A stretch of 64,000 bases of DNA from Methanosalsum zhilinae DSM 4017. GTDB taxonomy: Archaea; Halobacteriota; Methanosarcinia; Methanosarcinales; Methanosarcinaceae. The stretch is from contig NC_015676.1 of NCBI RefSeq assembly GCF_000217995.1, forward strand, positions 1,345,708-1,409,707. Reading direction: 5' to 3'. This document shows, in pieces, positions 1-64,000 of this stretch (positions are counted from its first letter, which is position 1; every line of letters begins with the position of its first letter). The position numbers were made by a program, and so were the translations under genes. Under the pieces are notes generated by a model. That model did not search any database, was not told the DNA's origin, and was given only the letters and a program-made list of their open reading frames with translations.

Positions 1-2
1 AG

Positions 3-1466
3 CACACTCAGATGCAGACAACATTTGGGATCATAAACCTGGCACTTGTTGACGATGTTCCAAAAGTACTAAACCTTAAAGACATCCTGAAGATATATCT
101 TGATCACCGAATTGATGTGATCCATAAGAGAAGCCAGTTTGAATTGAACAAGGCAGAAAAAAGAGCACATATTCTAAATGGTTTAAAAATAGCACTGGAT
201 CATATTGACGAAGTCATTTCGCTTATCAGGGCTTCCAGTACAACAGAAGAAGCAAAGCTGGGACTGATTGAAAAGTTCCCACTTGATGAGATTCAGGCAA
301 AGGCAATTCTTGAGATGCGCCTGCAGAGATTGACAGGTCTTGAAAGAAAGAAGATCGATGAAGAATATGATGAACTACTGAACACCATTAAGAAACTGCA
401 AGAAATACTTGGAAGTCTGGACAAAAAATATGAAATTATTCATCAGGAACTGATTGCTCTTAAAGAACAATATGCAGATAAGCGTAAGACAGTTATCAAA
501 AGATCCAGCTATGAAATTGAAGATGAAGACCTTGTACCTGAAGAAGACGTTGTTGTAACGATCACCCATGATGGTTACATCAAAAGATTACCCCAGGATA
601 CATATAGCAGCCAACATCGGGGAGGAAGGGGAATTCTTGGTATAGAGACTAAAGAGGGAGATTTTGTAGAAAACATCTTTGTTGCCTCCACCCATGACGA
701 TCTTCTGTTCTTTACTAATAAAGGTAGAGTATATTGTCAGAAAGTCTATGAGATACCCCAGGCAAGCCGTCATTCAAGAGGTAAAGCTATTGTTAACCTT
801 CTTGATCTTAAAGATGAGTTCATAACAGCAATGATCCCCATATCAGAATTTTCGGAGGACAGTTACCTTTTAATGGCCACAAAACAAGGTACTGTGAAAA
901 AATGTCAGCTTTCAGAGTTCAGCAATCTCCGAAAGACAGGTATCATAGCAATAAGCCTGAATGATGAAGATGAACTTTCAAATGTGATACTCACTGATAG
1001 CTCCAGAGATGTGATCCTTGTATCCAGAAATGGAAAAGCCATCCGTTTTTCAGAGTCTGATGTGAGAACCATGGGTAGAACTGCCCGGGGTGTGCGCGGA
1101 ATGAAGCTTGACGGAGATGACATGGTAGTGAGTATAGATGTGGTTGATGAAGATGATTCCACACTCCTGACAGTTACAGAAAAAGGTTTTGGAAAACGCA
1201 CCAGGTTTGGAGAATACAGAACCATGAGAAGAGGTGGCAGGGGGGTCATGACCATAGTTACAAGTATTCGAAACGGCCATGTAGTAAATATAAAATCTGT
1301 AAAAGACAATGATGAGGTCATGTTGACAACGTCTGAAGGAATAATTATAAGGATACCTGTTAAAGACATCCGGATTCAGGGAAGAAATACACAGGGTGTG
1401 AAAATAATGCATGTCCGTTCAGATGATAAAGTTGTGGATGTTGCAAAGATTCGAGCAGAAGATTGA
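3..1466 (+). CDS. gyrA: DNA gyrase subunit A, C-terminal portion (5'-truncated by window edge)
   Basis: The frame is open from the window edge. The translation covers the GyrA tower and C-terminal beta-pinwheel region, with repeated motifs such as GRGGRGI, GRTARGVRGM and RRGGRGV. It ends shortly before pdxS. Confidence 0.8.
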   Translation, partial: HTQMQTTFGIINLALVDDVPKVLNLKDILKIYLDHRIDVIHKRSQFELNKAEKRAHILNGLKIALDHIDEVISLIRASSTTEEAKLGLIEKFPLDEIQAKAILEMRLQRLTGLERKKIDEEYDELLNTIKKLQEILGSLDKKYEIIHQELIALKEQYADKRKTVIKRSSYEIEDEDLVPEEDVVVTITHDGYIKRLPQDTYSSQHRGGRGILGIETKEGDFVENIFVASTHDDLLFFTNKGRVYCQKVYEIPQASRHSRGKAIVNLLDLKDEFITAMIPISEFSEDSYLLMATKQGTVKKCQLSEFSNLRKTGIIAISLNDEDELSNVILTDSSRDVILVSRNGKAIRFSESDVRTMGRTARGVRGMKLDGDDMVVSIDVVDEDDSTLLTVTEKGFGKRTRFGEYRTMRRGGRGVMTIVTSIRNGHVVNIKSVKDNDEVMLTTSEGIIIRIPVKDIRIQGRNTQGVKIMHVRSDDKVVDVAKIRAED

Positions 1467-1534
1467 TTAGAAGAAGTAAGTGTTTTAACTATTGTTGCTA
1501 TTTAAACTTTGATCAAGTTTGAAATAAAGAAAGG

Positions 1535-2440
1535 ATGATTATAATGGAACTTGAAAATCTAAAACATGGAACTGAATTGATAAAAAGAGGTTTTGCCAAG
1601 ATGCAGAAAGGAGGCGTCATCATGGATGTGACAACTCCTGAGCAGGCAAAAATCGCAGAAGACGCAGGTGCAGTTGCAGTAATGGCACTTCAGGCAGTAC
1701 CAGCGGATATCAGAAAAGCCGGCGGTGTTGCAAGAATGGCAGATCCTGAGATTGTGGCCAATATCATTGATGCTGTTACAATACCAGTAATGGCAAAAGT
1801 GCGTATCGGACATTTTGTGGAAGCTGAGATCCTTGAAACTCTTGGTGTTGATATGATTGATGAGTCAGAGGTATTGACTCCGGCAGATGACCAGTACCAC
1901 ATTGACAAAACCAAATATACAGTACCTTTTGTATGCGGTGCACGAAACCTTGGTGAAGCACTTCGACGTATATCAGAAGGTGCTGCAATGATAAGGACAA
2001 AAGGTGAAGCAGGTACTGGTGATGTAAGTGAAGCTGTGCGCCACATGAAGCAGATCATGGGAGAAGTTCGAGAACTTGCCGGTAAGAATAAAGAAGAACT
2101 TACCATGGTGGCAAGGGATATTGAAGCTCCTGCAGATCTTTTAATCGAAACTGCAAAGCTCCAGCGCCTTCCTGTGGTAAACTTTGCTGCTGGCGGGATT
2201 GCTACTCCTGCAGATGCAGCACTGATGATGCGCCTTGGTGCAGATGGCATTTTTGTAGGATCAGGTATATTCAAGGCTGAAAATCCGGAAAAAATGGCCA
2301 GGTCTATTGTAAAGGCTGCTAACAATTACGACAAACCGCAAGTCCTGGCAGAGGTCTCAAAGGGCATAGGAGCAGGCATGAAGGGAATAAGTATCTCAAC
2401 AATAGCCCATGAAGAAAGCCTTCAACTACGCGGCTGGTAA
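1535..2440 (+). CDS. pdxS: Pyridoxal 5'-phosphate synthase lyase subunit PdxS
   Basis: The 301-aa product has PdxS/SNZ hallmarks ([27 protein letters not shown]; [16 protein letters not shown]; [21 protein letters not shown]). The start may be the internal Met at 1544. Confidence 0.9.
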
Positions 2441-2466
2441 TTATATTCAAGTCCTGGGAAAATAAT

Positions 2467-3078
2467 ATGCGCATAGGGATTATAGCATTACAGGGAGATG
2501 TAAGCGAGCATGAGAGAATGTTACAACTTACTCTCAATCAAAGAGAAGAAGAGTGCAATATAGTCCCTATAAAGCATAAAGGACTTGTTCCTTCATGTGA
2601 TGGATTAATCCTTACGGGGGGTGAGAGTACCACCCTGTCCCGTCTGTTAGTTACAGAAGGCATTGCTGAGGAAATCATAGATGCTAACATCCGTCAGGTT
2701 CCGATTATGGGAACGTGTGCAGGCATGATTGTAATAGCAAAAAGAGGGGACGAACAGGTTGAAAAGACTGGGCAGTATTTACTCTCAATAATGGATATCG
2801 GAATCAAAAGAAATGCATTTGGAAGACAGAAAGATTCTTTTGAGATAATGCTGGATATAGATCCTCTTGAAGACCCGTATAATGCTGTATTTATACGCGC
2901 CCCTGCAATCATTGAGTATGGGAAGGATGTGAAGCCACTAGCGTTGGTTGGAGACCTTACAGTTGCAGCAGAAGAGAAAAATATCCTGGCCCTTGCGTTT
3001 CATCCGGAACTTACAGATGATATAAGGATACATAACTATTTTTTAGATAAAGTTTCTAGCCTAGCAGACCAGGAATAA
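2467..3078 (+). CDS. pdxT: Pyridoxal 5'-phosphate synthase glutaminase subunit PdxT
   Basis: The 203-aa product is a class I glutamine amidotransferase with GTCAG around the catalytic Cys and a C-terminal HPEL motif. It lies immediately downstream of pdxS. Confidence 0.85.
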   Translation: MRIGIIALQGDVSEHERMLQLTLNQREEECNIVPIKHKGLVPSCDGLILTGGESTTLSRLLVTEGIAEEIIDANIRQVPIMGTCAGMIVIAKRGDEQVEKTGQYLLSIMDIGIKRNAFGRQKDSFEIMLDIDPLEDPYNAVFIRAPAIIEYGKDVKPLALVGDLTVAAEEKNILALAFHPELTDDIRIHNYFLDKVSSLADQE

Positions 3079-3210
3079 CTGCTAGTAAAAAAAACAAATA
3101 CATTAATTACAATAATTTAGGTTTATACAGAAGAAATTAGAATAGGAATAAAAATAAAAAAATGAAATGGCCGTTAACAACTACTGTACCATTCCTAAGA
3201 TTATTAAAAA

Positions 3211-3612
3211 TTACTCTTCGACTCCCTCTGCAGGGCTTCCACCCAGTATTTCGTCTATAGGTTTTTCACCATAACCGATTATTTTTGTATTGATCTGGAT
3301 AGTGTCTGTTGCAATTTCACGTCCATGCATGAGTTTTCTTCTACGGACACCATTGGATTTGGGCTTATAGCCAGTACTGGCAGAAAGCAGAATTTTACGC
3401 CTTTTTGGCCCTGGTATGTCACGTCTCATAACAACTCCGGTTTTATCGCTTCCACCGGTTATCTTTAGAGTATAACCTTTCAGGCCAACCACACCGCCAT
3501 CAATATTTTCTCCGATTGACTTTCCTATAAATTTATTTGCATCGGTCCCTTTTACATCAAACTGATAAGTTTTTGTTTTGGGATCCGAAACTACAACTTT
3601 AAAATCTGCCAT
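3211..3612 (-). CDS. rps6e: 30S ribosomal protein S6e
   Basis: The 133-aa product begins MADFKVVVSDPKTKTYQ and has a basic RRRK stretch. It is a typical archaeal S6e. Confidence 0.8.
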   Translation of the reverse strand: MADFKVVVSDPKTKTYQFDVKGTDANKFIGKSIGENIDGGVVGLKGYTLKITGGSDKTGVVMRRDIPGPKRRKILLSASTGYKPKSNGVRRRKLMHGREIATDTIQINTKIIGYGEKPIDEILGGSPAEGVEE

Positions 3613-3693
3613 AATTTATCCTCCAAATTGATATTTCTTGTTTTTCATTCAATATTTTGATTAATATTATAATATTTTGGAACTGTTCTTTTT

Positions 3694-5469
3694 TTATTTC
3701 GCCCAGAATGGATTATCTCTTCTTTTTATAGACAGAAATGATTCAAACGTTTCGACTTCATCAGCCGTGAGAGAATCATATAGTTCCTGTTCAAGCACTT
3801 TTGCATGTCTTTCAGGTATATTTACATAGAGAGTATCTTCTTCCTTAATCTGCCGTCCAACTGTAGGTCCTTCAAGTGCCATAGCAACTTCCATTCCAAT
3901 CGAGGCTTTGCTAATATTTTCTCCTTCAAGCTGTAAGCCCTTGACTTTCCCTACCACATCACCATCTTGAGTCGATATCTCTACATTGTTTTTCACACTT
4001 CCACCTACAATTTTTACACCAACAACAGCAGGCTTACTCTGTCTGAAAACACATCCTGGCATAATAGTAAATCTTCCAGGTTTGACTATCAATTCAGCAA
4101 TCGTCTTTTCAGATTGCTCTTTTTGTTTTTTAACCCAGTCCTTATAGTCATCTATCAAGCGGTAAATAATGTTACCCATAAATACTTTTATTTCAGAAGA
4201 CTGAATTTTTTCCCGGGCATCAGGCAGCATACTGACATTAAAGCCAATTATAACTGAATAATAAGGATCTTCAATAGCTGCCACTTCCACAATATCCCTG
4301 TGAGAAATATCTCCCACTCCTGCCTTTCTGATGGGGATCTCTTCTTTGGTCAGTTCATTGACAAGAGCTTCAAGAGACCCTATAGTATCAGCTTTGATCG
4401 CAACACCTGTACTTCCAGTTGGAAGTGTAACCTGTTCCAGTTCTGTTTTGATTTCCTTTGCAATTTCATCTGCATTATCAGAACCTGCAACTCTCACAGC
4501 TGTACCGGCCAGTGCTTTTTCAAGCGAGGGAGCCGCAATTTTCACACCTATTGCCGCAGTCACTTCATTAACAGACTTGAATTTTTCTTCAGTCTGTATT
4601 TCAGTAAGAGGACGTGGTTTCAGTAATGCCCTGACCTTTGTAATTATGGGATTCCCAAGACTTCCCACTACAATTGTGTCACCTTTTTTCAGGGTTCCAT
4701 CATAAAGGATCACATCAATTGTAGTTCCAAGCCCCTTTTCTTCCTTAATTTCCAGTACAGTCCCTGTACCGGGATTATTTGCATCGAAACGAAGGTTGGA
4801 TTCCAAAAATTTCTGTGCAAGACCCAGTAAGATCATCAAAATATCCGCAACCCCTTCTCCAGTTGCAGCACTTATTGGAACTATACCCACATTCTTCTGA
4901 AAGTCTGTAACTCTGTCATAGCGTTCTGAGTTGAATCCAAGTTTGTAAAGTTCACCAACCAGTTCATAGATTCTGGTATCTATTAACTGCTGTACATTCT
5001 CACTCTGATTCTTGAAAGATTCAGCAAAAGGTTTCTCTGGATTGGTTCTCCATCCTGGAATTCGGTCGATCTTGTTAGCAGCAACAACAAAAGGTGTTTT
5101 AAACCTTTTCAGAATCTGAAGACTTTCAATTGTTTGCGGCATAAAGCCTTCATTTATGTCAACGATTACTATAGCAAGGTCTGCAAGGGCTCCCCCACGG
5201 CTTCTAAGAGAAGTGAATGCATGATGTCCGGGAGTATCTATAAATAGAAGGCCGGGAACAATGAATTTATTTATTAACTGAGGTTGACCACACTTGTTTA
5301 CAATTATGTCTATTGGAACTTCGGTAGCACCAATATGCTGTGTTATAGCACCAGCTTCACCTGCTACTACAGCAGTGCCCCTGATTTTGTCAAGCAACGA
5401 GGTCTTTCCATGATCCACATGCCCCATTACACATACTATTGGTGTTCTAAGTTTTTTGTTCTCAGCCAT
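3694..5469 (-). CDS. infB: Translation initiation factor aIF5B (IF2 homologue)
   Basis: The 591-aa product has GTPase motifs (GHVDHGKTSLLD, DTPGH, NKID) followed by beta-barrel domains. Its size and position beside ndk are typical of aIF5B. Confidence 0.9.
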   Translation of the reverse strand: MAENKKLRTPIVCVMGHVDHGKTSLLDKIRGTAVVAGEAGAITQHIGATEVPIDIIVNKCGQPQLINKFIVPGLLFIDTPGHHAFTSLRSRGGALADLAIVIVDINEGFMPQTIESLQILKRFKTPFVVAANKIDRIPGWRTNPEKPFAESFKNQSENVQQLIDTRIYELVGELYKLGFNSERYDRVTDFQKNVGIVPISAATGEGVADILMILLGLAQKFLESNLRFDANNPGTGTVLEIKEEKGLGTTIDVILYDGTLKKGDTIVVGSLGNPIITKVRALLKPRPLTEIQTEEKFKSVNEVTAAIGVKIAAPSLEKALAGTAVRVAGSDNADEIAKEIKTELEQVTLPTGSTGVAIKADTIGSLEALVNELTKEEIPIRKAGVGDISHRDIVEVAAIEDPYYSVIIGFNVSMLPDAREKIQSSEIKVFMGNIIYRLIDDYKDWVKKQKEQSEKTIAELIVKPGRFTIMPGCVFRQSKPAVVGVKIVGGSVKNNVEISTQDGDVVGKVKGLQLEGENISKASIGMEVAMALEGPTVGRQIKEEDTLYVNIPERHAKVLEQELYDSLTADEVETFESFLSIKRRDNPFWAK

Positions 5470-5571
5470 AATACAATGCTCCCCTGTCTATTTCCGGTAA
5501 TCTCAGTTCAGTTACCAGTATAAGATCAAAGACCCGATCATTTCGTTAAAAAAGAAATATTAAGATCTTTC

Positions 5572-6021
5572 TTATTCGTATAGACAGACTTCATCAATCT
5601 TTCTGTAATCAACAGATTCCTTTTCACCGAAATGAATCGAAATCTCACGTCTGGCAGCTTCCTGTGAATCCGAGGCGTGTACAATATTTCGGCCGGTTTC
5701 AATGGCAAAGTCTCCGCGAATAGTGCCAGGACTGGCATCCACTGGATTAGTAGCGCCATTGATTGTCCTCATGATAGATATTGCATTTTTTCCCTGGACT
5801 ATCATTGAAACAGAAGGTCCGGATGTTACATATGCTATCAATGAATCAAAGAACGGCTTTTCTTTGTGTTCTGCATAATGTTCTTTTGCAGTATCCTCAT
5901 CAATAAAATTCATTCTGAGTGCAACTATTTTGAAACCTCTTCTTTCAATGCGGGATATTATCTCTCCTACGAGTCCTCTCTGAACTCCATCAGGCTTTAC
6001 CATTACATAAGTTTCTTCCAT
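5572..6021 (-). CDS. ndk: Nucleoside diphosphate kinase
   Basis: The 149-aa product has NDK motifs (ETYVMVKPDGVQRGL; NIVHASDS). Confidence 0.9.
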   Translation of the reverse strand: MEETYVMVKPDGVQRGLVGEIISRIERRGFKIVALRMNFIDEDTAKEHYAEHKEKPFFDSLIAYVTSGPSVSMIVQGKNAISIMRTINGATNPVDASPGTIRGDFAIETGRNIVHASDSQEAARREISIHFGEKESVDYRKIDEVCLYE

Positions 6022-6034
6022 GTATCTGCCTCAG

Positions 6035-6229
6035 TTATTTTTTGAGATAGATTCGCCCCTGCTCGGTCCAGGGAGTACGTCTTGAAAGTCTTCCAAGTTT
6101 ATAGTTGCCCTCGCATTTCGAAGAGCAAAAATAATAACTTGACCCATCCTTTTTGACGAATAAATTACCGCATCCTGGCTCAAGAAATTCACCACAGAAT
6201 GAGCATTTTCTCTGTTCCATTATCATCAC
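6035..6229 (-). CDS. rpl24e: 50S ribosomal protein L24e
   Basis: The product has the C4 zinc ribbon CSFCG...CSSKC typical of L24e. Its stop overlaps the start of the next gene. Confidence 0.8.
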
Positions 6230-6441
6230 CTTGTAGTTAATTTCTTGGCTTCTCTTGATGTTTCCAGCAACATAAAAACATCGCCAATTCTAACAGGACC
6301 AACGCAATTACGTGTGATAATTCTTCCCTTATCACGGCCTTCTAATACACGACACTGTATCTGGCTTGCTTCGCCATGCATGCCGGTGTTTCCAATAACG
6401 TCAATTACTTCAGCCGCATATCCTGTATTTTCATCTGCCAT
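6226..6441 (-). CDS. rps28e: 30S ribosomal protein S28e
   Basis: The 71-aa product contains [26 protein letters not shown]...[11 protein letters not shown], a conserved S28e core. Confidence 0.8.
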
Positions 6442-6474
6442 TCAGAATTTCTCCATTTGATTTTGATGTAGAAA

Positions 6475-6831
6475 TTATTTAAGTGAACTCATTTTTTCGA
6501 CGATATCATCAATCGTCTCTTTACCTTTACCAGCATCGGTGATAGCAACAGCAGCACATGCCACACCAATACCGCAGGCTGCCCCCAGTTCCTTTTGTTC
6601 TTTTACAAATATGTATGGTGTATTTTTTTCTTCACAAAGGACCGGTATATGAGCAATAATTTCTTCAGGACTTACGTCCTCTGCAATGATAGTAAGTTTT
6701 GTAACCCCTCTTTCAATTGCTTTTGTTGCTTCATTTGTTCCTTTCTTGACTTTGCCTGTATCTCTTGCCATCTCAAGCGCTTCTAATGCTTTATTGACCA
6801 GTTCTTCTGGAACATCTAATTTTTTCATCAT
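6475..6831 (-). CDS. rpl7ae: 50S ribosomal protein L7Ae (start probably at the internal MMKKLD Met; the ORF-track start at 6882 is likely over-extended)
   Basis: The product has the L7Ae/L30e fold signature ([13 protein letters not shown]...[10 protein letters not shown]...[18 protein letters not shown]). This gene completes the canonical L7Ae-S28e-L24e cluster. Confidence 0.8.
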
Positions 6832-7110
6832 TTTTTTTGTCTCCTTCAAAATCACAATACTGGTATCGTGATTTTTCATCATTCATTGCATTTTCAATAA
6901 ATATTCAGTTTGATGATAAACTGTAATCTTTCTGTCAGCTACATAATTTTGTAGTATATTCTGACATTAGGTTTTGTGATATGAATCATTTCATTTACAT
7001 AAATATTTTATGCTAAATCCATACAGTGCAGCTACAATAACATACTCACGTATAAACCTTCTGATTGAACCAAGTTAAAAAATTAAATTGAAAAAAGAAG
7101 ATGGTTTTCT

Positions 7111-7953
7111 TTACTGCATAGGTTCATTAATAAGAGTAAAGAAGTTGCCTTCCACTACAACTTTTGTAAATTCATCATCTTCTTCGATGCTATATGCAAG
7201 TCCACGTTCAGTACTGTTCGCCTCATAACTACCTATGAGATCCATAGTATCCTGTGAAAGATTCTGGTACACTACTGTACGGATATAATTCTGCCCATCC
7301 ATCTGACTAAAACCAATGTATACCTTGTCTGCATAGTTATCTTCACTGAGAGAATTTACTATCTGGAATTCTGAATCATTGTCTTGTGCATAGTTTAATA
7401 ATGAGTCAAACTGACTGGTGCTTTCCATGTCCGTGTTTACAATATCAATTATAGCTTCAACCTTGTCTCTTGGACCCAGAATGAGCGGAGATCCTATAAC
7501 ATTATATATATTTTCTGCACGAGGCAGCATAAAATATCCATCATATGTAACAGGTTCACCATACTGGAAGGCAACAACCTCAGGTCTTATGACATCAAGC
7601 TGGAACCAGGATTCTTCTTCATCATAATATGCAGAGTAAGTGCTCACTACCTGAGAACCATAAATAGAATCAAGTTCCTGTATATCCATCAGCATTTCAA
7701 GCGGAGTACCTTCAATGGATGATATGTCACGGTACTGTGCAGAGGTAACTCCCTCAGGAGTCATACTCAGAGCATCAGCTATTGATCCAAAAGGTTGATT
7801 GATCTTGTTACCAGGTATTGAATCAAAAGGTATCGCTTCCTGCGTATTCTCATCGTTTTCTGCAGGGGGAGATACGCCGCTGAACAGGATGGCAAATAAT
7901 GCTCCAACCATTATGACAGCCAGAAATATGGCAATTAATTTATTACTATTCAT
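7111..7953 (-). CDS. Membrane-anchored or secreted hypothetical protein
   Basis: The 280-aa ORF has an N-terminal hydrophobic anchor (LIAIFLAVIMVGALFAILF). The remainder is acidic and presumably extracellular, with no recognisable catalytic motif. Confidence 0.45.
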   Translation of the reverse strand: MNSNKLIAIFLAVIMVGALFAILFSGVSPPAENDENTQEAIPFDSIPGNKINQPFGSIADALSMTPEGVTSAQYRDISSIEGTPLEMLMDIQELDSIYGSQVVSTYSAYYDEEESWFQLDVIRPEVVAFQYGEPVTYDGYFMLPRAENIYNVIGSPLILGPRDKVEAIIDIVNTDMESTSQFDSLLNYAQDNDSEFQIVNSLSEDNYADKVYIGFSQMDGQNYIRTVVYQNLSQDTMDLIGSYEANSTERGLAYSIEEDDEFTKVVVEGNFFTLINEPMQ

Positions 7954-8064
7954 TAAAATACCCCTTTAGTGATATTACTCCTAATAAGAAAATACATTTT
8001 ATATTAAGTCTTCGCCAAATTTTTTATCTGCCATATATAATTCCATCAGGAATTTCAAAGTAGT

Positions 8065-8856
8065 TTAAACGTTTCGAAATATCTGCTTTTTTATGAGTCC
8101 ATAATTATCGAATCCACCATATATACTCATGAAAAGGCTAAGTGAGACAGTCAACATAGTTGATACATATATTCCGATCATTATTGCCATTTGATATTTT
8201 ATTGCAAGTATTGGAGATGCGCCTCCAAGAAGAAGACCGGTCATCATTCCCGGTAGTGTCACGATCCCAATAGTTACCATGCTTGCAAGTGTGGGCCTTA
8301 ATGAAACCAGAAGACTGTTTCTTATATATGGCATCAAAGCTTCATGCTTTTTTGCACCAAAAGATAACCTGTTAATATAGCTGACTTCATTATGTTTAAT
8401 ACTATTGAAAAAATCACTTACTCCTACAACATTTCCTCTAAGAGAATTGCCCAGAAACATACCCGCAATCGGGATAAGGTATCTAGCATCAAACAGATGA
8501 TCCAGACTGACAACAAAATGATTGAAATATAGAAGAATAAGAATATTGCCACCTAAAAACGAGCATACCATAGGAAAGTATAGCTCCTTCACTTTAAGAT
8601 TGATATTATCAATTGAAGTATAGGCTGCAACAAGAACCATTACAAGGACCCATGCCATATTGATGTAGCTGTTGTTCAGATCAAAAAGAAAAGTTAGAAA
8701 TAATCCTACCAGGAACAACTGGATAGCCATCCTGCCAACCGTAGTCATCGATTCCTGCATTATCTTTAATTTTGTTATGTAGCTGATAATTGCAGGGATT
8801 AATAGAAGCAATCCACACAGTACAAGTGAATAATTAGAAATATCATAGGTAGTCAT
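8065..8856 (-). CDS. Integral membrane protein, putative ABC-type permease partner
   Basis: The 263-aa product is highly hydrophobic with multiple predicted TM helices. It lies directly downstream of an ABC ATPase with a 1-nt gap. Confidence 0.5.
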   Translation of the reverse strand: MTTYDISNYSLVLCGLLLLIPAIISYITKLKIMQESMTTVGRMAIQLFLVGLFLTFLFDLNNSYINMAWVLVMVLVAAYTSIDNINLKVKELYFPMVCSFLGGNILILLYFNHFVVSLDHLFDARYLIPIAGMFLGNSLRGNVVGVSDFFNSIKHNEVSYINRLSFGAKKHEALMPYIRNSLLVSLRPTLASMVTIGIVTLPGMMTGLLLGGASPILAIKYQMAIMIGIYVSTMLTVSLSLFMSIYGGFDNYGLIKKQIFRNV

Positions 8857-9486
8857 TCAATCACCGATGTTTATAACTTTCATGTTGTCCATCTCCCATT
8901 GATTATCATGTGAAGCAACAATAAGAGTCCAGTCTTTATTCCCTACAAAATAGTTGATTACCTTTTCTTTCATATTCTGATCAAGAGATGAAGTGATTTC
9001 ATCAAGCAGATAAACATCCCTGTCCAGCAGGAGAGCTATAATTATACAGATCCTCTGTTTTTCACCACCTGAAAGTTCATCGTAATCTTGCTGTAATATC
9101 TTATGATCAAGATCAAAATATTCCAGAAAATATTCCAGTTTATTGCGATCAAACTTATCCAAATTTTTCCTGTAGGAAAATATCTCATCAAAGATATTTG
9201 TAACTGGCCCCTCCCATATATCCAGATATTGCGAGATATAACAAACCTGCTCTCTTACTTCCCATATATTATAGCAGTCAAGACAATTTCCATTAAAGTA
9301 TATCAATCCTTCAGAAGGAAAACTAAATCCCATAATCAATTTCAATAAAGTTGACTTTCCACTACCTGATCTACCTTTAAAGAGTATCTTATCTCCTTTT
9401 TTTACTTTCAGATTGAAATTATTAATTATTTTTTTATTTTCGTAATCAATATGGATATTTCTGTACTCTACCAGCACGTAGCTCAT
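8857..9486 (-). CDS. ABC transporter ATP-binding protein
   Basis: The product has Walker A (GRSGSGKST), the ABC signature (LSGGEKQR) and Walker B (YLLDE). Confidence 0.75.
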   Translation of the reverse strand: MSYVLVEYRNIHIDYENKKIINNFNLKVKKGDKILFKGRSGSGKSTLLKLIMGFSFPSEGLIYFNGNCLDCYNIWEVREQVCYISQYLDIWEGPVTNIFDEIFSYRKNLDKFDRNKLEYFLEYFDLDHKILQQDYDELSGGEKQRICIIIALLLDRDVYLLDEITSSLDQNMKEKVINYFVGNKDWTLIVASHDNQWEMDNMKVINIGD

Positions 9487-9760
9487 CTTCCTTCAATAAT
9501 ATTTGAATTGACACCTATGATTTACAAAAACACAAAATATCGAGCTATATTAAGAGATGTGGATTGGCTAATATATATTAGCATCAAGGATCAAATACAG
9601 GTTACACTTATTAACAAATATAGCAACTCTTATGAAAATATGTGCAGCTAGTATCATATAGAGAGAAAATATAATACATAATAATTAATTTTCATATGTT
9701 TGTTGTGAATTACTGCGCGCTGTGCGCCTGGACAGATTGAATTTACCGATAAGTATATGT

Positions 9761-9768
9761 TTTATAAA
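9761..9768 (+). promoter_or_regulatory. Archaeal TATA box (TTTATAAA) about 33 nt upstream of tRNA-Trp
   Basis: A TTTATAAA octamer sits at the expected distance upstream of the tRNA 5' end. This spacing is typical of archaeal tRNA promoters. Confidence 0.45.
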
Positions 9769-9800
9769 GTTTATTGGGAGGAGTACAATTACATCTAACA

Positions 9801-9993
9801 GGGGCTGTGGCCTAGTCCGGCATGGCGACGGGCTCCAGCGGATAAATGATGAACAACGGGTCTACTGAGGCCTTTCCGACGGGAAAGATCAATGAGGAAC
9901 CGTTGGAGCACTGATATGCTCATGAATTAAAGCTGTCACAGATAGCAATTCGGAGAGACCCGTCGATCGTGAGTTCAAATCTCACCAGCCCCA
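9801..9993 (+). tRNA. tRNA-Trp (anticodon CCA) interrupted by a ~119-nt intron at the canonical 37/38 position
   Basis: The acceptor stem is GGGGCTG/CAGCCCC with discriminator A. The T-arm is GTGAG-TTCAAAT-CTCAC. The anticodon stem is ACGGG/CCCGT with loop CT-CCA-G. The anticodon-stem halves lie about 120 nt apart, which implies a long intron. CCA is not encoded. Confidence 0.85.
9839..9957 (+). ncRNA. Box C/D sRNA embedded in the tRNA-Trp intron
   Basis: The intron carries box C ATGATGA (9846-9852), box D' CTGA (9865-9868), a C'-like ATGAGGA (9892-9898) and box D CTGA (9911-9914). The guide upstream of D is complementary to GCTCCA-CGG of the anticodon loop, placing the fifth nucleotide opposite C34. 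The guide upstream of D' is complementary to AGACCCGT, placing the fifth nucleotide opposite C39. Confidence 0.65.
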
Positions 9994-10000
9994 TTAACAC

Positions 10001-10007
10001 TTTTTTT
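10001..10007 (+). terminator. Oligo-T tract (T7) immediately downstream of tRNA-Trp
   Basis: A TTTTTTT run lies 8 nt after the tRNA 3' end. This is the usual archaeal intrinsic termination signal. Confidence 0.5.
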
Positions 10008-10045
10008 AAAATGAGAGAGACAAACCAAGTGGAGATGCCAAACAT

Positions 10046-10912
10046 ATGGAACTTAATGGTCAGGGCTATGCAACTGGTGCAGGAACTATCATAAATGCTA
10101 TTGCAACCTGGAAAGGTGCTGCTTTTGGAATTGATCTAAAAACATATGCCCAGGTTGATCTCTCACAGAAATATCCAGGTATAAAAGGTATTATCGAGAA
10201 CAATCCCGGTGCAGATACAAGACTTATAGAAAGAGCTGTTGAACTCGTTCTTGAACATTTTAATATGAAATTTGGAGGTACGGTCAGCACCACAACCCAG
10301 ATCCCTCTAGCCAGCGGCCTCAAAAGCAGTAGTGCTGCAGCAAATGCGTCAGTAATCGCAACCCTGGATGCAATCGGAGAAACAATGGATCCACTTGATG
10401 CTGTAAAAATTGGAGTGCAGGCTGCCCGGGACGTTGGAGTTACCGTGACAGGAGCTTTTGATGATGCCTGCGCATCACTTCTGGGAGGAGTAGTGATCAC
10501 TGATAATTCCAGTATGGAACTTATAAAAAGAGAAAATGTGGAAATGGAAGTCCTCATTCTCTCCCCGGACAGAAAAGCTTACAGTTCACAGACTGATGTA
10601 ATCCGTTCAAAACTCATGGCACCCTGGATAGATATTGCCTACGGCCTGGCACTGGAAGGAAAATATGAAAATGCAATGACACTCAACGGTTTTCTATACT
10701 GCAGTGCACTGGGATTTGATTCTGAACCACTGATGAAAGGTCTGGAAGCAGGAATAAATGGAGTCAGTCTGTCTGGCACAGGCCCTTCCTATGTAGCACT
10801 GGTAGATCATGATAAAGTCAGTACTCTTCAAAAATACTGGAATGAACTGAACATAAGCGGAAATATGATAAAGACCAAGATCAATAATGAACCTTCAATG
10901 AAATCTAGGTAA
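10046..10912 (+). CDS. Shikimate kinase, archaeal GHMP-kinase type
   Basis: The 288-aa product has a GHMP kinase motif (PLASGLKSSSAAANA). Its size and its neighbour chorismate mutase match archaeal shikimate kinase. Confidence 0.75.
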   Translation: MELNGQGYATGAGTIINAIATWKGAAFGIDLKTYAQVDLSQKYPGIKGIIENNPGADTRLIERAVELVLEHFNMKFGGTVSTTTQIPLASGLKSSSAAANASVIATLDAIGETMDPLDAVKIGVQAARDVGVTVTGAFDDACASLLGGVVITDNSSMELIKRENVEMEVLILSPDRKAYSSQTDVIRSKLMAPWIDIAYGLALEGKYENAMTLNGFLYCSALGFDSEPLMKGLEAGINGVSLSGTGPSYVALVDHDKVSTLQKYWNELNISGNMIKTKINNEPSMKSR

Positions 10913-10922
10913 GGCGAAACCA

Positions 10923-11210
10923 ATGAATCAGCTGAACGAAGCACGGGAAGAAATCCATGATATTGATACTGAAATCATCTCGCTTATAAAAAGAAGAGTA
11001 GACATGGCAGACAAAATTCTGAGATTCAAAAAAGAGGAAGGGATATCAATTAATGACGAGTCTCAGAATGAGGTCGTTCTAAGAAGAGCGACCGATATTG
11101 CTACAGAACTCAATCTTGATAGTGGTGCGGTAAGAAAAATTTTTAAAATACTTATACAGATGAACATAGATCGTCAACATGAATTAAGTGGAGAGGGGAA
11201 CCTCCCATAA
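10923..11210 (+). CDS. Chorismate mutase (AroQ class)
   Basis: The 95-aa all-helical product has an AroQ-like pattern (LNEAREEIHDIDTEIISLIKRR...RFKKEEGISINDESQNEVVLRR). Confidence 0.6.
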   Translation: MNQLNEAREEIHDIDTEIISLIKRRVDMADKILRFKKEEGISINDESQNEVVLRRATDIATELNLDSGAVRKIFKILIQMNIDRQHELSGEGNLP

Positions 11211-11251
11211 AATATACTGTGAAAATATAGAAATATCGAGGTGTAAAAAAT

Positions 11252-11650
11252 ATGGTAGATATATCAATTTTGATGGGATCCGAATCAGACAGAGCTATAG
11301 CAAACCGTGTCACATCAGTTCTTGAGAACAGTAACTACTCCTTTGAAGTAGAGGTCATCTCAGCACACAGGGATCCTGAAAAGCTTGAGGAATATATAAA
11401 AGAAAGTGATTCAAAAGTGTTTGTTGCCATTGCAGGCCTTTCAGCTGCATTGCCTGGAGTGATAGCATCAAAGACTAAAAAACCAGTAATTGGAGTTCCA
11501 GTAAATGCAAAACTTGGTGGATTGGATGCACTCCTTTCAATTGCCCAGATGCCACCCGGTGTACCTGTTGCAAGTGTTGGAATCGATAATGGTGCAAATG
11601 CAGCACATATGGCAATAAGAATACTGGACCTTTGTAAGGTTTCACAATAA
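11252..11650 (+). CDS. purE: PurE-family N5-CAIR mutase / AIR carboxylase catalytic subunit
   Basis: The product has strong PurE signatures (ILMGSESD; [11 protein letters not shown]; [26 protein letters not shown]; [18 protein letters not shown]). Confidence 0.8.
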
Positions 11651-11732
11651 ACGCCTTATCAGGATAGAAAAAATCCTGATTTCTTTTTTTTACTTATGTG
11701 TCTTTCAGATAAGAATTATTTTGAGGTAATAC

Positions 11733-12152
11733 ATGGAATCTGAATTATCAAGAATAGGAGTATCTATTCCAGTAGACCTTTTATCCAGATTTGATGAAAT
11801 TATGCATCAGACCGGCTATTCCTCTCGCTCCGAAGGGATTCGGGATTCCATCAAGAGTTATATCAAGTACTATGAATGGGTATGTGAGGTAAAAGGAGAA
11901 AGAGTGGGGATCATTTCTGTAATATATAACCCATCTCAGCATGGAATATCAGAAAAATTTTCATCAATCAAATATAGTTACCCTGAAATATTGATATCCA
12001 CCTCAAGTATATATATTTCTGAAAGAGAAATTCTCGAAGTTATCATACTTCAAGGAAATGCAGAAGAGATTAAATTATTCAATGAAAATATTATGGCTCA
12101 GAAGGGCGTCAAGTACGTAAGGCTCAGTACAATTGAGCTTACCAATGACTGA
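11733..12152 (+). CDS. NikR-family ribbon-helix-helix transcriptional regulator
   Basis: The N-terminus is an RHH fold (RIGVSIPVDLLSRFDEI...GYSSRSEGIRDSIKSYI) followed by an ACT-like C-terminal domain. The canonical H-x-H...C nickel-site cluster is not evident. Confidence 0.55.
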   Translation: MESELSRIGVSIPVDLLSRFDEIMHQTGYSSRSEGIRDSIKSYIKYYEWVCEVKGERVGIISVIYNPSQHGISEKFSSIKYSYPEILISTSSIYISEREILEVIILQGNAEEIKLFNENIMAQKGVKYVRLSTIELTND

Positions 12153-12531
12153 GCGAATGCAATCATTCTGACCGTATTTCTATTTAGTGATATGATATTT
12201 TTTACATCAGAATAAACAAAAACTACTTAAGGCATTAAATCTATTGCAATTATTGTGTGCTACAAAAAAACTTGTTTGTAACACTGGAGATTTATATTGA
12301 ATTTTATTTTTTTCAGGTTACAAAATTTCCAGCTTCCAAAAAACGGGTTGGGGTACAAATACCCCTCTTTCCTCCAATCCAACATATAATTTTCAGGAAA
12401 CCTTATAATGAATAATGGGAAATATACTACTATAAAACTGCGATAAAATAAAACAGTTATTTATTATTTACCTGTTACCTTCAAAATGTGATTTACATTT
12501 GAGGGCTACGACATTTAAATGGGGGAATTAA

Positions 12532-14256
12532 ATGAGTGTTGACCTTAACATAAAAATCGGAGGGGAGGCAGGCCAGGGTCTTCAGACTATCAGCTCTGTA
12601 CTTGCAAAAACCCTGCTGCGTGGAGGATATAATGTCTTTGAGTCTCAGTACTTTCTGTCACGTATACGAGGAGGGCATAACTATTCTGAAATACGTGTAA
12701 GCGATGAAGAAATACTTTCAAAGAAAGAAAATGTGGATATTCTGATAGCTCTTGATAGATCTTCAATAGATCAGCATATCGATGAGCTTTCCGATGGAGT
12801 AATACTGATCGATAAAAATGAAATAAACATTGAAGATGAGATATCTTCTATATTCCATGTTCCATTCTCAGATATCGCCGAAGATGTTAGCGGTAATAAA
12901 CTTTATACAAATACTGTTGCTACAGGTGCAGCTCTTGGATTGTTATGTTATGATTTTGAATATCTTGCAGAAGTGCTTACAGACTCTTTTAGTAGCAAGG
13001 GAGACGAAGTTGTACAGAAGAACATTGACGCTGCAAAAGCAGGATACGATTATTCACAGGAAAACTACAGTCAAAAATGCCATTTTTCACTTCAATCTAT
13101 TGATAATACATCCAAAAAAATGCTGATCACAGGTAACGAAGCAATTGGTCTGGGAGCAATATCTGCCGGTTTGAAGTTTCTGTCAGCCTACCCCATGTCA
13201 CCATCCACCGGTGCATTGACTTACGTGGCACAGAAAGCAGATCAATATAACATCATTGTTGAACAGGCAGAAGATGAAATAGCTGCCCTTAATATGGCAA
13301 TAGGAGCTTCATTTGCAGGAACAAGATCAATGGTTACCACATCCGGTGGGGGGTTTTCACTTATGGCTGAAGCCCTTGGACTTGCCGGTATAACTGAAAC
13401 ACCTGTTGTAATCTATATAGGACAAAGACCAGGGCCTGCAACCGGCCTTCCCACAATGACCGAACAGGGAGATCTGGAATTTGTAATCCATGCATCACAG
13501 GGAGAATTCCCAAGATGTATCCTTGCTCCGGCAACTGCAGAAGATGCATTTTACCTGACTGCCAGAGCATTCAATATTGCAGATAAGTATCAGATTCCGG
13601 TCTTTATTCTGGCTGACCAGTATCTTGTGGATTCATCTTTTACATCTAAAATATTTGAAACCTCCAGAATATCCAGAGACAGACACATATTATCTGCCGA
13701 TGAAATAGAATCAGCGGGTGAATACAAAAGATACAAAATAACAGATTCAGGAGTTTCACCAAGGGCAGTACCCGGAGTTACAAAAGAGCTGGTAATGGCT
13801 GATAGCGACGAACATAATGAGATTGGCCACATTGACCAGACTTCAGAGAACCGTATAAGAATGAACAATAAAAGGCTCAGGAAAATGGAAGGGTTAAAGA
13901 ATGAGATATACCCGCCCAGAATATACGGTTCAAAGAGGCCGGATCTAACATTTGTGGGATGGGGATCAACATATGGACCCCTGAAAGAATCAGTGGATAT
14001 CCTCAATAAAAACGGAGCTCATGTGAACCTAATACATTTCAATGAAGTATATCCTCTACCTGCAAAAGAAATACAGAATATATTCTCAGATGTAGAAAAG
14101 TGTGTCTGCGTAGAAAATAATGCTACAGGACAGTTTGCAAGAGTCTTGAAGATAGAAACAGGGGTTGAGATCTCAGATACTATACTAAAGTATGATGGGC
14201 TTCCCTTTACTGCAGATTATATCATAAACAAAGTTCATGAAAGGAAGATGATCTAA
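12532..14256 (+). CDS. korA: 2-oxoacid:ferredoxin oxidoreductase, fused gamma/alpha subunit
   Basis: The 574-aa product is immediately followed, with a 1-nt gap, by a TPP-binding beta subunit. It shows a pyruvate/ketoisovalerate oxidoreductase catalytic-domain pattern (ITGNEAIGLGAISAG...AYPMSPST). Confidence 0.75.
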   Translation: MSVDLNIKIGGEAGQGLQTISSVLAKTLLRGGYNVFESQYFLSRIRGGHNYSEIRVSDEEILSKKENVDILIALDRSSIDQHIDELSDGVILIDKNEINIEDEISSIFHVPFSDIAEDVSGNKLYTNTVATGAALGLLCYDFEYLAEVLTDSFSSKGDEVVQKNIDAAKAGYDYSQENYSQKCHFSLQSIDNTSKKMLITGNEAIGLGAISAGLKFLSAYPMSPSTGALTYVAQKADQYNIIVEQAEDEIAALNMAIGASFAGTRSMVTTSGGGFSLMAEALGLAGITETPVVIYIGQRPGPATGLPTMTEQGDLEFVIHASQGEFPRCILAPATAEDAFYLTARAFNIADKYQIPVFILADQYLVDSSFTSKIFETSRISRDRHILSADEIESAGEYKRYKITDSGVSPRAVPGVTKELVMADSDEHNEIGHIDQTSENRIRMNNKRLRKMEGLKNEIYPPRIYGSKRPDLTFVGWGSTYGPLKESVDILNKNGAHVNLIHFNEVYPLPAKEIQNIFSDVEKCVCVENNATGQFARVLKIETGVEISDTILKYDGLPFTADYIINKVHERKMI

Positions 14257-15111
14257 ATGACAACCGCTAAGGATTATTCTAACGATGTAGAAAATGAGTG
14301 GTGCCCGGGGTGTGGGAACTTTGGGATCCTTAAAGCTATCAAAAAGGCACTTTCAGATTTGGACAAAAAGCCTCACGAAGTGCTTATGTGCTCTGGCATC
14401 GGACAGGCAGGAAAGCTTCCCCACTATCTTAAATGTAATATATTCAATGGCTTGCACGGACGTGCAATTCCGGTAGCTACAGCGGCAAAAACTGCAAATC
14501 ATGATCTTACGGTTATTGCAGTTGGAGGAGATGGAGATATGTATGGTGAAGGAGGAAATCATTTCATACATAACATACGAAGAAACCCGGACATTACTTT
14601 GATAGCACATGACAATCAGATATATGGGCTCACAAAGGGTCAGGCATCTCCAACCAGTGATATCGGGATGAAGACAAAGCTGCAGCCGCATGGTGTCGTC
14701 AACACACCCTTCAATCCTCTTTCTGTGGCAATAGCCCTTGACTGCTCTTTTGTCAGCAGAGGATTTGCAGGAGATGTTGAGCATTTATCAAAGATCATTG
14801 GTCAGGCGATTGATCACAAAGGATTCTCTCTTGTGGATATACTTCAGCCATGTGTTACCTTCAACAGATTGAATACATTCAAATGGTATCGTGAAAGAGT
14901 ATACAAGCTGGACGAAACAGATCATGACCCATATAACCGAACCAAAGCATTCGAAAAAGCTCTTGAATGGGGAGAAAGGATTCCAACAGGTATATTTTAC
15001 AGAACAGATGATAAAGAAACATTCGAGGACATGAGAGGATTGGCATCAACACCCCTGGCGTACCTGGATGAAAATATTGACATAAGCACTTTGGTCAAAG
15101 AATTCATATAA
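14257..15111 (+). CDS. korB: 2-oxoacid:ferredoxin oxidoreductase, beta subunit (TPP-binding)
   Basis: The product has CPGCGNFG and GIGQAG motifs and a TPP-binding GGDGD-type region (AVGGDGDMYGEGGNH). Confidence 0.8.
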   Translation: MTTAKDYSNDVENEWCPGCGNFGILKAIKKALSDLDKKPHEVLMCSGIGQAGKLPHYLKCNIFNGLHGRAIPVATAAKTANHDLTVIAVGGDGDMYGEGGNHFIHNIRRNPDITLIAHDNQIYGLTKGQASPTSDIGMKTKLQPHGVVNTPFNPLSVAIALDCSFVSRGFAGDVEHLSKIIGQAIDHKGFSLVDILQPCVTFNRLNTFKWYRERVYKLDETDHDPYNRTKAFEKALEWGERIPTGIFYRTDDKETFEDMRGLASTPLAYLDENIDISTLVKEFI

Positions 15112-15151
15112 AATCTAAAATAAAGTCTGGTCATGAAATCAGGTATTTATT

Positions 15152-15754
15152 TCAGGTTTTTTTTGTTGCCCTTATAATAACAATCTCTTCAAAAAAATAT
15201 CTGGTACTTGCAACAATTTCAGGACACAGATCTTTATCCTTCATATTATTCATTATATGTTTAATATCTGCAAGAGAAGATGTTACCATCAAAATACTAG
15301 AATCATCTGACATATAGTATCCGGCGTTATCAAGAAAATCCTCTACTGTATCATTGCCACTGATTCCACCGTCAAATGCATAATTTAGCCACCCTTCTAT
15401 CTTTTCATCGTCTGTTGGAAGATATGGGGGGTTGAATATAATGAGATCAAATATAGGCAATCTTTTAATTCCTTTAAACAGATCAGTTCGGATTACATCA
15501 ATGCCGTTGCCCTTTGCACATCTAGCTGCATAAGGATTGATATCTGTTGCAATAATCATCTCAGGATTCAGATTTGCCCTGATCACTGCTGAAACTATAC
15601 CTGTACCGGTACCAATTTCAATTATTCTCATCCCATCATATGCATACTGCAATACCGCATCTGCCAGCAAAAAAGAATCTTCAGCCGGCTCGTATACATT
15701 ATCTGCAAGTTTTACTACTGATTTTTGGTATTCAATTTCAATCATTTTTAACAT
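15152..15754 (-). CDS. HemK/PrmC-family (Mtq2-like) protein N5-glutamine methyltransferase
   Basis: The product has a SAM-binding motif (EIGTGTGIVS) and the NPPY catalytic motif (IIFNPPYLPT). At 200 aa it matches archaeal Mtq2. Confidence 0.7.
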   Translation of the reverse strand: MLKMIEIEYQKSVVKLADNVYEPAEDSFLLADAVLQYAYDGMRIIEIGTGTGIVSAVIRANLNPEMIIATDINPYAARCAKGNGIDVIRTDLFKGIKRLPIFDLIIFNPPYLPTDDEKIEGWLNYAFDGGISGNDTVEDFLDNAGYYMSDDSSILMVTSSLADIKHIMNNMKDKDLCPEIVASTRYFFEEIVIIRATKKT

Positions 15755-15760
15755 TCTGCT

Positions 15761-16576
15761 TTATAGCTGTTTTATATCCTTAAGACCATTTGCTATATCA
15801 GCAAGCTCAAATGGTGACAGATTTTCCGGCCTCTTATCAATGATATCCTGCGGAAGCTGAATGATCATTTCTTTCACATCTTCTTTATTCAGGCCCAGCT
15901 TACTAGAATTATTCATTATAGAATTTTTCAGCTTTTTTCGCCTCTGTCCAAAAACCGCTGTAATGAATTTAAAGAAAAAGCTTTCATCCACCACTTTGTA
16001 GGGAAATGGCCTTGGGACCAGTTTCACAACTGCAGACATGACCTTTGGGGGAGGAGAAAATGCAGATGCAGGAATCTTCATTATAATCTCAGCATCTGCA
16101 TAGTATTGAGTAGCAACAGACAGTCTGCTATAGTCTTCTGAACCTGTACAGGCAACCATCCTCCTGGCAAACTCATACTGGTACATCAACACTCCCAGAT
16201 CAAAATCGTATCTTAAAAGTTTAAAGGTAACAGGAGAGGATATGGAATAAGGCAGATTTGCAACAACCTTATTGAAGGGAGGAAACTCAACTTCAAGAAC
16301 ATCTCCGGATATTATCTGAATCTCTTCATGATCTCCAAATCGATCATGTAATACATCTACCAGGTTTGGATCAAGTTCTATAGCTATTGTTTTTTTTGCC
16401 TTTGATGCTATTTTCTCAGTAAGATTCCCAACACCAGCTCCAATTTCAAGTACCACATCCTCGGGTCCGATCCTGGATTCTTCAATTATTCTCTCAAGTA
16501 TTCGGTTATCCACAAGAAAGTGCTGATCATGAGATCCTCCCTGTATCCCATACTTCTTTAAAAGCGATCTGACCAA
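15761..16576 (-). CDS. rsmA: 16S rRNA (adenine1518/1519-N6)-dimethyltransferase KsgA/Dim1
   Basis: The product has QHFLVD, EIGAGVGNLT and VANLPYSISSP motifs. Confidence 0.85.
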   Translation of the reverse strand: MVRSLLKKYGIQGGSHDQHFLVDNRILERIIEESRIGPEDVVLEIGAGVGNLTEKIASKAKKTIAIELDPNLVDVLHDRFGDHEEIQIISGDVLEVEFPPFNKVVANLPYSISSPVTFKLLRYDFDLGVLMYQYEFARRMVACTGSEDYSRLSVATQYYADAEIIMKIPASAFSPPPKVMSAVVKLVPRPFPYKVVDESFFFKFITAVFGQRRKKLKNSIMNNSSKLGLNKEDVKEMIIQLPQDIIDKRPENLSPFELADIANGLKDIKQL

Positions 16577-16597
16577 AATCTATTCTCACCTGTTAAA

Positions 16598-17191
16598 TTA
16601 GTCACCTTTGGGACGTTGGGGAGGAGTTGTGAATAAACGGTATTTTATATTTTTATCCTTTATCTCATCCTCAATCCTGTGTGAAATTGTCTTTTCAGGG
16701 GAATGTAGTCCACTTACCCTTTCCTGAAGATCTTTGAAACTCTTGAAGTTTCCTTTCTTTCTCTCATCAATTATAGCCCACATGAGTTTTTTGCCAATAC
16801 CTGGAAGGAGTTCCAGCATGTGCAGTCTGGTAGTGATCGAGTGTGCATCATTGAAAAATTTCACAAATTTATCTTCAGAGTATTTTACTATCTTTTCCAG
16901 AGCAAAAGGCAATTCAAGCTTAGCACCGTGTGTAAGATCTTCATACCGTATCCTGTGCTTAACATGATCTATAATTTCCCTTTCACCTTCACCAATATAT
17001 ATTCTGGACTGAATTTCTGGGATAACGCCTTCCTTGGGAACCATTTCCATCAGTACAAAATATTTTTCACCGACTGCCTGAATAAGAGGTTTTTTCTGAT
17101 ATGCAGGACGATTATCAGAAGGACTGCCATACGGCAGATAATCAAGTACCCATGCATATTCCTCTTTACCAGTAGTCTTTTTATTGATCAT
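16598..17191 (-). CDS. DUF655-family protein (conserved archaeal ksgA neighbour)
   Basis: The 197-aa protein has a helix-hairpin-helix-like C-terminal half. It sits in the conserved archaeal rpl21e-rpoF-DUF655-ksgA synteny. Confidence 0.55.
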   Translation of the reverse strand: MINKKTTGKEEYAWVLDYLPYGSPSDNRPAYQKKPLIQAVGEKYFVLMEMVPKEGVIPEIQSRIYIGEGEREIIDHVKHRIRYEDLTHGAKLELPFALEKIVKYSEDKFVKFFNDAHSITTRLHMLELLPGIGKKLMWAIIDERKKGNFKSFKDLQERVSGLHSPEKTISHRIEDEIKDKNIKYRLFTTPPQRPKGD

Positions 17192-17277
17192 AAATATATA
17201 CCCTCCAGTGGCCTGATTTTAATGATACGGTCATATTACAGGATCTCAAAAAGAAAATGAGATATAGAAATATAAAG

Positions 17278-17640
17278 TTACTCCATAGATTCTGTAACAA
17301 GGTCTATAATTTTATCAAGTTCTTCTTCAGTTAAAGTGTATCGCTCTTTTGCATACAGTGCCCTGAGTTCATCTCTTGAAAGTGGCATTATATCGGCAAT
17401 GCGGATTGCAATTTCCGGTTTCATCTTTTCCATTTCGAGTAGCTTACTCACCAGTTCTCTGGACTTTTGTCCATTTATCCTGGCAAACATATCCGCATGG
17501 TTGATAGCCTTTCGAAGTTCGTATTCCAGCTCTTCCTCATTATTTGAGCGCTCTTCCATAATCTCGTTAAGAATTTCCTTAACCTCTGCCAGAGTCAGCA
17601 GTTCTTCATCAACTATTTCCTTGACTATCATTGGATACAC
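17278..17640 (-). CDS. rpoF: DNA-directed RNA polymerase subunit Rpo4/F
   Basis: The 120-aa product is acidic and helical (LTLAEVKEILNEI...). The gene sits between rpl21e and DUF655/ksgA, as in other archaea. Confidence 0.65.
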   Translation of the reverse strand: MYPMIVKEIVDEELLTLAEVKEILNEIMEERSNNEEELEYELRKAINHADMFARINGQKSRELVSKLLEMEKMKPEIAIRIADIMPLSRDELRALYAKERYTLTEEELDKIIDLVTESME

Positions 17641-17837
17641 TCTTTTGATTTGAATAAATTTGAACTAAAACTGCGTGTTTTGAATGTTATGGAAACAGAC
17701 AAATGACACAGCAATATATATTTCTGCTTATATCTACACATCCAAATTAATATAGTTATCTATTTAGATGAAATAGTAACAACTATCCTGACAGTTGATT
17801 CATCTGATTTACACAGGATAGTAGATTAACTTATATT

Positions 17838-18134
17838 TTAGTTGTGCCTCTGAGGTTTGAGGTGCTCAGGAACGCATATTACTTCTTTGAGCGCGTTGCC
17901 ATCCCTTACCTGCAGAATATATGCACGGCCGCGCTGTCCAGTTACCTTTGCAGTCTTACCCTGGAACTTTGCATTAGGCATGCCTTTGTGTACACTGGGA
18001 TCAATATCTATATGAACCATCTGTCCCTGATCAAATTCCTGAATAGCTTTGACTACAGGGGATATTCCCCTCTCTCGTACTGATTTTTTTAGTTTGTATC
18101 TTGTACAGTATCTTTCACCTTGTGATTTAGACAT
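17838..18134 (-). CDS. rpl21e: 50S ribosomal protein L21e
   Basis: The 98-aa product begins [17 protein letters not shown] and contains [17 protein letters not shown]. Confidence 0.85.
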
Positions 18135-18232
18135 AACTTTTGCCTCCTGTGAGCATCAATATATTTGTGTGAATAAATTCATCAACTATATAACTTTAGT
18201 TATTATGACCAATAATTGAGCACCAGATATTA

Positions 18233-19480
18233 TTATATTTTTACATCCACAACATCCAGTTCCGCAACTTCAGCCTGGACACCAAGAATCCCGCTAAGAC
18301 TTGGAACTGTTCTTCCATCATCACTGGAAATCAGTTCCTTGACATACAGTCCACCGGCGCAGTGTACACGAATAATGGCATAATCCTCATTGATTTCCTC
18401 AAGTTCCATTTCATGAACATGCCTTTCTCTAACAATGTCCGCCCTTCGATGCACAACACGTAGAGGTGTCTGCTGTTTTATATCTGATCCTGCGAGATGC
18501 TCAACTGCATATATAAGGTTCTTTTCTGAAACCGGCTCTTTGAATGTAACTTTAAGGTTATAAACTTTATCCGCCTTTGAAGACTTTAGTGATTCAATTA
18601 CTTCTTTGGAAGCAAATTTAAGTCCTTCTACTTCAATTTTACCGCCAGATTTCTCATTTATTTTATTTTCAAGCAACCTGAGATCCGTTTCTCTGAAGAC
18701 AGGATCAACTGCTTCCACAACAAAAGGTCTGCCATTGCCAAGCATCAGGGCATCTATATCCTCACGGCCTGCACCATGAAATTTTGTCTCTGCACATCTT
18801 GTGGCCTCTATGACATGCTCACGTATTAATTCATCTACTGATACTGGATATTGTTTCCCGGTAAATTCACAGGATTCACAACCCCTGCCTCTGCATTTTC
18901 TACAGGGCCATCTTGTCTGAGGAATACCTCTGATAAGTTTGCGATACCTTCCGTAAATATATAGTGACCTTACCTGCAGTTTGACATTGTTTTCTGCTAT
19001 ATCCAGCATAACGACAACATCAGGATATTCAAAATTCACCTCTTTGCCTGTTTTCTGTGATATGATTTTACCGATCTCTCTGTTAAGTTCTGATTTAAGT
19101 GGTTCTGCATATAATGTTCCTGATTCGGTCCAGAGTATCTCTTCGTTTTCACTCAAAAGACCACTGATAATCGTACCAACCAGAAAAGTTGAATATTCAT
19201 ATTTGGAAAGTTTTGACAGTGCCATTTCAGCCCAAGTATCCAGTTCTTTAAAAAGGCCATTGCATACCCAGCATGTATTTCCTTCAGTGCTACTCAAAAA
19301 AGAACTGTCCATTCCTTCTTTTGAAAGTCTGTCAGCTTCCATTGTAATAGATAATTTCAATGCCCTCCCACGTTCATCATTTGTCAGGCCCGTGGACAAT
19401 TTACCAAATTGCCTTCCAAGACAGTGATCGCAGATAGGACCTTCTGCGATTATTTTCTTAGAAATCTCAAGTATATTCAT
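18233..19480 (-). CDS. pus10: tRNA pseudouridine(54/55) synthase Pus10
   Basis: The 415-aa product has N-terminal zinc-binding CxxC pairs (CDHCLGRQF...CWVCNG). It carries a THUMP-like region and a C-terminal catalytic domain. It is adjacent to trmY, as in other archaea. Confidence 0.8.
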   Translation of the reverse strand: MNILEISKKIIAEGPICDHCLGRQFGKLSTGLTNDERGRALKLSITMEADRLSKEGMDSSFLSSTEGNTCWVCNGLFKELDTWAEMALSKLSKYEYSTFLVGTIISGLLSENEEILWTESGTLYAEPLKSELNREIGKIISQKTGKEVNFEYPDVVVMLDIAENNVKLQVRSLYIYGRYRKLIRGIPQTRWPCRKCRGRGCESCEFTGKQYPVSVDELIREHVIEATRCAETKFHGAGREDIDALMLGNGRPFVVEAVDPVFRETDLRLLENKINEKSGGKIEVEGLKFASKEVIESLKSSKADKVYNLKVTFKEPVSEKNLIYAVEHLAGSDIKQQTPLRVVHRRADIVRERHVHEMELEEINEDYAIIRVHCAGGLYVKELISSDDGRTVPSLSGILGVQAEVAELDVVDVKI

Positions 19481-19614
19481 TTTATCACTCAGTCATCCTG
19501 TATATTATTGATACCAGTTTATCAGAAAAGGGAAAATGGTCTCCACACACTTAAGCTTAGCCAATAGACCGGCATGAAGTCTGAACCATTACTTTAGCTG
19601 ATCAGTTAAAGGAA

Positions 19615-20217
19615 TTATTTATCAACTACCAACCGGTCCAGTTCATTGTTTATAAGGGTTATGCAATGATCCGTATGCAATGAAAGAGGACCTAATGAAA
19701 TTACATAAGGTTCATAGCCAGAAATCAATTTTTCCTCATCTTCATTAACACCCATATCATCACCAAAAATAAAGATTCCATCATCCATAAGATGAGCAGA
19801 CGCCCTTATATCTATCTCATCCTCTTTCAAATAAAAAATATTGCGTCCTGTATCCCTGAACTCTTCCATAAGCATCTCAAGATTTCCTTTTCTAATCCAT
19901 ACACCAGGTGTTGATTGGACCTGGATATCACTTATATTTTTCTGAAGAGACTTTTTTATCAATGATCCACTACTTCGTTCATCTGGATTCAGATATTTTA
20001 AGGAGCTGCCCTCAAACCGAACAATAATTCCAGGATCCGGATCTCCAAGCAGAAGCAGGTGTACCCGTACATCCCTTCTCATATCATGAGAGAGGAACAA
20101 AGCAGAATTTATACATCTGCATAGCACATCCATCCTTCCTCCTGATCCGGGCAGATCATTCAATGAAAAATCCGGAGATGTAACAGCCCTGTGCCCAATA
20201 ATCACAAAATCGCGCAT
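19615..20217 (-). CDS. trmY: tRNA (pseudouridine54-N1)-methyltransferase TrmY (SPOUT, DUF358)
   Basis: The product is 200 aa, begins MRDFVIIGHRAVTSPDFSLNDLPGSGGRMDVLCRCINSA, and is conserved next to pus10. Confidence 0.7.
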   Translation of the reverse strand: MRDFVIIGHRAVTSPDFSLNDLPGSGGRMDVLCRCINSALFLSHDMRRDVRVHLLLLGDPDPGIIVRFEGSSLKYLNPDERSSGSLIKKSLQKNISDIQVQSTPGVWIRKGNLEMLMEEFRDTGRNIFYLKEDEIDIRASAHLMDDGIFIFGDDMGVNEDEEKLISGYEPYVISLGPLSLHTDHCITLINNELDRLVVDK

Positions 20218-20298
20218 GGTTTATAATTATATAAATGATATATTAACCTTTTGTATTGTTAGATAAATGTTAAATATTCCGGGAGGAAATAAGTAAAT

Positions 20299-21429
20299 AT
20301 GGGCATAAAAAATCTTGAAGAATTTGCCAGGAAATATGGTCAGGACTATGAACTATTTTACGACTATTTAATTATGAATGGTTTGAGTCGTAACTCAATA
20401 CAATCAAAAATGTTAGCTTTTAAAATATTAAAATCAATTACAGCAGGAATTGATCTTTCAAATCTTACTGAAAAAGATATTTTAAAAATCAGAACAAATA
20501 TAGTTAAAAGATATCCTCAAGAACAAACACAGGCAATGCTTCAGATTGTACTCAGGCAGTGGTTGGACTGTTCAGAACAGAAAGACCTGATTGAACTTGT
20601 TAAAATTTCCAGGATAAAAAGTAATAAAAAGCTTCCCGAGGAAGTATTGACTCGGGATGAAGTTCAAGCTCTTCTAGATAACTGCAATCATCCAAGAAAC
20701 TCAGCTTTAATTGCATTGATGTATGATTCGGGTTGCAGGGTTGGCGAATTACATGATATGAGAATAAAAGACGTAATCTTTGATGATAATGGTGCAGTTG
20801 TTACTTTTCCAACCGGTAAAACAGGCTGGCGTAAAAATAGAGTGGTTTTTGCTGCTTCTTATCTAAGGGTATGGTTAGATCATCATGAACACAAAGCCAA
20901 TCCGGAAAATCCACTATGGTATACATTCAAACGAGACTATAAAGGGAAAAAGGAAATACAGCCTCTGAAAGCAAGTGCTGTTAGAAAAATGATCAAAGAA
21001 ACTGCTGAAAGAGCAGGCATTCAAAAGAGAGTACATCCTCACCTATTCAGACATACCAGAGCAACCGAACTTGCAAATCATTTAACTGAACAGCAACTGA
21101 AAAAACAGTTTGGGTGGACACAGGCTTCCAACATGGCTGCCCAGTATGTTCACCTAACAGACAAAGATGTGGATAATGCAATATTGAAAGCATCCGGGGT
21201 TGAAGTTATTGAAAAAGAAAATGAAAGAGAACTTAAGCCAGTAAGATGTGAGAGATGTAAAGATCTAAATCCTCCCGGCACCAGTTTTTGTAATAAATGT
21301 GGATACCCAATGGCTGAAGAAGCATCCATAGAACCAACTACAGTACTTGCAGAAGCCATGGAAAATCCTGAGTTTAGAAATGAAGTTACTAAAATGCTGG
21401 CTGATATGTTTGAAAAGAGTAAAAAATAG
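20299..21429 (+). CDS. Tyrosine recombinase / phage-type integrase with C-terminal zinc ribbon
   Basis: The catalytic region is HPHLFRHTRATELANH...QYVHLTD (R-H-R-Y). A C-terminal CERCKDL...CNKCGYP C4 ribbon follows. The gene marks the transition from the core region to the AT-rich accessory DNA. Confidence 0.8.
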   Translation: MGIKNLEEFARKYGQDYELFYDYLIMNGLSRNSIQSKMLAFKILKSITAGIDLSNLTEKDILKIRTNIVKRYPQEQTQAMLQIVLRQWLDCSEQKDLIELVKISRIKSNKKLPEEVLTRDEVQALLDNCNHPRNSALIALMYDSGCRVGELHDMRIKDVIFDDNGAVVTFPTGKTGWRKNRVVFAASYLRVWLDHHEHKANPENPLWYTFKRDYKGKKEIQPLKASAVRKMIKETAERAGIQKRVHPHLFRHTRATELANHLTEQQLKKQFGWTQASNMAAQYVHLTDKDVDNAILKASGVEVIEKENERELKPVRCERCKDLNPPGTSFCNKCGYPMAEEASIEPTTVLAEAMENPEFRNEVTKMLADMFEKSKK

Positions 21430-21730
21430 TTAAAAAAATATCCCAAAACTATTCATGGACTCAGAGTAAGTTCAGGGATATTTTTCACATCTGTAAGTTA
21501 CAATGGCTGTGTTAGTCATCTCCATATAACTTGAGAAAAGCCTGAGCCATTGCTCTTTCAATGGGTACACCCGTTTCTGCCAGAATTTCAATAGTTTCTC
21601 TATTTTTGTTACAATATTCAGAAAATTTTGCTTTGTCAGTAGGCTGATTAGATTCCATATTTTCCTCACAGAATTCTATTTTCAGAAACTATTCACAACA
21701 GTTCTTTATATCATAACAAAAATTCATCCA

Positions 21731-21800
21731 GTCTTTCAATCACTCAAGTCTTTCAATCATTCAGCCATTCAACAATTCAAATCTTCAAGTTATTCAAAAG
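21731..21800. repeat. Degenerate tandem repeats (TCTTTCAATCAYTCAAG-like units) about 300 bp downstream of the integrase
   Basis: Three to five imperfect ~11-17-nt direct repeats read tctttcaatcactcaag / tctttcaatcattcagcc / attcaacaattcaa / atcttcaagttattcaa. Confidence 0.5.
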
Positions 21801-22702
21801 ACACTGTATATTTAAACTTGAATATCAAATATTTTTACAGACTTATTAAATCACCATACTTAGAAATTATTTAATTTATATTAAAAGTTACGTTCAATAA
21901 AGAATTATAGTTGTTTATTATTAATAATATACAATATTTGATGCTAAAATTGTATTATAGTGTTTAATATTAGTTTATATGTTTTTTGTAACAAATAATT
22001 GGTTTAAAATAAAAATAATATTCTTAAATAGCTTTAAAAATAATATTTATAAATTTAATGGATTCCATTGGAAAATGCATCCTATACAGTCAATAAAAAC
22101 AATTTTCAAAATTTAATTTTGTTTTTTTAGTGAAATATAATATAGTTCAACAAATCTGCTTTTAGATTGAACTTGATATATTTCAACTCTGTATATTCAA
22201 TTTATAATATGGATTTAATACACTTCAAGCATGATATAAGCAATTATTTTGAGAAACTATGTCCGATATAAGAATCCTAAAACACTTCAGTAATCAGTTT
22301 TAACTGAATTTAATATTAAAGTCAATCTTTTAGAAAAAACACTACAACTTTCAAATTAAAATCCAATGTTTCCCCTATTTAAAGCTCATGGTTGGATTTT
22401 TAGACTATAACCCATAGTTAACTATGGAGTTGATAATAAAATTTCAATAGAAGTTATTTTGAAGCTTTTTAAGAGAACTTGTTTCAAAAATATAAATTAT
22501 AACTTCCCTGAATCATAGTTTTGGGATGGATAGTGAATGGAGTTTAGGATCCCTGTGATGTCACCGGAGTGGTCTTTCACATAAGTGAAAGTGGGGTTCA
22601 GAAAACCGCCATGAAAGAATTAATGTAGTCTTTAAAGAACTACTAGACTTTGTATATTTCATTTTATGTTGGAAAAATGTATCAAGGCTTTAAATATGGA
22701 CA

Positions 22703-23041
22703 TCATTGTATTTCACTCATATCCAGCTTTTCAACATATTTATCTATTTCTTTGTTGTCAGCTACGTTGTTTAAGTCTTTCATGATTTTCTCTACATAAT
22801 TTTTTATGTCGTTTCTTTTTTCAATTCTTGCTATTTCAAAGACATTTTCTTCTATTGAGGCTTCAATTGTCACTAGATAGCATGAATAATAAGGCTCATT
22901 GCCTTTCTGAACTTCTAATAGAACATCAGATATGTAATTTCCCCACATCGAATAATGATCAGTTTCTTCCCCACAGGAAAACCAATTGTCCATTTCGCCA
23001 GTTAATCTTACTTTGTCATCATCTTTAATCTTAGATCCCAT
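22703..23041 (-). CDS. Hypothetical protein
   Basis: This 112-aa ORF is isolated within a long AT-rich non-coding stretch. It has no recognisable motif. Confidence 0.3.
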   Translation of the reverse strand: MGSKIKDDDKVRLTGEMDNWFSCGEETDHYSMWGNYISDVLLEVQKGNEPYYSCYLVTIEASIEENVFEIARIEKRNDIKNYVEKIMKDLNNVADNKEIDKYVEKLDMSEIQ

Positions 23042-23535
23042 AATTATCTAAAAATATTATGGATTAACTTTCATAAAAAGTTTCTTAATATAGCTCTGTA
23101 GAATTTCTTATTAAAATTCACTTGAATCAATAGCAACAATGTGTTATCTCAAAGAAAACTGAAAGTCGATCTAATATAGACTCTCTATGTAGTTTATACT
23201 CAGTTTCGTTGAAACTTTGTTTCAACTCAAGTCTTAAAGAAGTATTACGAAGGTGAGCAAACAAATCTGGATCATCATTCATGTTGTGAAATCTAAAATT
23301 ATGATTCTGTGAAATAAATTATCCGAACAATAATTATTAAGGAGTTATATATTTCTGTATTACGCATTAACATCTTGCATTTGACCTCTTTTTACCTGAT
23401 TTCTAAATAAAATATATGAGATTTTACAGCAAGATAGTGACGCTGTCGACTAATATCAACTGAACATTTAAATCCGAGATATAGGTACATTTAAAATATT
23501 ATTAGTTATATAACTAGATTGTTAAATAAATAGCC

Positions 23536-26097
23536 ATGTGGGGAAATAACGTGCTAAATATCAAAAAAGAACTAATTAGTAATATCGAAAAAGAATTGTA
23601 CGTTAAAGTGTTTCTAAATGAAGGAGTCATGGTTGAAGGTTACGTATCAAACTTTGATGATGATATGATCCTATTGAAAAATAAAAATGTTATTTCAGGT
23701 ATATCTCTAAGTTCAATACATTCATGGCAAGTCTATAATGATAAAGAGCAAAAAAATACACCACTTAAAGAAACTATATCTGATGAAGGCCAAAAAGAAA
23801 ACTACAACAAGATAAAGCTACAAGAGCCTTTTATTGATACATATAAAAAGCTATATTTATTCAAAGAATCAAACGATTCTATCCTTTTTAGAATGAATCC
23901 ATATGAGCCTATATCTAAAGTACCAGATTTCTTGAAAAATAATGATGATAGCTGTAGCAGGTCAATTTGGGATAGAGTTCTAGCTAAAATAAACATCCCT
24001 AATGTGCATAAAGATAAGGAAATCGAACAGCTTTCAAATGAATTTGCTACACTTCTAAAAAAATATCCGTCTCAAAGTATACTCGAATATAACCTTGGTT
24101 GCCTTAAACTAAAATCATCTAATTATCCTTCGGCAGCAAATCATTTTGACAATACTCATATTCTAAGTTCTGACAGAAAATCACTTTATAACTCAATTTA
24201 TGCTCATCTTCAAGCAGGTAACAAGGAAATGGTCACACTTAATTTAGCTAAATATCTTTATGCTGAAACTAATCTAATTGACAATAAATTTTGGTTTGAA
24301 TTTAGTTGTTTATGTAAAGAGAGCAAAGAGTACTGGATGTATACCTCAGTTGTTGATAGTATCTTAAATCATATAGAAGATATTGAAAACATTAATTTAA
24401 TATTTGGTTCACTCTTTTTTGTTTATGAGGACGTTTCTATTCTTCAAAATAAATTCCAAGAAAACGGTGAAGAAATAAAAGTGCTTAATAAAGATATGGA
24501 ATCTACAATAGCCGTTATCCAATCTTTTTTAGATGACGTTCAAGCAATGGACATATGGATCAAAAATGATAATTTCAATATTTGGATGATGGGAGAAAGT
24601 ACGGATTTAAGATCAGCAAAAGATACTGATATCACGCAGAATAATGATTCGTCTATTAACTTGGACTATGATTGGGAATATGATGTATTTAGGTTAAAAA
24701 GCCTATTCAATGAGTTTCATTATAATTTTAATCGAGGATCCATATATCGATGTATACCTGTAAGCCCTGATAATAAACTGGGTTATGGTTTTTTACGTGA
24801 TGATAGTACAATGAACGAAGTTCATTTCTTCTACGATAAAGTAATTGGACTTCAATACCTAACTACTACAGTCGAAATCAATGTTCCTGTACTTTATATG
24901 GCGGTACCTACAAATGAAAAAAATACATCTGTTGATTTATCAGCAACTATCATCATTCCAATTGAAACTTTGGATAATATTTGGGAATCAGCTTTTTTGT
25001 TTGCTAAAGAAAAAGATTATGAAAGTGCATTGAATGAACTGAATACCATCCTAAAATATCATCCGGAATATCCAGGAATAAATGATAGAAAGAAAAAATG
25101 GGAAAAGCTATTAGATAAAAATGAATGTCGTTTTAAAAGAAACTTTAATTTAAACTTTAAGCCAAAAAATGAACAAGATTGGACATGTTATATCAATACA
25201 TTATTTGATGAAAAACTTTATTCTGAAGCTATAAGTTATTATGATAAAATTTCAGCAACTCCAGCTAAATCTAGTTACTTATTTAGAATAGGTTTACATC
25301 ATTATCAGAAAAAAGATTTTAATGCAGCAATTAGTTTTTTGACAAAAGCAATTGATAAAAATCATTTTTATTATAATGCATATTTTGCAAGAGGATTAGT
25401 TTATTTTAAAATTGAGAAATACCATGAAGCTTTATCAGATTTTGCAAGAGCATTAGATCTCAGGCCGGATCATAAAGATGTATGGGTTCATTATGCATTA
25501 TCTCAACAACTCGTTGGTAAATATGATCATGCATTAAATAGTTATGAAAAAGCACAAGCAATCGATTCAACTGATTGGAATGTTCGTTCACTTAAAGCAG
25601 GGTTATATATAAAAATGAATAAGATTAGTGAAGCATTGAAAATTATTGATGATATTCTTGAAAATGGTGATCCAGAAAATCCAGAAACTTTGTTCTCTAA
25701 GGGCTATGCACTTCAAAAAATAAAAAAATATGACGAAGCCCTTTTTTACTTTGAAAAAAGTTTAGAGATTAAACCTAGCAACATTAAAGTTATCACAAAA
25801 AAGGCATACACATTAGCACGTCTTAACAGGTTCGATGAAGCTTTGTATGAAATTGACCATGCCATTAATATGAACCATTTTAATTCAAGGTCTTGGTATT
25901 ACAGAGGTGTGATTAATTACTTTGCAGGTAATTTTAAAACTGCTAAAAATGATTTTGAAGAATCACTGAAATTAAAACCAAATGTTTCACGCGTTGAAAG
26001 TTGTCTTGATAAAACCAAGTTGGAATTAAAAAGTATAAATGATGATGAGAATATAAAAGAATTAGTTAAAAATTGTAGTGATAAATGGTCACTTTAA
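23536..26097 (+). CDS. Large TPR-repeat protein
   Basis: The 853-aa product has multiple 34-aa TPR-like units in its C-terminal ~350 aa (repeated A..Y..A patterns, for example YYNAYFARGLVYFKIEKYHEALSDFARALDLRPD). The N-terminal 450 aa are unassigned. Confidence 0.55.
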   Translation: MWGNNVLNIKKELISNIEKELYVKVFLNEGVMVEGYVSNFDDDMILLKNKNVISGISLSSIHSWQVYNDKEQKNTPLKETISDEGQKENYNKIKLQEPFIDTYKKLYLFKESNDSILFRMNPYEPISKVPDFLKNNDDSCSRSIWDRVLAKINIPNVHKDKEIEQLSNEFATLLKKYPSQSILEYNLGCLKLKSSNYPSAANHFDNTHILSSDRKSLYNSIYAHLQAGNKEMVTLNLAKYLYAETNLIDNKFWFEFSCLCKESKEYWMYTSVVDSILNHIEDIENINLIFGSLFFVYEDVSILQNKFQENGEEIKVLNKDMESTIAVIQSFLDDVQAMDIWIKNDNFNIWMMGESTDLRSAKDTDITQNNDSSINLDYDWEYDVFRLKSLFNEFHYNFNRGSIYRCIPVSPDNKLGYGFLRDDSTMNEVHFFYDKVIGLQYLTTTVEINVPVLYMAVPTNEKNTSVDLSATIIIPIETLDNIWESAFLFAKEKDYESALNELNTILKYHPEYPGINDRKKKWEKLLDKNECRFKRNFNLNFKPKNEQDWTCYINTLFDEKLYSEAISYYDKISATPAKSSYLFRIGLHHYQKKDFNAAISFLTKAIDKNHFYYNAYFARGLVYFKIEKYHEALSDFARALDLRPDHKDVWVHYALSQQLVGKYDHALNSYEKAQAIDSTDWNVRSLKAGLYIKMNKISEALKIIDDILENGDPENPETLFSKGYALQKIKKYDEALFYFEKSLEIKPSNIKVITKKAYTLARLNRFDEALYEIDHAINMNHFNSRSWYYRGVINYFAGNFKTAKNDFEESLKLKPNVSRVESCLDKTKLELKSINDDENIKELVKNCSDKWSL

Positions 26098-26193
26098 GAG
26101 TTGTATTATTGAAAAATGAATGGAGAGTACCACAATAATTAATATACCCTCTAATTTAACCTATTTTTCAACATATTATTTACGAGGTTCAAC

Positions 26194-26526
26194 ATGAATA
26201 AGTTTCTATTCGTATGTACTGGAAACCTGCAAAGATCACCAACTTTTGAGATATGGTTCAAAAAAAACCGTCCAGAGTATGAAGCAAAGTCTGCAGGAAC
26301 AAGAACATTGCATTTTGATCCTGATACTAACCAGGTCAATGATGAACTCTTAGATTGGGCAGATATAATTTTTTGTATGGACTTGGAACAGCATTTATAC
26401 ATATATATAAATCATCCAACATATCGTGATAAATTAGAAGTTATAGGGGTTTCTGATCAGTACGATAGATTTTCTTTAAGACTTATAGATATCATAGAGC
26501 ATTGGGTTCAGCTAAAGAGGCTTTGA
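26194..26526 (+). CDS. Low-molecular-weight protein-tyrosine-phosphatase-like protein (short)
   Basis: The N-terminal P-loop CTGNLQRSPTFE matches the LMW-PTP / ArsC CxGNxxRS signature. At 110 aa it is shorter than canonical enzymes. Confidence 0.5.
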   Translation: MNKFLFVCTGNLQRSPTFEIWFKKNRPEYEAKSAGTRTLHFDPDTNQVNDELLDWADIIFCMDLEQHLYIYINHPTYRDKLEVIGVSDQYDRFSLRLIDIIEHWVQLKRL

Positions 26527-26605
26527 TAACTAAAATAATCTGCCAAAGCCCTTAAAAAATATATTCTTGTGCCTTAAAGATTAATGACTTTTTTGTTGTA
26601 ACTTT

Positions 26606-28024
26606 TTATCGACTTTTATGGTCTGTGCATATTTGGCTCCACCAAACATGATAAGGAACTCCAGTATCTTTTTCATGTTTTGCTTTATAGTGTGCATCTA
26701 TTCCATCCCAACCATTCCCTTTAAATATATGATTACAAATTGGACACCTTCTTGGATGTGTGATGTTTTTACCCCAACATGGACAATTTGGATTGCAATT
26801 TTCATTCACTTCTTCTTTATAATTACTATTGTTAGCTGATACTAAATTACTTCTTTGAACTATGCTATCTTCAATGACTACATTCACATCACAATTACCA
26901 TTAACATCGCACATATCTAACAAATTAGTATGTTGTACAACAGAATCTTTGACATATACATTAACAATCTTATTTTTTGAGATTGATTCCAAAGTTTGCT
27001 TTAACTCTCTTCCAATTTCAGCAAGTAGACCAGTTAAAGAGTCAGCATTATTAGTCGCTGCAAATAATTCAATTCTATTATTTCCAGAGAAAATAGAAAT
27101 TTTGATAATAATATCGTTGTTGTTTACCTTAGTCTTACCGTAATACCATATCTCAGATCTTCTTTTATCTCTTGAACTTAATGTGCTCACATGCTTAATA
27201 TCATGTTTTTGGAGAACTTTATGACTCAGATGAGTAATATTGTTGATATCAAACCCATCACTTATCTCATAAATACGGTTATCTCTACTTGGAAGCTTTT
27301 CAATAAATTCTTTAAGTCTCCCAATATTGATGTCCTGATCAGTCTTCATGATAGGACAAATAACTCTTATCTCTTTTGGCTCCATCCATGTGGACTGCAT
27401 GTTCCCCATATAATTTTGATATAGAACAATGCATTTAATATCAGTAGCTTTAGAGCAAGTGAGAGGTTCAAATAGAATCGTTAATGTCTTCGATTTACCA
27501 CCAGGAATAGTATCCAAGATAAATTTACCATTTTTTTTAGAAATTTTTTCATTTTCAACTATATGCAATAAAGCTTCATCATAAATGAAGTCTAGAGAAA
27601 CGTCACTAATTACATATTGGCTTTCATTACTGACCGAAATCTTGAACCTAATGTAACCTTGATAGAATTCTGTTTCTCTTTTGATATTAATGGGAAAATT
27701 TGTATAAGTTTCTGTTTTATGAGTATTAATATTGAGGTTGTTTTTAAAGCTTTTATCTAAATTATTAAATTTAGATGATTTGGAACCTGTAGGAGACTCA
27801 AATGCAACCCATCCATCTCCAAGTGAAACTTTATGTTTCTCAGCACTATTCATGTTACCAAACCTGGTTGCTTTCTTTCCACCTATACTGGCAGCAGGTT
27901 TTTTATTTCCATATTCCCCATCCTTATAAACATATTTCACTCCTTGATGGCAACCCCGCTCTTTAGCTTCTTCCACGACACTTTTGGGTACCGTTTTCCC
28001 TAACTCATTCTTCATCAAATACAC
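26606..28024 (-). CDS. Paralogue 1 of an uncharacterised domain family with a C-terminal Cys/His-rich zinc-binding tail
   Basis: The central ~250 aa align with the N-terminal domains of the 33057 and 35044 proteins (TLTILFEPLTCSK...EPKEIRVICPIM, then VKDSVVQHTNL / IEDSIVQRSNL). The tail is CNPNCPCWGKN...CPICNH...H...H. Confidence 0.5.
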   Translation of the reverse strand: MYLMKNELGKTVPKSVVEEAKERGCHQGVKYVYKDGEYGNKKPAASIGGKKATRFGNMNSAEKHKVSLGDGWVAFESPTGSKSSKFNNLDKSFKNNLNINTHKTETYTNFPINIKRETEFYQGYIRFKISVSNESQYVISDVSLDFIYDEALLHIVENEKISKKNGKFILDTIPGGKSKTLTILFEPLTCSKATDIKCIVLYQNYMGNMQSTWMEPKEIRVICPIMKTDQDINIGRLKEFIEKLPSRDNRIYEISDGFDINNITHLSHKVLQKHDIKHVSTLSSRDKRRSEIWYYGKTKVNNNDIIIKISIFSGNNRIELFAATNNADSLTGLLAEIGRELKQTLESISKNKIVNVYVKDSVVQHTNLLDMCDVNGNCDVNVVIEDSIVQRSNLVSANNSNYKEEVNENCNPNCPCWGKNITHPRRCPICNHIFKGNGWDGIDAHYKAKHEKDTGVPYHVWWSQICTDHKSR

Positions 28025-28054
28025 CTTTTTTTGTCGTTGAACTCATGTTTACTT

Positions 28055-29254
28055 CTAAATTTTAAATTTGTTAGTAATATACATAGAACTTCCAAAACCA
28101 AGTTCAATTATCCTATTTTCATTTAGTAGTCTATCAATCAGGTCTTTTGAAGATTTTAAATTCAGTCCAGTTTCCTTGGAAAGGTCATTCACAGTAAACT
28201 TTTCATTTTGGCCTAAAAATGTATTGATAATTTCATCTAAAGAATATATATTATCAATCTTGTTATGCCAGAAAGAAAAATAAGTACTGCAGTTCACATT
28301 TTGATTGAATACAATAACATCGTGGTCAAGTTCATATAACAATAGAATTAAGCGAGGATGCATATATTCTCTAGCCCAAATCGTAATATCTTTATTCCAG
28401 CTAGAATTGATAAGACATAATGTTAAATATTGATTCTTGGGAACCGAACTAGAAATTGATTGTACGTATTTAATTATTTGAGTTAGATCATTTATAGGGT
28501 ACCATACAGTATTCAACTTAAGTTTTATATTCAAAATCCCATCTTTTATCTTTCCAGTAATACTTTCTGAGGATACGTCAACTATCCATTTGTTTGAACC
28601 AACATAATCACCATTGGGTGTCATCTCTGGCTGATGATCTGAGTATTTACATTCAAGGCAATTAATATAAGTATTTAATTTAGATAACGTTTGAGGGGTA
28701 AATTTTTCTTCAATATTTTTGTGGTCCATATTTGTGTCAGTAGTAGTAGTAGTAGAGAAATTATTAGTAAAAGTACTATTGTCAATCACAGAACAATTAA
28801 TATTATGATCTTCATTACTAAGGTTTAAATTGGCTTTGCAATTAAAATTATCAACAACTATCTGCTCAATCTTAATTCGATTTTTTATAGTTTTTTCAAA
28901 ATCAAATAGGTCCTGCTCTATTGAAAATGCATCAATATCCCTGGTAAGCATCTCCATAGTTTTAGCAAGTCTTGACGAAACATCTACAAGTTCGTGTTCT
29001 CTCTCATAAAACTGGTCAAGATCACCATCATCTGATCCAAATTTGTATGTATTAGCAGAATCCATATCTAATATTAGCTGAGAGATAAGAGCCCTGATAT
29101 CCCTTAGTTTGCAGCTGGTTTCTATATCCTTATTATGATACGTTCTCTGGATCAGCCGTTCTACAGTTTTATGTGCTCCTTTTAGTGAATTAAACGCAAT
29201 CTGAGTATTATTTTTTTGAATTTGTAGAAGCTCGCTAGGAACATTTTTTTTCAT
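28055..29254 (-). CDS. Hypothetical protein with a probable C-terminal winged-helix
   Basis: This 399-aa ORF lies in the same operon as the AAA ATPase. It contains a Thr run encoded by (AGT)n and a C-terminal segment LSKETGLNLKSSKDLIDRLLNENRIIELG. Confidence 0.4.
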   Translation of the reverse strand: MKKNVPSELLQIQKNNTQIAFNSLKGAHKTVERLIQRTYHNKDIETSCKLRDIRALISQLILDMDSANTYKFGSDDGDLDQFYEREHELVDVSSRLAKTMEMLTRDIDAFSIEQDLFDFEKTIKNRIKIEQIVVDNFNCKANLNLSNEDHNINCSVIDNSTFTNNFSTTTTTDTNMDHKNIEEKFTPQTLSKLNTYINCLECKYSDHQPEMTPNGDYVGSNKWIVDVSSESITGKIKDGILNIKLKLNTVWYPINDLTQIIKYVQSISSSVPKNQYLTLCLINSSWNKDITIWAREYMHPRLILLLYELDHDVIVFNQNVNCSTYFSFWHNKIDNIYSLDEIINTFLGQNEKFTVNDLSKETGLNLKSSKDLIDRLLNENRIIELGFGSSMYITNKFKI

Positions 29255-29294
29255 AGGCCAGACCTACCCTATCTTATTTTTATTATGTTTGATA

Positions 29295-30476
29295 TTAAGC
29301 TACACGTTCAAGTATGTCTTTAAAAATGCTTTCTTCGCCGCTATTTTTTATTGACCTTTGAGCTCCAATATACCAACTTTTTATTGAGGGACTTCTACGC
29401 AGAATGACTGTAGTAAAATCTCTGAGCTCAATATTGCGTATAAGTCCACCTTTTAATGCTTCATTTAGTGGTATATCCGCTGCTTCCTTACAAATTGATG
29501 AAATATCAGCACCAGAATATCCCTCAGTGTTTGCTGCTAGCTCATCCAGGCATAAATGTGGGTCGATCGGTCTTGACTCAAGATATATATTAAAAATAGC
29601 TAATCTTGCATCATGGTCGGGTTCAGGTATGAAAAGAAGTTTACTAAACCTACCAGGTCTTCTTAGCGCGGGATCAATATTCCACGGTTCATTTGTAGCT
29701 GCAAGGACAAGAATATCACTGTCAATTTGCTCGACACCGTCCATTTGTGCTAGCAACTCGTTGACCATTCTTTTAGAATAGTCTTTACTATCACTTCTTT
29801 TCCCAGCAATAGAATCAATCTCGTCAAAGAAAATTATAGCCTTTTTCGATTTCCTGGCAGTCTCAAATATCTGTTTAATATTTTTTTCAGATGATCCTAC
29901 CCATTTACTAACTATATTGCTGGTCTTTACATTAATGAACTCAGCATCACATTCTTTAGCAGCTGCTTTTGCCATAAGGGTCTTGCCACAACCAGGGGGT
30001 CCATATAGAAGTATACCTTCTCCTGCTTTTTGGCCATAGTGCTGGTATAGTTCTTTATGTGTAAATGGATATATCATAGCTTTACGAATATCTTCTTTTA
30101 CATCATTTAATCCACCAATGTCATCAAAACCTATTTTTGGTATTTCTTTTAAAACAAAATCGCTTTTTGATATAGACTCTTCATCTTGTTGATCGTTGAA
30201 ATTATGATTTTCAGTCTCAACCTTAGTTGAATTGGGTGAATTGCTCTTAAGTGACTGTGCTTTTGAAAATAGGTGTTGTGCAATGTCACGCTGAGTGTTA
30301 CGTTCGGTTCTATCAGTATTTATGCTGGATGCTTCATTGTACAGTTTAGAAGACTTAAGGTACAGTTCTCTAGCTTTTACAAACTGTCCCTTATCTTCAA
30401 AATCTTTTGCAGCTTTTGAATAGCCCCGCGCTTGAGCAGCTAATTTTATAGCAGATGTCAATTGAGTACCCCACAT
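29295..30476 (-). CDS. MIT-domain AAA+ ATPase (Vps4/CdvC-like, meiotic-clade AAA)
   Basis: The N-terminal ~75 aa form a three-helix MIT-like module (AIKLAAQARGYSKAAKDFEDKGQFVKARELYLKSSKLY...). The AAA core carries Walker A GPPGCGKT, Walker B IIFFDEID, sensor ATNEPWNIDPALRRPGRF and a C-terminal helix. Confidence 0.75.
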   Translation of the reverse strand: MWGTQLTSAIKLAAQARGYSKAAKDFEDKGQFVKARELYLKSSKLYNEASSINTDRTERNTQRDIAQHLFSKAQSLKSNSPNSTKVETENHNFNDQQDEESISKSDFVLKEIPKIGFDDIGGLNDVKEDIRKAMIYPFTHKELYQHYGQKAGEGILLYGPPGCGKTLMAKAAAKECDAEFINVKTSNIVSKWVGSSEKNIKQIFETARKSKKAIIFFDEIDSIAGKRSDSKDYSKRMVNELLAQMDGVEQIDSDILVLAATNEPWNIDPALRRPGRFSKLLFIPEPDHDARLAIFNIYLESRPIDPHLCLDELAANTEGYSGADISSICKEAADIPLNEALKGGLIRNIELRDFTTVILRRSPSIKSWYIGAQRSIKNSGEESIFKDILERVA

Positions 30477-30518
30477 ACGGTTCCTTACTTATACTCATTA
30501 ATTTACATTAAATCAGGA

Positions 30519-31091
30519 TTACTCATTTTTTTCAATCTCAGAATTGATCTTTTTTGCTAGTTCATCCTGCTCAGAAGTTTCGCTACTAAGCTCTGCCAAA
30601 AGTTCAGACCTTAAAGAATCCTGCATGTCATTGAGTTCTTCACTACCTCCCATAGCTGCATCCATTGTAGTTGTCATCATTGTACTTGCAGTATTAACTT
30701 TATCCATCGACATACGGATGTTAGTAACAGCGCTTTCAAGCTTATCTGTATCAAATCCAAGTTGTTTTTGCCAATGACCTAGATCTTCTCCGATAGATAC
30801 CACTTCTTTAAGGCCCATTTGCATTTCTATAACATCTTTCATAGACTGAGCCATTTCAACCATGCTGCTTATGGTATTAACTTGTCCTTCCACCAAAGAA
30901 TATCTCCTTGACGCAACCCTGTACTCTCGGTCATTACCGCTAGCTAAAGCTTCTTTTGCTTCTTCACGCGCTTTTTTTTGTTTGGATTTAAGTTCCTTTT
31001 CTCTTGTGGTAAGTCTTTGCTCAGAAACTGCTAATTTTGTTTTAAGTTCATCAGGAGACACTTCTTTTTTGAAAGGGTTCTTAATATTCAT
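30519..31091 (-). CDS. ESCRT-III/Snf7-like (PspA/Vipp1/ESCRT-III superfamily) coiled-coil protein
   Basis: The 190-aa product has a basic N-terminus (KNPFKK...KELKSKQKKAREEAK) and a long helical hairpin. Its C-terminus is acidic (SEELNDMQDSLRSELLAELSSETSEQDELAKKINSEIEKNE) and resembles an MIM-like tail. It lies immediately upstream of the MIT-AAA ATPase. Confidence 0.5.
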   Translation of the reverse strand: MNIKNPFKKEVSPDELKTKLAVSEQRLTTREKELKSKQKKAREEAKEALASGNDREYRVASRRYSLVEGQVNTISSMVEMAQSMKDVIEMQMGLKEVVSIGEDLGHWQKQLGFDTDKLESAVTNIRMSMDKVNTASTMMTTTMDAAMGGSEELNDMQDSLRSELLAELSSETSEQDELAKKINSEIEKNE

Positions 31092-31246
31092 TACATCTCA
31101 TCCTCCATTTTGTTCTGTTTTGCATATCTTATGCAAATTTTTAGAGCCTCTGAACGGTTGATAGCTATTCCCATTTCCACTAATTTATCAAGATAATCCT
31201 TACTATCTTCTGAGACTCTTGCACTAACTGGATATGATCTACCCAT
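31091..31246 (-). CDS. Ribbon-helix-helix (CopG/Arc-like) small DNA-binding protein
   Basis: A beta-strand (RSYPVSARVSEDSKDYLDKL) is followed by helices (GIAINRSEALKICIRYAK). The likely start is the internal Met, which would make the ORF-track start at 31294 over-extended. The stop overlaps the start of the ESCRT-III-like gene. Confidence 0.45.
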   Translation of the reverse strand: MGRSYPVSARVSEDSKDYLDKLVEMGIAINRSEALKICIRYAKQNKMEDEM

Positions 31247-31342
31247 ATTTCTCACATTTAAATTTTTGTACCTACTGTATACAATGGAAAACATTATATA
31301 TAATACTTACTAAATAATTATATCAAGTATATTCATTTTAAG

Positions 31343-32644
31343 GTGGTATTGTTAATAATGACATTCAAATGGCAACGTGACAAGGATGAAGTCGCGAGAC
31401 TTATTCCTAAAAAAATAGTTAAAGGGATTTTCAATAAACAGATTATACTGTCACCAAATGAAAGAGCTGTTCTTGTCAAAAATGGAGTAGTACAGGAGAC
31501 AATCACTGATGGTAAGCTAAGTATTGGTGGCTTGCTCAACTTTAGGTCAATTGGAAAAGATATTGATATTGTGTTATTAGACATTAGTCCAAAAGATATC
31601 TCATGGGAAAAAGAAGAGTTATGGACTGCAGATTCTCATAAGGTCAACTGTAAAGGTATACTAAGGCTCAGGATAATAGATCCTACAAAAACTTTCAAGA
31701 TGCTTTATGGTCATATGGTTGCTGAAAGTGATAATGGAAAATCATTATCAACTAAAGATATCTATACTGTCTTCGAAAGTGAATTGCTTTCACATGTACT
31801 TGAACCTGAAGTGAGAGCCTTAAATGCCCAGGAACTTTATGGTAATAAAGACATACAAGTAAAGATGGAGAGCGAGCTTGAAGTAAAACTTAAATCAACT
31901 CTATCTCTATGGGGTCTTGAGCTTCTCAAATATAATCTACAATGGGACCTTGGTACCTATGAAGATATCATGCATGCAAACCAAGAGTTTCAAGTAAAAG
32001 AAGAAATTGATGAACTTGAGACTCTTGCTGTCGAGGGTGAAGCTGAAAGAACTGGAAGGCTGAATGTAGCTCGGATTCGAGCTGACCAAGCACTTTCTAG
32101 TGAAAAAAACAATTTTGTACGTGATCAGAAATATAAAGATGTTAGATCTCAAGTAGGTATTGAGAAAATGCAGTTCGAAGCTGATATACAACAAGCAAGA
32201 GAAGCTATCGCATTAAAAGAGGAGCTAAAACTTGCAAAAACTCGAGGTAAAAGGACAGAACTTGAAGTCGATCAAGATATGAGAGACCGTGAGCATGGTA
32301 GAGATCTTGAGTATTTGAGTAAACTCGCTGAAGCCGGTGGTCCCGAAGTAGCTAAGACTGTTAGTGAGGGTAGAGAGTTAAGTAGAATGACAGCAGAACA
32401 AATCGAAGCAATTGCTAAAGTAAAACAGAGTGAAGTCTTAGCTAGAGAGAATAAAATCGAGTTTATGAAAGAGGTAGAAGACCGTGAACGCATGAATTCA
32501 TACAGGCGCCAGGAACTCGATGCTGCAATGATGTCTGCTGCAAATAGCAATGATAAGTATATAATTTCTAAAAAATGCTATGAATGTGGTACAAGAATAT
32601 CTTCAGATGCAAGATTTTGTAGCCAATGTGGGAGAACACTCTAA
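31343..32644 (+). CDS. SPFH/band-7 (flotillin/stomatin-like) protein with coiled-coil and a C-terminal zinc ribbon
   Basis: The SPFH core reads ERAVLVKNGVVQ...LRLRIIDPTKTFKML...TKDIYTVFESELLSHVLEPEVRALNAQELYGNKDIQ...LWGLELLKYNL. A long charged coiled coil follows, then CYECGTRISSDARFCSQCG. An alternative start lies at 31358. Confidence 0.6.
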   Translation: MVLLIMTFKWQRDKDEVARLIPKKIVKGIFNKQIILSPNERAVLVKNGVVQETITDGKLSIGGLLNFRSIGKDIDIVLLDISPKDISWEKEELWTADSHKVNCKGILRLRIIDPTKTFKMLYGHMVAESDNGKSLSTKDIYTVFESELLSHVLEPEVRALNAQELYGNKDIQVKMESELEVKLKSTLSLWGLELLKYNLQWDLGTYEDIMHANQEFQVKEEIDELETLAVEGEAERTGRLNVARIRADQALSSEKNNFVRDQKYKDVRSQVGIEKMQFEADIQQAREAIALKEELKLAKTRGKRTELEVDQDMRDREHGRDLEYLSKLAEAGGPEVAKTVSEGRELSRMTAEQIEAIAKVKQSEVLARENKIEFMKEVEDRERMNSYRRQELDAAMMSAANSNDKYIISKKCYECGTRISSDARFCSQCGRTL

Positions 32645-33056
32645 AAATATTTATATAATTAAATTGTTTTATTTTTTAACTCAAAGAAATTAAGATTTTG
32701 ATTCATTTATCAGTATCATTTATTATTCCTTATATATAAAAATAAATTAAATTGTAGTGAAGGCTTAAACTAGATTGATATGATTAAAGATGCAAATGAA
32801 AATAACCCTTTAAGCAACAGGACATAATAAGTTATAAAGTGATGACGAATTATCATTTTAATAAATACATAGATTGTGTCACCATTTTGCTGTAAACTCT
32901 TCTGTCTTTCACTTTACTTAACTAGTCAATATTTATCTGTACGTATCTATACTTAGAGCTTGGATTACTGATAGAGTAGTTCTTTTTTAAATTTAAGGAA
33001 ATCGAACTATTCCAAAATATACTTATAGTCTGAAACTATCTACTTTTAGAAACAAA

Positions 33057-34943
33057 ATGACAGATATTGACATTAAAAGAGGTTATGAGATTTTAACTGA
33101 TAATAGTTTAAGGTTAGGTATTCGTATAACTAACAACACTAATTCAGTTATTAATAAAGTGCAAGTACTACTTGACTATAACGACTCTTTATTTCAGCTC
33201 ATAGGTGAACGATTTCAGAGTGTTGATAGTATTCCCCCAACTGTTCCTAGAACACTCGAATTTATTCTGAAACCAATTGGATGTGTTCATAAAGAATATA
33301 TTGAAGCCACCATTACATATCGTGATCAAGAATGGAAAAAGCATATCTTGACGATGGAACCTAAAGAAATTCATTGTGTATGCCCATTCTTACGAGCAAA
33401 ACCAATGTCAACTTCTAAATTCCTAGAAATATTTTCTACAGGAACTTCGGTTGATAAAGGATTGAACATTGATGGGATTGGTATAGATAAGATTAGATCT
33501 ATGTTCATGGAAACATGTAATAATCGGTTATACCAGGTTGCAGAGCGCAATATAGAAGACGGAAAAATCTTATATTTATCTAGCGAGTCCATTGGTGAGA
33601 AAGCAACTTATCTGCTTACTGTTTTGATTAAAGAAAATTCGGGTATTACTCAGGTAATGTTAAGGGCAGTTTCAGATAAAGAGCATGGATTGCATGGATT
33701 TGTTAATGAGATTATCACAGAAATACAACATTTAATATCTACACAAAATTCTGCAAAAGAGATTGGCCATATTAAGAACGAACAGGTAATAAACATTATA
33801 GATTCTGTTGTTCAAAGGAGTAATTTTGAAACCCGCGACAATAAAAAGAATATTAATGTCGAAGAGAGCATAATTCAAAGCAGTTCTTTTACAGGCCTTC
33901 CAAGTAAATCCAATTTTTCTGGAATGGAAGATATTAGTCTACATATGGATAAACCAGTAAAAAATGAAGATAATATAAATGCACTTTCTTCCCAAAAAGA
34001 ATATGCAAATTACTCTTCAAAAAGAGGTTTGTCTTTAAAAGATTCAGGCAAATCAATAATTCCTTATATAGGTGCAATTGGACTTATATTGGTATCTTCA
34101 ATTGTTTTTATTTCTTTCATGGGTTTTGAGCCTGTATCTGATGTAGATGTGAGTTCAAATTTAATGGCTCAAGAAAAAGATATGTCAGCTACAATTGGAT
34201 ATGTTACATGGGATGGAGAAGTTGCAAGTACAAATGTAATGAAGCAGGTACTTGAACAGGCAGGATATGATGTAGAGATCATAGCTGTGGATGCAGGACC
34301 TCTTTATCAGGGACTTGCACAGGGCCAGTTTGACTTTACCACCTCAGCATGGCTTCCACATACCCACGGTCACTACATGGACCAGTATGGTGACAACTTT
34401 GTAGAAGTATCCACAAATCTTGAAGGCTGTAAGATCGGTCTTGTGGTACCTCAATATGTAACTATTGATTCAATCGAAGAGATGAACGATGTAGTCGATG
34501 AGTTTGATGGAAGGATTGTGGGTATTGAACCAGGTGCCGGTATTATGACCGCAACCGAGAATGCAATTGATGTATATGATCTTGAATATGAACTTGTGGC
34601 AAGCAGCAGTGCAGGCATGGCTGCAGAACTCAGGACCGCAGTAGCCAATGATGAATGGGTTGTTGTTACCGGCTGGAGCCCTCACTGGAAATTTGACCGC
34701 TGGGAACTGAAATACCTTGAGGACCCAGAACTGGTCTATGGTGAGGAAGAATATGTTGCAACCCTTGCACGTGCAGGACTCCAGGAAGATAAACCAGAAC
34801 TCTATGACATAATATCAAGATTCTACTGGACCCAGGATGATATCCAGTCTGTTATGATGGATATTGAAGAGGGAATGGCTCCTGAGGATGCTGCTGCAAA
34901 GTGGGTGCGAGAAAATTCTCATAAAGTTAATAGATGGATATGA
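33057..34943 (+). CDS. Paralogue 2: N-terminal uncharacterised domain, single TM, and C-terminal OpuAC-like glycine-betaine-type solute-binding domain
   Basis: The N-terminus (MTDIDIKRGYEIL...HCVCPFL...IIDSVVQRSNF...VEESIIQSSSF) is shared with the 35044 and 26606 proteins. The TM helix is IPYIGAIGLILVSSIVFISFMGF. The C-terminal ~280 aa resemble ABC glycine betaine/proline SBPs (GYVTWDGEVASTNVMKQVLEQAGYDVEI...WLPHTHG...GIEPGAGIM). Confidence 0.6.
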   Translation: MTDIDIKRGYEILTDNSLRLGIRITNNTNSVINKVQVLLDYNDSLFQLIGERFQSVDSIPPTVPRTLEFILKPIGCVHKEYIEATITYRDQEWKKHILTMEPKEIHCVCPFLRAKPMSTSKFLEIFSTGTSVDKGLNIDGIGIDKIRSMFMETCNNRLYQVAERNIEDGKILYLSSESIGEKATYLLTVLIKENSGITQVMLRAVSDKEHGLHGFVNEIITEIQHLISTQNSAKEIGHIKNEQVINIIDSVVQRSNFETRDNKKNINVEESIIQSSSFTGLPSKSNFSGMEDISLHMDKPVKNEDNINALSSQKEYANYSSKRGLSLKDSGKSIIPYIGAIGLILVSSIVFISFMGFEPVSDVDVSSNLMAQEKDMSATIGYVTWDGEVASTNVMKQVLEQAGYDVEIIAVDAGPLYQGLAQGQFDFTTSAWLPHTHGHYMDQYGDNFVEVSTNLEGCKIGLVVPQYVTIDSIEEMNDVVDEFDGRIVGIEPGAGIMTATENAIDVYDLEYELVASSSAGMAAELRTAVANDEWVVVTGWSPHWKFDRWELKYLEDPELVYGEEEYVATLARAGLQEDKPELYDIISRFYWTQDDIQSVMMDIEEGMAPEDAAAKWVRENSHKVNRWI

Positions 34944-35043
34944 TATTATTTCAAAACCTAATTACATTAACATGCATCCTCACAGTTATTAAATAAAATT
35001 AAATAATATCAATCCTAAATAAATTTTAGAGTTAATCATATAT

Positions 35044-36693
35044 TTGGAGAAATCCATGGCGGATATTGATATTAAAAGAGGGTATGAGATACTGCCAGAC
35101 AACAGTATCAAATTTGGAATTAGAGTCACTAACAATACGGTAACTACTATTTCTGAAGTTGAAACTATTTTGGATTACTCGGAAGAACTTTTTAAATTAG
35201 AGGGGGTCAAAATTAAACGGTTAGGTCAGCTTCCACCAAAATCTGAACGTACTGCTATATTTATCTTAAAACCATTAACATGCATTCATAATGAAAAAAT
35301 CACGGCAACCGTTCTTTACAAAGATTCTAAGTGGGAACTGAACGTTGAAAAGATGAAAAGTAAATGTGTTGATTGCGTTTGTCCTTTTCTAAAAGAGAAA
35401 CAATTAAGCCGAAAACATTTCATTGAAAAAAACTCACATGGAAAATCACTAAAACAATATCTTTATTTTAAAGGCATTTCTACCTCTCACCTGATCTCAC
35501 TATTAAACGATGTTTGTGCTAATCGCTTATATAAAATTGAAGAATTTGAATTCAATGATGGGATAATGGTATATTATTCTGCCGAGTCAATCAGTGATAA
35601 TGTAGATTATCTATTAACAGTTTTTGTAAAAAATATAGATGATCTTTGCGTAGTATACTTTAAAGCAGCATCAAATAAAGAGCATGGTTTATCAGGCTTC
35701 TTGAGCGAGATCTCATCAGAACTTAATCAAGTTGTTAGTACTGTAAAAAGTGCACAGGAAATTAGCTTTGTAAAAAAAGAAAATATAATCAACATTAAAG
35801 ATTCTGTAATTCAACGAACAAATTTCAATAATAATCAGGATGTTTCAAATCTATGCATAGAAGATAGTGTTATACAAAACACTCATTTTTCTTCAACTAA
35901 ACCTTCTAATAGCATAGACAATGAATATACAAGTCCCTTCGAATCCATTGAATCAGAAAACTCTGGCACAAATAGTGAATATTTTAGCGAAAAAAAGAGA
36001 GCAAATAATTTTGACAATAAAAAAACTTTTTTTTCAATATTCTTTCTACTTGTTATAATTTTGTCCATGGTACCTTTATTCGAAACCACATACGAAGTAA
36101 AAAAACCGATCTACACAACTGAAACATATATCAGTACTGAGCCACAAGAAAAAATCGAAACTTACATAGAACAAGAACCTTATGAAGTTTTAGAACAAGA
36201 TTCGCGTACTATAGTTGATGAAAAAAGAACAGTTAGACCTGGTTACTATCTTTATTTTAAAAGATATATAGATAGTGATAGCAAAGTTAAAAATACTATC
36301 ACTGGCAAAATTGTTGAAACTGCAGGCTATGATATAAATTTTTTTGTTTTCGATGAAACTAATTTTAAAAATTGGGCAAGTGGCTCTTCTTCTTCAAGGT
36401 ACGTTAGTGCTACAAGAGTTAGTTCACATAATTTCCAATTTACTCCAAAGCAATCTGGGAACTATTATTTTGTCTTAGATAATCGATATTCATGGTTCAC
36501 TAATAAAGTTCCTGAGATTACGGTTGAATGGAAATATGAGCACATTTTAACAAAATATCGAGATGTTGAAAGAGAAAGAACAATAATAGAATATGTAGAT
36601 GTTGAGAAAGAGAGGGAAGTCACAAAATATGTTGCTGTTCAAGATAAGAAAAAGGCAAATTTAATTGAACTCTTAGTCGCTCATGATTGGTAA
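35044..36693 (+). CDS. Paralogue 3: N-terminal uncharacterised domain, single TM, and C-terminal beta-rich ectodomain
   Basis: The N-terminus reads MADIDIKRGYEILPDNSIKFGIRVTNNT...DCVCPFL...IKDSVIQRTNF...IEDSVIQNTHF. The TM helix is FFSIFFLLVIILSMVPLF, and the C-terminal region is Tyr/Thr-rich. The start is probably at 35056. Confidence 0.5.
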   Translation: MEKSMADIDIKRGYEILPDNSIKFGIRVTNNTVTTISEVETILDYSEELFKLEGVKIKRLGQLPPKSERTAIFILKPLTCIHNEKITATVLYKDSKWELNVEKMKSKCVDCVCPFLKEKQLSRKHFIEKNSHGKSLKQYLYFKGISTSHLISLLNDVCANRLYKIEEFEFNDGIMVYYSAESISDNVDYLLTVFVKNIDDLCVVYFKAASNKEHGLSGFLSEISSELNQVVSTVKSAQEISFVKKENIINIKDSVIQRTNFNNNQDVSNLCIEDSVIQNTHFSSTKPSNSIDNEYTSPFESIESENSGTNSEYFSEKKRANNFDNKKTFFSIFFLLVIILSMVPLFETTYEVKKPIYTTETYISTEPQEKIETYIEQEPYEVLEQDSRTIVDEKRTVRPGYYLYFKRYIDSDSKVKNTITGKIVETAGYDINFFVFDETNFKNWASGSSSSRYVSATRVSSHNFQFTPKQSGNYYFVLDNRYSWFTNKVPEITVEWKYEHILTKYRDVERERTIIEYVDVEKEREVTKYVAVQDKKKANLIELLVAHDW

Positions 36694-37276
36694 GATAGTC
36701 CAACATGAATCCGTATAGAGTTTTATATCAAATTTTTTTATATGCTTATAATTTGTAGATGTTAGATGTTGTATGCTTCACTTTGTGTTGCAAAAAGCGT
36801 ATCTGGAGTTTTGAGAGTAGTTCCTACTAAAGAAAACATAAGTTGGGCACAAAAATATTTCCCCTGTTTGACTTTGAGATGTACGCCCGCAAAAATGGTT
36901 CTTTTTTTTTGAAAGAAAGTATGGAGAAGATATTAAGTTCAGAAAATTTTGAAGTCAGGTAAAAAATCAAATGCAAAATAATAATATCGAAAGGCACAAC
37001 TGATTTTATAATTGTTATCCAAATAAGCACATCTACTGAGCTTTAATTTGCATCCTTCACATATTTTACATTCATTTTGTCAAATCAAACATTACTCTAA
37101 GTGTCCAAAATATTATAAGAAATATTGACAATAATGGGAAGGCGAAAAATAAATAATGCCTCATTATACAGGTTTGACGGTTTTAAACTAATTTTAAATA
37201 GAATTTCTTCTAGCATATTTCAAATTTTCATTTTCTTGCCAAATAAACTTATTTAAACTGTGGGTTTCGGGTTAAA

Positions 37277-38008
37277 TCATATCTTCATAAAATACTTAAT
37301 ATACCAATTATCCTCAATATCATAATATCCGATACAAACAGATTCTAAATTTTTGAAACTGATTCTATTAAGCATGTTCTGGATTTGCGTTAAAGAAACC
37401 TCTGTTTCCTTATCATACAAAAATATGATTCTGGGTAGTATATGTCCGTGGTAATTCTTTATTATCATTTCTTCAAAGGACTTGTCAAATCTCTTTACTT
37501 TGTCAATTACAGTTTCGGGTGTTGTTTTGGTTTCAAATTCAATTATATTAGTTATTGAGAAGGCTGAATTTGTATTTGGATCATGCAGACAATATATTAT
37601 ATCAGGCAATATCAATCTTGACTCTCTTGTGCATGGATATGGTAGGCTGTTACTTCCCATTACTTTTTTCCAGTCCAGTTGATTGGATTTTTTAGTAACG
37701 GTTTTCCTGATTTTATCAAGCGCGTCATTGTGGGACAATTGTTTTGTAGTACAATCTTTGTATCCTTCACTACCATTTAATGTAATTGTAGCTTTGTGTG
37801 TCAGGCACTCCCTTTTCAATGAATGTGGACGATTGTGCTTTAGACACCAAAAATATTGTGGAGTTTCGGAATTTGTCTGATCTAAATCAATGTATTGTTT
37901 GTGATCCTCCCAAGTTTTCTTTTTTGGTCTGTGCCATGCTACCTTATGTTCTGTACTACATAACGAACAAGAATAATACATTTTTTTATTTAATTCCATG
38001 TTAATCAT
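37277..38008 (-). CDS. Hypothetical protein, possible PD-(D/E)xK-like nuclease
   Basis: This 243-aa ORF has an N-terminal CxxC and a weak D...E-x-K-like pattern (LPDIIYCLHD...IIEFETK). No solid motif is present. Confidence 0.3.
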   Translation of the reverse strand: MINMELNKKMYYSCSLCSTEHKVAWHRPKKKTWEDHKQYIDLDQTNSETPQYFWCLKHNRPHSLKRECLTHKATITLNGSEGYKDCTTKQLSHNDALDKIRKTVTKKSNQLDWKKVMGSNSLPYPCTRESRLILPDIIYCLHDPNTNSAFSITNIIEFETKTTPETVIDKVKRFDKSFEEMIIKNYHGHILPRIIFLYDKETEVSLTQIQNMLNRISFKNLESVCIGYYDIEDNWYIKYFMKI

Positions 38009-38014
38009 CTTCTT

Positions 38015-38560
38015 TTATTGAGCAAAGTATTCTTTTAAGCGATACATTGTTACATAGTCTAAGTATTCCACATTATCATATTTTGCACATTCATCAATCA
38101 TTAACTGGGATGTTGTATCCTGAATTCCGACTACAACGATTTGTTTTTGTAGTTTATACATGGAAATATGACGGACAACAGGAACGAAATCTTTATCTCC
38201 ACTCACCAAAAAAAATGTGTTGATATGCGGCTGTTCATACAATATTTTTAACATATCGCAAATAATCATTGGGTCTGCAAGACTTTTTTTATCTCCACCA
38301 GGAATTTCAAAAGATGGAGCATATTCAGTCTTGATACCTTTTAAGTAAAGATTGTATTGTAGACTACGATTATGTTTGCGTGTAGTATCTAAGTATAGAT
38401 TGCTTAACACAATATGGCCATATTTTTTAGCTTCATCTACTATAATGTCAAAGTCACAGTATGTGTTGATAGCTTCATGTGACCCAATGTTAATATTGTC
38501 ATAATCAATGAACATGGCGACATTTGATCCATCTGTTTCTGAGCTAGCCATTTGGATCAC
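38015..38560 (-). CDS. NYN-domain (LabA/DUF88-like, PIN-fold) putative RNase
   Basis: An N-terminal VAMFIDYDNI motif and downstream FLVSGDKDFVPVV match the NYN acidic-residue pattern. Its start overlaps the stop of the upstream gene by 4 nt. Confidence 0.6.
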   Translation of the reverse strand: MIQMASSETDGSNVAMFIDYDNINIGSHEAINTYCDFDIIVDEAKKYGHIVLSNLYLDTTRKHNRSLQYNLYLKGIKTEYAPSFEIPGGDKKSLADPMIICDMLKILYEQPHINTFFLVSGDKDFVPVVRHISMYKLQKQIVVVGIQDTTSQLMIDECAKYDNVEYLDYVTMYRLKEYFAQ

Positions 38561-39381
38561 TCCAATTGTGGATTTGAATCAAAATAATTCCTACATGTTT
38601 CAGCAATGAATTCTTTCCTTGATTTATTATCTCTGGCTAATTCAATGACCGATGAAAGTGGCATAGGCATTGACAATGTGATAACTTCGGACTGCTTTAC
38701 CCGTATTTTAAGCATTTCTGCAAGCATCCTGGAAATTGAACATATTATGTCATATATTTCAAGTTCATGCGAATAAATTGCCGAATTTTGATAGTCATCA
38801 TTAGAAAGAGATTTTCTGACCAAGTTTGCCTTTTCATTTGCATCAAAAGAATCCGGAAGTAAATCACTATTAGAAACTAAAGTGTCATAAATGATTTTTT
38901 GTACATCTTCTAAGTATTCCAAGTTAGTACCTTGGAAAAAAAGACCATCATTTATAATCTCAATTCCATAGGTACCCAGGTCTAAAATTCTACCATTATC
39001 GCTTAAAACATCATTAAATATAGATTTAAATTCGGATGCATAATCACTTAATTTATATATTTCCTCAAAAAACAAATCATATGCATCGCCACCATACATA
39101 GAATCATTCAAATAACTATCAATAAGTCTATTACTATCAATGGAATCATCGTACAGAGCATCAAAAAAATCTTCTACCTCATCTAAATCTTCCAGAATGA
39201 AAAAACCAATTTCATATTCTATAGTGCACGTACTATTTTCAGAAGTAAGGTCAAAGACACAGTAGGCATATTGCTCAGTAAAGTTGCCATCAACGATGCG
39301 AATCAATTTATCAGTTAGGTTTACAGCATCTTTTTTGTCTATACCTCTCTCAGAACATTCTTTGAGGAAGAGTTCTCTCAT
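38557..39381 (-). CDS. Acidic hypothetical protein translationally coupled to the NYN nuclease
   Basis: The 274-aa product is Asp/Glu-rich and shares an ATGA overlap with the NYN gene. It has no known motif. Confidence 0.4.
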   Translation of the reverse strand: MRELFLKECSERGIDKKDAVNLTDKLIRIVDGNFTEQYAYCVFDLTSENSTCTIEYEIGFFILEDLDEVEDFFDALYDDSIDSNRLIDSYLNDSMYGGDAYDLFFEEIYKLSDYASEFKSIFNDVLSDNGRILDLGTYGIEIINDGLFFQGTNLEYLEDVQKIIYDTLVSNSDLLPDSFDANEKANLVRKSLSNDDYQNSAIYSHELEIYDIICSISRMLAEMLKIRVKQSEVITLSMPMPLSSVIELARDNKSRKEFIAETCRNYFDSNPQLE

Positions 39382-39853
39382 GTATTTTTGGATGTAATTA
39401 TGAAATGTTCCAACTATTGCATAATCGAGGCCTATACCTTAATTCCATCAAAATAAACTCCTGTTTTTCTGATTGAGCCCTTTTAAAGACGCAAATAAAA
39501 TAAAATTTATCACATTCGGTCTATCAAAAATAGCGGTTGATAGAGTTCTAAATAATCTTAATTATTATTTCTACAACAAAAAAGAAGTTTTGAAATAGGT
39601 TCATTAGAAACAAAGACCATCTTTTTAGTAACAGCTTTTAATTTAGTGCACCAGAAAATCTTATTTTTACTTCACCTTAAGATCTCATGTATTGTGGATT
39701 TTGCAATAAAAAAGTGATTTAAGTTTACTGAAATGAAGAATTCAAACTAACCTGAAGTTATTGCTATAAGTTACAACAGTTAGGTTCCTAAAACATTTTC
39801 ATAATGTTTATATTCTATAAGCATATAAATTTTATTTTGGTATTAAAAAAATA

Positions 39854-42800
39854 TTGTGTAACTTCAAATGGAATTATGGAGTTGGGGTATTGGAGTTAAA
39901 CCGTGATTGTGATTCTGGGGTAAATGAAAATGAATACAGATCTCAGCAGCAACTAAAGAGTCATTCAACTGATAAAAAAAGTGATGCTGTAAATTATTCC
40001 AATGAAAAGGAAATACTTCAGAGAATTGAAGATTTATTGACCGATATCATAAAAAAGAAAACTGAGTTGCAGCTTGATACTTTCTTTAATCATTTAAATG
40101 ATGAACATGAGAGTTATTATAATTACGGTCTTGGTTTATTCTATTTAAAGCAAAATGACAAGAAGAGGTCATTGAAACATCTTTTATTCTCATACGACCA
40201 ATTCAAAGCCACTGATAAATATGTCAGTGCCGCAATTGCATGTTCGAAAAGCATTGAGCAGAATCCTAAAAATGCTGAATTGCATAGAAGGATGGCAGAG
40301 ATGCATCATCAATATGGTGCTTACAAAAAATCACTTGACTCGTATCTTGAAGCTATAGAGATATACAAGCAACAAAGAGAATGGACAAAAATAAAAAATC
40401 TATGTAATATTGCAGAATCGATCGATTCAAATAATCCTCTAATTTGTGAGATGTATGGGTATGCTTACAAGAACACTGCCGGAAAAAAGCCTGAAGCTAT
40501 AAGCTACTATGAAAAAGCAAAGCAGATATATCTTAACTGTGGACAAAAAAAAGATGCTGAAAGGTGTAACAAAATAATGAATGAGATAATGTCAAGTTCG
40601 CGGGTTCAGGAACTTGATATTTCATATTTCACATCATATAAAAGAGATAACATTAATACAGTAGCTATAAGTGACGGCATACCTGTTGATGAATGGATAA
40701 ACAGTAATCATACCAGTTCAAATGTATTAAAATTAGCCGAATCTGATGATATGCTATTGGATTATGATATTTATAAAGTGGATCGATCCATATGTCTTAC
40801 CTTGGAAAGGACCAATGGAAGTTATAGACAATCATATTCAAAACTTGAGGATTTTTTCTTAAACCTCTTTTTCGAGATGCTTAGTCTAAGACAAGAGTCC
40901 TTTAATGATAGTAACAAGAGTTTCAACTATGATGAGTATTATACCGTGAAATCAGAATTCCTTGAGTTCAGGCAAATAATAAATCAGGCATTGGGTCAGG
41001 CTTACATGAACCAGGATTCTAGTTCTATTGGCACGATCTATACCACCCCTGCACTCTCATTATTGAAGAAACTGCTCAAATCAATTGACCCTGACCTTAA
41101 TGAGGTACAGCTGGAATATATTGAGCAAGCTAAACATATTGCTGTACCAGGGAGTGCTTTATTTTACTTAGAACTGTTCACTCAATTAAAAAGAAAGGAT
41201 ATTATCTTAAAACTGCAGAGGTACACCAGTGATTATGGTTATAATGAGATATCGGGTTTGATTGATATACCTGTACTCCTTCTCAAACCATGGGACCATC
41301 AACTGGAAGCTTTCAAAGCATGGAAGAACAATCGATCAAGAGGAATAGTTGAAATGGCTACTGCAACTGGTAAGACTGTAGTCGGGTTCATGGCAATAGA
41401 AAATTTAGTGAACACAAACCAAAAGAATAGAAAAATAATTGTTCGGATAATAGCAAGTTCTACAGCTATACTGAACCAATGGAGACGTGAACTCATAGAG
41501 AAAATGGGGTTAATGGCAGATCCGAAATTAGATTATACATCCAGTATAATCTGTAAGGGTGCTCATATTAATTTCCAAACAGTTCAGCTTGTTATGAAAA
41601 GACCCGAGAGTTATGCATGTGATCTTTTAATAGTGGATGAAGTACACCATTTTGCTGCGGAATCTTTCAGAAACGCCTTAAAAGTTCCAACACCCAGAAA
41701 AATGGGTCTTTCAGCTACAATTGAAGGTAAAACTAAACTAGATTATTTGGCTAAATATCTGGGTCCCATAATTTATAGGTTCGACCTTGAAAGTGCAATT
41801 AAAGCCGATATACTCCCTAAGTTCGAGTGGAAATTGAATGTGGTATACCTTTCAGTAACAGAAGAAGAGGATTTTGAACAAATATCAAAACAGATATTAT
41901 CATTATTCAACCAAGTTTCAAAGGATTATGCTACTATCAGGAAGATAAGTAAATCTGAGATTACTATCACTAACTTATATCATTTTGTAAGATTAACTGA
42001 AATTGCTAGATATAAAAAAATAGGATTGCCAGATGAATGGAAGGCACTGCAGGCTAAATTGCAGGAAAGAAGGTGGATCATCCATAGGTCACAACCTAAG
42101 ATCAACAAGGCAATTGAACTTGCTTCTTACTATCTGGAACTAAAAAAGAAAATAATCCTTTTTGTCATGGATATTAATACTTGTGATCTGGTGGCCAGTG
42201 AACTAGAAAAGAAATACTCGAATGTTTATGTAGCACATTCCAGAATGAAGGATGCTAATAGAAGCATACTATATTTCAAGAAGGCGGCTTCGGGGATACT
42301 CATTGGAGCTAAGATGCTTGATGAAGGTATTGATATACCCGATGCAGAGGTTGGGATAAATGTATCCTCTACTGAATCCAAACTACAGCTTGTACAGAGG
42401 CTAGGTAGAGTATTAAGGAAAAAAGAGAATAAAATTCCGATATTCCATCATTTCATTGGACTACCTTCAACTGGCTCTTATGTGAATTATGAAGATAATA
42501 TCAAGTTTATGGAAGAGCTGTCTAATATCCAGGATATTGCGCTTCATTTAGGTGTTGAGACGGAGATGAATTACGAGACTGATCAGCTCCTAGATGTTCA
42601 TAACAGTGCCGAAACAATGGTCCATGAAACTAATTTTGGTGATAAGGTAGGTACTTTATATTTAGGTAATATTCTAAAACAATTTAAAGAAAAAGAAGTC
42701 CACCAAACCATATTGAGACGATTGGGCCTATTTGATCCTGATAAAAAGATATCAGATGAGGAATGGAGGCAGATAGTGCGAGAAGCGTTTGGAATTAAAG

Positions 42801-42898
42801 ATGAACTATACTTGAACGTACCTGGATATTGGTGGGTGCTTGTTATCGGAGATAGGAATGCTAAGAAGATATCAAAGCTGCTAAAGAGTCGGTGTTAG
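39854..42898 (+). CDS. TPR-like N-terminal domain fused to an SF2 helicase (ResIII/XPB-like DEVH)
   Basis: The helicase core has Walker A ATATGKT, DEVH (LLIVDEVHH), motif III SAT and motif VI QRLGRVLR. The N-terminal 450 aa are TPR-like helical repeats. Confidence 0.65.
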   Translation: MCNFKWNYGVGVLELNRDCDSGVNENEYRSQQQLKSHSTDKKSDAVNYSNEKEILQRIEDLLTDIIKKKTELQLDTFFNHLNDEHESYYNYGLGLFYLKQNDKKRSLKHLLFSYDQFKATDKYVSAAIACSKSIEQNPKNAELHRRMAEMHHQYGAYKKSLDSYLEAIEIYKQQREWTKIKNLCNIAESIDSNNPLICEMYGYAYKNTAGKKPEAISYYEKAKQIYLNCGQKKDAERCNKIMNEIMSSSRVQELDISYFTSYKRDNINTVAISDGIPVDEWINSNHTSSNVLKLAESDDMLLDYDIYKVDRSICLTLERTNGSYRQSYSKLEDFFLNLFFEMLSLRQESFNDSNKSFNYDEYYTVKSEFLEFRQIINQALGQAYMNQDSSSIGTIYTTPALSLLKKLLKSIDPDLNEVQLEYIEQAKHIAVPGSALFYLELFTQLKRKDIILKLQRYTSDYGYNEISGLIDIPVLLLKPWDHQLEAFKAWKNNRSRGIVEMATATGKTVVGFMAIENLVNTNQKNRKIIVRIIASSTAILNQWRRELIEKMGLMADPKLDYTSSIICKGAHINFQTVQLVMKRPESYACDLLIVDEVHHFAAESFRNALKVPTPRKMGLSATIEGKTKLDYLAKYLGPIIYRFDLESAIKADILPKFEWKLNVVYLSVTEEEDFEQISKQILSLFNQVSKDYATIRKISKSEITITNLYHFVRLTEIARYKKIGLPDEWKALQAKLQERRWIIHRSQPKINKAIELASYYLELKKKIILFVMDINTCDLVASELEKKYSNVYVAHSRMKDANRSILYFKKAASGILIGAKMLDEGIDIPDAEVGINVSSTESKLQLVQRLGRVLRKKENKIPIFHHFIGLPSTGSYVNYEDNIKFMEELSNIQDIALHLGVETEMNYETDQLLDVHNSAETMVHETNFGDKVGTLYLGNILKQFKEKEVHQTILRRLGLFDPDKKISDEEWRQIVREAFGIKDELYLNVPGYWWVLVIGDRNAKKISKLLKSRC

Positions 42899-43150
42899 TA
42901 GATAGAGAATAGTTGGAACCAACAATTACTCTAAGTCATTTATGGAAAAGACTTAGTTTCCTGAGATGATACCTTAAAGATGTCTCATAAGAAATCTCAG
43001 GATAGTGTTTTGATACAGAATGAACTGGACTTTATCCACTGCCATACATATAGCAGTGTAGAATATATCTTTGGAGCTAAGTTGACCGTTTATCTTGATA
43101 TCGATATTATTGGAAATATGCAGCAATTTAAATCAACATATTAGAGCTAG

Positions 43151-46100
43151 TTATATTATATTTCCATTTTCATTTGTACGATGACACCAACTGGGTCTCC
43201 GTAATAAATTGAAAGTATCAATGAATTTAGGACTCTCATCCCTATCACCTTTTAATTCATTTATTGCCTCTTTAAAAATACCCGTTGGGTTATTTACATC
43301 CCATAATGGATGAACTACTAATGCTGAATATGAATCTGTAAAAATACATGGAAGTTTCCCTCTTAGCTCAACATTACCATTGAATGCAAAAGCATAACTT
43401 TCAGCCTCCCTATAAATAAAATTTAACCAATCATTCCCATAAATATTGGTAAATTCAGGATAATGATAGTCTGCTTCTTTAAGCCCACAGGAATATGATG
43501 ATGATTGTAGTACCCTAAGGTATGAAGTACCTAATCTCCAGTCTAACAACCCGTGGTAATGCATGTTCCTATATGACATAATGCAATTATAACATGCAGA
43601 ATCACAACTATTAGCATGCTTTTCAGAGAATAATTGAGATGAGAAGGAACTGGCATACTTTGGATGCAATATATCATCTAGAATATGTTCAAAATTATCA
43701 TTTATCCAGCTTGCAAAGCCTGAACCGTTCTGTAACCTATCGCTCAATGTAATATCCCCAACATATATGTTGGAAGCAATCTCAGCTCGCTGGAAATTAC
43801 AAAGTTCTATTTCCTCTGTATCTATGTCCAGTAAATTTGAAAGATAAGATTTTATTATAAAACTAGCTGAGTAAAGTGCCGCTCTAACACCACCAAAAAC
43901 CATATAGTTTGCTTTTGGTCCAGTGATATTTTTCACTGGGTCCAAGGTGATACCAGGAATGATTTTTTTGGGTCTAATTTTAAGGACATCGGTTATTTTA
44001 CTTGAAGCAAGTCCAATCTTTTCAAAATTAATATTTGAAATGTCTGATTCATCGGCAACCTGGTCAATATACTCTTTTGCTATCCATTGATTGTTAAACC
44101 TTAAATAACGTCTTTCATTGATTTTTTGAGTATCTGAAAGGTCATCATTTGAATATCTATTTTTGTTGGTAGTAATGGTGGCTCCTTCAAAAAGTAGTCC
44201 ATTATTATCATTTATCGACCATGTATGGCATGCGGGTTCAAAGCTGGTTTCACAATTTAAGCCATTTCTTTCATTGAATCTTGGATTTCTAATGTCAGCT
44301 AACGATAATTTAAATTTGAAGCTACTAGTAGTGAATTTCTTTTTTTCATTACCTAATGAAAAATTAGTTCTGAATGCAAGAGGTGTAGCAATTTCTATAG
44401 ATTGAACAAGCTTCTCATCATTTGCTTTACAATAAGGACAAACATATTTCTCTTTGCATGGTAGATTATCAACTTCCACTCGTCCACACACTTTACATCT
44501 ACTTAAACACCATCTATATGGGAGAGGAGGCGCTGTAGGATTCACCAGATTCCATCCACCTTTATGGCTGTACTTGATTGGTTGTGTGAAGCCTATTGCA
44601 GTATGAACAGCCTTATCTTTAGTTTTTTGGGCACCCGGTGCAAAATCACTGATTGCAATTTCAAGGTCTCGATCTATGACCTTAGCTTTCTTCTTTTTAA
44701 ACCCATGATAGAGCAACCTTTGTTTTGAAGGAAGACCATATAAGGGAAGTATTCCTGCCTCTGAAAGCCTTTCTGCAAGGGAAACACTTGTAAATTCTTG
44801 ATTATTTACAGCTGAAGTGATTAAATCAGGTAAATCATCACTTAGATAATCTAATAGCTCGCTCTCAATATCAGGGTCATTAGAATCTATAAGGGCTAAT
44901 ATTATTGACTTTTTAATATCTAATGTCATAGAATTGCTTTTATCAAGCCAGGAGCTTATTTTTGGTCCAGTTTTGTCCCATGTCAGATCTGATTGAGTAG
45001 AGTTTTCGGCATCTTCAAGAAATGCATACCCAAATTCTCCATGAATGTCGCCTTTATTCTGACAATGCCACCACCTAATACCTATAGCATAAAAAGCGAC
45101 TTTTAAACATTCTTTGGATAGCAGTCTTTTGACTATTTGAAGCTGGTCTTTACCCGTGGTTATAAAAGGAACTGGTGGCGGGTCTATTATGATTCTTTTT
45201 GGATTTTCGTAATAATAATCGTCATGAGTTCTACCTCCACGACAAAGGGTCAAAGCTATTGAGAAAGGATGCTCTCTTCTTCCTGCTCTACCCACTCTTT
45301 GTTGGTAATTGAATCTTTCTGGTGGCATGTTGGCAAGCATAACTGATTGTAAGGTTCCAATATCAACACCTACTTCCATTGTTGTAGTCACACTCAACAT
45401 ATCAATAGTATTTATTTTTTCATTATAACCATCGTTATCAGATTCCAAGAAAAAACCACGGAAAAGCCTTTGTCTCCCATGTTGATCATCCGTTTGACCT
45501 GTGAGCTCTTCACAATGGAGTCTTGTAGGTTCACGACCTTGAATTGCTGGCAATGCAAGATAGTTAGATGCCCAAATATCATGACACTTAGCCGTTGGCT
45601 CTTTAGCTAGTTTTGATTGACAATTTGAGCACACACCTGCTGAAAAGTGTAAATGTATTCTTCCACAGTTGGAACAAGTCCATACAGGATCATTTCGTTC
45701 ACTTGATTTTATCCAGAGTTCTCCTGTAATCAAAAATGCTTTATTGTGTCCAGCTTCTTCAATAGTTCTATAAAGAACGTCTAAAAAAACACTTTCTTCA
45801 ACACAGCGAGGATACTTTTTTACGACTTTAGTAACATAATGCTTTACTTTTGGCAATCCAGATTCAAAGCTGTGAATATTATAATCTCTATATTGAGGAT
45901 TTGAGTTTTCATGCCGCCATTGGTCTCCTAAAATACGAATAATAGATGAGCAAATTTGTTCTAATGATAGTGAATCAATTCCACATTCATTAGCAATTTC
46001 ATCCAAACGTTCTTCAGTAAAGCCAACTGTAGGATAACCCAATCCAGATGATTCAAAGTTAAAATATAATCTATCAAATAGAATTCGTGCAATTTGGCTT

Positions 46101-49100
46101 CTAACGGATTGATACATTCTATTTTTTTGAGCAGTAAAATCAGGCGAATATATCTTTTTCCAGGTAAGATTGTTTAAATCAAATAACTCATGCCATGGTT
46201 TCCATTCATTATTCCATTTAAAGTATTGATCTTTAATAGTAGGTCCAGCAGGGTTAATACCCAACTGAATCATGTCATGAATTAGAACACCACATGTCTC
46301 TTCGCTGGAATTTGGTGGTCTATCGATTAAAGAAGATAATTTTATTTTGTTTGTCTCAGATGTCTTTTGAAGAGTGGATAAATCAACTTTTGCAAGTTCT
46401 GCCTTTTCTTTAAATAATTCCTTATAGACCTCATTACTTTCATTTGCAAATATCTCTATAGTTTGATATTTCTCAAATATTTCTTTAGCTTTAATATGGT
46501 TCTCACGGATAAAGTCCGTTATTTCACATGTATTTTCAATCTTTTCTGATTCAATCATTGAATATAGAATGTCAAAAGTGATGTCAACTATTCTTATATC
46601 CTTGTTCAAATTTTTGATGAAATTTAAAAAAGTATAAGATGAATTGGTGGAATTTCTAATATGTTTTACAAATAAATCTCTAAAAAGCTCTGAGAAGTGG
46701 CTTGATTCGATGTCTAAAGCCAAGTCTGCGGCATCCTGGCGACTGTCTGAGAAAATAACAGTCTTTCTCAAATCTTCTGGGAGCTGTGTGAACATCTCTT
46801 TTGCCAGTAATTGGCTGACTTTCCCAAATCCTGTCCTAAAAGAGCGAACTGGTGACATGAGACTAGTAGTTTCACTACTAGATTTACTGTAATCAATCCC
46901 ACAGTTAGCACAAATTGATGGTAGTGCTGAAAATAACTCAGATATTTCTGGGTTATCTAGCATAAAGACATATCCGCTAACAAAACCATTATTTCCATAA
47001 GCTATATTCTTCGTACTTCTATCGATAACAACCCTACCAGTTTGAGGGTTCAGATGTGCTCTTTTCCATTTTGAGTAAGCTACTCTCCCATTTTTAGATC
47101 TGTGAGGTTTTTCTTTCTTAGCATTATCATTTAGTATTTGATTTCCAGTGGGCCAAAATATAATATGTTCAAAATAGGTTTTTTGTGTTAGAAAAGGATT
47201 GGACATTTTCTCAGGAATGCCCTCAATATCGGGATCAGTCGGTAATATTTCAAATTCAGTATCACTAACTTTGAGTCTGTTTCCACCATAATATAAAGTT
47301 CCACAATGTTCACAATAGTAAACAGCTAAAACTCGAAATCCGTCATTATCAGTTATTTGCGGTTTAAGATATAGTTTACCTACAGTCCTATCATCTTCAT
47401 AATTAGCAATATTAGTAGATGCCCAGAGCCCATCAATATTCCTTACAAACCAATGAAATCTAAATGTTGGAAGATTCGAAGTCTTGGTTCTTATTCCATC
47501 TGTATTTTCATTACTTATATATTTATTACATAATGAACGGGCAACAAACAACCCACGTGTAGCTTTTTCAAGAACGTCTTCGCTATGGTCTCCAAACAAA
47601 TTATACCCAAACTTCAATAAAGGAACAGCAGGAACATTTTGTGAGAGGTCACAAGAGTGAGACAATCTTTTTTTCATCTCAAGAGATGGGGATTCCATAA
47701 CTTTTACAAGAGAATTTAAACCGTTGTTAGTATCAATATCAGGGTCAAAAAAAAGTGCAAAATCTATCATTTCGTCTTCTTTTGGTAAACGATTGGACTC
47801 AATCAGTTTAGTGAAAGGAACAGGGTTCAAATGCTTATCCCCTTCTATTTCAGTAACTTGCTCTTTCTCACCACATATTATGTTGAAGTCACAGTTCTTA
47901 CCAAAAAAGTCATCCAAAAACTTCCTGCTCTTTTCGTCATCACTTTCAATAGATGCACTTGATGAAATTATTCGTAACTGCGGATGACCAGGTTTTAGAT
48001 CCAAGCGTCTTAAAAATAATTTCAACAGATAGCTAATCTCTGCTCCTGATGTACCTCTATATAAGTGGAGTTCATCTATTACTAAATGGAAGATATTATT
48101 TTTATCTTTTTCAAGCCACTTTCTTGTTTTTTTAAAAATTTGCTCATCTTCCTCTCGCATCATCATTACGTTAAGCATAGAAAAGTTAGTAACTAAAATG
48201 TCAGGTGGTTGCTCTTGCATATCCCATCTAGACCTCATTTCAGCGCCGTTCAAGCTTGGCCAGAAATATCTTATTTTATCGTAATCAGATGACTGAAATG
48301 TATGTAGTTTCTTTGATGCTTTTAGTGCTTCATGATATTGTTTTTCATTCTCACGTAATATTTTTTGTAAATGTTCGATTTTTTTCTTGTTAGGAGTACG
48401 TTTTCCACTTGAAGTATATTTATACTCGTGTCCAGGAACAGGCGTTGAGCTATTGTAACGACCAAAATAAAATAGATTACCATTCCTTGTTTTTTCAAGT
48501 AAGCTTTTAATATTATCTGAATCTAAAGCTTTCCTAAGTCTTGTAAGCTGATCTTCTACAAGTGCATTCATTGGATAGATTATTAGTGCCCTTAACGCTG
48601 CATCTCTATTTTCATGTTCACGTTGTGGCACTCGAATTGAAACTTTATTCTGGTTATTATTGCATTCCTCAATCCATTTTTTATTGCTCCACCAATTTTT
48701 ATAATTTGGATGGGGGGGTTTTGGTCTTGTCCAGTTCTTAGACTCTTTTATTAGCATGGCAAATATAGGTAAAAGAAAAGCTTCGGTCTTTCCAGATCCT
48801 GTTCCTGTTGTTATTATACAATTATTCCCATTTAATGAAGATTTTAAAAGCTCTATTTGATGATCATAAAGTTCAAAATTCCCTAAAAGACCGCATAACG
48901 TAATTTCTTTAAAATCATTAATTAATTTCTCGTCCATACCTGGTAAATCATCAATAACAAGATCATTTGGAGTTTTACCAGAAGATTTGTATTTTTGAAC
49001 GACTTCAACCCATGGTTCCTTATAGACGTTATCATTAGACATAAGTAGCTTCTTTCTTTCTTCTTCAACTGAAGGGAAGCGGGAAAAAAATCTAGTTTTA

Positions 49101-49165
49101 ATATATAGAATGAAGTTTCCTTTAATTGTATTAAAACTACCAATTGGATCGTCCATTGAAATCAA
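43151..49165 (-). CDS. Giant 2004-aa SF2 helicase with a split helicase core and C-terminal DUF1998-like Cys clusters (DruE / DrmA-DrmB-like)
   Basis: The N-terminal half carries motif I TGTGSGKTEAF, motif Ia YPMNALVEDQ and motif II DELHLY. Helicase-C motifs V/VI (TTMEVGVDIG...QQRVGRAGRR) appear about 800 aa further downstream. The C-terminus has CxxC...CxxC clusters (CEHCG, CSNCG...CSNC, CKVCG...CPYC). Confidence 0.65.
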   Translation of the reverse strand: MISMDDPIGSFNTIKGNFILYIKTRFFSRFPSVEEERKKLLMSNDNVYKEPWVEVVQKYKSSGKTPNDLVIDDLPGMDEKLINDFKEITLCGLLGNFELYDHQIELLKSSLNGNNCIITTGTGSGKTEAFLLPIFAMLIKESKNWTRPKPPHPNYKNWWSNKKWIEECNNNQNKVSIRVPQREHENRDAALRALIIYPMNALVEDQLTRLRKALDSDNIKSLLEKTRNGNLFYFGRYNSSTPVPGHEYKYTSSGKRTPNKKKIEHLQKILRENEKQYHEALKASKKLHTFQSSDYDKIRYFWPSLNGAEMRSRWDMQEQPPDILVTNFSMLNVMMMREEDEQIFKKTRKWLEKDKNNIFHLVIDELHLYRGTSGAEISYLLKLFLRRLDLKPGHPQLRIISSSASIESDDEKSRKFLDDFFGKNCDFNIICGEKEQVTEIEGDKHLNPVPFTKLIESNRLPKEDEMIDFALFFDPDIDTNNGLNSLVKVMESPSLEMKKRLSHSCDLSQNVPAVPLLKFGYNLFGDHSEDVLEKATRGLFVARSLCNKYISNENTDGIRTKTSNLPTFRFHWFVRNIDGLWASTNIANYEDDRTVGKLYLKPQITDNDGFRVLAVYYCEHCGTLYYGGNRLKVSDTEFEILPTDPDIEGIPEKMSNPFLTQKTYFEHIIFWPTGNQILNDNAKKEKPHRSKNGRVAYSKWKRAHLNPQTGRVVIDRSTKNIAYGNNGFVSGYVFMLDNPEISELFSALPSICANCGIDYSKSSSETTSLMSPVRSFRTGFGKVSQLLAKEMFTQLPEDLRKTVIFSDSRQDAADLALDIESSHFSELFRDLFVKHIRNSTNSSYTFLNFIKNLNKDIRIVDITFDILYSMIESEKIENTCEITDFIRENHIKAKEIFEKYQTIEIFANESNEVYKELFKEKAELAKVDLSTLQKTSETNKIKLSSLIDRPPNSSEETCGVLIHDMIQLGINPAGPTIKDQYFKWNNEWKPWHELFDLNNLTWKKIYSPDFTAQKNRMYQSVRSQIARILFDRLYFNFESSGLGYPTVGFTEERLDEIANECGIDSLSLEQICSSIIRILGDQWRHENSNPQYRDYNIHSFESGLPKVKHYVTKVVKKYPRCVEESVFLDVLYRTIEEAGHNKAFLITGELWIKSSERNDPVWTCSNCGRIHLHFSAGVCSNCQSKLAKEPTAKCHDIWASNYLALPAIQGREPTRLHCEELTGQTDDQHGRQRLFRGFFLESDNDGYNEKINTIDMLSVTTTMEVGVDIGTLQSVMLANMPPERFNYQQRVGRAGRREHPFSIALTLCRGGRTHDDYYYENPKRIIIDPPPVPFITTGKDQLQIVKRLLSKECLKVAFYAIGIRWWHCQNKGDIHGEFGYAFLEDAENSTQSDLTWDKTGPKISSWLDKSNSMTLDIKKSIILALIDSNDPDIESELLDYLSDDLPDLITSAVNNQEFTSVSLAERLSEAGILPLYGLPSKQRLLYHGFKKKKAKVIDRDLEIAISDFAPGAQKTKDKAVHTAIGFTQPIKYSHKGGWNLVNPTAPPLPYRWCLSRCKVCGRVEVDNLPCKEKYVCPYCKANDEKLVQSIEIATPLAFRTNFSLGNEKKKFTTSSFKFKLSLADIRNPRFNERNGLNCETSFEPACHTWSINDNNGLLFEGATITTNKNRYSNDDLSDTQKINERRYLRFNNQWIAKEYIDQVADESDISNINFEKIGLASSKITDVLKIRPKKIIPGITLDPVKNITGPKANYMVFGGVRAALYSASFIIKSYLSNLLDIDTEEIELCNFQRAEIASNIYVGDITLSDRLQNGSGFASWINDNFEHILDDILHPKYASSFSSQLFSEKHANSCDSACYNCIMSYRNMHYHGLLDWRLGTSYLRVLQSSSYSCGLKEADYHYPEFTNIYGNDWLNFIYREAESYAFAFNGNVELRGKLPCIFTDSYSALVVHPLWDVNNPTGIFKEAINELKGDRDESPKFIDTFNLLRRPSWCHRTNENGNII

Positions 49166-49293
49166 CTCATTAAAACAATACTACATTTACCATAATATTT
49201 TTAAGTGAATTGGTATATATAAAAATATTGTTTAAATAATGCAGTTTCAATGGGGATTTTTATCTGACTGATAAACCTGTAATAGAAGATTTA

Positions 49294-51381
49294 ATGAAAC
49301 GCTCTATCCTGATATATAGAGAAGAAAATATTGAGATCTCAAATGCAGAAATAGAGTTAGTCAGACAAGTCTATCGAAATATTCGAAAGAATAGAAGAGC
49401 TGGGTTGATAATAGATTTTAGTGAAGATAACAATTTGTTGTTAAGGCTGATAGTTTCTGAACTTATGTATAAATATTATGAGTTAAAAACGCCATTTGCA
49501 TTTATTACAGATAGTACAGGAAAGCGATTTGTGAATGAATCCTTAAAAGAACTTAGAACTAAAAGAGATAGTTCTAGTCTTTATAGACTACTAATTCAAA
49601 ATCCTATCAAACAAAACAAAGTGTTCGACATAAACAGAGATACTAAAAATCTAAAAATATTTAACTATTTTATATTTTTTAGAGTTCCTAATATTTTTGA
49701 GTCTCTAAATGAATTTTATGGTCATAAAGTTTTGATTTTAACTAAAAGAGACAAAAATAAAGTTGGTGACAGAATAAAATCCATTGTGTCAGACTTAAAA
49801 CACAGTGGTTGGGCTTACCTGGAAGTAAGTGTTAAAAATAAAAATAAAAGACAGATTGAGAAAGATGATGTTAAAATTAGTTTAATAGATGATCACGATT
49901 TAAGCTCCTTGCTAAAAGAAATACTGGACGCACTTTCGAATTCTAATGGGTCAACTAATGATATAGAGGCACTAATAAATTTCTACTTTACTTTACCAAT
50001 AAAGCTCAAAAGCTATAACGAGTTGCAGTATGAACATACTCATAATAGCAATTTAGAACAATTGCCTAGTGAACAAATAGCAAAAAATAATAAATTGTGT
50101 CCACGAGACTCATTGATGTTTAACCTTCTATTTCAAAAAATGGAAAACCATCTATTAGATACAAATTTAAAATTTAATCATGTTCTACTAAGAGCAAAAG
50201 CTTTAAATGAGCTAGGTAAAACTGTTTCGCTTTTACTTCCCAATAGAAACTATTCAGAAATGTTTAGTGAGGTTATTGCAGATACGGACTATAAAAATAT
50301 AATTGAAGCCGACAATATTTGGTATCCTGAGCTGATATCCCGAGATGTATTGATGGATGAAATCATAATTGATACGATCATGATTCCTTTTGTTCCTTCT
50401 AATACCGTATTAGATGATGTGTTAACCATTGCAGAAGACGTGATTTTTGTACTTTATCCTGAAGAAGTTCTCATTCTGGAACATTTTACTAATATGTCTC
50501 AAGATGATAATATAATGCACGATTCAACAGAGTTCAATTCAAATCTTAAAATTAACCAAAGGGGCTGTAGTTCTACTAAAACTTCTAAATTTACAGATTT
50601 AAAAAAATATATGAATAACAACTTTAGAGATTTTAAAAGGGGTTTTCATTACACTTCATATAGTGGATTTTTGCGAAGTCTCGATGCTGATGACGACATT
50701 GAAGAAGTATCAGACTTGGATGATATGAATAGGTCAATTAATTATAAAATTATTTGTGCTGAAGGAAATATTATAGAATCTTCAAGCTTAGAACATGTTA
50801 TTCTTTTCGAAAAAGGTTTTTATTCCCCAATTTATGCTAGTAAACTAAAGAAGAACCAAGAGTTTATAGTTATTAGTTCAGAGACTAAATTAAAGTATCT
50901 AGAGAGAGAAATTGAAAGTCACCGTAATAATAGACTACTATCAAATATGGAATATGAAAGTTTGATAGGTTATATTGCAGAATGGAAAAGTGCACTTAAA
51001 TCTGTATTAAAAGAATATGAATTAAAGGAGATTTATAGTAAATTAAACCATGATGGTTATAGATATAACTATGTAACTATCAAAAACTGGTTTAAAGGAC
51101 TTGAAAATGACCCTAAAAAATCTGCAATAAACTCAATACTTAATACTAATACTAATATAGGTCCACGAGATGAAGAAACTATTAAAATTTTTGGGGAAAT
51201 TTTTGATTTACCTCAATTGATTCAAAACTATCGGTTTATTAGTGCTTCTATGAAACATTTTAGAACAAACAATCGCATTGCTGGAAGGAGAGCAATGAAA
51301 AATATAGTTATGGATCTCAAACAAGGAAACCTTGAGTTACCAAAACATAAAGTAAAAAAGATAACTTCTAAAGAACAATAA
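49294..51381 (+). CDS. Hypothetical 695-aa protein, divergent from the giant helicase
   Basis: This long, Lys/Asn-rich ORF has no recognisable catalytic motif. Its start is 129 bp from the start of the 2004-aa gene. Confidence 0.4.
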   Translation: MKRSILIYREENIEISNAEIELVRQVYRNIRKNRRAGLIIDFSEDNNLLLRLIVSELMYKYYELKTPFAFITDSTGKRFVNESLKELRTKRDSSSLYRLLIQNPIKQNKVFDINRDTKNLKIFNYFIFFRVPNIFESLNEFYGHKVLILTKRDKNKVGDRIKSIVSDLKHSGWAYLEVSVKNKNKRQIEKDDVKISLIDDHDLSSLLKEILDALSNSNGSTNDIEALINFYFTLPIKLKSYNELQYEHTHNSNLEQLPSEQIAKNNKLCPRDSLMFNLLFQKMENHLLDTNLKFNHVLLRAKALNELGKTVSLLLPNRNYSEMFSEVIADTDYKNIIEADNIWYPELISRDVLMDEIIIDTIMIPFVPSNTVLDDVLTIAEDVIFVLYPEEVLILEHFTNMSQDDNIMHDSTEFNSNLKINQRGCSSTKTSKFTDLKKYMNNNFRDFKRGFHYTSYSGFLRSLDADDDIEEVSDLDDMNRSINYKIICAEGNIIESSSLEHVILFEKGFYSPIYASKLKKNQEFIVISSETKLKYLEREIESHRNNRLLSNMEYESLIGYIAEWKSALKSVLKEYELKEIYSKLNHDGYRYNYVTIKNWFKGLENDPKKSAINSILNTNTNIGPRDEETIKIFGEIFDLPQLIQNYRFISASMKHFRTNNRIAGRRAMKNIVMDLKQGNLELPKHKVKKITSKEQ

Positions 51382-51388
51382 AAAAATA

Positions 51389-52389
51389 GGCTCTGTAGAA
51401 ATCTTATGTAAATAATAATTGTAAATGAGTTATACTTTTCGATATTATGTGTTAAATCTTACATTTACTTCCTTTACCTGGTTTCTGTACTTTCTTGACT
51501 TAATTTCTTCACCACATTTTCTTTTCAGAACGGAGAACATTGTTTCTACCAGGTTTCTCGAATGGTAGAGTTTCTCATCAAACTCTTCAACCATTTTCCT
51601 ACGGTATTTGCCATTTATTTTCTTTCTTTTCCTCTGTCTTACAGGGATAAGAGGACTTGAATTCATGTTCTCTCGTTTGAGAACATGAATTTGTTCAGAG
51701 TCATACCCTTTATCCAGGACATCGTATTCTGAATGACGAAGTCTATGGCATTGCTTCAGCAATGTTTGTGCGTGTTTCGTATCGTGTACAGGTTTACTTG
51801 AGACCTTAAACCCAGTAACAATAAATTTTTCAACATCAATTGCTATACTTGTTTTTAGATATGATCTCCTTTTCTTTCCAGTCCTCATTGAATAATTGTA
51901 ACTACAATGTCCACCCGTAAATCCACTTGAATCAATAGCAGTGAGATATATTCTTTCACCATGATAATAAAAGAGTTTTAGAGTTTGTTTCAATATGCTG
52001 TTAAAATATACTGATGGTATTCTACTCATGAATTTTTGTAATGTTGTAAAATGTGGTACCTGTTTTATTCCAAGTTTATTCTGTACTTTATCCATTAATT
52101 CAATGAGTTCAACGAAGTTTCTATAGTCCTCATTTAAGTATTCTTTTAGTAAAACCAGTGTCATTAACTGGTGCTGAGTATATTTTCACTTAGAATACTT
52201 ACTGCTATACAATGGAAGATGAGATATTCCTGAGACAGCAATGGCTGTATCATAAAGTTTAAGTATTTTCTTGACAAAAATATTCATCCCCCTGTTGTTT
52301 TTGTTTGTTTACCAAAAAAACACAGGGGACTTATCCTTTTTATAACATTAGGTTGAAGTGGTAATAGAAAATAGGATTTCTACATAGCC
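51389..52389. mobile_element. IS5/IS4-family insertion sequence (~1.0 kb) with 15-bp terminal inverted repeats
   Basis: The left end GGCTCTGTAGAAATC (51389-51403) and the right end GATTTCTACATAGCC (52375-52389) match as inverted repeats at 14 of 15 positions. Between them lies a DDE transposase ORF. Confidence 0.6.
51445..52164 (-). CDS. IS4/IS5-family DDE transposase
   Basis: The 239-aa product has DDE_Tnp_1-like motifs (AIDSSGF; DKGYDS; ETMFSVLKRK). Confidence 0.7.
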   Translation of the reverse strand: MTLVLLKEYLNEDYRNFVELIELMDKVQNKLGIKQVPHFTTLQKFMSRIPSVYFNSILKQTLKLFYYHGERIYLTAIDSSGFTGGHCSYNYSMRTGKKRRSYLKTSIAIDVEKFIVTGFKVSSKPVHDTKHAQTLLKQCHRLRHSEYDVLDKGYDSEQIHVLKRENMNSSPLIPVRQRKRKKINGKYRRKMVEEFDEKLYHSRNLVETMFSVLKRKCGEEIKSRKYRNQVKEVNVRFNT

Positions 52390-52568
52390 GACTTTTCATC
52401 CCTTTAAAATATAAATGGAACATATTCTATGGTTCCGGCTTTTCTTTTCAATCAATATCTGGTTTACAATAAACCAACAAAAAATTACTCAGGGTCATAT
52501 TTTGAAGATTAACTTGAGACTTCATATTATCTTAATAATTGTTGTATTAACCCTGTTTTTTGATAACT

Positions 52569-52979
52569 CTAAGAAAGCTTGCTCCTAGCTGCCTTATACT
52601 TCTCTATCCTGAGTTTATCTTCAGGTGTAGGGTCTGGAATCCGAGATAAAACCAGGTTATCTTCAATATCTGCTAGCTTCACCCTACAAGCGATATAATT
52701 TTGCGAAATTCTGTCAATGAACAGGCTATAATCTTCCCCTTCTTTTTTTGTTAGATGAGTAAGCACTTCAATCACTTCTTCTGAAAAGCCTTCATCTTTA
52801 AGTTCTTTAAACGTTATTGATGAATCTTCCACAACATCATGTAACACTGCACATATTCTCTCAATATCTGTATTCATCTTCATCATGATTCTTAGAGGAT
52901 GAAGGATGTAAGGCTCCCCGCCTTTATCTCTCTGCCCATAATGTGCTTTGCAAGCAATTAATATAGCCTTATTCAACAA
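52569..52979 (-). CDS. HD-domain protein resembling the RelA/SpoT (p)ppGpp hydrolase domain (small alarmone hydrolase-like)
   Basis: The N-terminal motif AHYGQRDKGGEPYILHPLRI matches the SpoT-hydrolase A-H-x-G-Q-x-R-K-x-G-x-PY-x-x-HP signature. An HD dyad (LHDVVED) and a downstream KLADIEDN follow. Confidence 0.6.
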   Translation of the reverse strand: MLNKAILIACKAHYGQRDKGGEPYILHPLRIMMKMNTDIERICAVLHDVVEDSSITFKELKDEGFSEEVIEVLTHLTKKEGEDYSLFIDRISQNYIACRVKLADIEDNLVLSRIPDPTPEDKLRIEKYKAARSKLS

Positions 52980-53159
52980 TACAGATTCCTCTTTGTAGTA
53001 AGTCTATTTTGCTTTCATTCTACTTATTATTGCCTTTAGTATTGTAACTCTATAGAAATTGTCATCTGAATAATAGTTGCAAACGAGTTATACTTTTTAG
53101 GTATTTAATGTCTTAGATTTAACTTCCTTTATCTTATTTATAAAAAATCTAATTAATTC

Positions 53160-53912
53160 TCACTTTAATTGCAAAAAAATTTCATCCAGACCATAAGTAA
53201 TTACATTTATTCGGTTTGACTTATTTGAGATGTAATCAACTGATATCATAGATAACTGAAATGGAAAAAGTGCAGGTGAACTTGTTATCATTTTAAAACA
53301 TCCTTTATTTTCTGGTATTGCATACAATACTGACTCTACAAGCAAAACAACAATTTCATCATCGTGTACGTTTAGTTGATTTGCTTTTACATAACATCCT
53401 TTACATTCTGAATCCTTTAAAATACCCCATTCTACGAGAGAACGAATCACATATCTGGCATACCTGCTAATAGTTTGTCTATCACCATATTGCTCTTTGA
53501 GTCTGTTGGTTATCTGATGTAGAGTAATCTGATCTTGAAGGTTCAAAAGTCTCCCCACCTGCAAAGATACGTTATACCAAAAAGGATAAGCTGCACAAAT
53601 CATTGCCCAGTGTATTGCAAGAGATTCAGAAGGATATTTGCGTAGCTGCTCTAAGGCAGAATCCCGTAAACCTAAAAGCTCAGGTTCAGGAGATACCCAG
53701 GTTTTCATTAGATTGGCAACGACAAATTTGCATGTGTTCTTACTTCGTTGATCTTCAGAACCACCGCATCTATAATGCATTAGATACTCATTAAACTCTG
53801 AACGTATTGATTTCTCATCCATTCCTGCAAGAAGCATACTAGCTGTTTTTTCCATCCATTCATAACGAATAACCTGCTTTATTCCAATGGAATCATACCT
53901 TTTACTCATCAA
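53160..53912 (-). CDS. Hypothetical protein, terminal gene of the defence operon (BrxA-like by position only)
   Basis: This 250-aa ORF overlaps the stop of the PglZ gene by 4 nt. It has no motif I can assign. Confidence 0.3.
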   Translation of the reverse strand: MMSKRYDSIGIKQVIRYEWMEKTASMLLAGMDEKSIRSEFNEYLMHYRCGGSEDQRSKNTCKFVVANLMKTWVSPEPELLGLRDSALEQLRKYPSESLAIHWAMICAAYPFWYNVSLQVGRLLNLQDQITLHQITNRLKEQYGDRQTISRYARYVIRSLVEWGILKDSECKGCYVKANQLNVHDDEIVVLLVESVLYAIPENKGCFKMITSSPALFPFQLSMISVDYISNKSNRINVITYGLDEIFLQLK

Positions 53913-55909
53913 CGACTCCTCTTTTCAAATTTTACCAAAGGAACAATTACTTCTTCCATTGAAATTCCACCGTGACCAACTATAGTTTCTCCTTCCTTGA
54001 CAAATGCATCGTCTCCCTCAGTTACCAACGGGAAATAACCAGGTGGTAAGCCTATAGGATTCCATTTTATTGCAAATGGTAATGTTTTGGCAACTGAATC
54101 TCTAAGTTCCAAAGTAGGATAAATCCTTGCTCTCTCGCCACGATTTTCGGCTATAGATCCTTCAAATGAACGTCCTTTTCCATTACATTCTATATTGCCA
54201 TGATCTGATGTTAACCATACTTGATAATTGTTATCTAAGAGGTATTCAATTAGAGAAAAAAGAAAACCTCCTTCGCACCATTGTTTAATCTGATTGTGCA
54301 TTCCAGAAGCACCGAGTTGCATACCATGCATAATCTTGTCGACCTTGTCAACGACCAAACCAATGACCTTTGTTTGGTTTAGATTGAAACTATCATCAAG
54401 AATCTCGCAAACATTACCATCTCCCAAGCTACGCTGATAAGCAATTTTCTGACGTGATACACCATTGTCTTCCCAGAACTGGCGCCACAGGTTTCCTTCA
54501 TTGTTTGTTGTGTTAATTGATTTTGGATAGGAAATAGGTGTTCTTCCCGAGAAAACTGCCTGTCTTGATACGGAAGTCAATGTAGGTATCCAGGCAAAAG
54601 TTGCTGATTCTTTCATAACCAAATTAGGATCTTGTTCATGGAGAACTTTTTTTATAGTGACCCACTGGTCAAGAGATAGACCATCAACAACAACAAGAGC
54701 CAAACTCATGTTTTTTTCAGATTCAAGTTCCCTAACCATTCGGCGAGGAACATGATGAAGCATTGCAGGATTTGTTGGAGGAAGATTAATCAGACCAGCA
54801 TAGCGTTCAAGCATCCAGTTTGTGAACTTATTGTTGACTAAAGTACTGATCTGCTTGAATCGTTCCAATTCATTAACTTGATTGGTTGTGTGAATAAGTG
54901 CTCTTAATTCTGCCCATTTCATTGCGAAGTCGATCCATTCTGAATAAAGTGACTCTGGAACGGGAATTTCATTTTCGATAATCTCAAGAAGACCATTAAT
55001 ACGAATGTTAGGATCATTGTCATTTGTTTCAGATACACCGCTTTTTATCCAGGGATTTGTTTCTATATTTGTGCCAGATTTTTGAACTGGAATGAGCTTG
55101 CCTTCAACAAAAAGATTGTCAATGTAAACACGGATGTCCTCATGATCAAATGGTAATGTGGTTGGTCCTCCATATTTCAGATTGTAAGCTGATGTTTCTT
55201 TAATGATATGGTTTCCGTGAGCCAGCACATCAAGGAATGGGGGCCAACGTTCTTGTAGAAACGCAAAAAAGGCTCCATCATCGGAGACGATAATTTCAAG
55301 TGGCCAATCATTAAAACGACTGTTACCTTTTAAGATTTGAACCAGTCGACCAGACAAGATTGGCGGTAGTTTAAGCTTATTGTAATGAATCCTAAGCAGT
55401 GTACGAAGTAGTTCAACATCGTTGGTGATAAGATATGGTACAATACCAAAAACATATTGGATTACAAAATCCTTGGTGTCATTATTACCTAGTTTACGTG
55501 GAGAATATTTGTTTTGAGCAGCAAATAATTCGTCCAGGAAACTGCTATCAAGTTTCTCAATTATAGAATAACTTAGATTGGGGAAAATATTACCAAGGGT
55601 AAATTTCAATATTCTTCCAGCTTTGAGGAGATCATAAGGCAGGGCATCCCACTGGGAGTTACACACACGAATCACAACTGTCTGTTTGGTCTGTTGTCCC
55701 TGGTCCCATAGAGTTCTGTATCCTGATTCATAGGCATACCTGAATTCAACAGAGTCTTTGAAATCAATAAGATCAAAACCACGGTTTTTGAGTTCAAGCG
55801 AGAGTTTTTCTTCGGTCAGCAGGTCATCAGGATCGATTACAATGATGACTTTGCTTATATTTGGCACAAACTCGTTAAGTATACTATCTCTCCAAGTACA
55901 TGGACTCAT
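53909..55909 (-). CDS. PglZ-domain protein (alkaline-phosphatase superfamily; BREX PglZ-like)
   Basis: The C-terminal domain has LALVVVDGLSLDQW and WLTSDHGN motifs (a PglZ-type TADHG-like metal-binding site). The gene is coupled to the SNF2 helicase gene. Confidence 0.55.
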   Translation of the reverse strand: MSPCTWRDSILNEFVPNISKVIIVIDPDDLLTEEKLSLELKNRGFDLIDFKDSVEFRYAYESGYRTLWDQGQQTKQTVVIRVCNSQWDALPYDLLKAGRILKFTLGNIFPNLSYSIIEKLDSSFLDELFAAQNKYSPRKLGNNDTKDFVIQYVFGIVPYLITNDVELLRTLLRIHYNKLKLPPILSGRLVQILKGNSRFNDWPLEIIVSDDGAFFAFLQERWPPFLDVLAHGNHIIKETSAYNLKYGGPTTLPFDHEDIRVYIDNLFVEGKLIPVQKSGTNIETNPWIKSGVSETNDNDPNIRINGLLEIIENEIPVPESLYSEWIDFAMKWAELRALIHTTNQVNELERFKQISTLVNNKFTNWMLERYAGLINLPPTNPAMLHHVPRRMVRELESEKNMSLALVVVDGLSLDQWVTIKKVLHEQDPNLVMKESATFAWIPTLTSVSRQAVFSGRTPISYPKSINTTNNEGNLWRQFWEDNGVSRQKIAYQRSLGDGNVCEILDDSFNLNQTKVIGLVVDKVDKIMHGMQLGASGMHNQIKQWCEGGFLFSLIEYLLDNNYQVWLTSDHGNIECNGKGRSFEGSIAENRGERARIYPTLELRDSVAKTLPFAIKWNPIGLPPGYFPLVTEGDDAFVKEGETIVGHGGISMEEVIVPLVKFEKRSR

Positions 55910-58836
55910 CAGTCTCTCCTTTGTATTTGCATTAGCAAAAGTGGTTTTATATCTGGTACTGTCTCTTTTGCAATTTCAAGTTCTTTTTTCCATACGTTCT
56001 CTTCGGAAATACATTTATCTAAACGATATTGACGAACCTCGGGGAGACCAAGACGTCCTATGGCTTTTCTCCGTGCTTCAAATGCATGATGACCTCTTAT
56101 TTCTTCATGTTCAATTGCAGAGCTATGTTCTTGCTTAAGGGTATTAAATAATGCCTGCCCAGCAGATTCAGCAGCATTGGTAACTTTATCATATGCATCA
56201 ATGGATGCTTTGTGGTCAAGAGAATGTAAAATCTTTAGCTCTGCTGTCTGCATGATGTCCCATATATGGCGGGCAGTTGGAAGGAATATATTCCCTTCGT
56301 CGGATACAAAGACACTGAGATATCGTCTCCTTATTTGTGGAATAGTCATAGTATGGTTGCTATTGTATGTGCCCGATACTATACGAATCTCGAACAATCC
56401 CCAAAAGCCAGATATCTTGGATGATAATTCATCTATAGATACGCATGGAATTGGCTGCCCGGAAGCAATCATTGGTAGGTTAAGTGCAAGTCCTCTTATC
56501 TTGTTATCTTCCAGATTAAGTAACACGACATCATCTTTAAGTTGCGATCGATGTGAATTGAAGGTGCAATTCATAGGAACTTTACTGTCAGGCCACATAA
56601 GGTCCCATGATTCTCTTTTACGTATTGCATGACCGCCGTGGGATTTAATATAACCTACTGTCATACGTTCGACCCAATAGGGAAGTGGATGTGATCGTAG
56701 ACGATCTGCAGTTTGCAGGTCAGGTTCTTCCGAAATACCAAAGATCGGTGATGATTCACGAATCTCATGGATCTCTTCTCTAATCTTGGATACTGTATTA
56801 TCAACTGAAGCTTCAACATTATCAGGATCAAGAATTGCAGAAGCAAAAATACCTTCGAATAATTCCCCAGCCTGAGCGGAGTCAAGTACATCTCCTGTTT
56901 TGTCGATTCCAAATTCATTAAGGATTATTGAAAGTTTCTGTTCGAGAACTTCTCGGACCCTGAATTCTATAGATTCCTGGAAAAGGAAGTTTATTGCTCT
57001 TACAACTTTGGCCTGACCGATACGATCAACACGACCTATACGTTGTTCCAGTCTCATTGGGTTCCATGGGATATCATAGTTTATGACAACATGACAGAAC
57101 TGAAGGTTCAGGCCTTCACCACCTGCATCAGTAGAAATGAGTACACGTACTTTGTCACAGAAATCATCCTGGGCCTTTTTTCGTTCGTCCATATCCATGA
57201 AGCCATTAAGTGTTACTACAGAAATACCTCGGGCTTCAAGGAATTCTTTAAGCATCTGTTGGGTTGGAACGAATTCGGTGAATATCAGTAATTTGAGGTC
57301 TGCTTCATTCTCTTCTGCCTGGAGCTGATAGATCCATTCTATCAGTGATTCTGCTTTGGCATCAGGTGCTTGCTGCTCACATTGGTAAGCCGTTTCAAGA
57401 AGGTTTTCCACCTGGATCCTTTCGTTCTGCATGGCAGAAATACGGGATTTAAGAAGCTCATCGAGCAGTTCCTGTCCATCCATCTCATAAAGTTCATCAA
57501 CTTCATCACCAGAATCTGTAATCTCTTCCAGACGCTGGGAAGTTCGAATTTCTATGTCTTTGAGAACTTCAAGCCTACGTTCCAGTGTAGTGCGAATGGC
57601 CCTTGTACTTGAAACCACAAGTCTCTGCATGAGTATCATCAGAAAGCCAATGTGCTGCTTCTTTTCCCTTAGTGCCTGATTGTACCCTTCACGGACGTAT
57701 TTTGTTACTTCCTCATAGAGCATTTGCTGTGATCTGTGTCGTTCTTCCCATGTAACAGGTGCCATCTTTGTAACACGTGGTTTGAATAGTGGATTGCCAT
57801 CTCCATCAACTGCTCTACGTTTCTCTGTACGGATCACATAAGCTGCCACTCGTTCACGAGTAACGCTATCCATGTCAGGAAAGGTTTTGTCATCCAACAA
57901 GCTCATCAAACGATGAAATGCATCACTTTTACCCTGATGTGGGGTTGCTGAAAGCAATAGAAGATATGGTGCAGCCTCTGCAAGTCCTCTTCCAAGCTTG
58001 TATCTGGCAACCTGATCCGTACTGCCCCCTAGCCTGTGTGATTCATCAACCACGACCATATCCCACCCGGCAGTGATCAGATCTTCAAATCTGGAGCGGT
58101 TATACTCATCAATACGTTCCTGACTCCATCCCCTGCGTTTATCCATGGGCTTGACAGAGTCAAGGGATACTATCACCTGATCGAACATCCTCCATGGATT
58201 TGCATGCTGCAGTTCATCAGGTTCATCCAGGAACCGGAGCTTAGTACCCTGTGCCCAATAGCGAGAATGGTTACCACTGATTATTCTTTTTATCGTTGCA
58301 AGGTCTTCGCCGAAAACAAGCTGGAAATCCTCGTTGAAGTGCGTATGCATCTCGCTGACCCACTGAGTAGCCAGACCCTTCGGCGCAACAACCAGAATAC
58401 GACGAACCAAACCTCGTAATTTGAGCTCACGCATGATAAGTCCTGCTTCAATTGTCTTCCCCAGACCAACCTCATCAGCTAGCAGATAACGTACCTTATC
58501 TCCAGAAACAGCTCTTGAGAGAACACGTATCTGATGCGGAAGCGGAATGACATTTGATTCCATCGGAGCAAGAAGCACAGGCCCATCCGAATCATGTGAA
58601 CCGCCCTCCAGCACTTCAGCTACCTTTGCTGCTGCAGCAACATACGTAATTCGGTTTGCTTCGATCTCCGGCTGAATCTCTGCAGTCAATGGTCGCAGTG
58701 CTGACTGCGGAACCCTGACCACAGTATCCTGATTTGGAAGCCAGATACGGTAAACTATGTTTCCCCACAGGTTTTGTTCTTCGATTACTTTGCAGGGTGA
58801 GTTGTGGATGGTGGAGTATTGCCATTCTTTAATCAT
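55909..58836 (-). CDS. SNF2-family helicase (COG0553-type; BrxHII/DrmD-like)
   Basis: The product has SNF2_N motifs (LLADEVGLGKTIEAG; VVDESHRLGG), a helicase-C region (LISTDAGGEGLNLQ...QRIGRVDRIGQ) and a C-terminal extension. Confidence 0.8.
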   Translation of the reverse strand: MIKEWQYSTIHNSPCKVIEEQNLWGNIVYRIWLPNQDTVVRVPQSALRPLTAEIQPEIEANRITYVAAAAKVAEVLEGGSHDSDGPVLLAPMESNVIPLPHQIRVLSRAVSGDKVRYLLADEVGLGKTIEAGLIMRELKLRGLVRRILVVAPKGLATQWVSEMHTHFNEDFQLVFGEDLATIKRIISGNHSRYWAQGTKLRFLDEPDELQHANPWRMFDQVIVSLDSVKPMDKRRGWSQERIDEYNRSRFEDLITAGWDMVVVDESHRLGGSTDQVARYKLGRGLAEAAPYLLLLSATPHQGKSDAFHRLMSLLDDKTFPDMDSVTRERVAAYVIRTEKRRAVDGDGNPLFKPRVTKMAPVTWEERHRSQQMLYEEVTKYVREGYNQALREKKQHIGFLMILMQRLVVSSTRAIRTTLERRLEVLKDIEIRTSQRLEEITDSGDEVDELYEMDGQELLDELLKSRISAMQNERIQVENLLETAYQCEQQAPDAKAESLIEWIYQLQAEENEADLKLLIFTEFVPTQQMLKEFLEARGISVVTLNGFMDMDERKKAQDDFCDKVRVLISTDAGGEGLNLQFCHVVINYDIPWNPMRLEQRIGRVDRIGQAKVVRAINFLFQESIEFRVREVLEQKLSIILNEFGIDKTGDVLDSAQAGELFEGIFASAILDPDNVEASVDNTVSKIREEIHEIRESSPIFGISEEPDLQTADRLRSHPLPYWVERMTVGYIKSHGGHAIRKRESWDLMWPDSKVPMNCTFNSHRSQLKDDVVLLNLEDNKIRGLALNLPMIASGQPIPCVSIDELSSKISGFWGLFEIRIVSGTYNSNHTMTIPQIRRRYLSVFVSDEGNIFLPTARHIWDIMQTAELKILHSLDHKASIDAYDKVTNAAESAGQALFNTLKQEHSSAIEHEEIRGHHAFEARRKAIGRLGLPEVRQYRLDKCISEENVWKKELEIAKETVPDIKPLLLMQIQRRD

Positions 58837-60688
58837 TTAGCAACCCCATCTCCTTTAAAAAACGAGAAGGTTGCTTATGCCATCCAAAATATTCGTTTGC
58901 ATAACTCAAATACAGAGATTTTGATGCACGAGTAATTGCTACAAAACAGTTTCTTCTCTCTTCTTCTATTGATTTATTTCCACTTCTAATTGCAAAATAA
59001 GTTGGGAACTGCTCTTCAGCTAATCCTATAATAAAAACATGATCGAACTCCATTCCTTTTGCAGAGTGAACTGTTTGTAATCGGACGCAATCTTTTCCAA
59101 TTGACTTCAACTTGGGCGTTAAATCCATTTCTTGGAGAAATACGTGGAGTCCAACATTTCCTTCATAAGTATCCTCAATGTCCTGTGCAATTCTCGTCCA
59201 ATTTTCTTTATCGTCTTTGTAATCAGGAAATAAATCATCTTTTTCATCGTCAGTATTCAAGTAATCGAAATGATTAATGTATATCTCAATAAATTTTTGA
59301 AATTGGATTGTATCACAAAGATAACTGATTCCGGCATTACAAACTGGATTCAATATTTCACTTTGAGAAGCAGTATCAAAAAAAGCACGAAGCAAAGAAC
59401 TACCTTCAACATGTGCTTTTGCAGAGATGTCTTCAGCTGATAGTACTAAACCGTTTATGTCAGTTGCTGATGCACAAAGCTTGTTGAGAACACTACGAGA
59501 GTTAGCTGCATTGGCCAATTTAAGGCAAAAATACATTGTCAGTAGAATAGGACTTGAAAAATCTTGATTCTTGCTGACGATTTCTGCATTTATACTATGT
59601 TCATTTAAGTACTTATTTGCAGCAGTAAGTAGTTTATTGCTTCTTGCTATCAATAAACATTTATCTCTACTTTTTAGAGGAATTACGTTAATCTCATCAA
59701 CTAAACCTGAAAGTTCATGGTCAAAATTTTCATATGATGTTAATTTAACTGTACCACTTTCATCACTAAACGGAATTCCAGGTTTTTTTGTATGGATTCT
59801 ATAGGAATTATGTTCAATGAGCTTATTTGCTATTTCTACGATTTCCTTTTGGCAACGATAATTATATGGAAGTTGCAGGACTTCTATATTGTAATCGCTT
59901 TTAAGAGATTCCAATCTTTTTGGATCAGCTCCATTCCACTGGAAGATAATCTGGTCTTCATCTGCGACAATAAAAAGATTTGCATTTTCGGTGGGAGCTA
60001 ACAATTTGAGTATTAAATATTGAGCTAGATTTGTATCTTGGAATTCATCTACACAGATATACTTGTACACTGTTCTTAGTTGTCGAGCAATGCGTGGTTT
60101 CGTTTCAAGAAGTTGTCTTGTGAAGTAGAGCATAGACCCAAAATCTAGTTGATTTTCCTTTGAAAGTGCTTGAATGTATTGATTAAATATTGTTTGTAAA
60201 TCGTAACACTCAGTTTGATTTTCAGGAGTGAAATACTTTGGTAGTTCCTCAACAGATATCCCGTGAGTAAACATGGTATCTATTCTGCTTAATATATCTT
60301 CAGGATTATCAACATCAAGTTCCTTAAGGATGGCAATTCGATCCTTTTCATCAGTTATCACTGAAAAGTCCGGCTTAAGGTTGAGATGACTCCCATGTTG
60401 ACGCAATAAATCAGTACAAAATGCATGAAAGGTACGCAGCTGAACTCTATTATCCATATTCCCAAGCAGCATATTTATCCGGTCTTTCATTTCCTTGGCT
60501 GCTTTCACAGTGAATGTTAGACCAAGGATACGGAAATTTTCATCGGGACTGTTTTTTATAATGTTTGCGATTCTCATCGTCAAAACAGCAGTTTTACCAG
60601 ATCCCGGTCCGGCAAGTACGAGAAGGGATTTCTCTCCCCATTCAACTGCTTGGCGTTGACTTTCATTTAGCTGAAAAACTGATATCAT
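58829..60688 (-). CDS. UvrD/PcrA/Rep-like SF1 helicase (GajB-like)
   Basis: Motif I reads LNESQRQAV...LVLAGPGSGKT, followed by UvrD-type Q-motif and helicase motifs. The start overlaps the upstream OLD-family gene by 4 nt. Confidence 0.7.
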   Translation of the reverse strand: MISVFQLNESQRQAVEWGEKSLLVLAGPGSGKTAVLTMRIANIIKNSPDENFRILGLTFTVKAAKEMKDRINMLLGNMDNRVQLRTFHAFCTDLLRQHGSHLNLKPDFSVITDEKDRIAILKELDVDNPEDILSRIDTMFTHGISVEELPKYFTPENQTECYDLQTIFNQYIQALSKENQLDFGSMLYFTRQLLETKPRIARQLRTVYKYICVDEFQDTNLAQYLILKLLAPTENANLFIVADEDQIIFQWNGADPKRLESLKSDYNIEVLQLPYNYRCQKEIVEIANKLIEHNSYRIHTKKPGIPFSDESGTVKLTSYENFDHELSGLVDEINVIPLKSRDKCLLIARSNKLLTAANKYLNEHSINAEIVSKNQDFSSPILLTMYFCLKLANAANSRSVLNKLCASATDINGLVLSAEDISAKAHVEGSSLLRAFFDTASQSEILNPVCNAGISYLCDTIQFQKFIEIYINHFDYLNTDDEKDDLFPDYKDDKENWTRIAQDIEDTYEGNVGLHVFLQEMDLTPKLKSIGKDCVRLQTVHSAKGMEFDHVFIIGLAEEQFPTYFAIRSGNKSIEEERRNCFVAITRASKSLYLSYANEYFGWHKQPSRFLKEMGLLND

Positions 60689-62517
60689 TGGGCACCTCCA
60701 GAAATACCATTGACTTTTTCAAGAATCTGTTTTATTTCTTCTGGGACACCATCTGCTCCTCTATCTTTAATTAACATAATTGCATTAAGTGAAGCAGCAG
60801 GCTTTGAAAAGTGTCTTTTGAGGCAAGCATATACCTGATTCCAATATTCAGGAGTTTCCTCTTCTGCTGTAATTTCAGGATTAGATCTGTCTTCTAGTTT
60901 TCTGGCTACATTCAAAGCTTGACCTGGTTTCTCGGGAAAAGTTTCTTTTATTTCTTCTAATACTTGTTCCCAAGTAGCAGTTGGATAAGTAGTAGTATTA
61001 GTACTTATTCCATCTAAATAAGGATCTCCGTAACCTGCAACACAAAGAAGAACATCCATGTTTGACTCAGAAAGTTTTGTAATATATGTAGACTCGTCTC
61101 TTCCATTCAACAAATTCTTTGCACTTCTAATATACTTATCTCCGGCTTGATCATTATCTGCTAACAAATGCCAATCAATACCAAGGGAATCTGCCACTTT
61201 GATAAATAAACCAGGACCACCTGCTTGACTATATTCGACAATTCGCAGACCACATTGATGTATATCAATTTCTAATATTTGAGCACATTCGGACACTACA
61301 GAAACGTCAGTCTCACCCTCAACAAGTAACCATTTTTTAGCAAATAGTAATTCTCCACGATTTCTTCTAACTTGGTGATTAAATTTCCTCAACTCTTCAG
61401 GAGTCAAGCAATCCTTTTGAATTATATTGCATTCGCATACATTTGACATTCTATTCATTCTTCTAAGATTTTCAACAGGCACCTCCGACAGAATGTCACC
61501 TGAATGAGTTGCAATAATCTTTTGCCCTGGCAAATTACCTAAAATAGGCCAAATTGCACGGATTGCATTGGGGTGCAAGTGTGCTTCTGGTTCTTCAATC
61601 GCAATTATTGGCTCTGCTAAACGATTTACATCGACTTTTATCCGGGTTTTTAAATATGCACTAAAAAGAAGAAGCACGCAAAGACTCTGAGTACCTTCTC
61701 CATGGTTATAGATAGGAACTTTTGTATTAGTGACGGTAGGAATGTTTACATCTGTGTATCGTATTGTTTTATAAAAATCAGCTGGTTTAGGATCTATGCT
61801 AACATTATTAGCATCTCCTACAGAAATAAGAGTTGAAAGCTGCTTTACTTCGGTAACAACGTCCTGAAATGACAAGTGAGAACCAACAATTTTTTTATTT
61901 ACTTCTTCTAGTTCAGATTCTAATTCGATTCTGGTATCATCATTTAGGCTTTTACTTTTTAAAAAAGCTGACCAAAATGTAGCTTGGCTACGAAATTCTT
62001 CTTTTGCATCTCTAAGTGCAGAAAGATAATAAAAAGGACGTAGTTTTCTTATTTCTTTAAGAAAAGACTGCTTACCTACCATTTCATTACCAGCATCGTC
62101 TAAAAAGCAATAACTTTGTTTTAATTCACCATCTTCTTCATCAAACCAACCACTTATACGCAATTTAATCTTTGAGTAATCATCACCAACAATTACCTCG
62201 TTTAATGATTGTACGATTTTATCGTTCCATTGATGTTCTTCTGTTTCCTCAAATGTAAATGTGAGATTTATTGGTAAAAACTGCTCTTTCTTCTTTATTT
62301 CATTGTCACGGTAAAAATCATATTCTGAAAAATTAAAAGTTCGATCAGACTTTATTAAATCCATACCTATGCGTAATGCCTCTAGTACAGAAGTTTTTCC
62401 GCTGTTATTTTCCCCAATCAGAACGGTAATGTCATGATCAAATTCAATCTCTAATGAACTAACACCACGAAAATTTTCAATCTGGACTTTTGTTAGGAAC
62501 ATCTCATTCCCCTCCAA
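60685..62517 (-). CDS. OLD-family ATPase-TOPRIM nuclease (GajA-like)
   Basis: The N-terminal ABC-type ATPase reads FRGVSSLEIEF...VLIGENNSGKTSVLEAL. The C-terminal TOPRIM reads LLVEGETD. The 610-aa size and the adjacent UvrD-like helicase are typical of Gabija. Confidence 0.75.
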   Translation of the reverse strand: MEGNEMFLTKVQIENFRGVSSLEIEFDHDITVLIGENNSGKTSVLEALRIGMDLIKSDRTFNFSEYDFYRDNEIKKKEQFLPINLTFTFEETEEHQWNDKIVQSLNEVIVGDDYSKIKLRISGWFDEEDGELKQSYCFLDDAGNEMVGKQSFLKEIRKLRPFYYLSALRDAKEEFRSQATFWSAFLKSKSLNDDTRIELESELEEVNKKIVGSHLSFQDVVTEVKQLSTLISVGDANNVSIDPKPADFYKTIRYTDVNIPTVTNTKVPIYNHGEGTQSLCVLLLFSAYLKTRIKVDVNRLAEPIIAIEEPEAHLHPNAIRAIWPILGNLPGQKIIATHSGDILSEVPVENLRRMNRMSNVCECNIIQKDCLTPEELRKFNHQVRRNRGELLFAKKWLLVEGETDVSVVSECAQILEIDIHQCGLRIVEYSQAGGPGLFIKVADSLGIDWHLLADNDQAGDKYIRSAKNLLNGRDESTYITKLSESNMDVLLCVAGYGDPYLDGISTNTTTYPTATWEQVLEEIKETFPEKPGQALNVARKLEDRSNPEITAEEETPEYWNQVYACLKRHFSKPAASLNAIMLIKDRGADGVPEEIKQILEKVNGISGGAQ

Positions 62518-63979
62518 CCCTTGTCACAGCCTGATCATACCACATCAGCAACTTTGGATCCTCTTCCAGAACCTTGTTCGGAATCAGATCAGCCACCTTA
62601 ATTATCGTAGAATAATCCCTCTCCTGCCATGCCTTCTTAAAACCAGCCTGTACAGCCTCCATCCTGAATACTTTGAGCTTCTTAGTAGACTGCCTGTACT
62701 CCTCGAACTCTTTCAGCAGTGACTTCTCACGCAGTTTCTCCAGGTCCCCTGCCTTGTTGGGATCTGGTACATACCATCTATCCTTAGCCTTAGCCACCAA
62801 TCCCGGATCATTCTTCTGCAGGTTACGCATCTCCGGCCAATTCGTAGAAAGATAGCCATGTATCTGGCTTGGCACGTCACCAATACCATTGTAGCTGAGG
62901 AAGTTCTGGTTCAGCAGTTCCCTAAGGTCCAGTTGCTCTTCGTTCTTGCTCCAGCCACCAAGCTCCTGCATGAACTGCGGATTAATATCCTGGAATGTCT
63001 GTGGTTTTACCTTGAGAAGCTGACGTAACCACTGAATTGCAGAAGCCTCGTCAGACACGAAAAGTTTTGTTTGGATGAAGTGTCCGGATGTCAGTTTCTT
63101 ACGATCATACTCTGCAGCCTGCTCTGGTAAGAAGTACATACCATCACGCTCAATGAACCGCTGCCCAAGTCCTATCTGAAAATCCTGACTAGAAATTGGT
63201 ACGGGATATCCTTTGCGGACGTAGTAGGCTACCATCTGATCGAAAAGAATACGCGAATCACGTTCGGGAATTAATTGCATTAAAGCTCCCTGGTATTTGG
63301 TGACTGGAAGATATTCCAAATGAGTACGGATAAAGTCCCATACACCGTCTTCAGTTTCTGCTTCATTCTGGAAGCGTTGCTCGAAGCCGCCATTGGGTTT
63401 GTAAGCAGAGATAACAAGATCTTGTTTAACGGCTGTTGGTGTAGTAACCGCTTTAAAACTTCTCTGTTGTTTATCTAAAGAGGAAACGTTTGCAGCAATG
63501 AATCCAGCTTCTAATAATGCTGTTTGAATACTATTCCAAACAGAAGCATTTGTATTAGAGAATTCAACTGTCATCCAGCGTCCAGGTTTAAGTGCCTTAT
63601 ATTTTTCCCTGAAACATTCCGTCATCAGATGACGATAATCATCTAAGCTCTTGCCTTGAGATTTGTTTTCTATAGCTTCAACTTCATTTTTTGTTTTTAA
63701 TCTTAGCCACTCTTCCCAAAGAGAACTCAACTCAGAATAATTTAGATTAGAACCAAATGGAGGATCTGTAAAAACATAATCAACTTGTCCACAGAAGGAA
63801 TCGGTACTTGATTTTGTACTTATCAACGTAGATAATTCAACATCTTTAAAAGCTAAACACAGTTTCTTCAGTTTATTGTAATAAGCAACAAATACATTAG
63901 ATTCTGAAATTTGTGATCCAATATAAAAAGTCCCACTCAAAGGATTGTAAGGGAATGAATACTCCAGGTCTATAACGGT
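62504..63979 (-). CDS. N6-adenine DNA methyltransferase, C-terminal portion (HsdM/gamma-class-like motif IV DPPFG); the N-terminal motifs are not in this frame
   Basis: Motif IV VDYVFTDPPFGSN is followed by LKPGRWMTVEFSN (motif V/VI-like), then a long C-terminal region. The reading frame is closed by an in-frame TAA at 63980-63982 and contains no ATG upstream of the motif. The adjacent minus-strand frame stays open to the window edge. Confidence 0.55.
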   Translation of the reverse strand, partial: TVIDLEYSFPYNPLSGTFYIGSQISESNVFVAYYNKLKKLCLAFKDVELSTLISTKSSTDSFCGQVDYVFTDPPFGSNLNYSELSSLWEEWLRLKTKNEVEAIENKSQGKSLDDYRHLMTECFREKYKALKPGRWMTVEFSNTNASVWNSIQTALLEAGFIAANVSSLDKQQRSFKAVTTPTAVKQDLVISAYKPNGGFEQRFQNEAETEDGVWDFIRTHLEYLPVTKYQGALMQLIPERDSRILFDQMVAYYVRKGYPVPISSQDFQIGLGQRFIERDGMYFLPEQAAEYDRKKLTSGHFIQTKLFVSDEASAIQWLRQLLKVKPQTFQDINPQFMQELGGWSKNEEQLDLRELLNQNFLSYNGIGDVPSQIHGYLSTNWPEMRNLQKNDPGLVAKAKDRWYVPDPNKAGDLEKLREKSLLKEFEEYRQSTKKLKVFRMEAVQAGFKKAWQERDYSTIIKVADLIPNKVLEEDPKLLMWYDQAVTRVGGE

Positions 63980-64000
63980 TTAACTTACTTATATTAATTA

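What the first reader, a model, noticed from the sequence alone, without database searches (positions are those of the whole stretch)
58829..62517. Gabija-like pair (OLD-family ATPase-TOPRIM plus UvrD-like helicase) nested inside a BREX-like operon, with overlapping start and stop codons
GajA-like 60685-62517 carries ABC-ATPase and TOPRIM (EGETD) domains. GajB-like 58829-60688 is a UvrD/PcrA-type helicase. The two genes overlap by 4 nt, the classic Gabija organisation. The pair is itself overlapped upstream by a methyltransferase (14 nt) and downstream by a SNF2 helicase (8 nt). One defence system is therefore embedded in, and apparently co-translated with, another. Gabija has mostly been characterised in bacteria, so an archaeal instance nested in BREX-like context is notable.
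Basis: partly seen in the sequence, partly recalled or inferred. Interest (0 to 1): 0.75.

Follow-up and report, generated by a model that had tools for sequence, protein, structure and literature searches.

The report
Gabija cassette inside archaeal BREX operon
A two-gene Gabija-type antiviral module (nuclease plus helicase) sits in a known cargo slot of a type 3 BREX antiviral operon in a Methanolobus-like archaeon; it is real, but it is one more example of an already described pattern.

Summary
On the minus strand the genes run pglXI, gajA (60685-62502), gajB (58829-60688), brxHII, pglZ, brxA. Both genes match PADLOC Gabija models almost end to end (about 910 bits each). ATPase, TOPRIM and helicase motifs are intact, and the predicted GajA fold is closest to solved B. 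cereus GajA. The host operon is true BREX type 3.

Two corrections:
- The 14-nt overlap with the methyltransferase comes from using the longest ORF. The conserved ATG start lies 1 nt after the pglXI stop.
- pglXI is broken by a 1-nt frameshift near 63960.

In 24 other BREX-3 loci, the pglXI-brxHII junction is empty (8 loci) or holds other defence cargo (HEC-03, IetAS, PDC-S68, Ppl-like, Schlafen-type). The same GajAB clade also occurs alone between housekeeping genes. Cassette and backbone identities are decoupled: 87% GajAB versus 53-60% BREX in one pair, and 90% BrxHII with different cargo in another. GajAB is therefore an exchangeable embedded cassette, not a core BREX part.

Embedded Gabija in BREX, OLD-type nucleases in BREX and archaeal Gabija are all published. 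It is a new member of a known kind, of modest interest.

The parts
62504..64000 (-). pglXI, the BREX type 3 N6-adenine methyltransferase; 3' part only. The reading frame is broken by a 1-nt insertion near 63960, and the gene runs off the window end.
   Evidence: ORF 62504-63940 matches PADLOC PglXI model positions 437-918 of 919 (E = 1e-238). The FTDPPFG motif is present. Upstream of about 63960 a different frame reads INISKLNRYRPGV, matching LINLSRLNRYRPGV of the Sulfurovum PglXI (L020). Removing one base restores VSFPYNPLSGT.
60685..62502 (-). gajA: OLD-family ABC ATPase plus TOPRIM nuclease, 605 aa from ATG 62502. The longest ORF would start at TTG 62517.
   Evidence: PADLOC GajA PDLC00094, 911 bits. 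Pfam DUF2813, AAA_15 and OLD-like_TOPRIM. Invariant Walker A (G35 K36 T37), Walker B region (E303 E304), H-loop (H333), TOPRIM E395 and D449/D451. The AlphaFold model's best PDB matches are B. cereus GajA (8U7I_A and 8SM3_A, E about 1e-19).
58829..60688 (-). gajB: UvrD/PcrA/Rep-type SF1 helicase, 619 aa. Its start overlaps the gajA stop (ATGA).
   Evidence: PADLOC GajB PDLC00114, 908 bits. Pfam UvrD-helicase plus UvrD_C. PDB sequence matches: PcrA, UvrD and Rep at 199-217 bits, B. cereus GajB at 55 bits. Read directly from the sequence: Q motif LNESQ, AGPGSGKT, VDEFQDTN, NYR, TVHSAKGMEFD and VAITRA.
55909..58836 (-). brxHII: SNF2-type helicase of BREX type 3, 975 aa. Its start overlaps the gajB stop by 8 nt.
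   Evidence: PADLOC model PDLC02500 (BrxHI|BrxHII), 1591 bits, against 333 bits for the best DrmD model. Pfam SNF2-rel_dom plus Helicase_C. The NCBIfam DrmD hit is below its cutoff (368 versus 610).
53909..55909 (-). pglZ: BREX type 3 PglZ (alkaline-phosphatase superfamily), 666 aa.
   Evidence: PADLOC PglZ PDLC02558, 1079 bits. NCBIfam BREX_PglZ_3, 916 bits against a cutoff of 250.
53160..53912 (-). brxA, the last gene of the operon: 250 aa from TTG 53912, or 249 aa from ATG 53909 as called on the independent assembly.
   Evidence: PADLOC BrxA PDLC02444, E = 3e-119. Gene call on L001.

Best explanation
gajA-gajB is a Gabija-type (Class 2 OLD nuclease plus UvrD-like helicase) antiviral cassette. 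It sits in the pglXI-brxHII junction of a BREX type 3 operon in a Methanolobus-like archaeon.

Shown here:
- The junction is a cargo hotspot. In different genomes it is empty or holds one of several alternative defence modules.
- GajAB is one exchangeable cargo. It also survives on its own outside BREX.
- It has been swapped between divergent BREX-3 backbones.

Inferred:
- The cassette is transcribed with the BREX genes and translationally coupled to them, given a 1-nt gap, a 4-nt overlap and an 8-nt overlap.
- By analogy with B. cereus Gabija, GajA and GajB assemble into a complex.
- In that complex the TOPRIM nuclease of GajA is held in check by nucleotide binding to its ABC ATPase domain. 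It cuts DNA once infection perturbs the cell.
- GajB then acts on the resulting DNA ends as an NTPase or helicase, giving an abortive, second-line response. This backs up BREX when a virus escapes or inhibits it.

In this particular genome the BREX methyltransferase gene is frameshifted. If the frameshift is real, the Gabija layer may be the only working defence in the operon.

The composite was most likely acquired by horizontal transfer from bacteria.
For: Identity:
- PADLOC GajA and GajB models score about 910 bits each, nearly full length.
- Pfam finds OLD-like_TOPRIM and UvrD domains.
- The catalytic motifs are invariant across 18 homologues.
- The closest solved folds are B. cereus GajA structures.

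Context:
- PglXI, BrxHII, PglZ and BrxA match BREX type 3 models.
- The closest relatives show the full order brxF-brxC-pglXI-gajA-gajB-brxHII-pglZ-brxA.

Hotspot, from 24 BREX-3 loci in metagenomes:
- 8 have pglXI and brxHII 26-58 nt apart.
- L042 and L054 carry HEC-03. L051 carries an 81%-identical homologue of the L042 HEC-03B ATPase.
- L041 carries an NsnB/HEC-03B-like ATPase.
- L044 and L045 (identical cargo) carry IetA-IetS. L046 carries homologues at 58-78% identity.
- L047 carries PDC-S68, L049 a Ppl-like protein and L059 a Schlafen/AlbA_2 protein.

Autonomy:
- Intact GajAB at 50-59% identity lies between Memo, argininosuccinate synthase, ATP synthase, Maf and tRNA synthetase genes, with no BREX gene within 10 kb.

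Exchange:
- Pelodictyon versus Desulfocarbo loci: GajA 87% and GajB 87%, but BrxHII 60%, PglZ 53% and PglXI 55%.
- Pelodictyon versus L041: BrxHII 90% and PglZ 87%, but different cargo.

Decay around the cassette:
- L022 keeps intact gajAB between a 98-codon pglXI remnant and a roughly 124-codon brxHII remnant.
- The solo locus L023 still has a 35-codon pglXI remnant upstream of gajA.

Mechanistic background (nucleotide-inhibited nicking, 4:4 complex, GajB NTPase, abortive infection) comes from the review PMC10568477. The backup logic (Ocr inhibits BREX but may trigger embedded Gabija) comes from bioRxiv 10.1101/2024.01.29.577857.
Against: - The pair is distant from the only well-studied Gabija. 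phmmer finds no B. cereus GajA at E < 1e-3, and structure-based identity is about 18% with TM about 0.5. GajB is far closer to PcrA/UvrD (217 bits) than to B. cereus GajB (55 bits).
- Other Class 2 OLD enzymes (BpOLD, XccOLD) are reported to be non-specific nucleases insensitive to ATP (PMC10568477). Nucleotide sensing may therefore not apply here.
- About half of the species-level genomes carrying this clade have it at exactly this BREX-3 junction, across many phyla. The BrxHII tree groups most GajAB-bearing loci together. Some functional coupling to BREX is therefore not excluded.
- No expression, complex-formation or phenotype data exist for this locus.
- The frameshift may be a sequencing error.
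Confidence: 0.75

Rival explanations
1. The pair is a functionally integrated component of a BREX type 3 subtype. For example, it could be the nuclease/helicase effector arm, or a dedicated guard that reads BREX status, rather than an independent system that happens to be parked there.
For: - The same position and the same 1-nt pglXI-gajA spacing occur in archaea, Gammaproteobacteria, Chlorobi, Campylobacterota, Desulfobacterota, Lentisphaerae, Clostridia and CPR Gracilibacteria.
- Gene overlaps are tight.
- Most GajAB-bearing loci fall in one BrxHII clade, and the trees are partly congruent.
- A Mantel test gives r = 0.69, p = 0.002 when all 10 loci are used.
- PMC12839542 argues that OLD-type nucleases are backup effectors recruited by BREX.
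Against: - Intact solo copies lie among housekeeping genes.
- The same junction is empty or holds unrelated cargo in 24 other BREX-3 loci.
- Backbones that are 90-97% identical carry different cargo, and an 87%-identical cassette sits in backbones only 53-60% identical.
- The Mantel correlation disappears (r = -0.08, n = 7) once the four close archaeal loci are reduced to one.
- No BREX gene is systematically missing or altered when GajAB is present.
Confidence: 0.12
2. The whole operon, cassette included, is a decaying and non-functional remnant in this genome, because the BREX methyltransferase gene is frameshifted.
For: - pglXI carries a 1-nt insertion near 63960.
- An IS transposase gene lies about 1 kb downstream of brxA.
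- Related loci show BREX decay (L022, L023, L014).
Against: - gajA, gajB, brxHII, pglZ and brxA are all full-length ORFs. They align end to end with homologues and keep every invariant catalytic residue.
- In the decayed loci L022 and L023 it is gajAB that remains intact.
- The frameshift is not confirmed by an independent assembly and could be an error.
Confidence: 0.08
3. The pair is a housekeeping DNA-repair nuclease/helicase (a UvrD/PcrA paralogue with a partner), unrelated to defence.
For: GajB scores higher against PcrA, UvrD and Rep than against B. cereus GajB, both in the PDB and in NCBIfam.
Against: - All NCBIfam PcrA, UvrD and Rep hits are far below their curated cutoffs (for example 314 bits against 911).
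- The best models by far are the PADLOC GajA and GajB models.
- The genes are embedded in a BREX operon inside a defence island that also holds a DruE-like gene.
- Distribution across species is patchy, and in this survey the only archaeal relatives were Methanolobus or close relatives.
Confidence: 0.02

Closest known systems
Gabija (GajA/GajB; Class 2 OLD nuclease plus UvrD-like helicase), archetype Bacillus cereus VD045
   Same: - Two-gene architecture with gajA upstream and overlapping gajB.
- GajA is an OLD-type ABC ATPase fused to a TOPRIM nuclease with the catalytic Glu and DxD.
- GajB is an SF1 UvrD-family protein.
- Both match PADLOC Gabija models at about 910 bits.
- B. cereus GajA structures are the best PDB matches to the predicted GajA fold.
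   Different: - It is very divergent from the archetype: about 18% structure-based identity for GajA, and no phmmer hit.
- GajB is larger (619 aa against about 494) and closer to genuine PcrA/UvrD. It keeps all helicase motifs, so it may be an active helicase, unlike B. cereus GajB (PMC10568477).
- The host is an archaeon.
- About half of the sampled members of this clade are embedded in BREX type 3.
BREX type 3 (brxF-brxC-pglXI-brxHII-pglZ-brxA)
   Same: pglXI, brxHII, pglZ and brxA are present in canonical order with strong family matches. The closest relatives also carry brxF and brxC upstream.
   Different: - A 3.67-kb two-gene cassette separates pglXI from brxHII.
- pglXI is frameshifted here.
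- brxF and brxC lie beyond the window end and could not be seen.
Defence systems embedded in BREX, DISARM, Hma or type I RM ('guilt by embedding', Payne et al., bioRxiv 10.1101/2024.01.29.577857), and the OLD/TOPRIM backup effectors in BREX loci (PMC12839542)
   Same: - Same phenomenon: a same-strand defence cassette nested between core genes of a modification-based system.
- The alternative cargos found here at the same junction (HEC-03, PDC-S68) are candidates that Payne et al. defined by embedding.
   Different: Within the text I could read, those papers do not single out the pglXI-brxHII junction of type 3, this GajAB clade, or its exchange between backbones.
PARIS (AriA ABC ATPase plus AriB TOPRIM), often embedded in BREX type 1
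   Same: It has an OLD-like ABC ATPase and a TOPRIM nuclease, is embedded in BREX, and has a proposed role as a trap for anti-restriction proteins.
   Different: - Here the ATPase and TOPRIM are fused in one protein and paired with a helicase.
- The AriA model scores only 112 bits against 911 bits for GajA.

Membership tests
Gabija | GajA has an N-terminal OLD-type ABC ATPase domain with intact nucleotide-binding motifs | tested here: met
   Pfam AAA_15, AAA_21 and DUF2813. Walker A GENNSGKT (K36), signature GEGTQS, Walker B IAIEEPE and H-loop ATHS are invariant in 18 homologues.
Gabija | GajA has a C-terminal TOPRIM nuclease domain with the catalytic Glu and DxD acidic motif | tested here: met
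   Pfam OLD-like_TOPRIM, residues 391-456, E = 1.6e-12. E395 (LLVEGETD) and D449/D451 are invariant and align to the corresponding TsOLD motifs.
Gabija | Match to curated GajA and GajB profile models | tested here: met
   PADLOC PDLC00094 (GajA) E = 7e-275 and PDLC00114 (GajB) E = 6e-274, both nearly full length. DefenseFinder models were not available.
Gabija | GajA fold resembles solved GajA | tested here: met
   Foldseek top hits are 8U7I_A, 8SM3_A and 8X5I (E = 6e-20 to 1e-17, probability 1.0). However, TM is about 0.5, model pLDDT is 72.5, and the insert at residues 169-277 is poorly modelled.
Gabija | GajB is a UvrD/PcrA/Rep-like SF1 protein encoded immediately downstream on the same strand | tested here: met
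   Pfam UvrD-helicase (E = 8e-66) plus UvrD_C. ATGA overlap with gajA.
Gabija | The pair is self-contained (occurs without other system genes) | tested here: met
   Intact homologous pairs in L015, L023, L025, L026 and L029 have no BREX gene within 10 kb. In the four loci whose neighbours were scanned (L015, L023, L025, L026), most of the flanking genes that matched a Pfam family are housekeeping genes.
Gabija | GajA4:GajB4 supramolecular complex | not testable with these tools
   Only single-chain prediction is available.
Gabija | Antiviral (abortive infection) phenotype and nucleotide-regulated DNA cleavage | not testable with these tools
   Requires experiments. Known for B. cereus Gabija only (PMC10568477).
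BREX type 3 | Type 3 PglZ | tested here: met
   NCBIfam BREX_PglZ_3, 916 bits against a cutoff of 250. PADLOC PglZ, 1079 bits.
BREX type 3 | BrxHII SNF2-type helicase | tested here: met
   PADLOC PDLC02500, 1591 bits, full length.
BREX type 3 | Intact PglXI adenine methyltransferase | tested here: not met
   A homologue is present (PADLOC PglXI E = 1e-238 for the C-terminal half). The frame is broken by a 1-nt insertion near 63960 and the 5' part lies beyond the window. A sequencing error is not excluded.
BREX type 3 | BrxA | tested here: met
   PADLOC BrxA PDLC02444, E = 3e-119.
BREX type 3 | BrxC ATPase and BrxF | not testable with these tools
   They would lie beyond coordinate 64000. They are present upstream of pglXI in the closest relatives L002 and L004.
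PARIS (AriA/AriB) | Separate AriA ATPase and AriB TOPRIM proteins | tested here: not met
   ATPase and TOPRIM are fused in one 605-aa protein. The AriA model scores 112 bits against 911 bits for GajA.
DISARM (for the SNF2 helicase) | DrmD helicase above the curated cutoff, with DrmA/B/C partners | tested here: not met
   NCBIfam DISARM_DrmD scores 368 bits against a cutoff of 610. The neighbours are PglZ and BrxA, not DrmA/B/C.

The most novel reading that the evidence does not exclude
This GajAB clade may be a cassette specialised for BREX type 3. It could be functionally wired to its host, for example firing when PglXI or BrxHII is blocked by a viral inhibitor, or using BREX methylation to spare host DNA. 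On this reading the BREX-3 plus Gabija composite has spread as a unit across bacterial phyla and into methanogenic archaea. The pglXI 3' end and brxHII 5' end would serve as recombination anchors for cassette exchange. Remnants of both flank the cassette in L014, L022 and L023.
Probability: 0.2. Interest if true: 0.6.

Novelty: new member of a known kind. Interest (0 to 1): 0.3.

Why it matters
The locus is a clean, well-delimited example of layered immunity in an archaeon: an abortive-infection-type nuclease/helicase cassette riding inside a methylation-based system.

The comparative data add one useful detail. The pglXI-brxHII junction of BREX type 3 behaves as a swap site for defence cargo (Gabija, HEC-03, Iet, PDC-S68, Ppl-like, Schlafen-type). 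The embedded cassette can also outlive its host system.

This makes the junction a practical place to mine for new defence genes. It also gives a testable case for whether embedded systems merely share regulation with their host or guard it.

It does not change current understanding, because the general phenomenon is published.

Tried and rejected
- phmmer of GajA against PDB sequences did not retrieve B. cereus GajA at all. The relationship only appeared through fold comparison. I had also recalled TsOLD (6P74) as Class 2, but the review PMC10568477 lists it as Class 1.
- The exact-sequence look-up of P0014 failed. The look-up of the window's own GajB found only a 10.4-kb Logan contig that starts 106 nt upstream of gajA. 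It therefore cannot confirm or refute the pglXI frameshift or show brxC and brxF.
- The genome-contig scan did not return the source genome itself (best 95%, M. bombayensis).
- The Mantel test of co-divergence is inconclusive. The signal (r = 0.69) is carried by the four close archaeal loci and vanishes with one archaeal representative (n = 7). The per-gene identity table was more informative.
- tblastn of GajA against PLSDB plasmids gave only distant OLD proteins below 31% identity, so there is no evidence for plasmid carriage.
- I first read the pglXI N-terminal loss as an IS insertion. I rejected this because the last 60 nt of the window are homologous to pglXI of L020 in another frame, and no repeat of that segment exists in the window.
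- ARAGORN found no tRNA although Rfam did, presumably because of the intron.
- The promoter and terminator scan was not run, because the tool does not cover archaeal promoters.
Full report
**What is in the sequence**

Between 53160 and 64000 the minus strand carries six tightly packed ORFs. Profile searches identify them as follows.

| Coordinates | Gene | Main evidence |
|---|---|---|
| 62504-63940 | pglXI, C-terminal half | PADLOC PglXI model positions 437-918 of 919, E = 1e-238 |
| 60685-62517 (longest ORF) | gajA | PADLOC PDLC00094, E = 7e-275; Pfam DUF2813, AAA_15, AAA_21, OLD-like_TOPRIM |
| 58829-60688 | gajB | PADLOC PDLC00114, E = 6e-274; Pfam UvrD-helicase plus UvrD_C |
| 55909-58836 | brxHII | PADLOC 1591 bits |
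| 53909-55909 | pglZ | PADLOC 1079 bits; NCBIfam BREX_PglZ_3, 916 bits against a cutoff of 250 |
| 53160-53912 | brxA | PADLOC E = 3e-119 |

The host operon is therefore a genuine BREX type 3, and the pair matches Gabija models at both positions.

The gajA stop and gajB start overlap as ATGA. The gajB stop and brxHII start overlap as ATGATTAA.

The window is archaeal. It holds a tRNA with a C/D-box sR3 intron. The nearest GajA (95% identity) is from Methanolobus bombayensis, family Methanosarcinaceae.

**Two corrections to the observation**

First, the 14-nt overlap with the methyltransferase depends on the TTG at 62517.
- The ATG at 62502 aligns with an invariant M1 in 17 homologues.
- An independent assembly calls the gene from this ATG, giving 605 aa.
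- GGAGG lies just upstream of it.
- It lies 1 nt after the pglXI stop, the same spacing as in related loci.

Second, pglXI is disrupted.
- The last 60 nt of the window are homologous to the Sulfurovum pglXI (L020), but in another frame.
- A single extra base near 63960 separates ...NRYRPGV from SFPYNPLSGT....
- Relatives have an intact PglXI of 931-937 aa.
- I could not verify the extra base independently, because the only other assembly starts 106 nt upstream of gajA.

**Integrity of the two proteins**

In GajA these motifs are invariant across 18 sequences that are 55-95% identical:
- Walker A (GENNSGKT, K36)
- signature (GEGTQS)
- Walker B region (IAIEEPE)
- H-loop (ATHS)
- TOPRIM Glu (LLVEGETD, E395)
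- DxD (D449, D451)

GajB shows the Q motif, AGPGSGKT, VDEFQDTN, NYR, TVHSAKGMEFD and VAITRA. These were read directly from the translation.

An AlphaFold model of GajA (mean pLDDT 72.5) has B. cereus GajA structures as its best PDB matches (8U7I_A, 8SM3_A, 8X5I; E = 6e-20 to 1e-17). TsOLD follows.

By sequence alone the pair is far from the archetype.
- phmmer finds no B. cereus GajA at E < 1e-3.
- GajB is closer to PcrA and UvrD (about 215 bits) than to B. cereus GajB (55 bits).

This is a divergent Gabija clade that PADLOC already models.

**Is the pair an insertion or an integral BREX part?**

I tested this from both directions.

Starting from GajA:
- Exact-protein look-ups and a species-level genome scan were mapped with tblastn.
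- The order pglXI-gajA-gajB-brxHII-pglZ-brxA appears in two Methanolobus genomes, Methylococcaceae, a CPR Gracilibacteria MAG, Pelodictyon, Sulfurovum and Desulfocarbo. A Lentisphaerae MAG shows the same order as far as brxHII, where its contig ends. GajA identity to the window in these bacterial loci is 55-57%.
- Pairs at 50-59% identity in Thiosymbion, Arenicellales, a Gammaproteobacteria MAG and Poriferihabitaceae have no BREX gene within 10 kb. In the Thiosymbion, Arenicellales and Gammaproteobacteria loci whose neighbours I scanned, the flanking genes include Memo, CNNM, argininosuccinate synthase, ATP synthase subunit a, Maf and a tRNA synthetase.

Starting from BrxHII:
- A metagenome scan gave 24 BREX-3 loci, none with GajAB.
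- Eight have pglXI and brxHII 26-58 nt apart.
- The others carry 1.5-3.6 kb of other cargo at the same junction. PADLOC and Pfam scans identify HEC-03 A+B (L042, L054), an NsnB/HEC-03B-like ATPase (L041), IetA-IetS (L044 and the identical L045), PDC-S68 (L047), a Ppl-like protein (L049) and a Schlafen/AlbA_2 protein (L059).
- L051 and L046 carry close homologues of the HEC-03 and Iet proteins (58-81% identity). The cargo of L061 and L063 was not identified.

**Evidence for cassette exchange**

- The Pelodictyon and Desulfocarbo loci share 87% identical GajA and GajB, but only 60% BrxHII, 53% PglZ and 55% PglXI.
- Pelodictyon and L041 share 90% BrxHII and 87% PglZ but carry different cargo.
- L041 and L042 have 97% identical BrxHII and different cargo.
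- The BrxHII tree puts most GajAB-bearing loci in one clade, with L041 and L042 nested inside and Desulfocarbo elsewhere.
- A Mantel test is significant only because of the four close archaeal loci (r = 0.69, against r = -0.08 with one representative).
- Remnants mark the process:
  - L022 keeps intact gajAB between the last 98 codons of pglXI and about 124 codons of brxHII.
  - The solo locus L023 retains 35 codons of pglXI upstream of gajA.
  - L014 has a brxHII stub and a second pglXI stub after gajB.

Together these results show a cargo hotspot with an exchangeable, self-sufficient Gabija cassette.

**Likely mechanism**

Shown here: gene content, motif integrity, operon packing, autonomy and mobility of the cassette.

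Inferred from B. cereus Gabija (review PMC10568477):
- GajA and GajB form a complex.
- The GajA TOPRIM nuclease is restrained by nucleotide binding to the ATPase domain and is released during infection.
- GajB acts on DNA ends as an NTPase, giving abortive infection.

Caveats:
- Other Class 2 OLD enzymes are ATP-insensitive non-specific nucleases (same review).
- This GajB looks like a competent helicase.

The benefit of embedding is probably co-expression and backup. A viral inhibitor such as Ocr can block BREX yet trigger embedded PARIS or Gabija, as argued in bioRxiv 10.1101/2024.01.29.577857. If the pglXI frameshift is real, the BREX layer here is probably disabled and Gabija may be the only active layer.

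**Comparison with what is known, and novelty**

- Payne et al. (bioRxiv 10.1101/2024.01.29.577857) describe frequent same-strand embedding of defence genes in BREX and explicitly mention embedded Gabija.
- PMC12839542 reports OLD-ABC/TOPRIM modules linked to BREX and BREX-related loci in at least 1242 taxa, and type 3 BREX in 919 taxa including 28 archaea.
- PMC12881386 reports Gabija in nine archaeal phyla.

The locus is thus a new member of a known kind. The modest additions are the identification of the pglXI-brxHII junction as a multi-cargo swap site, the evidence for cassette exchange and BREX decay around the cassette, and the frameshifted pglXI.

**Verdict**

Interest is 0.3.

Noticed in passing
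window 63941-64000 (about 63960): pglXI, the BREX methyltransferase gene, carries a 1-nt insertion that splits it into two frames. Relatives have an intact 931-937 aa gene. It could be a real inactivating mutation or a sequencing error, and it is not in a homopolymer run.
   Followed up: partly
window 43151-49165 (-): A 2004-aa helicase matches PADLOC DruE models (Druantia; 1724 bits). It has no obvious Druantia partner gene next to it. The flanking 695-aa ORF (49294-51381, +) has no Pfam or PADLOC match.
   Followed up: partly
window 39854-42898 (+): A 1014-aa ResIII/Helicase_C protein has its best PADLOC match to PbeA (200 bits). Its N-terminal roughly 470 residues are unassigned. It is another probable defence gene in the same island.
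   Followed up: no
window 51399-53097: An IS-type DDE transposase (51445-52164, -) and a small HD-domain ORF (52569-52979, -) lie between brxA and the DruE-like gene. They are bracketed by an imperfect 41-nt direct repeat (51399-51439 and 53057-53097, 80% identity).
   Followed up: no
window 9801-9993 (+): Rfam finds a tRNA gene with an intron that matches the C/D-box sRNA sR3 (9842-9916), an archaeal hallmark. ARAGORN missed the tRNA.
   Followed up: no
L041-L063 (BREX type 3 loci from metagenomes), pglXI-brxHII junction: The junction is empty in 8 loci. Elsewhere it carries HEC-03, an NsnB-like ATPase plus a 349-aa unknown protein, IetA-IetS, PDC-S68, a Ppl-like protein or a Schlafen/AlbA_2 protein. 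This makes it a multi-cargo hotspot worth mining.
   Followed up: partly
L014:13691-17900; L022:9705-13940; L023:9889-13830: Short remnants of the pglXI 3' end and the brxHII 5' end flank gajAB in decayed or solo loci. L014 has a second pglXI stub after gajB, followed by a DrmD-like fragment in place of brxHII. This hints at cassette exchange by recombination in these flanks.
   Followed up: partly
L025:13876-15150: In a solo Arenicellales locus, a Schlafen/AlbA_2 plus HATPase_c_4 gene lies directly downstream of gajB. The same domain family occurs as BREX-3 junction cargo in L059.
   Followed up: no
L009:9536-11320; L004:6080-7189; L010:5464-7260 and 13663-13941: GajAB-bearing BREX-3 loci carry further embedded genes at other junctions:
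- L009: a GmrSD_N protein between brxHII and pglZ.
- L004: a DUF1016/YhcG protein between brxC and pglXI.
- L010: a 598-aa unknown protein between brxC and pglXI, and a 92-aa ORF after gajB.
   Followed up: no
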